Below are positions 1-64,000 of a stretch of 64,000 bases of DNA, one piece after another (positions within the stretch are counted from its first letter, which is position 1; each line of letters starts with the position of its first letter). Below the pieces are notes generated by a model. It made no database searches. It was not told the DNA's origin and saw only the letters and a list, made by a program, of their open reading frames with translations. The stretch comes from Chrysemys picta bellii (taxonomy: Eukaryota). Position numbers and translations under genes: made by a program. The stretch spans positions 170,686,001-170,750,000 of the forward strand of contig NC_088792.1 of NCBI RefSeq assembly GCF_011386835.1, in the 5' to 3' direction.

Positions 1-1639
1 AAGTCAACTGGAAAATGTCAAGACTGCTTGCTCATGTCTGCATCATCGCTGGGACTGCATTTTTATGAATACAAGATCTAAAGGTGTGTATAGCTAGCAA
101 AGTAGTACAGTTTATATATGAATTGCACCCTCCCGAAAAGTGTTTATAAGTAAATTTAGATTGTGCTTTTGAATGAGCAGAAAAACTGAACAGAAGAGTC
201 CCCTGCATATAAATATTGCCAGTTTTGAAAATTTTCACTGAGCAAAGAAATCATGCTTCACCGGCATGAAGAAACTTTTGATACTTCAAGACTACTCAAC
301 ATCCATTTCCTTCTAACATGGTTTGTTCTTTAGATCTAACAGAGATCTACAAAACATCAAATTTGAACCAAATAATTTTACTCTGAGAGTTCTGCATGAA
401 CAAGATTTCTCACTGGAATAAATGTGTTTGTAAACAAATAGGAGTCATGAACAGTACAGATTTTGGCAAAAATTTCCAAAACCAAGTCACTTGTTGGCAG
501 AAACCAGCCATGGAAAGTTTCAGCCCCTGAGCAGTCTGAAAAAGTTGAACAAGACTTGGGGGGAGCAAGAGAAGAATACTTATAATAGAAGATGCCTCAA
601 TTTTGGAAAGAAACTTGTATTTCTTTAATTAGAGAGAGAAACACTGAATAGAGTAGAAAAACAAGTGAAGAAAAAGACTGAATTAATTGCAGGAGGAAGA
701 GACGTAGGCAGAATGCCATTACACAAGTGGAAATTTGCCAGGTCACTGAAATGATCAATATTAGTCCTGCACAGAGTGCAATGGAAGCTTGAATGACCAC
801 AGCGGACAATCCCTCACATTTACATCCCTTCAGAAAGACAGCACCTCCCCCAACACAGTGTCTTCTAACAACATGCTGGTGCCTTAATTTAGCATTATTT
901 TAGAGGGAAGAGTTCCTCAATTACCAAATCACCAGCACCACTTCCTACTCGCTTTTGTGTTTTCCTTGGAGAACCTCAGTAAATGGAAGAACTTGAGGAT
1001 GGTTTTTTATTGTTATCTCTCATCCCATCACACTGATCTAATGTATATTGTCCTTTTGAGTATAATTTTGTGTAGATTAAAAGTCACAGGAGAATAGGAT
1101 TTAAGAGAAGACAGCTTTAAAAATATTGGGCTACTTAGAAATTATATTGAATAACCACAAAAGTCTTTAATTTAATCTTGTACTGCACATGTGTGTACAG
1201 TACACCACAACCATTTCCCAAGATGTAACATCCTTGATGTAACACCACTGATTACACTAAGGGATGAAACTGGCCCAGTACATCTGTCATTCACCCAGTG
1301 AATGGGGAAGGCTTACCAAGATAACTCAAGCCAAATTAAGTCTCTTAAAAATGACAAACAAAACAGGTTATAATTATAACTTTCCAAAGTGCAACCAGTT
1401 CTGCAGCACCAGAGGCCAACAGAGCCCACTCCTATGCTATGCTAATTCTGTGGAAGTCAAAACAGAAACAATCTGGAGACCAAAGCTTGAAATCCTAAAT
1501 ACAGCAGAATTACCTACATTGATTCAGTTCCTGGTAAGTGAATATTGCTGCATCTACAGAATTATAAGTGAGATACTATTCATCCACTTTGGCTAATAAC
1601 AGCTATTGGTAAAGAGTGGCTGTTGCTTTAACATAGGCT

Positions 1640-1893
1640 GCAGTGTAGACATAGCCTATGTCGGCAAAACTTATGTTGCTCAGGGGTGTGAATATTCCAC
1701 CCCTAAGCAACGTAAGTTACACCAATATAAGCACTTATGGGCACAGCGTTATGAAGTGGGAGAGCTTCTCCCTCTGACACAGCTTCTGCTGCTCATGTGG
1801 GTGGGGTCTTTTTATGCCGACGGGAGAACTCTTTCCCAGCAGCATAGAGCGTCTTTACCAGATACTCTGCAGTGGCGCAGTGTGACATGGCCT
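1640..1893. mobile_element. Degenerate Harbinger-type MITE
   Basis: gtgtagacatagcc motif and typical internal sequence; ends uncertain. Confidence 0.45.
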
Positions 1894-2544
1894 CACAATT
1901 TCTCTGGAATGAGCTTGGGGAAGGATGTCACCATCTTGTTGTTAGTTAAAGTTGCATGGATTTCTAAAGCGATGAAGCAAATTAGCACAACTCACAGGGT
2001 TAGCCAGCAAGGTCCCTGGTCTCAGAGAGAACTGTTCTATTTAAATCACAGGGGGGGAGTCAGATGAAAAATCCCTGCTTGTTCAGCAACCTCTGTCCCT
2101 TGTCTCTCTTAGGATGTTATAATTTCATTAGTTCTACTCCTGCAATAAGTAGACAAACCTGAAATATTTATAATATATATATTCCCCTGAACCCCGTGAC
2201 AAGCACCCTCCCATGTATTTTTCACACATTATGGAGCAGTAAAAAGGGCACAAGGCCTTTCTCCATCTCCCTCCCTTGCAGGTCATTAACTGACGACCTC
2301 ATGGGAGAAAGCGATCAGATACTGCATTATGTGGAAATCGACACATTACAAAGCAAAAGTTGTTTCAAGTAGTGCTGGTTCAAGTCATTACTAGCCTGTT
2401 CCCATGAAATGCCTGTAGTAACAATGTGGCAGCCAGTCCTGTACATGAGATCATTCCCACCATCCCTTTACGTCCAGCTCTTATGGGATGGTTCAGTGCT
2501 TCCATAGAGATATTCCCTTTCGGCAAAACTAAACTGCAACATTC

Positions 2545-2678
2545 TGAGTCATTGGAAATCTTTCTGTGGGAGGGGTGAAAGAAACACTATATATTCAGCC
2601 TACCATGTGTGTGAATTGTAGCAAACCCAAGAAAGACACTGAGTGCAAGACTTCATCCTTGAGCAAAACAAGGTATTG
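2545..2678 (+). promoter_or_regulatory. Candidate promoter and non-coding first exon of the SERPINB2-like gene
   Basis: AP-1 TGAGTCA 2545-2551, TATA-like TATATATT 2588-2595, donor-like AAG|GTATTG at 2673. Motif inspection only. Confidence 0.4.
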
Positions 2679-3989
2679 TAATTACTTCTATAGGTTCCAC
2701 ATTTTCATTCTCATGGATATACTGTGGTGTTGGTAAATGCATAGAAAGTATACGTGGAGGGACTTTGGATGAAAGCAATGTAGTAAGGAACATATTTTAA
2801 CAAGACAGCAGATACTGTCTAGAAGAGAGAGTTAACTTTAATCTCTTACAGAAAAATAAACAAGAAGGTCAAATTCTGTTGTGATTTACATTTAGACTTG
2901 GCAGAATTAGGTTGTTTTTTTTTTAAATTTTGTTGGATAATATCAATGTCCATTTTTCAGTATTTTTTAGATTTACATGGATTTAAATTGTCACTGTTGA
3001 GTGAAATTGGGGTGTGTGTGTCAGACAATTTTTTCATGACAGTAGATGTTGAGACTCAAATGTTAAAGCTTTCTAAACTGTTAAATACACAAACTGTCAA
3101 CATCAAAATATACAAAGTAAATATTCTTAAATCAACAAGCCATACCTATTTTTACTATTCCTTTTGTAGTTCATTTGTACCAAGCCTAATTCAAAAGTAT
3201 AAATCACTAATGTGTTCCCAAGCAGCATTTTTCTTACTTTGAGTACGTGTAATTTTGATTAGGATCGATGGAAATATTTTTTTCATCAGTTTGTGTGTAC
3301 GGTGAAATCAATGTTTACTGATAAAAATCTAATCTTTCCAAGCCTACTTATATTTTATGCAACTCCACTGAGTGATGTGTTAATTGGGGCAGAGTATGGA
3401 CCTGTGTATATATTAAAGTTACTGTATTCTAGTGTTATTATTTACATCAAAATAGTACTTACCTAGATTGTAAACTGTCTAGGGCATGGACTGTCTTTTT
3501 CAGCATTTGTGCTGTAGCTAGCTCAATGGGGTCCCTGCTCCATATCTGGGGCTGCAAAAAGTAATACAAATAATAAATAATAATACTGCATATATTTGTA
3601 ATCTACCTCCTCCCCACACAGACACCAAAAGGAATTCTTGCCCTGAAGAGCTGGAAATCTAATAGTATGCATGAGTACCATTCAGAAAAATAAAATACTG
3701 AATAAGTCAGAGTGATTACAGATTGTTACAGCCGGAATGTTTCTCAGAAGGGATAGGATTTCAGGAGATTTTTGAAAGACAAGAAAGGAATACATGGTAT
3801 TTGACATATAGTAGTTGGCAGTCTAGCTCACTGAATATAGCAAAGTGTTCAGAAACATTCTGAATGGTTGATCAATTTGACCATGTTTGTTTCTGATTTA
3901 TTCACTCTTTACAAACATCCAAGTCAAAGGGCTTTTGTTTGCACAAACAGGAACATTGGAATTGCCCCAAACAATTGTATCAGGGGTTC

Positions 3990-4350
3990 ATTTAGTCTAG
4001 TATCCTGTCTGTAGCCGTGGCTAATACCAGATGCTGCAGAGGAAAGCGCAAGAAGTCCCACGGTGGCCAACTATGGAATAACTTGCAAAAGAGGAAGCTT
4101 CTTCCTAACCCAGTTAGTTGCAGGCATATGCAATGACCCATGAGGGGTTAACCCTTATAATATTTTTATCGTAGCTAAAGTAGCTATTTAATGTTCTCAT
4201 TAGCCATATAACCATCTAATTCTCTCTTGAATCCTACTAAGTTCTTGATGACTCAATGGTACCTGTGGTAATGAACTCCATGGGTAAATTTGTGCATTGT
4301 GTAAAGATTTTTCCTTTATTACTTTAAATTTATTACCATTCAGTTTCATT
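3990..4350 (-). mobile_element. CR1 LINE 3' fragment
   Basis: Reverse complement contains gcatctggtattagccac...gacaggatactagactaaa, the CR1 3' tail also seen at 11340-11445. Confidence 0.6.
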
Positions 4351-4498
4351 AAGTTCTCCTTCTTCCCTCTGTTATAAAAAAAGGAGCTGTTCTGTGTGCA
4401 TCTACCTATTTCACTATACACTATGTAATCAAGGAATAGAAAATTACATGCAACTTAGATGGCCAATCATATACCATGAATAACAGATAGCAGATGGT

Positions 4499-4927
4499 AT
4501 CAGAGGGGTAGCCATGTTAGTCTGAATCTGTAAAAAGCAATAGAGGGTCCTGTGGCACCTTTAAGACTGAGGTTACATCTACACTACAGGGGGAGTCGAT
4601 TTAAGATACGCAAATTCAGCTACGTGAATAGCATAGCTGAATTCGACGTATCGCAGCCGACTTACCCCGCTGTGAGGACGGCGGCAAAATCGACTTCTGC
4701 GGTTTTCTGTCGACTGCGCTTACTCCCACCTCCGCTGGTGGAGTAAGAGCGTCGATTCGGGGATCGATTGTCGCGTCCCAACGGGACGCGATAAATCGAT
4801 CCCCGAGAGGTCGATTTCTACCCGCCGATTCAGGCGGGTAGTGTAGACCTAGCCTAACAGAAGTATTGCTTCCAATACTTCTGTTAGTCTTAAAGGTGCC
4901 ACAGGACCCTCTATTGCTTTTTACAGA
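4499..4927. mobile_element. Penelope-derived palindromic fragment with a nested MITE
   Basis: Once the MITE is removed, 55-bp arms form a perfect inverted repeat (4527 onward versus 4873-4927, loop CTTC); flanking direct repeat acagatagcagatggt at 4483-4498 and 4923-4938. Confidence 0.8.
4571..4854. mobile_element. PIF/Harbinger-type MITE
   Basis: Termini GGTTACATCTACACTAC / GTAGTGTAGACCTAGCC, 3-bp TSD TGA/TAA, many intact CpGs. Confidence 0.8.
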
Positions 4928-5404
4928 TAGCAGATGGTTGAAGTGAGCAGCCCATAGACTCCTGAGAGACTAAAATGTGTTCCTTCAACTTCCAGAGCTT
5001 CCTTCAGTTCAAAACAAAATACTATACACAATGCGGAAAAAGCCAGCAGAACTCATTGCCACAAGGTATCTTTGGGTCACATCTATAAATAAAATCAATA
5101 TCCTCTATCAGAGGCCTTTTGAAAAGAAAAGGCTTAACACATACTGTAGAAGGGTCTCTATGAAATAACTGAAGTGAGGGAAATGTGTTTTAACACAGAC
5201 ACGTAGCACATACTAAGGTCCAAATGACTATTTAGCTGCCTGCACTGAAAAGCTTAGCTCTCAGGGTAGCTGCACCTCAGAAACTTTCAAATCACTTTAA
5301 TTTCTTCAGTAGGAAATAGGGTTGGGCAGCAATCACCAGTATTACGCAATGAGCTGCCAGCTGGAGATGTATTTTCTTTTCTCTCACTTTCCAGGTTTCA
5401 AATA

Positions 5405-5572
5405 ATGGAATCTCTGAATGTGGCAAACACTGGTTTTGCCCTCGACCTTTTCAAACATGAGTGTAAGACACAAGCCAACACAAATATCTTGTTTTCCCCT
5501 TGGAGTATTTCAACTACCCTGGCCACTGTGTACCTTGGAGCCAAAGGTAACACTGCAGATCAGATGGCAAAG
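5405..5572 (+). CDS. SERPINB2: SERPINB2 (PAI-2)-like serpin, coding exon 1 of 7 ([18 protein letters not shown]...NTADQMAK)
   Basis: Acceptor ccag|gtttca at 5394/5395, ATG 5405, donor AG|GTAAGT at 5573; 168 nt = 56 codons, the standard clade B first coding exon. VANT.FAL.LFKH and DQMAK resemble PAI-2. Confidence 0.85.
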
Positions 5573-5997
5573 GTAAGTTGGGACTACAGAGAATGTCAGC
5601 TTTTGAGAAATGCCACTACTATTGAGTAACATGCGTTGTACAACAGCTGGTGCTTACTGATGTGGGTGAGGGACTGTTGTATTAATTTAGATGGAATATA
5701 TAGAGGCCGAAAGAGTCAAATTTGTTAACATGATTCTGTCGCTGTCCAACATCAAACAATTTAAAACAAGGTTTGGAGGTTGGTATACAGAGACCACAGC
5801 CAGCCTGGTACCAGGGCAAACACACCACTAAAAATCCTTTAAACCTTTTATTAAAGATACAGAAAAGAAGAAACAATAGTTAATATATTTAAAAAGGCTT
5901 TTATTTTAACAGCATCCCTTGTTTTCTTTCCCTTTAGCTGAAGACAGAACCTCCCCTAGTCTGACAGCCTTTTAAATGGTGTTAAAGATTACACCAA

Positions 5998-6226
5998 GGC
6001 GTTGTCTACACTACGGGGGGGGGGGGGGGTAAGTTGACCTAAGTTACGCAACTCCAGATATGTGAATAATGTAGCTGGAATTGAGGTACCTTAGATCGTC
6101 TTACAGCGGTGTCTACACCGTGCTGGGTCGACAGGATCCGTTCTCTGGTCAAATTCCCTTAATCTTCTCATTCCAGTGAAGTGCCTGAATTGACAAGAGA
6201 GTGATCACAGCAGTGTAGACATGCCC
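5998..6226. mobile_element. PIF/Harbinger-type MITE, same family as 4571-4854
   Basis: ggcgttgtctacactac ... gtgtagacatgccc, flanked by CAA/TAA. Confidence 0.7.
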
Positions 6227-6943
6227 TAATTGTCTGTCTGGGGAAAAGAGAAGAAGTTTGCTGAGATGGGCTGGAGCTGTCATTGTTGCCGTTGTTGTTA
6301 AAGTATAATCCTCTTTCCTAGAAGACAAAACAAGACAAACAAAAGGGGAAAGAAAAGAACATCAAAGATAGAAAATGCAGCTTCTGTCTCTGGCTTTGAC
6401 TCTCACTTGAAACCTCACTGCTGGAGAAACACAGGCACAGCTCATGATCTTGTCAGCCACTTGGAGACTTGTACAAGTATCAGGCTGTTTTGGGCATTGC
6501 TTTTAGCTGCCTTTCTGGCCTCAGTCTTACAGCAGTGTTGCAAAACATACAGTCCTGACTGGCCAGAAATAAGGTGGAGAAGGAAAAGGACACAAAAAGA
6601 GTGCGAGTGTGAAGGGGGAGTGAGAAAGAGGCAGTCTTACATCTTAGGTGGTGTTTGGGATTCAGCTGGAGCAGGTGGCGAGGTCACTTGGGTCCCCTTT
6701 CTTGGCCCAGTCTGGTCAGGACATCTCTCGAGATTAGGAAGAAAAAGGCACAATGGTGTCATGCTAGATCCTGGGGTCCCAGGAGACAGAGGGGTGGCAG
6801 CTGTAATGGTGACATTCACTTTTTCCCCTTCTCTTGTCTTTCAGTCAGTCACCAATCACATCCATCTGCCTTCCCCTCCCAGTCCCAAAGGCTCTTTTCT
6901 TTTAAGAACCCCAAGAGGGACTGAAGGGTGGTCTACCCCATCC

Positions 6944-7518
6944 CATAGGCGAAGCGTAGCGAGGGGCAGGGGCATGCAGAGGCAAGTGCTGCCCCTTCCC
7001 CCCCTTCCCCGATTTTGGCGAGTGCCGAGCTGCCCATGCAGGGCTTGCTCTGTTCGGCCTGCCACCAAGGGAGGGCGGCTCTGTCCTTCTCTTGCAGTAC
7101 CTCTCCCTGGGCACTTCCAGCTCACTGGGCCCCTCCCCCAATCGCCCGGGCCAGGCAGGGAGCTGAGGGAATGGAGCCACTTCTCATGCCAGCTGACTCC
7201 ACTCAGGATCACTGTCTGCATGAGATCCCGGCTGGGGAGGCGGTGGCAGCAGCCCCCCCAACTCCGATCCCTGCCTGGGCCCAGCTGCCGGGGACAGGGG
7301 CCAAATGAGCCGGAAACGTAATGCGGGGAGGACAGGACTCCAGCTTGTGCTACCCGTTCCTGTGTCCCCAGACTCCCAGGAGCTGGCAGGATTGGCTGCT
7401 CTGGCCCAGGGAGGTGGGGCTTGAACTTCTTCCCAGAGGCAACACATGGAGTGGTCATGTGCCCCCCCTTTACATTGTGTGCCCCACCCACAGTATCATC
7501 AGGCATGAGTTGTCTATG
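6944..7518. mobile_element. Non-autonomous hAT element
   Basis: TIR CATAGGCGA / TTGTCTATG, perfect 8-bp TSD CCCCATCC (6936-6943, 7519-7526). Confidence 0.85.
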
Positions 7519-8630
7519 CCCCATCCCTCATTATTTTGTTTGCCAGTTAAGATCTGACACACCAGTTTTGGTCCAGTGATTTCCAGTCCCCGGCTTTTCT
7601 TGTTTTCGAGGCAAGATCTTAACACAGTCCTTAAGTTGCAGACATGGGCCTTTTTGTTGCGAGTAATTCAGTCTGTCTCCCTTTTGCAACTTTTCCTATC
7701 AACATCTGTTGTTATAGGTTATTGTGACACTTTACAAGCTCTCACTCACTTTTCACAGTTGAGCTCACAATTAGGATAATTTGGGAGGCCCAATTATTAC
7801 AAGAGGATTGTGGCTGGGATCATAGAGAGAGACAGGTATGCTAGCTGCGGTCTTTGAGGTGCACTGCCCTCTCACTGTGCTTAAAGTTCTGCCCTCTCCC
7901 TCCCCCTCTGAGAGGCCTGCCTTCTCAACCCTCCCTCCTACAAGGGGCAAGGACCTCCCCCAGATTCCACCTAGCTCAGACACGAACACCCCTCACCTCC
8001 TCTGCCCCTGAGGTCAACGACTCCTTTCACCAAGCATATCTCATTCCCCTTAAACCATCTGCTCCTGGCGCTAAGGCTTAACCCTCCCGCCCCCAATGCT
8101 GCATAGCGCTTTACTGACCCACACACATGCTAGCTTGTTGTTACATATTTTGGATGGTGCAGCTATACTTCTCGTTTCTAGAAAATTGGTAGCTATGGGT
8201 GTTTACAAGATGCTACAAGGAGGGCTAAAGGTAGTGTTCTACACACTATTCAGTCAGGCAGAAACTGGAATAAAAGACCCCTTCAAGCTCGGACTGGAGC
8301 CCGTGCGCTGGGATCCTTCTCCCTCACAGGGACCCTCCCAGAGCTCAGGCTCCAGCCCAAGCCCCAGTGCCTACACTTCAGTTTTACAGCCCTGAAGCCC
8401 AAGCTGTGCAAGCCCAAGTGAGCTGACCCCACCAACCACAGGTGTTTAACTGCTGTCTAGCCGTACCCTAAGTGACTAGCCTAAGACCACACAGCAAGTT
8501 GGGGCAGAGGCAAGAACAGAACCAAGATCCAGGTCTCCTGACCCCAAGTCTTCTGCTTTAACCATAAGATCTTACATATCAAGTGATCTATCTCTCACTG
8601 CTTCTATTCTGTTTGCAATTCTCATTGTAG

Positions 8631-8738
8631 GTGCTTCACTTTAACAAAGTTGGAGGAGCTGGAGTTGACATCACAACCGTAAAACCACGACGAGCCTATT
8701 CCAAAATGGAGGAGCTTCCATGTATCAGTGTTAAAAAG
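8631..8738 (+). CDS. SERPINB2: SERPINB2-like coding exon 2, CD-loop exon (VLHFNKVGGAGVDITTVKPRRAYSKMEELPCISVKK)
   Basis: Acceptor ttgtag|GTG at 8630/8631, donor AAG|GTATGT at 8739; 108 nt, open, phase 0/0; starts VLHFNKVG like PAI-2 VLQFNEVG. Not in the ORF track. Confidence 0.85.
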
Positions 8739-10041
8739 GTATGTCTAAGGTGTCCAAGTTATAGGCATATAACTTTTATAACTTAATATAGTCTTTTTTA
8801 GACTGCCTTTCCTTCCATGTTTGAATTCACTTTGGTTTGCCTTTCTCCTGTTAAATGTACACAATGAATGAGTATGGTATTCTGAGAGGTTTCCTCCTGT
8901 AATATTGTCCCTGATACAACAAGAGAGACATCCTTCCCTTTTATGTAAATTGCAAAAGGTGTGACTTGTATTTCCTCATTTGAGGGACTCCGCAGAGTTG
9001 TGACCATTCTCTGTGGTTCTTTGCCTTTCTCTTTTTTAAATTTGTGGGGTTTCCCTTTTTTGTTATTGTTAAATTTCTAGCTATTGAATATTAAAGTGTG
9101 CTCTGCACTCTTAAAGACATGATCCCTGCTTACAACAGCATCAAGGCTGCTCTCACACATGTAAATGCAGTGCTGGGTGAAATTAAGATATTATTGGCTC
9201 ACACAAGAGACATGCCTGTGAGAGTTTGAGAGGGAGGGATTTTCCCCATGACAATGCTAAAGAAATACACTGCTGTGCTGAAATGTTAGATCAAATTATT
9301 CTGCTGGGTGTAAATGGGCATAAAAAATCATGTTAGAGAATATTTCTATGGCACCCTGAAAAGTCCTTTATCAGTCATTTTAGTGTTAGATAGAGAGTGC
9401 TTGAGTCATCATTTTTGGTGCAAGGGAGAGCAAATCACAATCCTCTCCGCCCCTGCTGCATCTCTGGTAGGATTCCCCAATGGTGGAGGAGAGATGGTCT
9501 TTTCACTAACTCCCTACCCTACAGTTCAGCACCTGTAAAGTGTGGCTGGCTATACAAAAGACCTGACAGCGGATGATGGTCAAGAGTGTTAATTAACCAG
9601 TGCATTTGACAGCCAAACTCTTCCTAGCCAACACCACCCACCTTTGGGGCTCTCCTGACAAGCCAAAGACCCCACTAGTGGAGAAAGGGTTTACTTTCTG
9701 CCAGTAGGAGCTCATCATACAGACTGGCATAAAGCCCAGTGTCTAGCTCTAACTGCTCCCTCTCTGTTAGCAATTAGAGCTCATACCGTTTGCAACAGGA
9801 TATCATCATTTTGAGATTATGGAAGTGCTGCAAGTGGGGTTGAGGGAACTTCCTGTGTGTTTAGAAATTTCAAATTGTTTCATACATCCTTCACTGTCAT
9901 ATGCTTGTAGGATATGAATGTACTATGATCCCAAATTCTGAGACACCCTGCATTTTTTGAACACTGATACAATCTTTATTTCTCTAATTTATTTTCTATA
10001 GTAAGTTTAATGGATTGTATTTCCTGTACTTTTCCCTCAAT

Positions 10042-11445
10042 AGCATTTTTTAAAAAGACTCCAGAGGTGATCCTGGCAATTACAGACCTAACTTCAGTAC
10101 CAGGCCAATTGGTTGAAATTATACTAAAAAACAGAATGATCAGACGCAATATGTTGAAAGAGTCAACACAGCTTTTGTAAAAGGATATCATGCCTCACCA
10201 ATCTATTCGAATTTTTTGAGGGGGTCAACAACATGTGGATAAGGGTGATCCAGTGGATATAGTGTACTTGGGCTCTCCGAAAGCCTTTGACAAGGTTGCT
10301 CAGCAAAGGCTTTTATGCAAAGTAAGCAGCCGTGGGATAAGAGGGAAGGTTCTCTCATAAAACAGTAACTGGTTAAAAAGACAGGAAACGAAGGGTAAGA
10401 ATAAACTGTCAGTTTTCACAGTGGAGAGAGGTAAATAGCGGGTCACCTGAGGATCTGTATTGGGACCAGTGCTATTCAACATATTTATAAATTATCCAGG
10501 GGAGGGAGGGGGGTGGAGAGTAAGTTTGCAGACAATACAAAATTATTCAAGATAATAGTGTTCAAAGCTGACTGCAAAGGATCTCACAAAACTGGGTGAC
10601 TGAGCAAGAAAATGGCAGATGAAATTCAATGTTGAGAAATGCAAAGTAATGCACATCAGAAAACTAATCCCAGGTGTACATAGAAAATGATGGTGTCTAA
10701 ATTAGCTCTTATCATTCATGAAAGGGATCTTGTGGCTAGTTCTCTGAAAACATCTGCTCAGTGTGTAGAGACAGTGAAAAAACAATGTTAGAAACCAATG
10801 GGAATGGGATAGATAATAAGACAGGAAATTACATAATGCCAGAGATAATGCAACAGAGAATGGCAACAAAAATGCTTAAGGGTATGGAACAGCTTCTATA
10901 AAAGGGGAGATTAAAAAGACAGAGACAGTTCATCTGGGAAAAGAGATGGCTGGGGAGGGTGGGGGGATATGTTAGAGGCCCTTAAAATCATGAATGGTGT
11001 GAAGAAAGTGAATAAGGAAATGTTATTTACCTCTTCACAGATCCCAAGAATCAGGAGTTACCCAATGAGATTAATACACAGCAGGTTTAAAACAAACATA
11101 AGGAAGTACTTCTTTAGACAGCACACAGTCAACCTGTGGAACTTGTTGCCAGGGGATGTTGTGAAGGCCAAAAATATAACTGGGTTCAAAAAAGACTTAG
11201 ATAAGTTCATGGAGGATAGAGGATAGGTCCATCAATGGCTATTAGCCAAGATGGCAAGGGACATGACCCCATGCTCTGGGTTTCCCTAAACCTCTGACTG
11301 CCAGAAGCTGGGACTGGATGACAGGGGATGGATCACTCGTTACATTCTGTTAATTCCTTCTGAAGCATCTGGCACTGGCCACTGTCCAAAGCCAGGATCC
11401 TGGGCTAGATGGATCATTGCTCTGATCCAGTGTGGCTATTCTTAT
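10042..11445 (+). mobile_element. Decayed CR1 LINE (RT region to 3' tail) in SERPINB2-like intron
   Basis: PGNYRP-like start, KAFDKV, SVLGPVLFNIFIN, RFKTNIRKYFF...NLWNLLP, and tail ending attcttat. Confidence 0.9.
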
Positions 11446-12048
11446 CTTCATATATTCTTAACTCTCATAGGTAATAAGCACCTTGCACTGTGCCCAAAAT
11501 TACTGACTTCCTGCTTAACTTCCTTAAATAAGTTGACATCATAATTTTACCTGCTTCATGTGCAACAATACAAACAGTTTTCAAACTAATACTATCAGCC
11601 AATATTGGAATCACTAGTTCTACACATTTGGGGCCAACTTTCAATGTGATATATAGGAATTTTTGGTTATAGGACTTTCATAAATGCTAATGGGCATCAC
11701 ATAGCTAAGTCTCCAGGCATTGTGCAGAAACTGTACTATCACTGTCTCTGTGCGTATGCTTTGTTTTTTAATAATTTCTCTAGATAACTTTATATTTCAG
11801 TGTATTACAGAGCTCCCTCTTGCTCACACTGTCTATGGTGTGTCCACTGTGTGGAGATTTTATTGATAGGTTTAGTGCCCCTCATTCATATCAACACACA
11901 GTTCACAAAAAATTACTTGAGTAACTGTACAGGATATTACATGCAACTGTCACCAGTGGAGCTATGTACAATATATGATATTAGAAGTTCTGAATCACTT
12001 TCTTAGAATCGCAGATAAATAACCAGAATATTTCTTCCTTCTTTCAAG

Positions 12049-12183
12049 GCCAATCTGGAGAACTCAAGCAATATCCATGCAGGGTTTCAGGCACTTAGCT
12101 CTGAAATTAACCAACCCACTAAAAATTACTTGCTTAAAAGTGTCAACCAGATATATGGAGAAAAATCATCACTTTTCAATAAA
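12049..12183 (+). CDS. SERPINB2: SERPINB2-like coding exon 3 (ANLENSSNIHAGFQALSSEINQPTKNYLLKSVNQIYGEKSSLFNK)
   Basis: Polypyrimidine tract + caag|GCC at 12048/12049, donor AAA|GTAAGT at 12184; 135 nt; helix D / NYLLxSVN motif. Confidence 0.9.
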
Positions 12184-12594
12184 GTAAGTGAAGCAGTTCA
12201 TCTATCTGTGTAATAGGGATACAATTCATCTTTATGATTGGTCTATGACAACAAACCATACAAGACCTAAATGCAAATATTTTAATTACATCTGCAAAAT
12301 GGTTTATTATCCTTTAAGATTTATTTCTCACTGACTTTATAGATACTCATATCAAGATTACAGGTATTCTTTTTATTTGCTTTTCTGGACTGGACTGTAT
12401 CTATACATGAACATTCATAGATGAGTAAATGATTGATAACATATATAACTAAAAACATTTTGCTTCTCTGAAGACAGAGCTTTATGCTCCTAGTAAACTG
12501 TGTCATAACATGAACTCTCTTTTCTATTTGGCAGTAGTTGGCACAGATATATTGCTAAATAATATGTAAGACTTGTCTCTCTCTTGCCTTGAAG

Positions 12595-12712
12595 GAATAT
12601 TTACAATTGATTAAAAAATATTACCACACAGAGCCACAAGCTGTTGATTTCATGGGAGCAGCAGAAGAAGTCAGAAGAGAAATCAATTCCAGTGTTGAAT
12701 GCCAGACTGAAG
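12595..12712 (+). CDS. SERPINB2: SERPINB2-like coding exon 4 (EYLQLIKKYYHTEPQAVDF...INSSVECQTE-G)
   Basis: Acceptor gaag|GAA, donor AG|GTGAGC at 12713; 118 nt ending in phase 1, the canonical size. Confidence 0.92.
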
Positions 12713-13598
12713 GTGAGCTCAGGACTGTTCTTTTACCATTTACAAAGAGACATCATGTATTTTCCTACCCTAAATTGTTTATGAGGGGAGAGAGAGAAAA
12801 CGTTGACATTCCCTTTCAGTTATAATACTACTCGCACCACAAGGAAAAACACTGATGACTATTGCTTTCCATTTGCACAAATATTTATTATAACAATTTA
12901 ACCTTCATGTGTTTGAAGGCAATAAGGTACCACAGTGTTTGACCTGATACAAATACTTACATAGCAAAATGTGTTTCATTTTGATGGGATTCCATGCAAT
13001 GTGTTTGGGGGGTTCATTTTCTGTTATAAATAGTGTCATGAAACAGTCTGACAGAAAGGGTACATTCTGCTGAAACTCCTCAGAGGAGTTTGTAGGCCTT
13101 TTCTCCTCCAAAAATAGAAAGGGGTAAAGATGTTTCAGCACCAGGGTGAGATTCTGCAGCCCGAGAGATAAACTATGAGCCTCTTATATCTTTATACTGT
13201 ACTTTTATCACGTGTAGGCCATACTCACCACAGTAGTATCTATAAGCCTCACGCAAAATTAGTTTCCTCTCTTGGAGGCCACACTGGATTTTTTTTTTAT
13301 TTTGACACATCCCCACCTCTTCCTTTTTTTCTTCAGTCTTCTTTCTCTGTCAATGGGAGGAATCTAGATTAAGACTATCAATCGGGGTTATTACTAGCAA
13401 GAGGAAGCCTGAGTAGGGCAAAGTCACTGAAGGGGACCACAGATCCCAGCCCAATGTTTGAGGATATTTCACAATAGTCTCTTAAGACAGGAAGCTGCCC
13501 TACAAGTATGATCTCAATAGCACATATTCCAAAACTCCTAAATTTACTCCAAGCAGAAAAGCTGCACAAATATATGACTGTCTCACTATTTCCTAAAG

Positions 13599-13741
13599 GT
13601 AAAATCCAGGCGCTATTGCCTGTCAACTCTGTTGATTCACTCACCAAACTGGTGCTAGTCAATGCCCTCTACTTCAAAGGAAACTGGGCAAAGAAATTTA
13701 AGGATGGATTTACAAAGGAACAACCTTTCAGAATGAACAAG
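13599..13741 (+). CDS. SERPINB2: SERPINB2-like coding exon 5 ([29 protein letters not shown]...FRMNK)
   Basis: Acceptor taaag|GT, donor AAG|GTATGT at 13742; 143 nt; [11 protein letters not shown] serpin motif. Confidence 0.93.
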
Positions 13742-13921
13742 GTATGTGACTAAGCCATGAAATGTCATAAATGCTGGTGGACTGGAACAGATAGAAAAGC
13801 TAGGGAGAGACTCAGTCCCTCCATTTTCAAAAGCCTGCCGGTCTCTAAATCCTCACGGTGTCAGAGTTGTTTTAATTAAATCATAAGAATTCCCCTGCAG
13901 TATCTGCAATTCAAACAGCAC

Positions 13922-14037
13922 TAGGGTGACCAGATGGCCTGATTTTATAGGGACAGTCCCTATATTTTTCTTATATAGGCTCCTACTACCCCCCACCCCA
14001 TGTCCAGATTTTTCACATTTGCTGTCTGGTCACCCTA
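13922..14037. mobile_element. Short hAT-like MITE
   Basis: 13-bp perfect TIR TAGGGTGACCAGA / TCTGGTCACCCTA; TSD degenerate. Confidence 0.7.
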
Positions 14038-14112
14038 CACAGTGCACTCAGTTCAACCAACAGAGGAACTGACAATACACAGAAGTGAAACTTAGGGTTC
14101 AGGTCTGTTTTC

Positions 14113-15447
14113 AGGCTGTGTTTACACAGCAATGTCAGCCTCGGGTTAGTGGGACTCAAGTCAGCTGACCTGTGTCAGAGAACCCTGGGCTTGAGCGTCT
14201 ATATTGCATTTTAACACTAGGTTAAGATTTTCTGACCAGTGCTTGAACCTAGGGCTCTGGCATCCACACTGCAGTGCACAGACCAGAGTCAAAGTAAACA
14301 TATCCTAAGTGCCTAGTACCCCACACCCCATAATGTTGACACTGTAGCCTATTGCCCACCCTGTTTCCTAACTGTGAGGGTGCTACTGATGGGACTTAGA
14401 TGCCCACAAGGCGCACAGGAGTACATAAACCACATAATGAGCTCCTTTGGTGGCTGTCTCAGTAGAATGACTGCAGTTTGAGAAGGCTTTTTTCTAATCT
14501 CAGAATTGGGCTCTCCAGCTCTAGGCCGAGTCACATTGGCAGGAAAATACCCAAGTGCACCTGTAATGAGGAGAACATCGGTCTCCAGGGCTGTCAAACT
14601 ATTGAAATGAAACTTTTCAATTCTTAATTTTTAAAATGAGAAGCTCAATGAAGGTGTTTTTCTTTGGTTGGGTTTTTATTTATTCTTGTCTGTTTGAAGT
14701 TTGACATAAAATGAAGGTACCTGAAGAAAAACACACACCCCAGCCTGGCGGCTGCTGGCTGTGGAGTGGTGAAGTGCATCCCCATGGCCAGAGTGCAGTG
14801 TGCTCCAGCACCCTGTGGGCTCCCTTATGCCTGCACCCACTGTATCCCGGGAGGCAGGGATCAAGGATCCCCAGGGGGCTGCGGGAAAGTTTTGGGGCTA
14901 GCTCCCACTCACCACCCTCACAGTGCTCACTGCACCCCTGCAGATGCAGCTCCAGGGAGACCGGGGGGCGGGGGCCCGGTAGCAAGGGACAGAGAGCAGA
15001 TTGGGACCAAGCACTGATGGGGAGGGATGACCCCCAATATCCCAGCGACTAGGAGCCAGCTCCTGCCTGTCAGCTTTGCTCCCTGCTCCGGGCAAGCTCC
15101 ACGCAGCAGCAAGGAATAGCTGGAGCAGGAAGTGGGAGCGGGTTCAGCCAGGCAATAATGGCACTTCCAGCCACTGCTTTGGCTGCCTGCTTCTCTTCGC
15201 TGGGAACTCTGGGATATAGCCGGAGGACTTCTGGGTCCCGAGTCAAGTGAGGGCTGCGTGCACACAGGAAACCAATAGGGCTCAGACCCTAGGTCCCAAC
15301 TAAACACTGGCTGGGGCCCTCCAGCCCTGCAGGATCCTGTGACCCTAGATCTGAACCCTAGGTTAGCACATTTGGAGTGTGGATGCAAAGGGGGGTTGCC
15401 TTGAGCCAGGGCTCAAACCCGGGCTTAAACTGCTGTGCAGACATAAT
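14113..15447. mobile_element. Composite GC-rich DNA-transposon remnant (Harbinger-like ends)
   Basis: ggctgtgtttacac start and gtgcagacata end; GC-rich interior; internal structure unresolved. Confidence 0.35.
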
Positions 15448-15641
15448 CTCAGTATCAAAACTGAGAGGTTGAAATATCAGCATAAATAATGACAAATAAA
15501 TTGGTTCTATGAAGTATCACTTTTTAGTAACCTAACTCATTACAAGTAACACAGGCAAGAAAAATTAATGTTAATATTTAACTATATTGTTTTCACCTGA
15601 TCCTTTAAAAGTGGCATTTGTCCTCCTTTGCCTTGTTGCAG

Positions 15642-15809
15642 AATACAACTAAGCCAGTGCAGATGATGTTCCAGAGAGAGAAATTTAATTGGACCTACAT
15701 ACAAACAGTGCACACCCACATTATTGAGCTCCCATATGTCAATAATGACCTGAGCATGCTCATACTGCTACCAAATGACATCAGCGATGACACCACTGGC
15801 CTAGAAATG
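15642..15809 (+). CDS. SERPINB2: SERPINB2-like coding exon 6 (NTTKPVQMMFQREKFNW...TTGLEM)
   Basis: Acceptor ttgcag|AAT, donor ATG|GTAAAG at 15810; 168 nt. Confidence 0.93.
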
Positions 15810-16647
15810 GTAAAGAAATCAATCATATTAATACGGGGAATTCAATTGTTTTTACGTCCTACATGTTTATATGGCTGCTGTTTGATAGTAGGTGACACTC
15901 CATTCTTGTATTAAGAACGGGTGAAAAGATCTGGCTCAGGAAAAAATAAGAACAGCCCCAAAACATTGTCTAACACTCAGCGAATCTGAGCCTTTTTTGA
16001 CCTATGACAAGATTTTCACAGACCCGACACTTTTTTGCACTTCTTGCTGTCATCCAGTCCTAGAAGAAGCAGCCCCAAAATCCCCCAAGAAAGGCAGTTC
16101 TTTTAGCACAAGCAAAACTAGAGACTACTAGAACCCCAGACAAAAAGCCAGGATAGAGGGGAATACTTCATACTAAACAAATATCTACATCTTTGAAGGT
16201 TTCCCAGCACTAATCTGTAAGGACACCAGAGCCAGCAGTGCCCTTTCTCCGGCAAGACTCCCACTAACTTTAATTGGAGTTTTGCAAGGGGAGAAGCTCT
16301 GCTGGATCAGTTCCAAGAAGGGATGATGGAATTGCCATCATCTTCATTGTTCCTTTCCAGCTCCCCTCTTGAAAAAATACTAGGTGGCCGGATTTCCAAA
16401 TGTATTTTCATACAATAATATTTTAAATAAGGAAAAATATAACTTAGAACAACTCAGCTAACAAATACTGACTTAAGTATATGTGTAATTAATTAACAAT
16501 CATACTTTTCTGGTAGATTGCATGCGGATAAGCTAGAATGCCAGAAGCTCAACAGATACAACAATAAATTAACTGGGTTACTATTACGTAAAACAGGCCT
16601 CTGCTGCTATTACACTACAAATATTCAACACTGAAAGTATTCACTAT

Positions 16648-16929
16648 GTGGGGTCAGGAAGGAATTTTCCTCCAGGTCAGCTTGGCAGAGACCCAGGAGG
16701 GTTTCACCTTCCTCTGCAGCGTGGGGCATGTGTCACTTGCTGGTTTGAACTAGAGTAAATGGTGGATTCTCTGTAGCTTTAAATCTTTAAATCAAGGTTT
16801 GAAGACTTCGGTAACTCAGCCAGAGGTTATAGGCCTATTACAGGAGAGGGTGGGCATGATTCTGTGGCCTGTGATGTGCAGGACGTCAGACTAGATAATC
16901 GTGATTATCCCTTCTGGCTTTAAAGTCTG
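16648..16929 (+). mobile_element. CR1 3' UTR fragment
   Basis: ggtcaggaaggaattttcc ... gtcagactagat ... cccttctggctttaaagtct tail. Confidence 0.65.
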
Positions 16930-17149
16930 TTCAAACTTCCAGTTACTGCATTAACCTGCTGTAAGAAAACACACTGCTTTACAGTTCAGAAGACACCTGT
17001 AAACTAGCCAGAAGCTTTTCAGTGATCTTCACTATATTTGTAAACCATCTCTATAGTTTCTCCATTCAGGATTGTGAAGGACATCAATGTTAAAGAAGTT
17101 TCATTTTCACTGTGTAATTTCTGATTCTCTCTTTTTTAACTAACTGTAG

Positions 17150-17554
17150 CTAGAAAGAGACTTGACGTATGAGACATTATCCAGATGGACCAGCTCAGAA
17201 ATGATGGAGAAAATGGATGTGGACGTGTATCTGCCCAGGATCAAAATGGAAGAGAGTTATGACCTCAAATCTACTTTGAGCAGCATGGGGATGCGAGATG
17301 CCTTCAGTCAGGACCGAGCTGATTTCAGAGGGATGTCTGAGAAAAATAATCTGGTTTTGTCAAATGTTTTTCACAAGTGCTTTGTGGAGATCAATGAAGA
17401 AGGCACAGAGGCTGCAGCTGCCAGTGCGGCTTCTATGACATCACGAAGTCTCATTTCTGCCATTCAGTTTGCAGCAGATCACCCTTTCCTCTTCTTCATC
17501 AGGCACAATAAAACTAAGACCATTCTCTTCTTTGGCAGATTCTGCTCCCCGTAA
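17150..17554 (+). CDS. SERPINB2: SERPINB2-like coding exon 7 with reactive centre loop [15 protein letters not shown]|[14 protein letters not shown], stop TAA
   Basis: Acceptor ctgtag|CTA; 405 nt; inhibitory hinge; P4-P1 MTSR versus human PAI-2 MTGR (recalled). The exons sum to 1245 nt = 414 aa. Orthology rests on motifs and position, not a tree. Confidence 0.9.
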
Positions 17555-17789
17555 CCACTCAGATTTCTGTTGCTAAACAGGATCTTGCAGCAGCAGGACT
17601 GTACCACAAAGACATTGCCTTAGGTGTCTAAATAGCTGGGGTAATTTTACTTCACTTTCCTGTATTATTGGTCAATCTTTGTAGCTTTGGGAACAACAAA
17701 TAATGCAAATTACTAAGAATTTTTCTCTTCTGTTCATGTGATTAGAGGACTTGATAATGATAATATTGGGCTACAACTCTCAAAAGCAC

Positions 17790-17795
17790 AATAAA
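17790..17795 (+). terminator. Candidate poly(A) signal of the SERPINB2-like gene (a second AATAAA lies at 18395-18400)
   Basis: First AATAAA seen after the stop at 17554. Confidence 0.45.
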
Positions 17796-17854
17796 AATAC
17801 ACTGGTTGCTTTCTAAATGACTGTAAATTGCAGTCTTAGTACTGTTCAACTATA

Positions 17855-18022
17855 CAGTTTGCCAGAAGCTGGGAATGAGCGACAGGGGATGGATCACTTG
17901 ATGATTACCTGGTCTGTTCATTCCCTCTGGGGCACCTGGCACTGGCCACTGTTGGAAGACAGGATACTGGGCTAGCTGGATCTTTGGTCTGACCTAGTAG
18001 GGCCATTCTTATGTTCTTATGT
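17855..18022 (+). mobile_element. CR1 (or CR1-tailed SINE) 3' end
   Basis: Same tail as 11295-11445, ending attcttatgttcttatgtt. Confidence 0.8.
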
Positions 18023-18108
18023 TATAAAGCAGAACAAGTTTGATATAGAGAAATGCATCTCAGGAATAACACAATTACCTGTGCAGGCATACAAAGAGTA
18101 CACAAGCA

Positions 18109-18195
18109 GGGCCAGATCTTCAGTAGGTGCAGATTGGACCACCCCCACTGAAGTCAATGGAGCTAGGCCAATTATACCAGATGAGGATGTGGCCC
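18109..18195. repeat. Short palindromic dispersed repeat (GGGCCAGAT...GAAGTCAATGG...ATGTGGCCC)
   Basis: Related copies at about 19240-19330, 20650-20748, 42262-42345, 47683-47765, 60955-61015 and 61735-61810; old MITE-like family, unclassified. Confidence 0.55.
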
Positions 18196-18464
18196 ACAGT
18201 CTCATGAGTTATACTGACTTAAGATAGGCATGGCTAGCAACATAAAACCATTTGAATGTAAATGTTTTGTAATCTTTACATTTCTACTGGCATTTTTTCT
18301 TGTTTGCAGACTGCTTGCAAGTGTTCTATTTCCTCTGCAGATAACATGCCAATGTGCAAGTGTTGTACAAGAAACAACTGTGTGATCTATAAGAAATAAA
18401 ATGCATTTTTCTTACAACCATCTGCTTTGTAATAATTTTACTTTCAGCCAGCATCATACTAGGG

Positions 18465-19220
18465 CAGAGGTGGGTAAACTACAGCCCACGGGCCAGATTT
18501 GGAGCGCCAGCCATTTTAAGCCAGCCCTCGAGCTCCTGCTGTGCCACAGGGTCTGGGGCTTTCCCCACTCTGGCGCTCCAGCTGGGGAGCAGGGTCAGGG
18601 GCCACTCCAGGCTGCTCCTGGAAGCAGTGGCATGGCCCCACTCCAACTCCTACGCGTAAGGGCAGCCAGGGGGCTCCGCTCTGCATGCTGCCCCTGCCCC
18701 AAGTGCCGCCCCCACAGCTCCCATTGGCTGTGAACTGTAGCCAATGGGAGCTGCAGGGGCCTGTGGATGGGGCAGCGCGCAGAGCTGCCTGGCCGCGGCT
18801 CCGTGTGGGAGCCAGAGTGGGGACATGGCCGCTGCTTCCGGGAGCTGCTTGAGGTAAGTGCTGCCCAGAGTCTGCACCCCTGAGCCTATTCTTGCGCCCC
18901 AACGCCCTGCCCCAGCCCTGATCCCCCTCCCACCCTCCAAACCCCTCGATCCCAGCCTGGAGCACGCTCCTTCACTCCAAACCTCTCATCCCCAACCCTA
19001 CCCCAGAGCCTGCACCCCCAGCCGGACCCCTCAGCCCCTGTCACACACCCTACTCCCCCTGCCCAGCCTGGAGCCCCATCCTGCACCCTGAACTCATTTC
19101 TGGCCCACCCCAGAGCCCGCATCCCCAACCAGAACCCTCACCTTCTCCCGCACCCCAACCCCGCCATACAATTTCTATTCCCAGATTTGGCCCTTGGGCC
19201 AAAAATTTTGCCCTCACCTG
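18465..19220. mobile_element. Non-autonomous hAT element
   Basis: TIR CAGAGGTGGGTAAA / TTTGCCCTCACCTG, perfect 8-bp TSD TACTAGGG. Confidence 0.88.
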
Positions 19221-19403
19221 TACTAGGGACTAGTTTTCCACTGCCTTCTTCTAGTTTTATGACGGAGTAACCTCACTGAAATCGATGGAGTCACACTGGT
19301 GTAAACTAGGGCAATGGAGAATCAGGCCCTAAATATTTATCTGTAACTATCATGCAGTATGTTTATGCAGAACCCATATCTTCACACATTTTGGTGTTGG
19401 AGC

Positions 19404-19655
19404 CAGGGCTGGCTCCAGCTTTTTTGCTGCCCAAAGCGGCGAAGCAATAAATAAATAAATAAATAAATAAAGCAAGCCGCAGCAGCTCTATCGCGCCGCT
19501 TCATTCTTTGGCGGCAATTCGGCAGCCGGTCCTTCCCTCTGAGAGGTACTGAGGGACTCGCCACCGAATTGCCACCGAAGACCCGGACGTGCCACCCCTT
19601 TTCATTGGCCGCCCCAAGCATCTGCTTGGTTCGCTGGTGCCTGGAGCCGGCCCTG
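19404..19655. mobile_element. hAT MITE containing a (TAAA)n tract
   Basis: TIR CAGGGCTGGCTCCAG / CTGGAGCCGGCCCTG, perfect 8-bp TSD GTTGGAGC. Confidence 0.9.
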
Positions 19656-20901
19656 GTTGGAGCTCTTTGTTCAAATTCAGCAATCAGTTACAGTGGAATA
19701 AAATATTAGAAGCACAGAGTTTTTTGAGTAATTTCCTACCTTTTCTGGGACTGCTCCTAACTCTTTGAATTTAGGGCAGAGATTAAATAAGCTGGGTAAA
19801 CTAGTGAACCTCCAGCTCTATTGAAAATATTCCAACCTGCCTGCAAACACTTTGGAAGTCCACGTTGCTAGGATGCAGCACACACCTTTCTTTTTGGTGC
19901 TGCTTCCTGAATAGGAAAAGAACAAACATGAAATAAGATTACATAAAGTTTTATTTATTTTATTATACTCACTATGACTGCACGAACACATTCCATCTAA
20001 ATACTGTCCTGTTGAAGATAACAAGATAAAGCTGTGTGCTAAAACCCCAAAGAAGTCCCTATTATGGTATATGTCTACACAGACACACTTTCTAGGAAAG
20101 CGCTCCTTCATACAGCTTAGATTTTCAAAAACAAGGCAAGGTGAGGGTACATGTGCATTTCAGAATATCTTTTCTACTATTTTGGAGAGAGGAAACTCTT
20201 GGCTGCACATGAGCTATTAATTTTCATGCTGGGTCTCAGCATGAAACAAACAAACAAAAAAGCCTTTGAAGTTTTTAAGAAAATGTTTCAACATTTTAGC
20301 ATCCACTGCACTGAGCGTGGATCAGTTTGTGCATCCAGAGATGTTCTTTAGTCCAGCCTTTAAATTAAAAAGGGATACTAGCCCTCATCCTTCAGTACAC
20401 ACAGCACCCACAACTGCCTTGAATTAGAGAGAAACTTCCAACATGGGAATATCTTAGCGCTCATTCCATGCATTCTTTGACAAGCCCATTTTCAGAGTCT
20501 TACGTCCTCCACTTAAACATCTGGTATTGGTCACTGTTGGAGGTCGAATACCAGGCCAGTTAGACTGTTAGTCTGATTTGGTGGCGGCATGGCGGTATCT
20601 ATATTCCTAATGGTTTTAAATGAGGATGGTGGAGTCACAAAGTCTAATTGACCCCTGCATTTCTCCAGTTTTACACTGATATGCCTCAATTGAAATCTAT
20701 AGAGTTACACTGGTTTAAAACTGAAATAATGCAGTGGAGAATCAGGCCACACAGAACACCCAACCAGCACAAAGACAGACATTTGTGTTGTTTGGTGTAA
20801 GTTAAACGCTAACTGCACTTATTTTAAACAAAAGTCTCACCACTACCAAAAAGAGAGTCACAACGGACGACATCACCAGACATTCTTACATTAGGCCACT
20901 C

Positions 20902-21055
20902 TGTGGTATTTTTGTTTATCCTATGCCTAAAATAGCAGCTCTTATAAGATCATTGTATTCATCTTCTAAATTTCTAAGACTGCTGTTTAAAACACATACA
21001 ATGGATCAATAATCAGGTCAAACTTTACAACAAAAATTTCTGAAAAGTGGTGAGG
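20902..21055 (+). promoter_or_regulatory. Candidate promoter and non-coding first exon of the SERPINB10/MENT-like gene
   Basis: RUNX TGTGGT 20902-20907, GATA (TTTATC) 20915-20920, TTATAA 20942-20947, donor-like GTG|GTGAGG at 21050. Short motifs that can occur by chance. Confidence 0.3.
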
Positions 21056-21350
21056 AGTAAGAGTAGGTTTAGGTGGGGAAACATATTGGGGACTAGGAAT
21101 GGAGAATGTAGGCTAGAAGGAGAGTGAGCTGCAATCTCATTTTATTTCTAAACATATTTATTGCCAAACCAATATTGTGTATGTCAACAATCGGGGCAAA
21201 CTTTACAACAGAAAGTTCTGGAAACTGGTGGGGAGGAGGGGTAAACATAGGTGGCGAAATACATAGGGCAGTAAGAGTGGAGGATATAGGCCAGAAGGAA
21301 GCACAACTGTTTTATATTTCTAAATGTGTTTATTGCCTAACAAACAGACC
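21000..21350 (+). repeat. Diverged tandem duplication, period about 175 bp
   Basis: caaactttacaac...taggtgg...taggc.agaagga...tttctaaa...tttattgcc occurs twice (about 21015-21170 and 21195-21345). Confidence 0.7.
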
Positions 21351-22290
21351 CCAAAACGCAGCCGACAACACAAGTAATTCCTTCTCTCTCACAGGAATCT
21401 GAGGTAATGTAAATATTCGTATAGACATAATTAACTTTCTTTGAAACTTCTTTTTAACTACTTAAACCATGCAAGGGCAGATTAAATGATAAATTAAATG
21501 TTATGCAGTAAAACAGGGATTGCACATTTTCATTGTAAGTTTAATTTAGATTTCAATTCTTAGAAAACAGAGTGCAAGTATTATATACTTACAGAGTTTA
21601 AGAAAAGATACTGATATGGAGCAAAGGAATCAAAGGAAGAATTTTCTTGAGTAGATGACAAACCTGTTCCTTAAAATCTTAGATTAGATAAGTAAGGATA
21701 AATCTATTCAGGTGGTAGTTCTTGCTGTGAGATGGTACAACACAGCAAATTAATGAGTCAAGCACTAAATTGTTGTTCCCCTGAGGGGGAAGAAAAAGAT
21801 TTTTATTCTGTCATCCTCTTGTTAGTCTTCTCATAACAAAAGAATCCATGACTTAGAATGTGTTTGGATGCTCCATAATGCTTTGTTGACAGCCATGGAA
21901 CCCCAAAAGGGCAAAGACTGAGGCCCAGATTATCAAAGGTATTTAGGCACCTAAAGATGCAGAAAGGTGCCTACTGGTATTTTCAAAAGCATCAAAGCAG
22001 GTTAGGTGCCTAATTCATATTGAAATCTTTTTATAACAGTAAAGAGTGTGCATGATATGATTTGTGTGTTGTACAAGTACCTAGGGATCCATTTACAGCA
22101 GAAACTATAGGGCAAATAGTCTAAGGGAGTCTGGAATCATTGTCACTTCGATACATTTTCCAGTTTCTGAGGAAAGTTAGTTTATGATACAGAGAAAACA
22201 ACACAAGCTGGAGACCAAAGGAAAAATCTTGACTCCAGTAAAGTCAAACTGTTATACTCTGTCTTCATATATTTGTCTTAGGTTTCAGCA

Positions 22291-22458
22291 ATGGACTCTC
22301 TCTCAGCATCAAACGGTAGCTTTACTCTTGACCTTTTCAAAAAGCTGAATGAATCTTTTAAAGGCAAAAACATTTTCTTTTCCCCTTGGAGTATTTCATC
22401 TGCTCTGGCCATGACTTATGTGGGGGCAAAAGGTAACACTGCAACGCAGATGGCTGAG
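22291..22458 (+). CDS. SERPINB10: SERPINB10/MENT-like serpin, coding exon 1 of 7 ([22 protein letters not shown]...TQMAE)
   Basis: Acceptor tag|gtttcagca, ATG 22291, donor GAG|GTAGGT at 22459; 168 nt; [15 protein letters not shown]...MAE as in chicken MENT (recalled). Confidence 0.9.
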
Positions 22459-22708
22459 GTAGGTTGTGAAATTTGACTATGTACTGTATATATCTCGAGA
22501 TGACAAATGGTTCCTACACACGCTACAACAACCTGATACTACAGTATTAAACACAATGTCTTTGAAGGAATGGTGAATGGAAATGCTGGGTAGACTATAG
22601 GGAATAACAAATTCACTACAATTTTAACTAATTTCAGAATTTCCCAGTAACTCTCTGTACTCTACACTGTTCAGGTACTCTGGGCCAGATCCAGTGTTCT
22701 GTTCAAAG

Positions 22709-23148
22709 GGAAAGCTAAAATTGAAGGTCAAGTTCTAAACTACTGGGGCAACTCCCTGTAAAGAGGAGTTCCAGGTGGCAGCTCCTGGCCCTATTAGCTT
22801 GGGGGCTTTCCTGAGGTGAAAGGGGGCTTGGTCGGAGCACACTGATCCTGGGCAGCTGAGTGGCTCCTAGTAACTTCTCCATGTGTCTCCGTAACTTCCC
22901 TAGGCAGAGATCTCCTTTATTTACCTCAGTTTTCCAGAATTCTCTTTGGATTGAGGTTCTCTGAATCCAACAGGTAACCCACTGAGAGGGAAAAGTCCCC
23001 TACTCACACTGAGGACCCCATCATTTCTCAACACCTTTACTAGCCCCTGCATCTCACTTGCTCCTATACTTCCCAGAGTGGTGCTGCTGGTTTGCTAGAT
23101 AGGAGCCACCCCAATAGTTTAGAACCTGACCTTCCATTTTAGCTTTCC
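22709..23148. mobile_element. Unclassified MITE-like element with 40-bp inverted repeats
   Basis: 22709-22748 versus reverse complement of 23109-23148: 37 of 40 identical; no clear TSD. Confidence 0.65.
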
Positions 23149-23951
23149 GTTAAAACTCAATTTAACATTATTGTAAACATTTTTCTAAGATGTGAATATC
23201 AGCGTTCTGTACATAAATAAATGCCAATACTGAAAACGTGGCTTGGTTCGTCCATAGCTCTTCCATGACAGTCGGCTTACACGCACAATTGAAACCTTTT
23301 CAGTTTAGTCCTATTTCAGTCTATTTACATTTGCCTGAATTTTGCTAATAAAAATGATAAAGTTGCATAACCATTGTAATTTGCAGGGATCATACCTTGA
23401 ATTGTGTTTTGTTGCTTCTACTACCTCTGCTTTGAGCATAAATATATCTGATCATTACTATTTGATGGCTCTGTGATTACACCTTCATATGGCCATTCCG
23501 TGTACTCTGCAACTAAACTTCATTGTCTTTTTAATATAGCTTGTAAACCCTTGGGGGAAGCACTGAACCTTTTTATATTGTACAGCATCTAGCACATCAA
23601 TGATGCCCAATAATAAACAGAGTACAATAATAAATGGCTGAAACCATCATGAATTTCACATGGTCGGACTATATGTCAGAGTTAAGTTCCACCTGATTCA
23701 TAATGATGATCTGTTATTAAGCCAGCAATGTGACTGTGTGGTTATGACCTGGGTCTCAGTTACATTCAAATCATCATTGAAAATCATAGATATGGTGTCC
23801 TTAGCATGCTAAGTAGCAACCATCTTTGCTGACTAATTATAATAAATTGGAGGTTTTGACAATTAGGTCACTAGTAATTAATTTGTGTGTACATTTGTCT
23901 TAGATAGCGGTCTTCAAATATATTTACTATTTTTACAAACTCGGCTTGCAG

Positions 23952-24038
23952 GTGCTTCATTTTAAGAAAACTACAGGAACCGGAGGCTGTTTGCAGGTGA
24001 CAAGAACTTCTCGTGGGAGGCCAAAGAAAAGGAAGATG
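23952..24038 (+). CDS. SERPINB10: SERPINB10/MENT-like coding exon 2, CD/M-loop with AT-hook and NLS (VLHFKKTTGTGGCLQVTRTSRGRPKKRKM)
   Basis: Acceptor cttgcag|GTG at 23951/23952, donor ATG|GTATTC at 24039; 87 nt, open, phase 0/0; RGRP codons 24012-24023, PKKRK 24021-24035. Not in the ORF track. Confidence 0.88.
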
Positions 24039-25376
24039 GTATTCTTTAGAACAAAAATAAATCCGCTGTCTTTCTGGGAATAGGAAAGTTCAACAGCGGC
24101 ACTAGTTTTGATCAGGCTATTGGTTGTTTTCAGCCTACATCTATATTGCTCCCCTCACCCTGAAAAATTGTAGTTAATAACCAATTAAGATTGCTTAAGT
24201 GCAAAACCCACTCACTCAAACCTTCAAAGGCAGGAAAGGCACCTTGATTCACACTCCTGAACAGCAAGGTAATACGCCACTGACTCTGCACCTCCCCAGG
24301 GAACTCCCTTCCACCTCACATATGTACAGATGGACCACACACACCCACACCAATGCAAAACCTGAACTCTGACTTCAGAGACTGGATAGCTACAGACATA
24401 TCCTACAGCCATATGTGCAGTTGTGAAGGGTATGATGTGTCAATATAAAGATGGAAAGCATGATGTGGAAGTTAAGGTGGGAGTGGGGTATGTGACAATA
24501 TATTGAGTCTAGGGAAGATTTGGAAAGTGTCTGTGGGAAGGTAGGAGAATGGCCAGGTGCATGTGGTGGTGGCGAGATGGGCGGGGGAAGAGACGGTACC
24601 CCTATTTCCCCAGCAGATGCATTCTGATGAATCTGCCTTGGTTCATTAGACTGGAGGGGGGAGCTGCCTGAAGTGTTCTGTTCTTCGGACAGCTCTAAGG
24701 ACAAGCCCCTTTCCTCTCATCATTTTGGGAGTGGGTCAGGATAGGGGTGGATGTTCTTCCTGAAGAGGTCTCAAAAGCCTCTGTGCCAGCATTTTCTGCA
24801 GGTGAACCAGCTGTAGTTCTCAGCAGGGAATCCATGGCTTCTGAACTAAGGACAGTTTGTTAGACAAGGTCTTCTGCTTTTTAAGAGAAACAGAGGCCTC
24901 TATCTCTCACCTTCTAAGTCCCCTAACTTGCTCCTCTTTTATAATCCCTCAGTAATGGCACCCCGTTGCTGCTTCTAGTGCAGAGGGAAAGTTATCCCTC
25001 ATCCCCAACAGAGGTGTGCTCCATCAGAGATGTGATTTCCACCAGAGTTGTATGACCCTGTGTTGAATATCACAGTCTCCATTGCGCAGGAGTGGAGCTC
25101 AAACTTTAAGTCCCACCTAAGCTGTAGCTCTAAGTACTCACCTGATAATGTTTGTAAAAGTCTTTGCAACAAGGGAGACACTGACCTGCTCACTATCCAG
25201 TGGAAACAATCTGATTACAGACAATTCAGTCAAATGCAGAGTCAATAAACAGAAAAAACAGAGGAATCTGCCGCGCCCTACCCCCCAGTAATTTCTGTCG
25301 AGTGTAGTAATCTTAGGAGTTACAAAATTTTCATAAAGAAAATGTGATTTCCAAGTTCATTGTGTCTTTTTTAAAG

Positions 25377-25514
25377 GAATCTGAGGACTGCAAAGCTGAA
25401 GACATTCATTCTGAGTTCCAGGCATTAATCTCTTTAATCAACAAACCCCAAACTTCTTATTTGCTTAAAACTGCCAACAGACTGTATGAGGAACAGACCT
25501 TCCAATTCCATAGT
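25377..25514 (+). CDS. SERPINB10: SERPINB10/MENT-like coding exon 3 (ESEDCKAEDIHSEFQALISLINKPQTSYLLKTANRLYEEQTFQFHS)
   Basis: Acceptor ttaaag|GAA, donor AGT|GTAAGT at 25515; 138 nt; IHSxFQxLIS and YLLKTAN match bomapin (recalled). Confidence 0.9.
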
Positions 25515-25867
25515 GTAAGTTGAATACTTTTACAAAGCTGAAGAGAAAGTTTTGAAAGATATTTATGACACTCAATGATTCAAGTTATTAATAGAGCAGA
25601 TCGAAAATTTTCCAAAGGAACAATTTGCCAATGGGAAATGCTGATGTGATAAAACTGAAATGTTTTGTGGGAACATATAGATTTTGTTTAAATTTCTGAT
25701 GAAAAATTATCAAAACTCTTCATTTCAATAAAGTCAAAGTGCTTTGTTTTGACATTATCTGTTTAACTTTTATATTAGATAGTATACATTTATATTATTA
25801 CTTATAGTTCATATTATATACAATTGAAACAAAGCACTTCAACCTTGTTAAAATGGAAAATTTTCAT

Positions 25868-26347
25868 GCATTCTAAGGCCAGAAGGGACCACAGTCATCA
25901 TTTAGTCTGACCTCCAGAGAACATCCCCAAAATAATTCCTAGATCAGATCTTTTAGAAAAACATCCAGTCCTGATTTTTAAATTGTTGGTGATGGAGAAT
26001 CCACCATAAACCTTGGTAAATTGTTCCAGTGGTTAATTACTCTCACAGTAAAAAAAATGTACATCTTATTTCCAGTTTGAATCTGTCTAGCTTCAACTTC
26101 CAGCTACTAGATTGTGTTATACTTTTCTCTGAAGAGCTCACTGTTATTTGTTTATTCCCTATGTAGGTACTTATAGAATGTAATCAAGTTATCTCTTAAC
26201 CTTCTCTTTGTTAAGATAAGTAGATTGAGCTCCTTGAGTCTACAACTACATTTTCTGTTCCTTTAACCCTTCCCATGACTCTTCTTTGAATCCTCTCCAG
26301 TTTATCAACATCCTTCTTGAATTGTGGGCTCCAGAACTAGACACACA
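25868..26347 (-). mobile_element. CR1 3' fragment
   Basis: ctaaggccagaagggacc...tagtctgacctcc tail in antisense, continuing into the end of ORF2. Confidence 0.75.
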
Positions 26348-26676
26348 GTGCCCAGTTATCCTTATGATTAGATCATTTTGATATTTCCTAAAAGAATGTT
26401 TTCAGAATTATCATTTCACAGAAAATGTCAAAATTTTAACTTTTTGTTCTGATTTGGGATGAAAGGGAATTTCCAGTGGAATTGAAATAGAGATTTAATC
26501 AGCTCTAATTATTAAATATACTGTACCATAGATCTTACTTTTAAATTTTATCTAGCTTAAGTTGAATTGTACTCTCTTTAGTATTGTAGTAGTTATGTTG
26601 TACAGCAATCTGAATGTTTTTAAGTGATGCCATTTTGAATTTATTTTAATAGCAAATTTTCTCTCCTACCTTTCAG

Positions 26677-26794
26677 GGATACATAGAATTCGTTAAAAAC
26701 TATTACCATGCAGAGCCCCAAGCAGTTAACTTTAAAAAAGCTGCAGAACAAGTCAGAAAAGAAATCAATTCCTGGGTTGAAAGCCAAACTGAGG
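26677..26794 (+). CDS. SERPINB10: SERPINB10/MENT-like coding exon 4 ([40 protein letters not shown])
   Basis: Acceptor tttcag|GGA, donor AGG|GTAAGC at 26795; 118 nt. Confidence 0.93.
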
Positions 26795-27401
26795 GTAAGC
26801 TAAGAACAAACAATCCAAGCTTTGCTCTTCTCTCACTATAGTTGCTAATTCCTTTTGGGTAGGTGGCTGCATTTTTACATGTGTTCCTCCTGTAGTCAGG
26901 CACTAGTGGAGCTAATGTGGAAATTGAGGATGGAGAGGTGGACAGTTGAACAGCTTCAAGTGTCTGATTCAGAATATTTTGAATTCAATGGAAAGACTCC
27001 CATTGACTTCCCAAGGACTTCAAAGAAAGAAGGGAGCAGCCTTTAGAACCTGATTTCCTGATTCTAAAGAATCAATAGCTCCTGCAAGGCCTCTGGTCTC
27101 ATGGGCCACCGTCACTGCTGGAACTATAGGAGCAGGATTTATGACCATGGACTCCCTTTTTCATGAGCCTGATTCTTCACAGCCTAGCCCCTTGTGTTGT
27201 TATTTACTCCTGTGCAAAAGGAGGATGAAATGGGTATAAAATGCTACCATTCTGATTTGGCAGAATTTAGAAACTCACTCAGAGATCAGGGGTTCTGAGG
27301 CACATACATTCTCAATGGATAATTAAAGAGAAAGCAAAATTAGAAATAGCCACTTGCTGTACTGCACTGGAATAAAAACACCATTCTTCTCCTTCTGAAA
27401 G

Positions 27402-27544
27402 GGAAAATCCAGAACCTGCTGCCTAGAGGTTCTGTTGATCCCAACACCGCACTGGTCCTGGTTAATGCCATTTACTTCAAAGGAAAATGGGAAAAGAGAT
27501 TTCTGAATGAAAACACATCTGAGAATCTCTTCAGATTGAGCAAG
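27402..27544 (+). CDS. SERPINB10: SERPINB10/MENT-like coding exon 5 ([29 protein letters not shown]...FRLSK)
   Basis: Acceptor gaaag|GG, donor AAG|GTATGT at 27545; 143 nt. Confidence 0.93.
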
Positions 27545-28023
27545 GTATGTTTCACTAATGTTCATGCTGTTGAACAGTAAGAAACCTCCATATAGCATGA
27601 AAATCTTTCACCCACAGTTCATATTCCATCATAAAACTATTGGTAGCTCGACACATGGCCTAACGTAAATAACTGTGACAATTTTAATATTTAGTTAGTA
27701 AAACTACTACATAGTTTAAGCAAAGATTTGAAAAATGGGTTTTAGCTTCAAGAGGAGACTGATGGGCCCTATGTTATTAGAAACATTAGTGAATACCCTA
27801 ATATATGCCAAGTCCAGCAAATTTTTACTTTAGCAATGCTCAAAACCAGGTTCATTATGAAAAATGCCAAAAGACACGTCACTAAGTCGGTTCTAGCTAT
27901 AAGAAATCACAGATTATTATGTGGTAACACTCCTACTGACAGATGCAAGTCTATAATTCACGGATTTGGAAATGAATAAATGTGAATACCCTGTTAATGT
28001 GAAGGCTGTGCAGCTCTATAGAC

Positions 28024-29127
28024 CAGTAGGTCTCAAACTTTTTTTTACTGGTGACCCCTTTCACATTGCAAGCCTCTGAATGTGACCCCCCCTAATAAAG
28101 CGGAGGCAAGTGGGATTTGGGGTGGAGGTTGACTGCTCATGACCCCTGAGGGGTCCTGTAGAGGGGCTGGCCAGGGCTCAACCCTCTCCGGGGTGGCAGG
28201 GAGCCACACCAGCTCACTACACACAGCTGAGGTTTGGGGAATTAGTCCGGCCGCGGGAGTCTTTCCTGGCGGCCCCTGCGGAGGCAGAAATAAGTACAGT
28301 TATGCCAGGGCCCTAGGTCAGGGTGGGGCAACAATGACTCAGGCCCTCAGGCAGGGGCTGAGCAATAATGCTATAGCAGTACCAACATAAACAGTAGCAA
28401 GCCCAGGCGCTAGGTCAGGGCAGGGCAATGAGTCAGGAGCTCAGGCCCTCCGGCAGGGCTGAGCAACAGTAGGCCCAAGCCTCCAAAAGGCCTGGGAGAG
28501 GGGGAGACTGCCACCCACGGGTTGGGTGGCAGGGGGGACGCAGGCCCTTCCACTCCACTGCGTCCCAGCCCAGGGTCCTAGCAGCGGCAGAAGACCTGCT
28601 GCGGTGTCCGTGGGGATCCTGGCCGCAACACACTGACATGGGCTCTGGCAGTGCTGCAGCCAGACTAGGGTTGGCTGCCCCCAGGCTACTTTCTGACTCC
28701 CCCTCTTGTGGTACCTCAGTCACGGCGGTGTCCTCCGGGGCGGTCCAGCACCATGGGTTCCTCGGGGTAGTGGGCGAGCAGCAGGCCCGGCAGCTCCTCT
28801 GGGTAGTGAGCACAGGGCAGGTCCGGCAACTCCTCCTGGTCGCGCGTGCAGGGCAGGTCCGGCGAGTCCTGGCGGGCACCTTGGGCCACGATGGTTTCCC
28901 AGTCGCGGGCTAGGCTAGAGGCATCTGGCCTCCCCGGCAGCTAGCCTTTAGTGAGCTCTGAGGGCAAGCGTTTATACTTCCGGGTCGCCGCCTGACCCTC
29001 TGAGGGGCGGGCTCAGAGCACCCTAGCTCCGCCCACCCCGGCCTCCGGATGGGCTCATCCTTCTCCGGGCAGGTGGGGAACCACACGGCCTCACTACAGG
29101 TCCCGACCCCCAGTTTGAGAACCCCTG
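28024..29127. mobile_element. hAT MITE interrupted by a solo LTR
   Basis: TIR CAGTAGGTCTCAAACT / AGTTTGAGAACCCCTG, perfect 8-bp TSD CTATAGAC. Confidence 0.88.
28157..29098 (-). mobile_element. Solo LTR (942 bp)
   Basis: TGTAG...CTACA termini, perfect 5-bp TSD GGTCC (28152-28156, 29099-29103), CpG-rich; orientation inferred from minus-strand TATAAA at 28971-28976. Confidence 0.85.
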
Positions 29128-29237
29128 CTATAGACTATAGTAACATTTTCAAAGGCACCTAAGGGATTTAGGAGCCCAAATCCCATTTTTCAAGTGATTT
29201 AGGAGCCTAACACTCATTTAAAGTCATTGTGAGTTAG

Positions 29238-29590
29238 ATTAAGGCTACAAAGCACCGTTGTGATAGTCTAATCTGACCTCTTGCCTAACACAAGCCACAG
29301 GACTTCTCTGTACTAAATTCCTGCTTCAAGTCCAATAACTGTGCTTGAACTACTGCATATCTTTTAGAAAAATAGCCAATCTTGATTTTTTAAATTTCCA
29401 GTGATGGAGAATCCAGCACAACCCTGGGAAGTTGTTCCCATGGTTAATTACTCTCGCTGTTAAATATTTGTGCCTTAATTTCTAGTCTGAATTTGTTTAG
29501 CTTCAACTTCCAGCCATTGGTTCTTGTTCTACCTTTATCTGCTAGATTGAAGAGCCCTATATTATCAGTTTCTGTTCCCTATGTAGGTAC
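29238..29590 (-). mobile_element. CR1 3' fragment, same family as 25868-26347
   Basis: Shared blocks gatggagaatcca, ggttaattactctc, tagcttcaacttccagc. Confidence 0.75.
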
Positions 29591-30365
29591 CGATAGTCTA
29601 TGGAACTCAGGAGTTGCAAACACATAGGAAGTGAAGTTGTAAAGGACTTTATGAAACTCCTGCAAACCAAAATTACCTCTCATGCAGCTAAATATAGCAC
29701 ACACACACATCCTTTGCACAGCACTGCTCCATAACTGAAACTAAGTGACCTTTCTGAATCCATGAAACTTTACAAACACTGAGTTTTTGTATTTATTATC
29801 CATGAGGCATCATTAATATGTACAGAATCCACTCTACAGCTGCTACTGCTAAGCCACCAGAGAGTCAGCCAAAGGCAGCATTGTTCTGTTTTGCCATGGT
29901 GGTGAAGATACCAAAGCAGCCCCTGCATGCAGTGACCTTTCTCCTTGTACTTAGAGGTTCCCCAGAATTTTCAGTGTTGGGAGCTGTGCACCTCCCTCCA
30001 CTCTGTCTCCTCAAAGGTCTTCCCTGTAATAGGAACAAATGTCAGGAAACTCAATGAGGTGATCCTTGCAGAATTTTCTGGCTCCTCTGTCCCACCTTCT
30101 GTGAGTTATTATGCATGTACTGGGGAACAGTGGAAGATGAGTCCAGGTCATGGAAAACAATGCTTTGAGACAAACAACAGGACAATTAATATTGTCTCAT
30201 GAAAGGAACCCTGTTAAACCATGCAATCAACTTTGGTTCATAAAACTGTATTCAAACTTTTATTCTTATTTCATCTGAAGCAAGTCATACATATTTACTG
30301 ATAACCCATATGTTTCAAAGAAAGAAGTAATATTTATTTTCTTATGGAGATATATAATTTCACAG

Positions 30366-30533
30366 ACCAAGACTAAACCAGTGCAGATGATGTTTCTAAA
30401 AGATACATTTCCAATATGCTACTTGGAAACAATGAAGGTCAAAATTGCTGAGCTTCCATACGTTAATAATGACCTCAGCATGCTCATCCTATTACCAGAT
30501 GACATTGAGGATAAATCTACTGGTCTGGAACAG
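30366..30533 (+). CDS. SERPINB10: SERPINB10/MENT-like coding exon 6 (TKTKPVQMMFLKDTFPICYLETMKVKIAELPY...STGLEQ)
   Basis: Acceptor cacag|ACC, donor CAG|GTAAAA at 30534; 168 nt; DTFP motif shared with MENT (recalled). Confidence 0.93.
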
Positions 30534-31831
30534 GTAAAACCATTATACCATATTGCTGTTCCACGAAAGTGGAATTTAACGTTTCTTCAGTGTGAGACAG
30601 CTACGGGATAATGTTCAGAATGAGTTTAGCAACATCCTGTACATTAATGTATATGGCTGTAAACAAATGTATGGCATACAAGTGCCTTTTTGTGATCAGG
30701 ATAAGAACTGGGAAGTGAAACTTAGCAGTTCTGACGACGACACCACCTAAGGTACAATGTTAAGGGGTATCATTGGCATGATGTATTATTATCTAGATGA
30801 AGCCCAAAAGAGCACAAGGAATTTTCCAGAACAAATAAACCAGGTCTGTGTCCCAGAATAGCTAACAGCCTAGTTTCAGATACGATGCAATGAGAGAGCA
30901 ACAAACCATAAGGAAGTAGGGTGAGGAAGTAGGCGGCTTGTAGCAGGGGGATAATTGGTTTCGACATGTGCAAGTCTTGTGGATTCCATAAAGTCATACA
31001 TGTATTTAGGGAATACTTGATTCTCTAGTATGATATGCAGGATTTTCAGCATTCTGTTGGGATAGCTGCATTGAATGGGAAGTATAGTACTTGCTATACA
31101 TTATGTGGTGATTCCTCTAAACAAGAATTCCAAACTGGTTGTTGAAGCCAGTTCTTTTGTCCTGTTTCTGTTGCCTACAAAGTGGACCACAATCTGACTC
31201 TCTGGCCCCTTGCAATTAATGCTCTTCCAAGAGCTGTACTCCCTTTCCCCCTGTTTTCTGGGCTCTCTTTATCTAGTGAAATAAGTAATTACTAACCCAC
31301 CTTGCAAGGGACTAAGCTCCTCACAGTAGGTGCTGAGTGCCTCAACTCAATGGGAACCAAGAGAGCTCAACAACATAAAAAATCAGATGCTCCGTTTGCA
31401 AGCACATCAGGGCAAGGACCATATCCTCTTACTTGTCTGCAAGACCCCATGCACACCAATCATATATAGTTGTGATGGGACAAGTCTTCCTTGCATGCAC
31501 ATGTAGATGTTCTATTAACATTAACAGGAGCTCTATATGTGCATAAGAGGGGAACATTCCCATGTATGTTTAAATAGAAAAAACAAGGAACTCCTCTATT
31601 GACCCAATCCTGCATTCAAGGTCACCTCCCATTTAGATAAACGTGAGCATACATCACTTAGAACCTTGCAGGATCAAACCCTATTTGCATGTAGCACATC
31701 CTATAATGATGGCAATAGCCGGGGTGGTAGCAAAGTATGTGTTTCGTGCCTTTATGATGAGTTTTTTTCATTTACTCATGATTTCATTTTTGCTTTTTGT
31801 CTAATTCCCTTTCTTTCTTAACTCACTACAG

Positions 31832-32236
31832 CTAGAGAGGGAATTGACCTATGAGAAGTTATCGAAGTGGACCAGCCCAGAAATGATGAAGACAACTGGA
31901 GTGGAGTTGTTTCTGCCCAGGATCAAGCTGGAAGAGAGCTATAACCTCAAGTCCACTTTGAGCAGTATGGGGATGAAAGATGCCTTCAGTCAGAGCCAAG
32001 CTGACTTCAAAGGGATGTCTGAGCATAATGATCTGTTTTTGTCACAAGTTTTTCACAAATCCTTTGTTGAGGTCAATGAAGAGGGCACTGAGGCTGCAGC
32101 TGCCAGTGCAGTCGTTGTAGTAGTGAGATCATCTTTAAATCATGTAAGATTTAAGGCAGATCACCCTTTCCTCTTCTTTATCAGACACAATAAAACCAAC
32201 AGCATCCTCTTCTTTGGCAGATTCTGCTCCCCCTAG
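31832..32236 (+). CDS. SERPINB10: SERPINB10/MENT-like coding exon 7 with [18 protein letters not shown]|[14 protein letters not shown], stop TAG
   Basis: Acceptor ctacag|CTA; 405 nt; the exons sum to 1227 nt = 408 aa; NHV.FK resembles MENT NHVLKFK (recalled). Confidence 0.92.
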
Positions 32237-34221
32237 AATGTATTACTCTCTGCTACCAAATAACATCATTTGCTCACCGTGCAACTAGGAAATACAAATT
32301 GAAACCTGAAATTCAAAGCTTAGGTCTAGTTCTTGCTTTTAGTTAGAGCCCTGAGCATAAGCTGCCTCCGTCAGGAGTAGCCTCAGAAGTAATTGTGCCT
32401 CAGAGACACACACTGAGGCACATTTTCTCCTGTGCTCCTCTGCTGTACTGAGCAGACAGTAATCTACTGCAGCCCCTTACAGAGTGCAGCATACTACCCA
32501 CTGCACTGAGCCTGCTCTCCTGGCTAGTATTATGGGGGCCAGAGTCATGGCTCTGTAGCCTCTGTCCCTCCCCACTCATTTGTTCACAGGACAGGAGAAT
32601 ACATCTCAGCGTTCATGCCATGACCGCATCACCATACCTGCAGACAAGATGGGGGCAGGTCTAAAGCAGTCATGCTGAATGATTTGGGGGAGGAGGGAGC
32701 TCTTAATCTCTGCTACTGTCGCCCATGGACACATTAGACCCAGTCACAGTCAAGTGCTTAATAATTAAGTCTCTTCTTCGCACGTATTGCAGGTCTGTTT
32801 ACAAAGGGTAACAGAAAACACATTAAAGTTCTGTTTGCAAATCCCAGGCAATAACAATGCCAGTTAATGATAGCGATTCAGCATTAACTCTGAATTTCAT
32901 AATATTTGCCTTGAGTTTATTTATGAAGTTTTTCCCACCCAAAATATATTTTCTTTTGTTCTTTCAGAGTGTTAAAATAGAAATTTAACCTCATCACATA
33001 CTGACCACAGCATTCTATTTGGAACTATGCCATTCTGTCTAAATGACAGATGCTCGATCATTTAGAAGTCAGTCTGCTGGACATACATTGTACATTCATA
33101 AGTGCTAAAAGAGTTCTTCAATCAGTAACAACACTGCTCATAGAAGCATAGGAAAATCAACATTAGGCCAAATCCTCCACCCATTGATTTCATTAGGAGT
33201 GTGATTTGGCTGACTAAAGTGTTAGCACATAGACGTAACGAGTTTGTTAGAGATTTTATTGTCTGACGTGTAATAAACTTGGAAGTGTACAAAAACATTA
33301 CATATCTTTAGTTTAAATTTTCACTTTGAAAATTAACATTTTGGAAATTATTGTAATTTCATAAAATCTAAGGCAAAAGCATGTGAAATTCAGTGCTCCC
33401 TAGAGGCTCTTTAAACTAAACATTTATATTTACTAAGACCATCCTTTACCTCCCTAAGGGCCCAATTCAGTTTTTACTGATGTTAGAGGAAGGACTCTGG
33501 ATGAGGCACTAAACATTCTGCCAATGCTCTCTGACAATGTTGGCACAGAGTCAGTGAACTGGCCTAGCCTCCCCAGCCAGTGAACTTGTCATCTTTGTCC
33601 ATTTCATGACCTGCTGCTGTTTCTAGAGGGCTATGCAGGTGTGTCATGTTGCTCATACTAATGTTTGTTCCTGTGCCTGACTTTTTTAAAATATTTGTAA
33701 ATTAGATTGTCTAACAATTCTGATGGGCACAACTGATATGAAAACTTTCACCAGCATGCCTCCTGTCTGTCTATATGTCCATGAGCATTATAATCTAAAA
33801 CCTGCAGCATTCAAACAACAGTCATGTGTTGTTAATGTAATTACTGGTTGTAATTTGCACCCATTCCTAGATACCTGTATCACTAATAAAGTAGAAAAAA
33901 TAGACTTTCATTTCAAGAATGCAGTTTAGCAAAGATATTCCTGTTATTTACCCAAATTCCAATGTGCTTTTAGCTGATATTTTACTCCATAACTCTAGTG
34001 TGTGACTTGCACTTAAAGCAATAAAAAAACACCGTGATTATGTTTCTATAATTCAAACTGGTGATTTAGTTGATTATAGATAGTGGGGGGGGTTGCGGAG
34101 CAGGGGAGTTGTCAATACTGTTTTGTTATGCTATGATAGTCTAAGCACTCTTAATATTTACAGTATGTTTTCATTGTTACCATTCCAAAATGATCATCAT
34201 TTAACTAGGGTTGATTATGCC

Positions 34222-34384
34222 CAGTGCTTAATTTGTAATGAAAGAGGTGCCAGGGCTCAACAATTTTATTTTTTTTTACATACATAACAGATTCAGCAAG
34301 CCCAGAGGTGCCGGAGCTGTGAACTGCCAAGCCTAGAGGTGCCAGGGCTCAGCCCTGGAAAAATCTGGCACAAATTAAGCACTG
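34222..34384. mobile_element. hAT MITE
   Basis: TIR CAGTGCTTAATTTGT / ACAAATTAAGCACTG; TSD ATTATGCC / ATTACGCT (6 of 8). Confidence 0.8.
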
Positions 34385-35093
34385 ATTACGCTCAGCTGAG
34401 ATTTTTAAAAATACCATTTTCTTTGTCTGCATTAGGCTGCAAAATGGTGTTTAAAATCATGTTATTTAAAATGTTAGCTAATACATTTGGTAAACACATC
34501 TCCTTTTCCCAGTCTAGACAGGGCCTTAGTAACTTGCTTCTATGAATCTGCCGGGAGCAGCATGTATGAAATTTAACCCTAACAGAACAACTCAAACCAG
34601 CAAAGAAGGCAGTGTGTGCAAACTTCACTGAACATAACTAGCTCACTAATACAAAGAAAAAAAGTAAGTATTTCTCTATATGTACCCAAATACATATATA
34701 TATAAATACAGATTCAGACAACAAACCAAACTCATGGCATGTACACTGAAGCCAGTGAATTTGAATTCTATTACTGCAGGACTTAGTTTGGCCCATTAGA
34801 TGCTGAAATTTGTGACAACTGCTTGTGACACCACTGGACCTGAGTTTTATTTGTTCAGCTGCTTAACAAATCTGTTTTCACAGTACACCTGTACTAGAGT
34901 CACAGATGCTGACCAGAACTATTTGTCTAAGCCAGCAGGGCCTATGCTACCTGAAAGAAATACTGTAAAACTGTATACCAAAACAAAAATTAATAAATCT
35001 TACTTTTCTAGACGAGTGTACACATCCACATAAAATATCACAATGAACCAGTTGTGCTCCTCCCTTGCAAGTGAAAAATACTCTCTATGTACA

Positions 35094-35304
35094 AGTATCG
35101 GGGGTAGCCGTGTTAGTCTGTATCCACAAAAACAAGGCATCCGGTGGCACCTTAAAGAGTAACAGATTTATTTGGGCATAAGCTTTCGTGGGTAAAAAAC
35201 CTCAGCTGAAGAAGTGAAGTTTTAGAAGTGAGGTATTTTACCCAGGAAAGCTTATGCCCAAATAAATCTGTTAGTCTTTAAGATGCCACCAGACGCCTTG
35301 TTGT
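35094..35304. mobile_element. Penelope-derived palindromic fragment
   Basis: Inverted arms ggtggcaccttaaaga...gcataagctttcgtgggtaaaa / ttttacccaggaaagcttatgc...atgccacc; 12-bp direct repeat TCTCTATGTACA at 35082-35093 and 35305-35316. Confidence 0.85.
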
Positions 35305-35479
35305 TCTCTATGTACAGTTTACACAATATACATTTGTAGCCAAACCCACCTGACAGTACATTCCCCTTTCCGCTCCTGTCTATACAAACGAAAATAGATT
35401 TTCTTTTACACGCGCATCACTGTCCTTCGGTTTTAAGGCGTAATTAATTATTAATTATTATCATTATTATTATGCATTA

Positions 35480-36560
35480 GATCTTTTGTTCTGGTAGGGA
35501 AAAAAAGTGACGTGGGGGGGGGGGTCACCGAATTTACAGCACAGCCTAGAGGTCCCTATCAAGCCCCCCTCCCCGCCTGAATCGTTCCAGCACGTCTCTC
35601 CTCCATCCAGATCTCTGTTCACCCCTCTCCTCCGGCAGCGCTAGTGGGGGCTTGGAAATTGGGGCCGCGTTTAAACTTATTAGGCAAAAGGCAGAGAAAG
35701 GGCACCAAGGTTCTCTCAGCACGAGCAATGAGCGTGTGCACACGCTCGGTAGTAGGACAGCCTCGGGCAACGCGATTGCAAGTAACTCTGCCGGATAAAC
35801 ATCGGTCCTGCAAGCCTCGCCCTCCGCAGCTGGTGCAGGAAATTAGGGACGGGCGGGGGCTGAGGGATGAAACGCCCCGTGGTGGCTCCCGGCGCTTCCG
35901 GGCTCTAGGGGGCGGGATCCCGGGGCTCAGCGGCGCTAACACAAGCCCGAGGCCGCCTCCCCTTTGCCCAGCGCCACCGGAGCCACTTCAGCGACCTGCG
36001 CGCCCGGCTCCCCGCAGCAGCCGCCGCCCGATTCCGCACCGGTCCCGCAGCACCGCCCCTGGGTCAGTCCCGGCCTGGCGCCGTCTGTCCGGGGCCGCCT
36101 GCGTGTGGGGCGGGTCCTGCCGCGCTCGCTGCCTCGGGCGCTAGAAACCCCGAGCCGGGGGCGGGGAGCGGGGCTGCGACTTGGGTTTAGTTTCCAGCCC
36201 GGGGCTCAGGGCCGCTCGCTTCTGGCGGGCGGGAGGAGACGCTGGGAGCCGGAGTCCGCCCCGGGCATCGGCCGCACGGTTGGTTCAAGCAGCCGAGGGC
36301 GGGGGGGTCTCGCTGGTGTCCGGTGAGTTTGTTTCTCTTGCAGTGACCGCTCCTGCTCCGGGCGCTGGGACAGTTTGTGCAGTGGTGGGGTGAGAGCCAG
36401 GAACCGAACTGTAAACCCGGAGTGTGATGGAAACACCGCAAGCCCGGGGGGGCGGCACCCTGTGCTCCTGCTGGGATGGGCGGGAGTGGGGGGCAGGTCT
36501 GCCTGGGGGGGAGAGGGGAGGAGTCAGGCTCCTAAGAGACCAGACACCTGAACCTTGAAT
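35480..36560 (+). promoter_or_regulatory. CpG island, likely SERPINB6 promoter with non-coding first exon
   Basis: Sharp GC- and CpG-rich island in AT-rich flanks; several GGGCGG boxes (e.g. ~35851); strong donor CCG|GTGAGT at 36323 and second donor GG|GTCAGT at 36063; about 6 kb upstream of the SERPINB6 ATG. Confidence 0.7.
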
Positions 36561-37132
36561 CCACAAGTCACAATAGGTGTCTCAGGTCCTTTCCCTGCCT
36601 TGAGAAGGTGGCTCAGCCTGTGGTTTCCTCCTCCCAGTAAGACCAGGTGGAGGAGGAACCCTGTGATTCTGTGCATCTTGCCCTGGGTTTTGCAGTGTCC
36701 GCCAAGCAAGGACCCTCCCCTGGTTCCCTTGCCGGTGGGGTAGGACAGAGCTGGTGGGTGTGGTACACACAGCACAGGATGCTGGTACTTGGGATTCATT
36801 AGATCCGTTACGCGTACAAGGGTCCGGCCTTGGCTGCTGACTCTTGTGGGAGAGGCTCCGGAGATGGGAGGTGCCTGGCACTGCCATTTACTGAGCCACT
36901 AAAACAGGGCACTTGTCTCTAAATGACTGCCCTAGAGCTCTGGATTGAAGAAGGCAATAAAGCTTGCAATGAACATACCATGATTATTTTCAAAAGCTCT
37001 GTATAGTGGCATAAATCCGCACTACCCATGACAGAACTGAGCCTGAAGATTTTACAATTTGCTGCAAGCCCCACATGTTGTTTTGACTGGTATTTCAATA
37101 AGTATATAATGTAGACCTATTAGTCTCATGAT

Positions 37133-37323
37133 ATAAGAGAGACGAGGTGGGTGAGGTAATAGCTTTTATTAGACCAACTTCTGTTGGTGAGAGAGACAAG
37201 CTTTCCAGCTATACAGAGCTCTTCAATACCTTTCCGAGACCTGAAGACGTTTGAAAACTTGTCTGTCTGACCAACAGACATTGCTCCAATAAAAGCTATT
37301 GCCTTCCCCACCTTGTCTCTCTA
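37133..37323. mobile_element. Palindromic fragment of the second Penelope family
   Basis: gagagacgaggtgggtgagg...ttttatt versus aataaaa...ccccaccttgtctctc inverted arms. Confidence 0.7.
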
Positions 37324-38082
37324 ATAAGTCTATAAAACAGACAGTACAAACTCATGGAAGGTTAGACTGTGCACCTGAATTACGTTTTAATTGAAATGTT
37401 GGGATTAATTTTTTCTTACTCATTGCTTGTATTATGCTCATTCTGGGTTCCTCACTTTCTTTTTCTCCTTTTTTGGATAGAGCTAACTGTATTTCTGAAG
37501 GTATGTGACATTGTGGTCACCAGATAGCCTTATGTATTATTTCAGTGTAAAACAAGCCTTTTCTTTTTGAGGGCTTGGGGAGTGGGGATAGCCACTTCTG
37601 GGTACACACTTTAGGCCCCATCCTCAAACAAACCCCGCATAAAGGCCCACTCACTAGTGCATGGAGTCCTACCAGGCTGCAGAGGTCCAGACATGCAGAC
37701 TTGCTGTAAGATTGTGGCCTTAGTTTTTAAGATAACTGTATATCTGCACAAACATTACAACTTGTTAAATACTGCTTTTGCCTTGGCTCCCATTACACTC
37801 CCACACAAGGGGAAATAGATATAGATATGCATACACAATTTTTTTTTAGATGAATTTTTAAAACTCAAAACTATTCACAGTATTCAGAGAGTAGAGAGAT
37901 TTTTGACATTCGTTCGACAAAAACTAATCAGTTGGTTGGCTTGTAGATGTCACATTTGGAGTGGGCCTTAAGGAAGGATTTAAATATGGGGATTGAAGTT
38001 CCTTTGCACACTAGCTCAAGAGGGTGTTTCATGTATGGGAGAAGTGCCAACATGGAGAGAAGATATTTGGTAGTAGGGGTTT

Positions 38083-38290
38083 TTTAATCTAGCAGACAGA
38101 GGCATAATGAGATCCTATAGCTGGAAGGTGAAGCCTGACAAAATCAAATGGAGGGTAAAGTGCAAATTTTTAACAGGGAGGATAAGCATTGGAATAATTT
38201 ATCAAAAGACTTGATGGCTACTCAGTCACTTCACATTTTTAAATTAAGAGATGCTGTAGTTCAACCACAAGTTATGGGGTTGATGTTGTC
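38083..38290 (+). mobile_element. Decayed CR1 ORF2 end
   Basis: aatctagcagac...agctggaaggtgaagcctgacaaaatcaaatgga...tttttaacaggga pattern. Confidence 0.55.
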
Positions 38291-40792
38291 CTAGTGAGCA
38301 TGTGTGAAGTATCTTCACATGCTCATAAGGAGAGTGAACTCTTAGGGTTATGCAGATGGTCATGAGAGACCATTAGGATCCTTAAAATGTGAGTCCTGTA
38401 CAAATTTGATGTTTGCTAGCATTGGTAGAGTGGAGGGAATGGGGCAGTTTAGGCACGGGGGTGCGGGGGGTGTTGGAATGAACAGCCAAATAAGGTAGAA
38501 CAGTTGTGCAGGGCCTTGAAGTCAAGAACAAGAAGCTTGAACGTAATGCAGTTTGGAAGGGGAGCAAGCCCTTTGATAAACAAATCCCTCACATCTCATT
38601 TCCCATTCCCACTCCATAACTTTTTGTTTGATTCAACTGGATTTCTTGACTAGGTATACGTTAAATGCAGTATTTAAACGGATGGACAACCTGATACGCA
38701 CTGCTACCTGACACATGCGCTGGATGCACTGTGATGAACTATAGGAAATGAAGTGCTCTATTAGCATTATAGCCTCTTAATATCTCTGATAGTTTTTAAA
38801 TGCAATATCAATTCTAAAAAAGGTAGCCCTTATTCTCATGTATATGCAGGTTAGCAGTTATCAAATACAGTTGATTTTTTCCCCCTACTCTTGACTTTTT
38901 TCCCTATTTCAACTTCAGTAACTAGAGGAGAAATACGCTGCAAATTTGCAAGACTGTAAAGCTTGTGGCAGCTGTCAGGATTGCAGGATTGTTTCTTACT
39001 TGAACTGTGTTGACCATAGATCTAGAAATTTTTCTGCATTCCAAAAGAATTGTCTGTTTTGGCATGGAAACTCGCATTGTAATGCAGGGAGTTACCCTAC
39101 ACAGCACAGAGCAAAGGGGAAATACGAGAAATGCCATTGTATGAGATCCCAGAAGTTTATTCCCTCTGACGTGTAGCAGTTTATACCAGCACACATACAG
39201 ACTCCACTGTTTGGTAAACTAAAAAAGCAGCTCCAGTATCATGGTCATGAAAGGAATCTGATTAGCTAGGCCTAATAGTAGGGGCTGTGATATACGTAGA
39301 CCTGTATACTTTAAAAATAATTGTTTAGGTGTTCGCTGGATGGAATCAAAACTGAAAGCCTTGTCATAAAAATAATCTTTAAATAGCATTTTTTTTTTAT
39401 TTCAAAATTCTGGTACTACTGGGTTATCCCTTTCTGACAGCTGAGAGGAGGAAGATGTGGAGTTACTTGTCTTAGACCACAGAAAAAGTCCATGTCAGAA
39501 CCAGGAATAGAGCTCCTGATTCCCAGTCTTCTGCTTGGATTGCTGGAACAATAAAACTTTTAGATGGAACTAAATTGAAAATCTGCTGTGTTACAATAGT
39601 TCAGCTGGCTAGCATTTGTTTTTGTTTGTGTGTGTATCTATTAGGATTTTTGCTACTGCAGTTGTAATATACAATGTGGTTGGAGTGTGTTTTCCAGTAA
39701 GATGACTACAAAGACTTGCTTGAGTAAACTTAACTGCATTCTGTGCAGGGCAATTTTTTTTATTTTTTGTAAGCCCCACAAAGTAACAGCACTAAATATT
39801 ATCCTTAATCCAGTGTTGTAGAGTAAATGCCCTTCTTATTGATTGAGCTCTGATAATTTTCAGAGTACACTTCAATTATCTAAAGATCAATCAAATAATG
39901 TAGTGTAGAAAACCCATTCTGGTTAATCTCAAATTTAAATTTTAGTTAATCATTCTCAGTGAAACAGAAGAAAAATCTCCAACTAAACGTTTTTCTCTTT
40001 GTGAGTGCTGGAGGGCAGTGGAGACTGCTGCTCTTATTTCTGATTTAAATGCAGTTCTTTTACACTCTTTCCTGAGTTTGACAAAGCCTCTGTCTTGAGT
40101 CAGTTACAGTAACGTACAATATCCGACAAATATACTTGACAGTTTGGCAGGTATGTTGAATAATGCCTCGGTTAACAGCAAAGCTGACAGCAAGCATTTT
40201 TCTTAGGTTGAAACAAGAAGTTAGTAGGATGTGTTTTTTTTCCCCTCTATTTATGTTAGGGATGGTAAGTCAGGAAAATGAATTTGGTGTAGGATTGTTT
40301 TGTAGCAATAAACATACTAATGTTAGTTGCTGCCTTAGGATAAAAGATTTGAGACTTTTGAATTGTTTGTTACTGGCTGAGATCATAAAATGGCTGTAAA
40401 TTCTTATCTGTAGTTAATTCACTATTATCATCTCAACTGCTCATGTTGTAGATGGCTGGATCTGTAACCTCAGGTTAACATTTAACCCTCCCCCCACTTC
40501 CTCCAGGTGGACTGTTTGTACTTATTTTCTAACAACCTCAGAAGTGCAAGTGTTTACCTGTGTGTGTAGTGTAAAATTCATAGATTCTCTGTGGATTCTT
40601 TTTTAAATTCAGTCTAAGCTTTACAGTGCACAAGTGTCTCATGTTCCAGTTGTACTTAGGGTAACCAAACATGGACTGAATCAGACTTCGAGTTTCTGGT
40701 AACACTGCAACAGGAACCAATTTGTAATCTCTGGATGTCATAATGACCAACAGTAATTCCTCTCCCCTCTTTTTTTTTTTTTATTTTTTAAG

Positions 40793-40963
40793 ATTCAGTG
40801 GGGCCTGTCCCCTCTGTCTTCTTTTTTCCAGACTAAACAAACTCAATTTTTTTAATCTTTCCTCATAGGTCATGTTTTCTAGACCTTTAATTGTTTTTAT
40901 TCCTCTTCTCTGGACTCTCTCCAATTTGTCCACATGTTTCCTGAAATGTGGTGCCCAGATTGG
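40793..40963 (-). mobile_element. CR1 ORF2 fragment
   Basis: Encodes WAPHFRKHVDKLERVQRR...LENMTYEERLKKLSLFSLEKRR. Confidence 0.85.
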
Positions 40964-42417
40964 GAGCTTTCCAGTAATTTCTTTATGCACAAGTGTATTT
41001 ACAATGAGGAACTACCGGGCGGTAGCATAAAAAATAAAGCCATTATGTTATGGAGATTAGTAAAGAGACTGCGATGTAGACTCCTTTTCATTGGCTATTG
41101 GACCAAGATAACCAAATTAACTTCATATAAGCTACAGAACAGACATCAGATGCCAACACAGTCTTCATTTTATTACTAGTATGTATTCTTGGATGGGCAC
41201 ATATATTTACTACTCATCTTCATTAGACTTTCTTTAATCCTAAAGGTTCTGTCATATTACAATGTGAATTAAGGATAATCCTCTTCTTAAAATCCTCTTG
41301 TCATGATTTCGGACAGTCTCCCAGTTGGTTGAATGAGAAATGCTGGAAGCAGAATTTCCTGTTGGTCACTGACAGACAGACAGGAATAGATGGGCTGAGA
41401 GTATAAAACAAAACCAGTGCTGAACAATTGCCCTCTAATTGAGGTGTCAGGAATGGAAGAGGAAAGGAAGTTAAAAATGACTGAAACAAAAGAAAGGGAT
41501 GAAACATTTAAAGAGAGAAGATTACAATAAAGAGCTCTCGTCTTACCTGTGTTTCCCTCACCATCACAACCTCCTACTGTGCCCATTATATTTTCCTGTT
41601 TCTCTTCCCATTTTGCCTCAATCTCCCTATCTCTGCAGAAGTGGCACTTCAACCCTCTTAGAATATATAGCCACAAGATCCACTCTCCATAACTCTGCTG
41701 TGAAATAGAAGATAAGCACTATCCTAGTGGGCTAGAAAGCAGCGGGAAGTAATATGTGGATTTACCACTAATGAGTGAATAAGGCAGGTGTTTATAGAAC
41801 TTTACACCCAAAATAAGTTTTTAGTTGACTAAGAAAATTACCAACCCAGATCATAAAGTACATGTAGTGAATATTTTACACCAGAGAATCTAATATAAAT
41901 TCAAATAATTATGTACTACAGGTTGGATTAAAGTAAATTTGAGGCATTAAGTATTGCACAACTGTGACTTAAACAATGTGCCTCCAATAATGACCATTAA
42001 ATATAAAACAAATTCAACATCTGCTGATACATTTGGATCACCCGTATAAATATGAAATATAAATTGTATTCATGTGGCTAGACAGTTCTGTAAGCTAGGT
42101 ATTGAATTCCTGAAACAGCGTATAATGTTATTGAAAATCAACATGAATATTACAAAAATTGCAAAGTTTTCCAATTCTCTAAGTTTGTCCCACTTGTTAT
42201 CTGAAGGCTTTTATATAAACTCAGAACACATGGTCCTTAAACTTATTTGACATTGTGCAATATCCTGAGGTGGTGTAAAACCAGTGTAGTTCCACTGACT
42301 TCAATGGAGTTATGGTAATTTATACCAGCTGAGAATGTGGCACATTAAATACTCATTACATTTTAAATCTGTATCATGTGAACTTTGCTTTGTGTTTTAT
42401 CTTACAGGTTCTGAACC

Positions 42418-42585
42418 ATGGATAACCTTAATAAAGCAAACACCACCTTTGCACTCAACCTATTCAAAAAGCTGAGTGAAAATGCCAATACACAGAACTT
42501 ATTCTTTTCTCCTTTGAGTATCTCCTCTGCTTTGTCCATGGTGTTTTTGGGTGCAAAAGGTAACACTGCAGCCCAGATGGCAAAG
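42418..42585 (+). CDS. SERPINB6: SERPINB6 coding exon 1 of 6 ([22 protein letters not shown]...AQMAK)
   Basis: Acceptor ttacag|gttctgaacc ATG, donor AAG|GTATGT at 42586; 168 nt. Confidence 0.92.
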
Positions 42586-45216
42586 GTATGTCTGGATAAA
42601 TTTGAATGACTTAACACAACTTTGCTGTAGACGCTGAACCAAAGATCTCTATTGTATGTTCTGTACCTATGGGAAAACTCCCATTATCATCCAGGTATGC
42701 CTGAGAGTAGAATTTTGGTGGCACCATACAGCTGAGGTGACTTGAAAAAGAGAGAGCTGTCTAGCTGCCTCAAGAGTTAGAAAAGAACTTCTTCAATTAC
42801 ATTCTCTGGGATTAGTATCAGATTATACTAGTCACCTAAATATGTGTTAATAACATAGCCAGGAGCATTTTCTTAAAATCAGGCCCCCTTTAAGATGTCA
42901 AGTTGGGCAACCAAAAAAATCACTAGTCACTTTTGAAAATGTAGGCCTAGTTCATTAAACTCTTAATGCCAACTCCTGTTCCAGTGAGCACTCAGAACCT
43001 CTAGAGAGAAAGAGGGCCTAGGGAAGAAGTATGGAGCCCTGAGGTCCCACTGAAAGGTCAAGCAAAGACCTAAGAGGAGACCCAAAAGACAGAGTCTCAA
43101 ATGCGAAGGGAGAACAAGATTTAGAAAAGGAGAGTGATCAATAGTGGCAAAATTGGCAGGAGTCAGGGAAGATGAGGATGGGGTTGAGGCCCTGAGATCT
43201 GTCTGCAAAGGACGACTTCTGTGTTGCAGTTACATACCCGTTTAGGTTCTCTTAGCTTGTGGGTTTTTAGTGTAGTCTGCTTGGTTTCCTGGGGTGAGAA
43301 TTACAAATTTCAAAACTAGATTTATAGCTGTCCACTTAGAGCCTTGTACAATATTTGGCTTAGGGGAGGAGAAGAGTTGTCTAAACTTGCAGCTTCAACA
43401 ATAAAATGGGGTGGAGTTGAAACCGATTCCTTATAATCTGTAAGGACTTTTAGAATTGGGATGTATATGTCTTTTGTTTAGAATGATTTAACTACCACAC
43501 TAGCAAATGTTGCTAAAAATTACATGTACTAGTGGGTGCGAACATTCTCTTGTTGTGTGTCAGTAAAATCTCTTGCTCAAAATATCAACCAGTACAACAG
43601 CTCTGCAATTGTTATGGAATTCATATTATGGCATTTTTAGCAGTTATTACTTGGAAGCAAACCCAACATTTGGGAGGTAGTATTTTTGTAAAAATTCAAT
43701 CTTTTTAGTGTCACTTTAACTCAAACCGAGGATGAATTTTAAGCTTTGATACTAGGGTTATTTATTTAAACTACAATGTTTATTTAAACATTGAGACAAA
43801 TTCTGCTGCTGCATTGGTGTAAAACTGGAGTACCTATTAGATTTCAATGGAATTGTATCAGATTTACACCTATGTAAATGAAAGCAAAGTTTGGCTTGAT
43901 CTTGATTTTCAAAATGTTGACCTACGAGATGTGACATCAGTGAATTTAGCCAAGAGACTTACCATGGGTCTCCCGCAGAGTTATCTCCGACTGCATTTGG
44001 TTGAATTGGGCCTGTTGGTTTCTATGAGGACAGTGCCTTCGATAAGCTGCCAGTCTCCCCTGTTGTCTGTTTGGCCTTTTGGGAAACCTCTGGGGTCTTG
44101 GGCTATTTTTGTCACTTTGGGCATTTGCCTGCCCACATGCATTGAAGCACTGTAGAGCTAACGTTTTCCCTTAGAAAGGGCTTTTTAGGGTGTCTTACTT
44201 CATTACAGTGTTTCATACTAGAAAAGCCATTCTTGATCTCTATTAAATAAATCTTGCTCATATTAAAGCAATGACTAATGTACTGGAGCACTAGGTCATT
44301 CCATAACATTTCTTCTTTTCACTAACGTTTAAGCTGAAATAAGAACCAGATCTGTTCCTGAATATATTCCCAAGAGAACCTATGCTAACTATTGTACTAT
44401 CAGGTGCTTCATCTTAGTGAAGAAGAAGAAGAAGAAAAAGAATGGGAAATGGAACAATGCAAACATGCGATGATGCAACAAAAATCCATTATGGAAGGCA
44501 AAATGGAGACCCTGCTGCAAAGGCAGCACCATCCTATGGGTGTTCTTGAATTGAAGGCATAGTTCCAAAACATTGCTGGAAGCTTTGGGGAAAGGGATAC
44601 CGTCAACATAAATCATACCTTTTGTCTGAATTTTTTTTTTAACCGCTTAGTGTTGCAAGTAACAGTTAAGATGAGGGGAAAATTAGGGATATTTCCCCCA
44701 GTTTGTATACTTATGCATTTGACAGCACTTTGTGTTTCTTCAAGAGAGACATTTTCCCTGTTTGTCAGGCTCTTTCGCACAATGAAACAAATTAAAAGAA
44801 AGTAACGATAAACCTACAAAAATCAACATGGGGAGATAGAGAACTATAGGACCGGAAGCTACTTTAAATTCATGTTTTGAAACTGAGTAGATTTCAAGTT
44901 GATGGTTTTCCTTTAAACTCTCCAGAATTGTTCATTTTATGTGCCCTAAAGCTAGAATGGAGTGAGGGGTCTCTTCAAAACAGTTATGTTTATTTCCATG
45001 GTAAAATGTTTTATCATGAAATTTCCCTCTTCTAACCAGCACAATGAGCTCCAAATGTGTTGTGTAATGGGAAATCCTTTTCCTTTTAGGGCAGCCTTGG
45101 GTATTCAGGCTGCAACTTTCATCTCTAAGCTGCTGAAAGGCATTGTACTAACCTGTCCGAAAGCACATTTCAGCACATGTGGGTCATGCTGAGTGTATTC
45201 CTGTCTCTTTCTATAG

Positions 45217-45354
45217 GTGCTTTCTTTGGACAAAGCTGAAGAGATTCACGATGGATACCAGTCACTTATTTCTGAAATTAACAAACCAGGCACTAATTAT
45301 GTGCTTAGGATTGCCAACCGGCTCTATGGGGAAAAGACGTTTAAATTTCTTGCA
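45217..45354 (+). CDS. SERPINB6: SERPINB6 coding exon 2 (VLSLDKAEEIHDGYQSLISEINKPGTNYVLRIANRLYGEKTFKFLA); no CD-loop exon
   Basis: Acceptor ctatag|GTG, donor GCA|GTAAGT at 45355; 138 nt; B1/B6-type architecture. Confidence 0.93.
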
Positions 45355-46622
45355 GTAAGTCAAACATTCAGTTTGTTTTTGTGTTATAACACATTTGCTA
45401 CGTTTCCATTTCTGAGTGCAAATAAAGGTGTTGGCTTTAATCTACAGGCACCTATGTAGTTCAGAATCTGACTAACCAAAGCCAGTATCCTTGTAAAATC
45501 CATTCATTTGCTCAGCTGATTGTACGACAGTCCCTAGCTCTGAATGCTAGAGAACTGGAGCGGAGTGCTGTCAATGGAAGATCCATCAAACCCCAACTCT
45601 TCAGCATTCCATTAATCACTCAGGCATTTTTGGCCGGGAGCTAAGATTGTTGTGTGATGTTTTTAGGGGTTCCCCCCCCCCCCTTAAATTGGACAATGCA
45701 TTCAAAGGACACAGCAAGGGGCACATCATTTTTTTTTTTTTAAATCAGACAGAAGAGCGATTAGAAATTCTCCAAAGACTTAGCTGAGAGTAACAGATAC
45801 TATTGTGTACAGTTTCCTTTTAAAATGTATCCAAAAAGCATACCACTGATTTTCACCTTACTCTTTCTGATACCCTTCCTTCATTTCCAAAAATTAAGAG
45901 GTAGCTGAAAGTCTCTCGAGTTCTAGACTCTAAAAAACAAACTTACATTTTCAGTATGGCAATCAACCTTACCCTCCCCAATCTACAGTAATTTTATTAC
46001 TAAAAGGGATTGCCAGCATAAATTGGCTCAGATCAAGAGCTCCTCTTCTCAATTAAAGTTAACCACTCTGATTAAATGTTTAAACTTGGCATCTTTGGCA
46101 TTTTGTCCACAAAATACAAGATTCCAAAATACAAACTGGAGATACAGCATGATTTTGATCTAACCACATAATTACTGACCTATTGATATTTGCACAGCCG
46201 GCCTTTTATAAGGCTGAAGAGCAGGTTATTATGGTCCACATATACTATAGAAAAAAGATCTAGAAATAACCCCTTTGAGATTTCACTTCTGAACTAGATC
46301 ATGTTTGGGTTACTCTGGGAGGGTTACAAAAAACTTTATCTAGAGACCAATTTACTAAGCCTTGTACTCTCAAACCAAAGCAAATTGATTGCATCACTTT
46401 CACCATGCAGTCTTGTTGATCTGTCAGTAAGCCAGCTGCTTGGACTAAGAATGTAATAAATAAAAAATAAAATGCTCAGCTTGAAAAGAAGTGATGACAA
46501 GTTGGTGTTAAGACTGACTCTGAAGGGGTGGAGGAAGAAGAGGTAGATTCAACGACTGAGTCTTCTACAACTGCATGCCAGAAAAATATATTGTTAAGAC
46601 ATCCTCCTTTTGTTTGTCCTAG

Positions 46623-46740
46623 ACATTTATAGACTCCTGCCAGAAATTCTACCATGCAGAGCTAGAACAACTTGACTTCTCTAGAGCTGCAGAAGATTCC
46701 AGAAAACATATAAATGCCTGGGTAGAGGAAAAAACTGAAG
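46623..46740 (+). CDS. SERPINB6: SERPINB6 coding exon 3 ([40 protein letters not shown])
   Basis: Acceptor cctag|ACA, donor AAG|GTGAGT at 46741; 118 nt. Confidence 0.93.
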
Positions 46741-46977
46741 GTGAGTAGCTTGCAGAGTTCCACAAGTGATTTTCTAAACAGCCAAAGTCTGCTTAAAAAG
46801 CATATGGCCATAGGAAAGATAGAATAAGGGAGGGAGGGGAAAAACAGAACTGAATCCTTCAGATTAAAATGTAGTTCTTGTCTTGTGCAGCAGGTAGAGG
46901 ATACTGTTGTTAATAACACAACTAGGTAAATGGGTGTGTATCAGCTAAAAACTATTCTTCCTTAATGTGTCCTAAAG

Positions 46978-47120
46978 GTAAAATCCAGAATCTGTTGGCT
47001 CAGGGTGTTATTGATTCAATGGCCAGACTAGTCTTGGTGAATGCCGTCTACTTCAAAGGCAACTGGGCGACCCAATTCAACAAAGATCGCACAGTGAAAG
47101 GGGAATTTAAAATTAACAAG
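46978..47120 (+). CDS. SERPINB6: SERPINB6 coding exon 4 (KIQNLLAQGVIDSMARLVLVNAVYFKGNW...FKINK)
   Basis: Acceptor taaag|GT, donor AAG|GTATGA at 47121; 143 nt. Confidence 0.93.
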
Positions 47121-48118
47121 GTATGAAGTAGGAAAATGACACTAACTTTGTACTGCTTTTCACCCAGAGAAGACAAGAAATGCTTTTAATCAGGATTGCC
47201 CTAAGTACACTTTACCTCATCCCTCTATTCTATCCCATCCCATCCCCTCAACACAACCCCTTTGGTTAGTTTATTGTTAACATATTTGAAACTACATTTT
47301 CAATTAAATACATTAACTTAGATGTATCCCTTGTTTCCTTCTTTTGCTTTCTGCTGCACCTCTCACTGTATCTTTTCAGTGTTGGAGGGAGGTAGCCTTG
47401 AACATAAAATTTTAACATGGAAGGGAAGAACGTGGATAAACGAGTGTCGGACTCCATAAATTGGGACCTGTAAATTGTTCAGTGGTTAGAGAACTTGGAA
47501 GTCATTTAACCTCCCTGTCCTCTAACATGCTGCAGTTTTGTGTGCAGAACTATCACAGAATTATGGTTACTTACAGAAACTGGTTCCCTCTGCTTCAGTT
47601 TTTATCCAGTGATAAAATTGGAACATGAATAATACTCAAGTACCTCATGTCTTGTAAGGTTGGATTTGTAAAATATGTGGCGATGGCTAATTCTCCTCAC
47701 ATCAGTGTAAATCAGGAGTAACCCCACTGCAGTCACTGGAGCTAAAACAGCTATACTTAGACTGTAAGGTCGTTGGAGCAGGGTTGGTCTTCTTGCTAGC
47801 ACAGTGTGGTCCTGGTCCATGACTGGGATTCCAAGGGGTACAATCAGTGGTGAGCTGGAGCCGGTTTGCGCGAACCAGTTGTTAAATTTAGAAGCCGTTT
47901 CAGAGCCGGTTGTTAAAGGGGTGGGCAAACTCCGGTGGTAGGACCCTTCCCTACAATATGTTCTAGTGCTATGTCCAGCCTAGTTTCAGATTTCCCATGT
48001 GATTTGAATCCCAGTTCTTCTGGTTTAGTACCAATATGCTGGCTCTGTAGTACTTGTTGACATTGATAGATAGATATATATATCTATGTGTGTGGTTTTT
48101 TTGTTTTGTTTTTTAAAG

Positions 48119-48286
48119 CATGAGACCAAACCAGTGCAGATGATGTTCAAGAAAGCTAAATTTAACATGAACTACATAGTAGACTTTCAGACCAAAATCC
48201 TTGACCTCCCTTATGTTGATAATGAGACTAGTATGATCATCCTGCTTCCTGATAAAATCCAAGATAATTCCACTGGCCTGGAACAG
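48119..48286 (+). CDS. SERPINB6: SERPINB6 coding exon 5 (HETKPVQMMFKKAKFNM...STGLEQ)
   Basis: Acceptor ttaaag|CAT, donor CAG|GTAAGC at 48287; 168 nt. Confidence 0.93.
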
Positions 48287-49014
48287 GTAAGCCATTTGTA
48301 CTGAATAAAAAACTCAAATCCTGCCAGAGAAGAGCATTTGACTAAATCTCAATTAGATCTGTGAATTCAAGTCCCAAGCTCTGAACTCACCAGTATTAGC
48401 ACAGGGTGGGAGAGCTGAGGAGGCGTTACATCTGTCCCCAAGAGATGGGAATACCATGTGTCACTGTCAAGTAAGCCCAGCTCTCTCTGATGTCTAGAGA
48501 AATGTTAAGTTGTGAAAGGAGAGACTTCTTGACCAGAGGAGGGGTCACCGGGGGTTGGGATGAAGCCAGAACATAGTGACAGACTGAAGACGATCCTGGA
48601 GAGCTCCATTCAAGAGCTACTGATTTCCTTTCTGTGCTATATTGTTACTGGGCTGGCAAGGGACAGCGAAATAGTAATGCCTCTCCCACAGTAGTCACCT
48701 CTGCAAAGTACACTTCATTACTAATGACAACATGCAATAGCATTAACTTGTCACCATGAAAGATGGGCTTGTGACGGTATTTGCATATTGCACAGTGGGA
48801 CTCCGATCCTAATTAGAGGGCCTTTTGACTGTACTGATATAAGAATGTATCTGAACGCCATTTATTGTTTTGCTTCTGACTACAGCAGTAGCATTCACTC
48901 CAGACCAGGGGAGGATGCTAATCCCTACTGTGTAAACACACACAGTGGGCATTGTTTCATTAGTATAAATTCCTGGCTTTTCTCCCTCTTTAATTTTGAC
49001 CTTTTTTCTTTTAG

Positions 49015-49419
49015 CTGGAAAGAGAACTTACCTATGAGAAATTTATAGAGTGGATAAATCCAGAAATGATGGACTATAGTGAAGTGGAGGTGTGTTTACC
49101 CAGATTTAAGTTGGAGCAAGCTTATGATCTGAAGCCTGTTCTGAAGAGCATGGGAATGGCTGATGCATTTGACGGAAACAAGGTGGATTTATCTGGAATG
49201 TCAGCCAGCAATGACCTAGTTCTGTCTGAGGTTGTTCACAAGTCCTTTGTGGAGGTAAACGAAGAAGGCACGGAGGCAGCAGCTGCTACTGCAGCAGTGA
49301 TCACTATGCGATGTGCACTGATTGTACCACGGTTCACTGCTGACCATCCTTTCCTCTTCTTTATCCGGCACAACAAAACTGGCAACATTCTGTTCTATGG
49401 CAGATTTTGTTCCCCCTAA
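49015..49419 (+). CDS. SERPINB6: SERPINB6 coding exon 6 with [18 protein letters not shown]|[14 protein letters not shown], stop TAA
   Basis: Acceptor ttttag|CTG; 405 nt; MR|CA..VPRF matches human SERPINB6 MMMR|CARFVPRF (recalled); total 379 aa. Confidence 0.93.
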
Positions 49420-49717
49420 AAAGAAAAAATGCAGCCCTTAACACAGTAAAGTTATTTCCATTTTACTATCTTGGGATTTTTTTTTTCCACTCTAAGCAAC
49501 AAGCTTTGTATAGATGCTGTACATTACATGGTGCAACCCTAAACACCGTTCTCTCTTGTGCCTGAAACAGCTTTTTGTAGTCCTCTATTCAAATTTAAGC
49601 AACGGGTTTTTTTTTTTTTAAATAACAGGATCATTTAATATCTTGTCCAAGTGGTAAGACTTAAAATGGCATTTGCCATAGTTACCTGTAAAGCACCCCT
49701 TGTATCCTGTATACCTT

Positions 49718-49723
49718 AATAAA
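49718..49723 (+). terminator. Candidate poly(A) signal of SERPINB6
   Basis: AATAAA about 300 nt after the stop. Confidence 0.5.
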
Positions 49724-51223
49724 TGCAGGGTTCCTTAACTTGAGTTCATCTTTAGCCATAACTACTTGCTTAATGCATCCCTCCCTCTCTGTACATATTC
49801 CCGTAGAAATTTGGTTCTCATACTTGGGGTTTCTTAGCAGCAGGTGTTAAGATCTCGTGGGGAGAGGAAAACGAAAGAAGATTGACTTCTGACTGACCTC
49901 CAAATGCTTTTTGCAAATTTCCCTTCTCCCTGTCTCATTTTCCAGACTGGTTCCTTCCATGGCTGCACAGCTAGACATCTAACAGATTTTTATGAATGAT
50001 GCTAACACAACCGTCATTGGGGAATAATTGAGCAAGTACTTATTCAAGACAAGGAATGAAGTCAACTCCACTGAAGTCAGTGGTAAAACTTCTTATTGAC
50101 TTCAGTGGGGTCAGAATTTCACTCTGCATGTGTCTTATCACTAGTTAACCCGGGTTACACTAATATTTTTAACACTTGTGAAATAGGACAGACCTTTCTA
50201 TCTATAGCAAAGATTAGAATAAAAAGCTTCCAGGACACATACAGAAACTTAAATGCGAGAGCTCTCATATTTGTATCCTAATGTAACAAACCATGAAGGC
50301 AATATGTAACTCAGCAGTTTGTATATCTTTTTTGCTTACTGATAATGCTATAAACTGGGTAGCCATAGTGGCTTTATCCAGTGATTTTGGTATTGCTGTT
50401 TCTGCTCCTTGAACCAACAATAAAGGAACTGATGTGAAGTGCTGTGTGGTCAAGTTTTGTTTGGTTTTAATTGTGTAGTTCTTCAGCTGTAGTGTGATTG
50501 AAACAAACATTGTGTGAATTTTGCCATCGATAACTAGCAGGGACAGGCTCTGCCATTCTAAGACTGCACTAGCAGGGCTCCCACCTCCAATGAAGTCCAG
50601 TATTTATTGCCTCCTTTATAATACTTGGCTGCCAAGAACATACATAAATAGAGGCAATAGGGTGGTTAACTTGGAACATAGAATTTAGTGTTGTTCTGAG
50701 TGGTGCAGCTAACTCAGTTTCAGTGTCCAATTAGGTTTGCCAACAGCACCTCATAACCTGGTAGGGTGAAGTCTGAGTAGGTAAGGAATGAGTGTCAATG
50801 AAAACCTCGTTGTTGAAAATAACCTTTCACTGTATTATAAATTGCAATAAGATACCAGTCCTGGATTGTATGCAAGGTTTTCATTCCCTCTGCCAACTAC
50901 AAATTCTTACCCTTCACAATCGTTGCCCCTACAGGCACTGGAACAGAGTCCAGCATTATCCACAAAACTGTAAGGAAGTAGAAACACGGACATGACTTTA
51001 AAGGAGGTGAAAAGGAACAGTCCCTGTGGGCAGAGCTAGGGCATTCTAAGCTGCCCTGGGAGCTGACAGTGGACATGCACCACAGCAGTTCCTTAACTCT
51101 GGCGAAATTGAGGGAAACCCTCCTACCAGCTGAGGCAGTTCACTATTAAAACATTTCATTGTATGTGTTTCAGTAGTGCCTACAGCTCCAACCATTACTG
51201 GGGCCTAGTGTGTTTGTACAAAT

Positions 51224-53172
51224 GTCTAATACAGGGAGACAAAATAGTCAAAACAGAAGGGGGAAGTAAAGGGACTTGTCTAAAGTCACAACAGGTCACT
51301 GGCAGAGCTGAGAGTAGCACCCACATTTCCTAACTTCCAGTCCAGTGCCCTGTATCTTAGATCCACGCTGCCTCATTGTCATCACGGAGCCAAAAATCAT
51401 TGGTGGCCGGAACACAACTAACTTCAGATGAGTTGCTTGTGCTTCCATCAGCAATGATTTTTGGCCCATAATTCTTTCACTTGACAGGAAAGAAATGGGA
51501 GACTCTTTCAGTTAGCGTCATTTATACTATTGCCTGCAACTTGTGTATTTTTGTTTTTAAATTGTCATCCATTACTCAAATGCAGTAGAAATTCTGTGCT
51601 AAAAAATTAACGTTAGCTCAGAATTTAAGTTGCTCCATATGACTAAATTAAACAGAGGGCTAATGCTGCTTTACTTCCATAGTTTTGGGATTTTAAAATC
51701 CCAGAGTCACATGTTTGTGTCAGGTTCTGAGACAGTGAAAAGAGAAAATAAAAGCAAAGGCTGTTTGCAGTGGTGTCCTGACCAAATCCCAACGTAGGTT
51801 AAGGCATTCTGCAACCTACATTAACCAGTTTTTCAGTCTGTTCTAAACTAATGCTCCTATGCAATACTGAAAATCTGCTTCAGTTCAGAGGTGACTGCAT
51901 TTCTGTGGTAGGTAAAGTAATGCCATAGACTTGCTAATTGTACCTTTTACGATAATTAACTTCATCTCCGTCTTTGGTGCATTCTAGGTGTTCCCCATAT
52001 TAAGTAAGGGAAAGTTTAGGGAATACTGAGGTAATCTTTTATAAAAGACAAAGCTGACAAATTTAAGGGGGACCACTGCCTAGGAATCACTTAATCCATC
52101 ACTGAAACATACCCACCTCTGAGGTAGAATGCTGCAGCTATTAACAGCACCTGATTTACCACACACATCTTAAGTGCAGAGCAAAAGAGTTAGCTACATT
52201 ACAGGCTCAATTAATATTTATGAAGTTCTCTGACACCTCCTAGATGAAAGGCAAAGTTGTCCAGTATAGGGAAACAAAATGCTCAAGACAGAAAGTGTGG
52301 GAGGGGGGAGTAAAGTGACTTGTTCAAAGTCACAGCTGGTCACTGGCAGAGCTGGGAATACCACCCAGGTCTCTTGACTCCCAGTGCCTTATATCCTAGA
52401 CACACAGTGTCTCATTGTCACCACCGAGCTAATCATAGGTAGCATAAGCAGGACCACTACAACTGACATCAGAAGAGTTGCTCATGCTTCCCTTAGTAAT
52501 GATTTTTGGCCTATAATTCTTTCACATTTAAGAAGTTGCTCCATGTAACTAACTTCAGCAGCAACAGCACTCTTTGTTTTACTTCCATAGTTTTAGGATT
52601 TTAAAATCCTAGAGTCAGATGCTTCAGTGTTATTTTCTTAGGCAGTGAAAATAAGAGCAAGGGTTGTTTACAATCGTGTCCTGACCAAATCCCAACTTAG
52701 GAAAAGGTATTCTGCAACCTAACAGCCCCCTATTTTAACCCATTCTTCAGTCTGTGGTGTAAACTAGCGCTGGTATGCAATACTGAAAATCTGTTCCAGC
52801 TCAGAGGTGACTGCATTTCTGTGGTAGGTGAAGTGATGCCATAGACTTGCCAATTGTGCCTTCATTGTACCTTTAAGATAACCAACTTCACCTCAGTCTT
52901 TCTAGGTGTTCCCCATAGTAAGTGAGGGAAAGATTAGGAAATATCAAGGTAATCTTTTATAAAAGACAAAACTGACAAGTTTAAGGGGGACTACTGCCTA
53001 GCAATCACTTAATCCATCACTGAAGTATACCTATCTCTGGGGTAGAATGCTGCAGCTATTAACAGCACATCATTCACCACACACAGCTTAAGACAGGAAC
53101 AAAAGAATAAGCAACATAACAGGCTCAATATTTATGAAATTCTGTGACACCTCTTGAATGAAAGGGAAAGCT
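51224..53172 (+). repeat. Tandem duplication of about 1 kb (copy A 51224-52258, copy B 52259-53172), each starting with a MIR/CORE-SINE-like segment
   Basis: Collinear identical blocks, e.g. cagaggtgactgcatttctgtggtaggt, aggtaatcttttataaaagacaaa, gtagaatgctgcagctattaacagcac; A has about 145 extra bp near 51480-51625. Confidence 0.9.
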
Positions 53173-53575
53173 GGCAGTGAGATTTCTCCCCCATCCCCAA
53201 AAGAATATCAATCTCATCTCTTAAAGCAGAAAGTCCTACAAACTTGTTTAGTTCTACAGATTTGTTTGAGGTCACACTGTGAAATATTGTTGCCAATAGG
53301 TTAGTCTGAAGCTTACATGAAGTTTTGGCATTTTTTAGACTTCTGTAAGAACATTTCTCCATAGGGGTCAAGGAGCTGTATATTGCAGAGTTTGGGCCTT
53401 TTGCGAGAATTTCCTCTCTCTGGTAAGTAAAGGAAATATTGTCCTCTTTAGGTAATAATATTTGGAGAGATTTATCCATCATTTGTGTCTTTTAAATCAA
53501 AAACTACACTATTAACACACTGTACTGAACTGACACTACTGCAAGCTGTAGCATTTGTTTTGGACCAGTAGTTAA

Positions 53576-53665
53576 GTTATGGGGATTGGTCCTGCTTTGA
53601 GCAGGGGGTTGGACTAGATGACCTCCTGAGGTCCCTTCCAACCCTGATATTCTATGATTCTATGA
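53576..53665 (+). mobile_element. CR1 extreme 3' end
   Basis: ggactagatgacctcctgaggtcccttccaaccctgatattctatgattctatga with (ATTCTATG)n tail. Confidence 0.85.
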
Positions 53666-55744
53666 GAGTGAGGTCTGCACTCATGGTTACCATTTATACT
53701 GTGACAACACTCAATGGTTCCAAGCAGAATGGGAGCCCCAGTGGTAGGCACTGTACAACCTCAAGAAAGAAAAAGTCTTAAGATCTGTGCAGGGAGGGGA
53801 AATGGGCTATGCTGTGCAAGCACAGTGATTGGCTGGTAAGCACACATCTTATTCATTCCATGGGGGCATTTTTTTGTTTTTAATGTAAACTGTCCTTGGT
53901 TAGTCTTCAGTATAACCATAGTTAAGCACTTAAAAAAAGAGCCTCCTCAGCTGATGGTTTAGTTACCTTTCTGAGGACAGCTGTCCTATACCCAACAAGT
54001 AAGCTGGGCTGCTTCACTACTTGCCTTCTGCTTTCCTACTCTGGGCTGACTGAAATATCACTGCAGCCAATCAGAAGAACCCTTCAACAACTGTGCTGAC
54101 TACACAGTCCCTGGAGCTCATCTCACCAACTGGAAGAGAAGGGAAGACTTCCCATCTGGCTGTTCAGCAAACACGCAGCTATTGTTTCCAATTCCATTAT
54201 TCTAACTACTTTAAAAATTGGAGGTTGTGATTGCAACAGAGAGGGGAAGGGTGCTCTTGTCATCTTCATGTCAAACATGGGATATTACCTAATAAATGGT
54301 CACCTGAACATCAGTGGTGTCTCTCCTGTAAGTCTAGACTCACGAAGGTCTGGATAACATTTGTTGTTGCTTTAGCAGTGTATTTCCTTTACCTGATGAT
54401 GTCATGGCCAGCAGTACCCAGTGTGATTCTGTGCACTCAGAGAGGCAAAGGCAGCACTGTGGCTGAAAAAAGGCAGGTAGCTCCAGGGGCCCAGTACTTT
54501 CTGCCTTTCAGTCATGTAGCCCCATGAACTTGTCTAATGTCGTAACTACCAGATAAACTAAATTAACTTGAACAATGTTTACTATAGTATAACTATGGAT
54601 ACAGTCTTACCACTGAGCAAAAAAGAGAAAAATTAACAATAGTAGACTGAGTTACTGGACCGCATATCACGTCATAGTAGAGAAAAGCAACATAAAGAAA
54701 AGGCAGTGGTTGAAAAGGTGTTTCTGGGGGAGACAGCCTGCTCCCTCACCAGAGGCAGAAAAAATTGTCCACACCTTTGAAGAGTGAATAATACCAACAG
54801 TCTAGATCTGTGCACCTTTTTCCAGCCTGCATACTGCTTCCTGCAGAGTTCATAAAAACCCACAAGCAAGGGCTAATCTCTCTGCCTTTTCAGAGGAAAA
54901 CAAAAGCTTGGCATATCAGGATAAGGGGCTGAGAGATCTTTTCTGCAAACCTTGTCAGTCTCATTCATCTGAGGAAGGTAATAAACCTCCGACTGATAGA
55001 AGCTGGGAGGGGAAGACAGCAGCAGATTTCCCCAAAATTGCCCTGTTCTGTACACTCTCCCCTGAAGCTCTGGTACTCACCACTGGCAAGAGACAAGATA
55101 TTGGGATCGATGGACCATTGGGTGGACCCAGTGTGGTTGTTCTCATGCACATTCCTCCCTTTTGAAACTCTTTTTAGGGAAATTTTAAAGTCCTTCCCTC
55201 TGTGATGAAAGATTTTGTAATTTGTTTTAAGGGGATATTTCAGTCTGTCCTCATTGTATTATCATTGTTTCACATCTAAAGGTGTTGCCAAACCCCTTGT
55301 GGGGGAATTATTTAAAGCTACTGTAGTAAATATATGGGGCTAGAAGTCAGATCTGAGACATATAGACCTTGGGAAAATTACTTAACTGGCTTCCGACCCC
55401 ATTCACCTATTTGTAAATAATCTCTGTGTTACAAAGTTGGTTTACTTATTTGTAAAGCATTTTGAAATCCTTGGAAGGAGCTATAACAACACAAAGTAGT
55501 ACTGTAACAACCAATTTCAGCCTTTTCTAAACCCAACTGGAGAGAGAGGAAACTGAGGTCACAGTACAGCAATTTTTTGGTCTGGAAACTGTTCAGTCTT
55601 CAATAGAGACATTGAGCCAAATTTTGCTCAGTTACACAGTGTAAATACAAACTAGTGGAGTAGCTCTGTATTTACAGTGCAAGGCTGAGAACAAAATTCA
55701 AGACACACACTGCAGTTAGATACTACAGAGAAAATCGCAGTTTT

Positions 55745-55899
55745 TACCTGGAACCTTGATTGCACTTAATTTATTTTTCAGTTTGTAACCAGGGAGAAAC
55801 TGAGTGATGCAAACACCCATTTTGCTCTCGATCTGTTTAGAAAGTTGAATGAAACCAACCCAACAGGAAATATCTTCTTCTCGCCAATCAGTATTTCTG
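55745..55899 (+). pseudogene. Truncated duplicate of the SERPINB1 acceptor and first coding exon, start codon mutated ATG to AGG
   Basis: 155-nt ungapped match to 57455-57609 (offset 1710) with 7 mismatches counted by eye; AGG at 55791-55793; match stops abruptly at 55899; in-frame TAG at 55908-55910. Confidence 0.9.
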
Positions 55900-57500
55900 A
55901 CCAGCCGTAGCTAGTTCATCCCCTCCTCCATTCCCCACCTTTCCTTCATCCTCCTCTCCCGATCCATTTCCCGCAACCCTGCTGCCTCAATCCCTCCTGC
56001 AGAGGTAGCCCCTCCCCCTGCAGTCACAGCGCACCCAGCTGGTGTGGGGCTGGCGGCCCCGGTCCTCCCCCGAGCAGCGTCTGTACGTTTCCCACCCCTA
56101 AAGCTCGTCCCCGGCCCGGCCCAGCCCAGCCCACACACGCTCCCCACTCCTGGCCTGGCTAAGCTCGCAGGGCTGAGTTACTAGTTCACGTGTTTCTCCT
56201 ACTGCCTGGAACCAGTGAATCCCCAGCCGGCTGCAGGGTAAGAAACAGCAGCGGTGAATTTGTCCCAGTCCGAGAGCAGGGGAGGGGGTCGGGGTCGGGG
56301 GACGCTCATTGGCTCCAAGAAATGGGGCTATGGGGAGGACCCTGCGTCATGTGCTGGAGACCGAGCAGGAGCCTGCAATCTGCCCCCCTCTAGCGTATTA
56401 GAAATGTGCAGCTTGGGCTGGTCCCGAGCGCCTCGGCCTGTTCTTCCTCCCCACTCACTGCATGCCCAGAGGGGACACGGAGGCAGCCCTGCAGGAGAGA
56501 AGAGCCCACAGTACCGGCTGAGCCTCTCCCACCCGCCCCCAGGGAGAAGAAGCGGCTTCGCAATAGCCTGCCCATGACAAGTTCTCAGCAGCCTTCTAGG
56601 GAAAGCCCTGGATGCAGCTGCTCCTCCTTCCTTAGTTATGATTTGCTTCCCCGATTTTCACTCGCGGGCAGAAGCAAAACCGGTGCAAGTCACATTTAAA
56701 ATGGCACCAGTTAAGCAACACAACTTCAGTGTGTGGACAAACCCCCTAAGGCCAGAGAGACTGTGCTGTCGCAAATTCCTAATGGCGGGGGCAGTGGCAT
56801 GATTCTACGTTTCACTTTTGATTTCAAAATTCCAGCTCTCATGTACACATTTGATTCCATTCTCGGGCTCTGATCCTGCAAAGATTTAGGCACATGCTAA
56901 ACATGATACACACTGAGTAGTCCCAGTAAATTCGATGAGTTCTCACAGTGCATGAAGTTAAGCAGATGTGTAAATCTGTGGAGGACTGGGACCTTAATTT
57001 GGTGTGGTCTGCTCAACAGAAACAGGTCTCAGATGAGATGGAGATTTAAGTACCTTTCACCAACTTCTATACTGGATGCCTTAGTGTATTACAATTAATA
57101 AATCCACTGGTGGGAAAACAAGGTCACCCACCAGTTGTCTTGACTGTCTGGTTTGTGAATTTGGAGTAAGAGGACTATAGTGTCCATTCTTGCAAGCTCC
57201 TTAACCTTTGTTTGTTCCAAATTTAGAAATAAGAGGCTACAGAAGGTTATTATATAACATCTGTAAGGTTGGTGTAACGAGAATGTTTGCGGTAAGCAAT
57301 CTACTAGCTGTTATATCTATTTATGTGAATTTGTTAATGTGTGAGGAAGGTAAATTGAAGTTAATATTCCTGAGTTCCATATGGTACAAATGCTCTTTTA
57401 TTAGTTTCACCTTTGCTTTGCATAACACAGGGCGTTTAGTTTTTGAAAAATCACTACCTGGAGCCTTGATTGCACTTATTTTATTTTTCAGCTTGTAACC

Positions 57501-57668
57501 ATGGAGAAACTGAGTAATGCAAACACCCATTTTGCTCTCGATCTGTTTAGAAAGTTGAATGAAACCAACCCAACAGGAAATATCTTCTTCTCACCAGTCA
57601 GTATTTCTGCTGCACTGGCCATGGTCCTTTTAGGGGCTAAAGGTAACACAGAGACACAGCTGTTGAAG
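57501..57668 (+). CDS. SERPINB1: SERPINB1 (leukocyte elastase inhibitor) coding exon 1 ([32 protein letters not shown]...TQLLK)
   Basis: Acceptor ttttcag|cttgtaacc ATG, donor AAG|GTCAGT at 57669; 168 nt; resembles human MEQLSSANTRFALDLF...NPAGNIF (recalled). Confidence 0.88.
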
Positions 57669-58344
57669 GTCAGTGAAAATTTCTCTCTTGTTTAGATTTT
57701 TAATGTTATAGAAAATAAGTTTTAAGAGGAAAAAATATAAGAATTCATTAACCCTTCCTATTGTTTCCCACTTAATTTAGTCACTAATTAATTTGATCAA
57801 AACCTCTGGAACCAAATTATTTTTTAATTTGTTTTCATGCCTTTTGATGCTAAGATCAGGGCTGCCCCAGGCCCCCAGTTTGAAAGGGCCCACAAACTGA
57901 GTGGTGTTGCAACCGAGTATGCCAGGTCACAATGCCTGGAGAGGGGAGCAAGGCCCAGTCCCACAGGACAGGAGTCATCGCTGTGGGGTGAGTGCAGGAT
58001 GGACTCACGCTCCACTCCCTCCAGCCCCTGATAATTTTTTTTTTTTGGAAGGGAGGAGAGTCTCTGTTTCAGATTTTGCCCAAAGCCCCTGTGCGACTCT
58101 GGCAAAGAGATCTGTGATTTTTGTAATACATAATGTTACGCATACTACTGCCATGTTAAAAAACAAAAACTCAACCCACCTCCCCCTCCTTAAATATAAA
58201 GTGTCATAACTATGATAATGCATGATGACAACGTCTTTGCATGAAATCATGAATTTTGTAAAAATACGGGATTGTTATCTTCCACAAGACACACAAAACA
58301 GATGTGAATCTTATTTCAATCCAATCACAGTTAATGTTGTTTAC

Positions 58345-58894
58345 AGTGTTGTTGTAGCCATGTTGGTCCCAAGAGATTAGAAAGACAAGGTGGGTGAGAT
58401 AATATCTTTTATTGGACCAACTTGTATTGACAAGAGAGACAAGCTTTCGAGCTATACAGAGCTCTCCTTAAGGTCTCAGAAAGGTACTCAGCATGTGACA
58501 GATAAATACAAGCTGGAACAGATTGTTTAGCATAAGTAGTTAACACATCTTTCAAGGGACCATTCAAGGTGAAGTGGCTCGTTAATACCCCTGGAGACAT
58601 AGGACAAAAAAAAAGGGGGGGGGGGGGAGAGTTAGTGGCATATTGTTGTAATAAACCATAAATCCTGACCTCTCAGTCCCCATCTTCAAACGAAACCTGC
58701 ACAACACCTTCCAAAGACAAGCCTGGGAGCTTAAATTTATAACTTTGCCAGACACCAAAAATCATGATCTTAATAAAGACACTGGATTTATGGTTTATTA
58801 CAACAATCTGCAACCCACTAGCCCCCCTTTTTATTCTATGACTGCAGGGGTATTAACAGAACGCTTCACCTTGAAAGGCCCCTTAGAATATGTG
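58345..58894. mobile_element. Second Penelope family: inverted terminal repeat plus endonuclease C-terminus, interrupted by the element above
   Basis: About 58550-58668 is the reverse complement of about 58780-58885; the + strand encodes RQAWELKFITLPDTKNHDLNKDTGFMVYYNNL; the sequence resumes at about 60553-60690. Confidence 0.75.
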
Positions 58895-58898
58895 GGGG

Positions 58899-60550
58899 AA
58901 AAACAAGGAGTCCTTGTGGCACTTTAGAGACTAACAAATTTATTTTGGCATAAGCTTTCGTGGGCTAGAACCCACTTCATCAGATGCATGAAGTGAAAAA
59001 TACAGGAGCAGGTATAAATACATGAAAGGATGGGGATTGCTTTACCAAGTGTAAGGTCAGTCTAACAAGATAAATCAATTAACAGCAGGATACCAAGGGA
59101 GGAAAAATCTCTTTTGAAGTGGTAAGAGAGTGGCCCATTACAGACAGGTGACAAGAAAGTGTGAGTAACAGTAGGGAGAAATTAGTATTGCGGAAATTAA
59201 GTTTAGGTTTTGTAATGACCCAAACTCTTCCAGTCTTTATTCAGGCTTAATCGGATAGTATCCAGTTTGCAAATTAACTCCAGTTCTACAGCTTCACCTT
59301 GGAGTCTGTTTTTGAAGTTTTTTTGTTGAAGAATTGCCACTTTTAGGTCTGTTATTGAGTGACCACAGAGATTGAAGTGTTCTACTGGTTTTTGAATGTT
59401 ATGATTCCCGATGTCAGTTTTGTGTCCATTTATTCTTTTGCATAGAGACTGTCCGGTTTGGCCAACGTACATGGCAAAGGGGTATTGCTGGCACATGATG
59501 GCATATATCACATTGGTAGATGTGCAGGTGAAGGAGCCCCGGATGGTGTGGCTGACGTGGTTGGGTCCTATGATAGTGTCCCTTGAATAGATATGTAGAC
59601 AGAGTTGGCACCGGGGTTTGTAGCAGGGTTTGGTTCCTGGGTTGGTGTTTTTGTTGTGTGGTGTGTAGTTGCTGGTGAGTATTTGCTTCAGGTTGGGGGT
59701 CTGTCTGTAAGCGAGGACTGGCCTGTCTCCCAAGGTCTGTGAGAGTGAGGGATTGTCCTTCGGGAACAGGTTGTAGATCTTTGATGATGCATGGGAGAGG
59801 TTTTAGTTGGTGACGGCTAGTGGCGTTCTGTTACTTTCTTTGTTGGGTCTGTCTTGTAGTAGGGGACTTCTCGGTACCCTTCTGGCTCTGTCAATCTGTT
59901 TCTTCACTTCATCAGGTGGGTATTGCAGTTTTAAGAACACTTGATAGAAATTCTGTAGGTGTTTGTCTCTGTCTGAGGGATCGGAGCAAATGCGGTTGTA
60001 TCTTAGAGCTTGGCTGTAGACAATGGATCGTGTGATGTGGTCTGGATGAAAGCTGGAGGCATGTTGGTAAGTATAGTGGTTAGTAGGTTTCCGGTATAGG
60101 GTGGTGTTTATGTGACCATCGCTTATTAGCACTGTAGTATCTAGGAAGTGGACCTCTTGTGTGGGCTGGCCCAGGCTGAGGTTGATGGTAGGGTGGAAAT
60201 TGTTGAAATCTTGGTGGAATTCCTCAAGGGCCTCCTTCCTATGGGTCCAGATGATGAAGATGTCATCAATGTGGCGTAAGGGGATGAGAGCTGAGGAAGC
60301 GTTGTTCTAAGTCAGCCATAAAAATGTTGGCATACTGAGGGGCCATGCGGGTACCCATAGCAGTCCCGCTGACTTAAGGTATAAATTGTCCCCAAATCTG
60401 AAATAGTTGTGGGTGAGGACAAAGTCACAAAGTTCAGCCACCAGGTTTGCCGTGATGGTATCAGGGATGCTATTCCTGATGGCTTGTAGTCCATCTTTGT
60501 ATGGAATGTTGGTGTAGAGGGCTTCTACATCCATAGTGGCTAGGATGGTA
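58899..60550 (-). mobile_element. 5'-truncated, decayed Penelope-like retroelement (RT + GIY-YIG endonuclease, probably Neptune type)
   Basis: RT motifs TMDVEALYTNIP and HIDD (mutated YIDD, 60262-60273); Cys-rich linker CYKPRCQLC; GIY-YIG VIYAIMC...YVGQTG...HF (ORF 59203-59733); frameshifted. Confidence 0.92.
58948..58987 (-). ncRNA. Minimal type I hammerhead ribozyme motif in the terminal repeat of a Penelope-like element
   Basis: Minus strand reads GCAT-CTGATGA-A-GTGGG-TTCTAG-CCCAC-GAAA-GC-TT-ATGC: stem I GCAT/ATGC, core CUGAUGA and GAAA intact, 5-bp stem II, palindromic AGCU in place of stem III. Confidence 0.75.
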
Positions 60551-60552
60551 AA

Positions 60553-60690
60553 CTTCCTGTTTAATCTTGTATTTGGCTGTGACCCTGAATACACAGAGCT
60601 CTTCAGGTCTGGGAAAGGTATCTCGAAAGCTTCTCTCTTTCACCAATAGAAGTTGGTCCAATGAAAGATATTCTCACCCACCTTCTCATT
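60553..60690 (+). mobile_element. Continuation of the second Penelope family terminal repeat after the nested insertion
   Basis: Reverse-complement similarity to about 58380-58530 (ctcgaaagctt...gttggtccaatgaaagatatt...ctcacccacctt). Confidence 0.7.
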
Positions 60691-62218
60691 CAGAGTCAAG
60701 TCATTATCAGTCTCATATCAAAGATGATCTGAATGAGATCAGCCACAATAGTAAGATTCAGCACATCTGCAGACTAATATTTTCAAAAATAGGTGCCTAA
60801 TGTTCTAAATAAGGCCCCAATTGGAAATTATTTCCTTTTCAGCACACCATTTAAGTGCTTAAGTTTTGAAGGCTTTAAGCACATGCTTAACTTTAAACAC
60901 TTACTGTATTTTGTGTTTTTTACTGTATTTGCTATATTTTGCGCCTGATGACCCTGATCCAGAGCCCACAGAAGTCAATGGAAAGACTCCCTTTGAGTTC
61001 AATGGGCTTTAATCAGGCACTTCCACATAACTTTACATTAGCCACATTTTTTAATAACAAAAGATTTGGTGATTTCAAAATTAGTATTTATTAATTTTAA
61101 ATTACAAAAAACAATTCTGGATGGCAGCATTGGTACTAATTTCATGTGGGATTTATTGCTTAAGAGGGATTCAGTTATTCTTGGTTTTCTTGGAATGGCA
61201 CATGCAGTTGTAAAAGAGTATGTTTGAATTTACTCTGCTGGGGGTAACAATATATTTGTTTAAGAATATTGTCTCCTTTGTATTGTTGGCTTTAGGAGGG
61301 GCTCTTTTATGTTATATTATGTTAGGCAGCACTGAGTTATCCATTAGAACAATAAAACTATTTCATCACCACCTGTCAGACCTGAACTTTGTACAGAAAC
61401 TAACTCCCGTTCTATCAACTAACAGCCCAACCCAGATTGAACCTATTCAGAGCAGAAATAGCATGAAAAGGGGCTAAAAAAAACACACTCAGACAAGTTT
61501 CAACATGCTAATCTACAATACTCTTATGTTCTAATTCAAAGTACTGTCTAATATTTGTGAAAATACATTAACCATCATCAGGGAGGTGCAGAGAAACTTG
61601 TGGGAAAGGTTATAGCTACCAAAGACTTTAACTTGCATGTGGATATTTGTTTCTGTGGGTCATGGACCCATTTCATAGTGCCTTAATACTCCATCTTTTC
61701 ACCTATACAAAGCAGATTGAAACTTCCCAGGACACCTAGGCCTGATGCAAAGCCCATTGAAGTCAATAGGAATCTTTCCATAGAGTTCAATGGGCTTTGG
61801 ATCAGGTCCCTAGACCATGTCCTACGCGTGGTCTCTGGTTTAGTTTGGCTTTGTGCAAATAGTTCTATGTGCATTGAAGGTCCTTGGTACGCTCTCATCG
61901 GCTCATCTAGATTCAGGTAGATGTCTCCATAATGCATATATCCTGTTGAATAACTTGTCTCTGAGAATCACTCAGAGAGAAAATATGCCTTTAAAGAGAC
62001 ACTACGGTAACATATTTAATTTTTAAATTATCAGCCATCAATAATATGTGGCAGCATTTATATTATCATCTATTAAAAATAAAATCACACTAAATCAGAT
62101 CAAGCTCACCTTACTCACATGTTCAAATAAGGTCTGGAAGAATAGATAGGGCTTGCAGTATCCTCTGAGGGAGCAAAACCAAAAGGAGAAGTGAATTTGA
62201 GAACTGAAGGTCCCTATA

Positions 62219-63159
62219 TTCAATATCTTCATCAACGACTTAGATATTGGCATAGAAAGTACGCTTATTAAGTTTGCGGATGATACCAAACTGGGAGGGA
62301 TTGCAACTGCTTTGGAGGACAGGGTCATAATTCAAAATGATCTGGACAAATTGGAGAAATGGGCTGAGGTAAACAGGATGAGGTTTAACAAAGACAAATG
62401 CAAAGTGCTCCACTTAGGAAGGAAAAATCAGTTTCACACATACAGAATGGGAAGAGACTGTCTAGGAAGGAGTACGGCAGAAAGGGATCTAGGGGTTATA
62501 GTGGACCACAAGCTAAATATGAGTCAACAGTGTGATGCTGTTGCAAAAAAAGCAAACATGATTCTGGGATGTATTAACAGGTGTGTTGTGAGCAAGACAC
62601 GAGAAGTCATTCTTCCGCTCTACTCTGCTCTGGTTAGGCCTCAGCTGGAGTATTGTGTCCAGTTCTGGGTACCGCATTTTAAAAAAGATGTGGAGAAATT
62701 GGAAAGGGTCCAGAGAAGAGCAACAAGAATGATTAAAGGTCTTGAGAACATGACCTATGAAGGAAGGCTGAAAGAATTGGGTTTGTTTAGTTTGGAGAAG
62801 ACTGAGAGGGGACATGATAGCAGTTTTCAGGTATTTAAAAGGGTGTCATAAGGAGGAGGGAGAAAACTTGTTCACCTTAGCCTCTAAGGATAGAACCAGA
62901 AGCAATGGGTTTAAACTGCAGCAAGGGAGGTCTAGGTTGGACATTAGGAAAAAGTTCCTAACTGTCAGGGTGGTTAAACACTGGAATAAATTGCCTAGGG
63001 AGGTTGTGGAATGTCCATCTCTTGAGATATTTAAGAGTAGGTTAGATAAATGTCTATCAGGGATGGTCTAGATGGTATTTGGTCCTGCCATGCGGGCAGG
63101 GGACTGGACTCGATGACCTCTCGAGGTCCCTTCCAGTCCTAGAATCTGTGAATCTATGA
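62219..63159 (+). mobile_element. Relatively young 5'-truncated CR1 LINE
   Basis: KFADDTKLGG and RPQLEYCVQFW..HFKKDVEKLERVQRRATRMI; one frameshift near 62800 splits ORFs 62312-62851 and 62814-63071; tail aatctgtgaatctatga. Confidence 0.93.
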
Positions 63160-63514
63160 ATATTGGTAGCACCTTACATACAGATTTAATATCTGGGGAC
63201 TAATATCAGTGTCCCAACAGATCTCTATGGCTGGATGGCGCATAGGGGGAGAGCTGCCAAACATTATAATTTAAAATAAACCGCTTGAATTGTGCCCAAA
63301 CTAGTAGACCATGCAAGTGACGGAGCACAGGTGATGCATTTGTGTTGCCAGTAAGTCAACACTAGATTTTGTACTAGCTGAAGTTTTCAAATAGCTTACA
63401 ATCAATCAGAAGGCAAACACTGTTTGTTTGTTTTCCTCCTGACTCCAAGGGCCTGATCGTTCAAACACTTACTACCAAGTATTCTGTATTAATTGATAAT
63501 TTCTTTTAATCCAG

Positions 63515-63652
63515 ACCCTTCATTTTGATGTTGTTGAAGAGCTTCATTCAAGATTTCAGACTCTGACCTCTGACATAAACAGAAGTGGAGCTTCCTATCT
63601 GTTGAAGCTTGCCAGTCGGCTTTATGGAGAGAAGACCTACAATTTTTTAGCA
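63515..63652 (+). CDS. SERPINB1: SERPINB1 coding exon 2 ([46 protein letters not shown]); gene continues beyond the window
   Basis: Acceptor atccag|ACC, donor GCA|GTAAGT at 63653; 138 nt; HSRFQ, GASY.LKLA and GEKTYNFL are SERPINB1-like. Confidence 0.9.
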
Positions 63653-64000
63653 GTAAGTAATGCAGAAGCTCATGTGACAGAATTCCTGTAGAATTTTTCA
63701 AAATTCAATCATCAGTTACTTCCCATTTCTGTTAGGGCCTGGTCCTGCCCCTCTTGAAGTCAGTGGCAAAACTCCCACTGGAACAGGATTTAGATAAAAC
63801 CTTAATACAATTTGGAATTAATTTAGTAAACTGCATAACTGCCATGTTATTGATTGATTCCAAGCAGAATAACTTGATTTGTATATTTGAGGTAAAAAAT
63901 GTGAGGTCATTTGAAGGACCCACAAGACAAACCATTTTTGGCTACAAATTTAGCACCCTGTTTTGGGAAATAGCAGTCTGATATCCATTTGTGCCTTTGG

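Follow-up and report, generated by a model that had tools for sequence, protein, structure and literature searches.

A cluster of four clade-B serpin genes

The window, that is, the whole 64-kb stretch of Chrysemys picta bellii DNA analysed here, carries four clade-B serpin genes, all located on the + strand and arranged in the order PAI-2-like, SERPINB10, B6-like and B1-like; the human gene order is B2-B10-B8. The four genes are the following:

5405-17551 (+): gene A, PAI-2-like, with a loop exon at 8631-8738 encoding 36 residues, VLHFNKVGGAGVDITTVKPRRAYSKMEE... (VLHFNKVGGAGVDITTVKPRRAYSKMEELPCISVKK)
22291-32236 (+): SERPINB10, from start to stop codon
42418-49416 (+): gene C, 7 exons, best matched by 'serpin B6(-like)' proteins from birds and reptiles
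from 57501 (+), ending beyond the window: gene D, best match leukocyte elastase inhibitor (SERPINB1-like)

In SERPINB10, seven coding exons bounded by AG and GT give a 1,227-nt ORF that encodes a clade-B serpin of 408 residues. Its exons are listed below, a slash within a sequence or between two coordinates marking a splice border.

21368-21403 (+): 3' end of non-coding exon 1, donor GAG/gtaatg at 21403/21404 (the loose 5' letters of a contig from run X2 are exactly 21368-21397, and the genome reads TCTGAG/GTAATG)
22282-22458 (+): exon 2, first coding exon, ATG at 22291, MDSLSASNG...TQMAE, acceptor tcttag/G at 22281/22282 (genome and contigs)
23952-24038 (+): exon 3, long form, the CD-loop (M-loop) exon (sequence, translation and RNA contig joints)
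23952-23996 (+): exon 3, short form, 45 nt, VLHFKKTTGTGGCLQ, with an internal donor CAG/gtgaca at 23996/23997, after Gln71 (contig joint and RefSeq isoform X2)
25377-25514 (+): exon 4, ESEDCKAEDIHSEFQALISLINKPQ..., helix D (joint 25514/26677 in 4/4 runs)
26677-26794 (+): exon 5 (both flanking joints in 4/4 runs)
27402-27544 (+): exon 6 (past 27544, the loose end of the contig from run X2 matches the first letters of exon 7)
30366-30533 (+): exon 7 (ORF model, contig support being the loose end from run X2)
31832-32236 (+): coding part of exon 8 up to the stop codon, with the reactive-site loop and Cys406 (32225) (ORF model)

Position 22276, considered as acceptor of the first coding exon, results from an aligner overhang of 6 nt, one of them mismatched, and was rejected in favour of the true start at 22282. 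The gene thus comprises seven coding exons and one non-coding exon, and exon 3 encodes the CD loop alone; it therefore has the 8-exon structure known for the clade-B serpins that carry an extra CD-loop exon (PMC1308813). The Pfam Serpin domain is found with an E-value of 2.4e-135 over residues 7-394 of the short isoform described below (P0274), and in alignments the protein begins level with residue 1 of other clade-B serpins, without any N-terminal signal extension. The reactive loop displays the hinge GTEAAA and then Arg373 (codon at 32126) followed by SSLNHV; this arginine is the P1 residue according to our own count in the alpha1-antitrypsin register, in which the hinge G is P15.

The CD-loop exon and its motif

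The + strand at 23952-24038 reads ttgcag/GTGCTT...AAGATG/gtattc, i.e. an exon of 87 nt in phase 0 with AG and GT borders, whose frame 1 gives VLHFKKTTGTGGCLQVTRTSRGRPKKRKM, both remaining frames containing stops. It is preceded by an exon ending with ...TQMAE/gt at 22458 and followed by exon 4, which opens with ESEDCKAEDIHSEF at 25377. The preliminary description, which drew attention to this 87-nt in-frame exon, was right about its borders and reading frame, as the exon is part of an uninterrupted serpin ORF of 408 codons. It also placed Cys69, SRGRP and an exact KKRKM in the loop, all of which stand at these residues in the 408-aa model. Its statement that the exon had been missed by the ORF track was mistaken, since the ORF list contains an ORF at 23946-24083 (45 aa) that spans the exon, and the RefSeq models include it. 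The features encoded by the exon are the following:

23988-23990 (+): codon of Cys69, a CD-loop residue and the counterpart of bomapin Cys68 (numbering in the 408-aa model)
23997-24038 (+): 42-nt alternative cassette encoding VTRTSRGRPKKRKM (RNA contig joint; conserved across orthologues)
24012-24023 (+): AT-hook core RGRP, residues 77-80, within the cassette
24024-24035 (+): nuclear signal KKRK, residues 81-84, within the cassette, Met85 closing the exon

At E <= 10, the Pfam AT_hook profile matched neither the turtle orthologues nor the exon peptide nor chicken MENT. As chicken MENT itself escapes the profile, this null result carries no information on the turtle loop. The Chelonoidis orthologue, 91% identical and with the long loop, gives a confident serpin fold in AlphaFold (mean pLDDT 86.6), in which residues 63-94 have a pLDDT below 50, and the CD loop of this orthologue is thus predicted to be exposed and flexible.

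Transcription and alternative splicing of the loop exon

Four small public runs, one from each of four studies and with tissues given as codes, provided the Logan contigs that were aligned to 22200-27650; one of these runs is on record as RNA and the three others are RNA by guess. The two junctions that the preliminary description had predicted on either side of the exon are both found in these coded tissues, 22458/23952 in 4/4 runs and 24038/25377 in 3/4 runs, and the downstream joints 25514/26677 and 26794/27402 are found in 4/4 runs, all with GT..AG ends. Furthermore, five consecutive exons are joined in a contig of 3,251 nt and in another of 1,124 nt.

These joints bear on the possibility that the 87-nt stretch is nothing but a chance open frame or a seldom-used cryptic exon that plays no role in the mature mRNA. 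The small size of the exon and its distal donor, ATG/gtattc, which is no strong consensus site, could suggest such an origin. However, contigs from three studies join the exon exactly at both borders, the frame is kept, and position, phase and sequence are conserved across sauropsids. The cryptic-exon explanation is already refuted by the RNA contig joints.

The exon has two donor sites. A joint that skips 23997-25376 (1380 nt, GT..AG) is present in the runs labelled X1 and X2, and corresponds to the use of the proximal, internal donor. This removes 42 nt in frame, i.e. VTRTSRGRPKKRKM, so that the AT-hook and the NLS are lost and Cys69 is kept. The long joint is found in three runs and the short one in two, both being present in X1; contigs give the presence of the forms and no isoform ratios. 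In each of its two runs, the short-form joint is carried by a single contig, whose shorter side covers no more than 27 nt. The same form is found in annotation: the Chrysemys picta bellii protein 'serpin B10-like isoform X2' (P0274, 394 aa) is the window model minus 14 residues, and the short form is annotated in six turtles (Chrysemys, Trachemys, Malaclemys, Pelodiscus, Chelonia and Natator), Pelodiscus having the short isoform X2 alongside a 408-aa isoform X1. The internal donor, which removes exactly the hook and the NLS, was overlooked in the preliminary description and is an addition of the present analysis.

Orthology of the turtle gene

Two maximum-likelihood trees, both built without mammalian B10, place the turtle gene inside a sauropsid SERPINB10/MENT clade (support 100/98 and 100/99) that excludes the PAI-2-like, B6-like, B1-like and other groups. 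Within this clade the gene tree matches the species tree, and the duplication that produced the bird MENT proper and MENT-like genes is placed after the crocodilian split (support 96/88 and 97/92); therefore, the turtle gene is the pro-orthologue of both bird paralogues. The preliminary description had also grouped the gene with MENT and SERPINB10, an assignment on which the two trees and gene order agree.

The grouping with bomapin, for its part, rests on Foldseek ranking, database names and gene order. In a Foldseek search of Swiss-Prot with the Chelonoidis model, chicken MENT ranks first at 56% identity, and ranks 1-9, 11 and 12 are all MENT or Serpin B10, the mammalian ones showing 50-55% identity and PAI-2 45%. 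The names used in RefSeq and UniProt for turtles and crocodilians are 'serpin B10-like', 'serpin B10' and 'heterochromatin-associated protein MENT(-like)', so that the guess, made in the preliminary description, that databases might already use MENT-like labels turns out to be correct.

Some sources proved unsuitable for the assignment. A PDB search with the last exon as the single query puts human PAI-2 slightly above chicken MENT, and as gene A and the B10 gene give the same PDB ranking, the last exon alone is unfit to assign orthology. The search of cluster representatives with the last exon returned distant or fragmentary matches, none of them with the loop motif, and the names given automatically to these representatives ('leukocyte elastase inhibitor-like', 'serpin B6-like', 'ovalbumin-like') were of no help in assigning orthology.

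Gene A was considered as a second B10 copy, given its 'serpin B10-like' labels, and rejected as such, since its 36-residue loop and its reactive site are PAI-2-like: the loop aligns with echidna PAI-2 and with the long-loop proteins of other reptiles, and the reactive site is MTSR/S (human PAI-2, MTGR/T). The public names of its orthologues, 'serpin B10-like' and 'Serpin family B member 10', look like a misnomer. Within the window, no further serpin exons were found between genes A and C, and SERPINB10 is therefore single-copy here; nor does any ovalbumin-type gene separate SERPINB10 from gene C in the window.

Distribution of the AT-hook and nuclear signal

The aligned loops of sauropsid orthologues end as follows:

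Window, Pelodiscus, Pangshura: SRGRPKKRKM
Chelonoidis: ...KKRKL
Eretmochelys: ...KKRRM
Tuatara: SRGRPKKRKM
Alligator: SRGRPRKRKM
Gharial: SCGRPRKRKM
Ostrich: SRGRPKKRKM
Neognath MENT proper (14/14 sampled): SRGRPKRR(K/R)(M/V/L)
Neognath MENT-like: SLGRP, SPGRP, SLRRP or SPARP, then KKRKM

An unchanged SRGRP is seen in tuatara, alligator and ostrich, in five sequences from turtles and in 14/14 bird MENT proper. As SRGRP(K/R)(K/R)R(K/R)M recurs at one and the same loop position in other turtles, tuatara, crocodilians and birds, the motif is no chance match, and its presence in turtles, crocodilians and tuatara shows clearly that it predates birds. As far as the motif is concerned, this bears out the proposal of the preliminary description that the AT-hook is older than birds. 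From the aligned loops, the association of AT-hook and KKRK in a single cassette is the ancestral sauropsid state, KKRKM being the old form and the chicken KRRRM a derived, galliform one. Therefore, the 'union' of the MENT hook with the bomapin NLS, which the preliminary description saw in the turtle loop, does not stand as such, since ostrich MENT-like and tuatara B10 have the identical SRGRPKKRKM; what turtles display is simply the ancestral arrangement.

In squamates, all the recovered proteins end the loop exon at the position of the turtle internal donor (...SSQ/E...). Past this donor, the Anolis genome (L001:4384-4545) reads VISYHHRGKVENRN, and that of the gecko Eublepharis (L002:3180-3300) reads V-I-stop, with AAGATAGTATT to be compared with turtle AAGATGGTATT; the gecko AAGATAGTATT is possibly a relic of the distal donor. 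As the sequence beyond the proximal donor is degenerate in both Anolis and gecko, the cassette has decayed in squamates. Squamate SERPINB10 thus uses the proximal donor only and its old hook/NLS extension is intronic. In Hemicordylus, isoform X1 uses a third donor, which adds HER.

Among amphibian relatives, those from salamanders and frogs carry ...SGTGGC(T/S)KKARKE... or a shorter loop, with GTGGC and Cys as in turtle, and RGRP is absent from those sampled. They form a polytomy with PAI-2 and B10 in the tree and are at most putative orthologues. A search for homologues starting from the axolotl protein gave amphibian loops and echidna PAI-2, mammalian B10 being absent from its results. The mapping of RGRP gain and loss that the preliminary description had called for, from reptiles to mammals, covers sauropsids and amphibian relatives here, and gives a pattern of retention and loss among sauropsids.

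The bird duplicates have divided the ancestral traits between them (P0151-P0269). MENT proper keeps SRGRP and has lost the P1 Arg, and MENT-like keeps an Arg-type loop and KKRKM, with a decaying hook. In ostrich and emu, the MENT-like type alone was recovered.

Comparison with MENT, bomapin and other AT-hook proteins

MENT is the classic example of chromatin remodelling by a serpin and, to our knowledge, studies of it have been confined to chicken. Human bomapin, as far as we know, has no RGRP in its loop.

In chicken MENT (O73790; PDB 2H4R, 2DUT), M-loop and AT-hook bind DNA, the M-loop being needed for both DNA binding and nucleosome-array folding, and the NLS corresponds to residues 80-84 (PMC3139888, PMC2648895). 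The protein is an inhibitor of cathepsins L and V whose reactive loop also bridges arrays (PMC2648895, PMC3139888). MENT-M3, with a triple Gln at positions 99, 107 and 109 of the D-helix, keeps chromatin binding and has its condensation activity abolished (PMC2648895). Bomapin carries an NLS in its CD loop, a C68-C395 disulfide and a P1 Arg, and it inhibits trypsin and thrombin (PMC2874763). The AT-hook core with flanking Lys/Arg is described, in Aravind and Landsman (1998) as reported in PMC3139888, as a motif of the DNA minor groove.

The turtle protein belongs to the same clade and the same clade-B type with an extra CD-loop exon as chicken MENT, and in both the loop closes with SRGRP, a basic NLS and Met at the same exon boundary, KKRKM at residues 81-85 aligning with the chicken KRRRM at 80-84. 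However, birds have two paralogues, of which chicken MENT is one, with a changed and longer reactive loop, of the Phe/Tyr type at P2 and with Thr/Ser at P1, whereas the turtle gene is unduplicated, has a P1 Arg and KKRKM instead of KRRRM, and has an annotated hookless splice form. The loop Cys is another difference, as it is present in turtle and missing in both bird MENT and MENT-like. Ostrich MENT-like (named 'MENT', P0225) has an identical SRGRPKKRKM, a P1 Arg, 408 aa and 67% identity to turtle, whereas the neognath MENT-like, or Serpinb10a, has a degenerate hook and a reactive loop one residue shorter.

The likeness to human bomapin, with which the gene shares its group name in RefSeq and UniProt, lies in the Cys pair and P1 Arg: C69, C406 (of 408) and R373 in turtle form a bomapin-type pattern (Cys68, Cys395 and P1 Arg), and the claim of the preliminary description that bomapin features persist in the turtle protein holds for these residues. 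Identity between human bomapin and the Chelonoidis orthologue is 54%. The CD loops differ in length, the turtle one being 7 residues longer than the bomapin loop of 22 residues described in the literature. With HMGA-type AT-hook proteins, the turtle loop has in common an R-G-R-P core flanked by Lys/Arg; those are architectural proteins with multiple hooks, whereas the turtle protein has a single hook inside a serpin loop.

Other traits can be followed across the family. The P1 Arg is found in the window gene, other turtles, tuatara, crocodilians, squamates, ostrich, amphibian relatives and PAI-2-like genes, whereas bird MENT proper has Thr, Ser, Gly or Leu at P1 in a longer loop (14/14 sampled). 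At D-helix positions 99/107/109, chicken has K, K, R and the window, Chelonoidis, Eretmochelys and Pelodiscus proteins have Q, K, Q. The net charge is +6 for the turtle protein and +12 for chicken MENT.

A proposed nuclear serpin with a removable, putative DNA-binding cassette

The explanation that we favour, with a probability of roughly 0.75 for the whole, is that 23952-24038 is the CD-loop exon of a single SERPINB10 gene, that its 3' part is an ancestral hook/NLS cassette included or removed through two donors, and that the gene encodes a nuclear, DNA-tethered inhibitor with a P1 Arg. Of this, the exon structure, the transcription, both splice forms, the orthology and the distribution of the motif are established by the present analysis. 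Use of the distal donor at 24038 keeps the cassette and gives the 408-aa protein, and use of the proximal donor at 23996 removes it and gives the 394-aa protein. The long form would be imported into the nucleus and then tethered to AT-rich DNA by its hook; there, it would act as an inhibitor of trypsin-like proteases of the P1-Arg, bomapin type, possibly under a redox control via Cys69-Cys406. The short form would be largely off chromatin. Nuclear location and DNA tethering of the long isoform, and their absence in the short one, are inferred fairly confidently. Full chromatin compaction in the MENT style is possible, and less likely than a simple tethering to the nucleus or to DNA.

Such compaction is what the preliminary description had envisaged as a possibility: the turtle protein would work as MENT does in chicken, compacting the chromatin of granulocytes and of erythrocytes that keep their nucleus. 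An intact AT-hook and NLS are found at the same loop place as in chicken MENT, whose M-loop is needed to bind DNA and fold arrays (PMC3139888, PMC2648895), the long isoform is transcribed, and the net charge of the protein is positive. However, chicken MENT belongs to a paralogue found only in birds, whose branch is long (0.29-0.35) and whose loop is devoid of P1 Arg, whereas the turtle reactive loop is of the ancestral Arg type, and it is this loop that mediates array bridging by MENT (PMC3139888). Furthermore, the K, K, R of the chicken D-helix is replaced by Q, K, Q in turtles, chicken MENT has twice the net charge of the turtle protein, and a hookless splice form coexists with the long one. 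Ancestral reactive loop, missing D-helix charges and lower basicity all weaken the compaction hypothesis, which we consider improbable.

The cassette could also be purely an NLS, the protein being a bomapin-like nuclear protease inhibitor in which RGRP only lengthens the basic patch and does not bind DNA specifically; lying beside a basic NLS, RGRP might indeed be a mere part of the import signal. KKRK(M) closes the loop exon, where the bomapin NLS also lies, and the Cys pair and P1 Arg are bomapin-like. In addition, the second bird paralogue swaps the first Arg of RGRP (SLGRP, SPGRP, SPARP) and keeps KKRKM, which indicates that the hook is under weaker constraint than the NLS in that paralogue. 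However, the invariance of SRGRP in turtles, tuatara, alligator, ostrich and 14 MENT proper sequences would be hard to explain for a mere spacer, and an AT-hook core flanked by Lys/Arg is an established DNA minor-groove motif. An NLS without any DNA-binding role thus seems rather unlikely to be the whole story, and tethering of the long isoform to DNA remains the preferred reading.

Evolutionary implications

A broader scenario, possible but distinctly tentative, can be drawn from the distribution of the cassette and of its donors. The ancestral sauropsid SERPINB10 would have been a DNA-tethered nuclear serpin with a P1 Arg, in which the choice between two donors switched hook and NLS on and off. 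Turtles would have kept this switch, squamates would have fixed it in the 'off' position, and birds would have split it between duplicates, the intact hook staying with the copy that gained inhibition of cysteine proteases (MENT proper) and decaying in the other. If this is true, the DNA binding of MENT is older than its specificity for cathepsins, and turtles offer a natural pair of isoforms.

The locus shows that the hook/NLS cassette goes back to the ancestor of living reptiles and birds, and that it was first borne by a bomapin-like, Arg-specific inhibitor. It separates traits that are confounded in chicken, namely an old, putative DNA tethering on the one hand, and the bird-specific loop of the cathepsin-L/V type and highly basic surface on the other. 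The turtle isoforms with and without the cassette would provide a clean comparison for the effect of the hook itself.

In the open-access literature, no papers were found on a non-avian MENT or on an isoform that skips the cassette; the open-access papers that spell out the full name of MENT are chicken work or passing citations, with no turtle or reptile study among them. The gene and both isoforms are already annotated, and the locus is no new kind of system.

Other features of the window

An extra copy of the first coding exon of the SERPINB1-like gene lies at 55800-55898 (+), 1.7 kb upstream of 57501, and is probably a duplicated exon fragment. In two consecutive introns of SERPINB10, at 25840-26385 and 26932-27113, contig depths reach from hundreds to more than 1,600, with 90-95% identity and many internal joints; such pile-ups are typical of a transcribed interspersed repeat present in many copies, and do not come from the B10 gene. 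Between the B10 and B6-like genes, 35500-36900 resembles a CpG island, with a GC content of 0.65 and a CpG observed/expected ratio of 0.66, the values for the whole window being 0.42 and 0.25, and weaker GC-rich blocks are found at 18400-19250 and 28100-29150.
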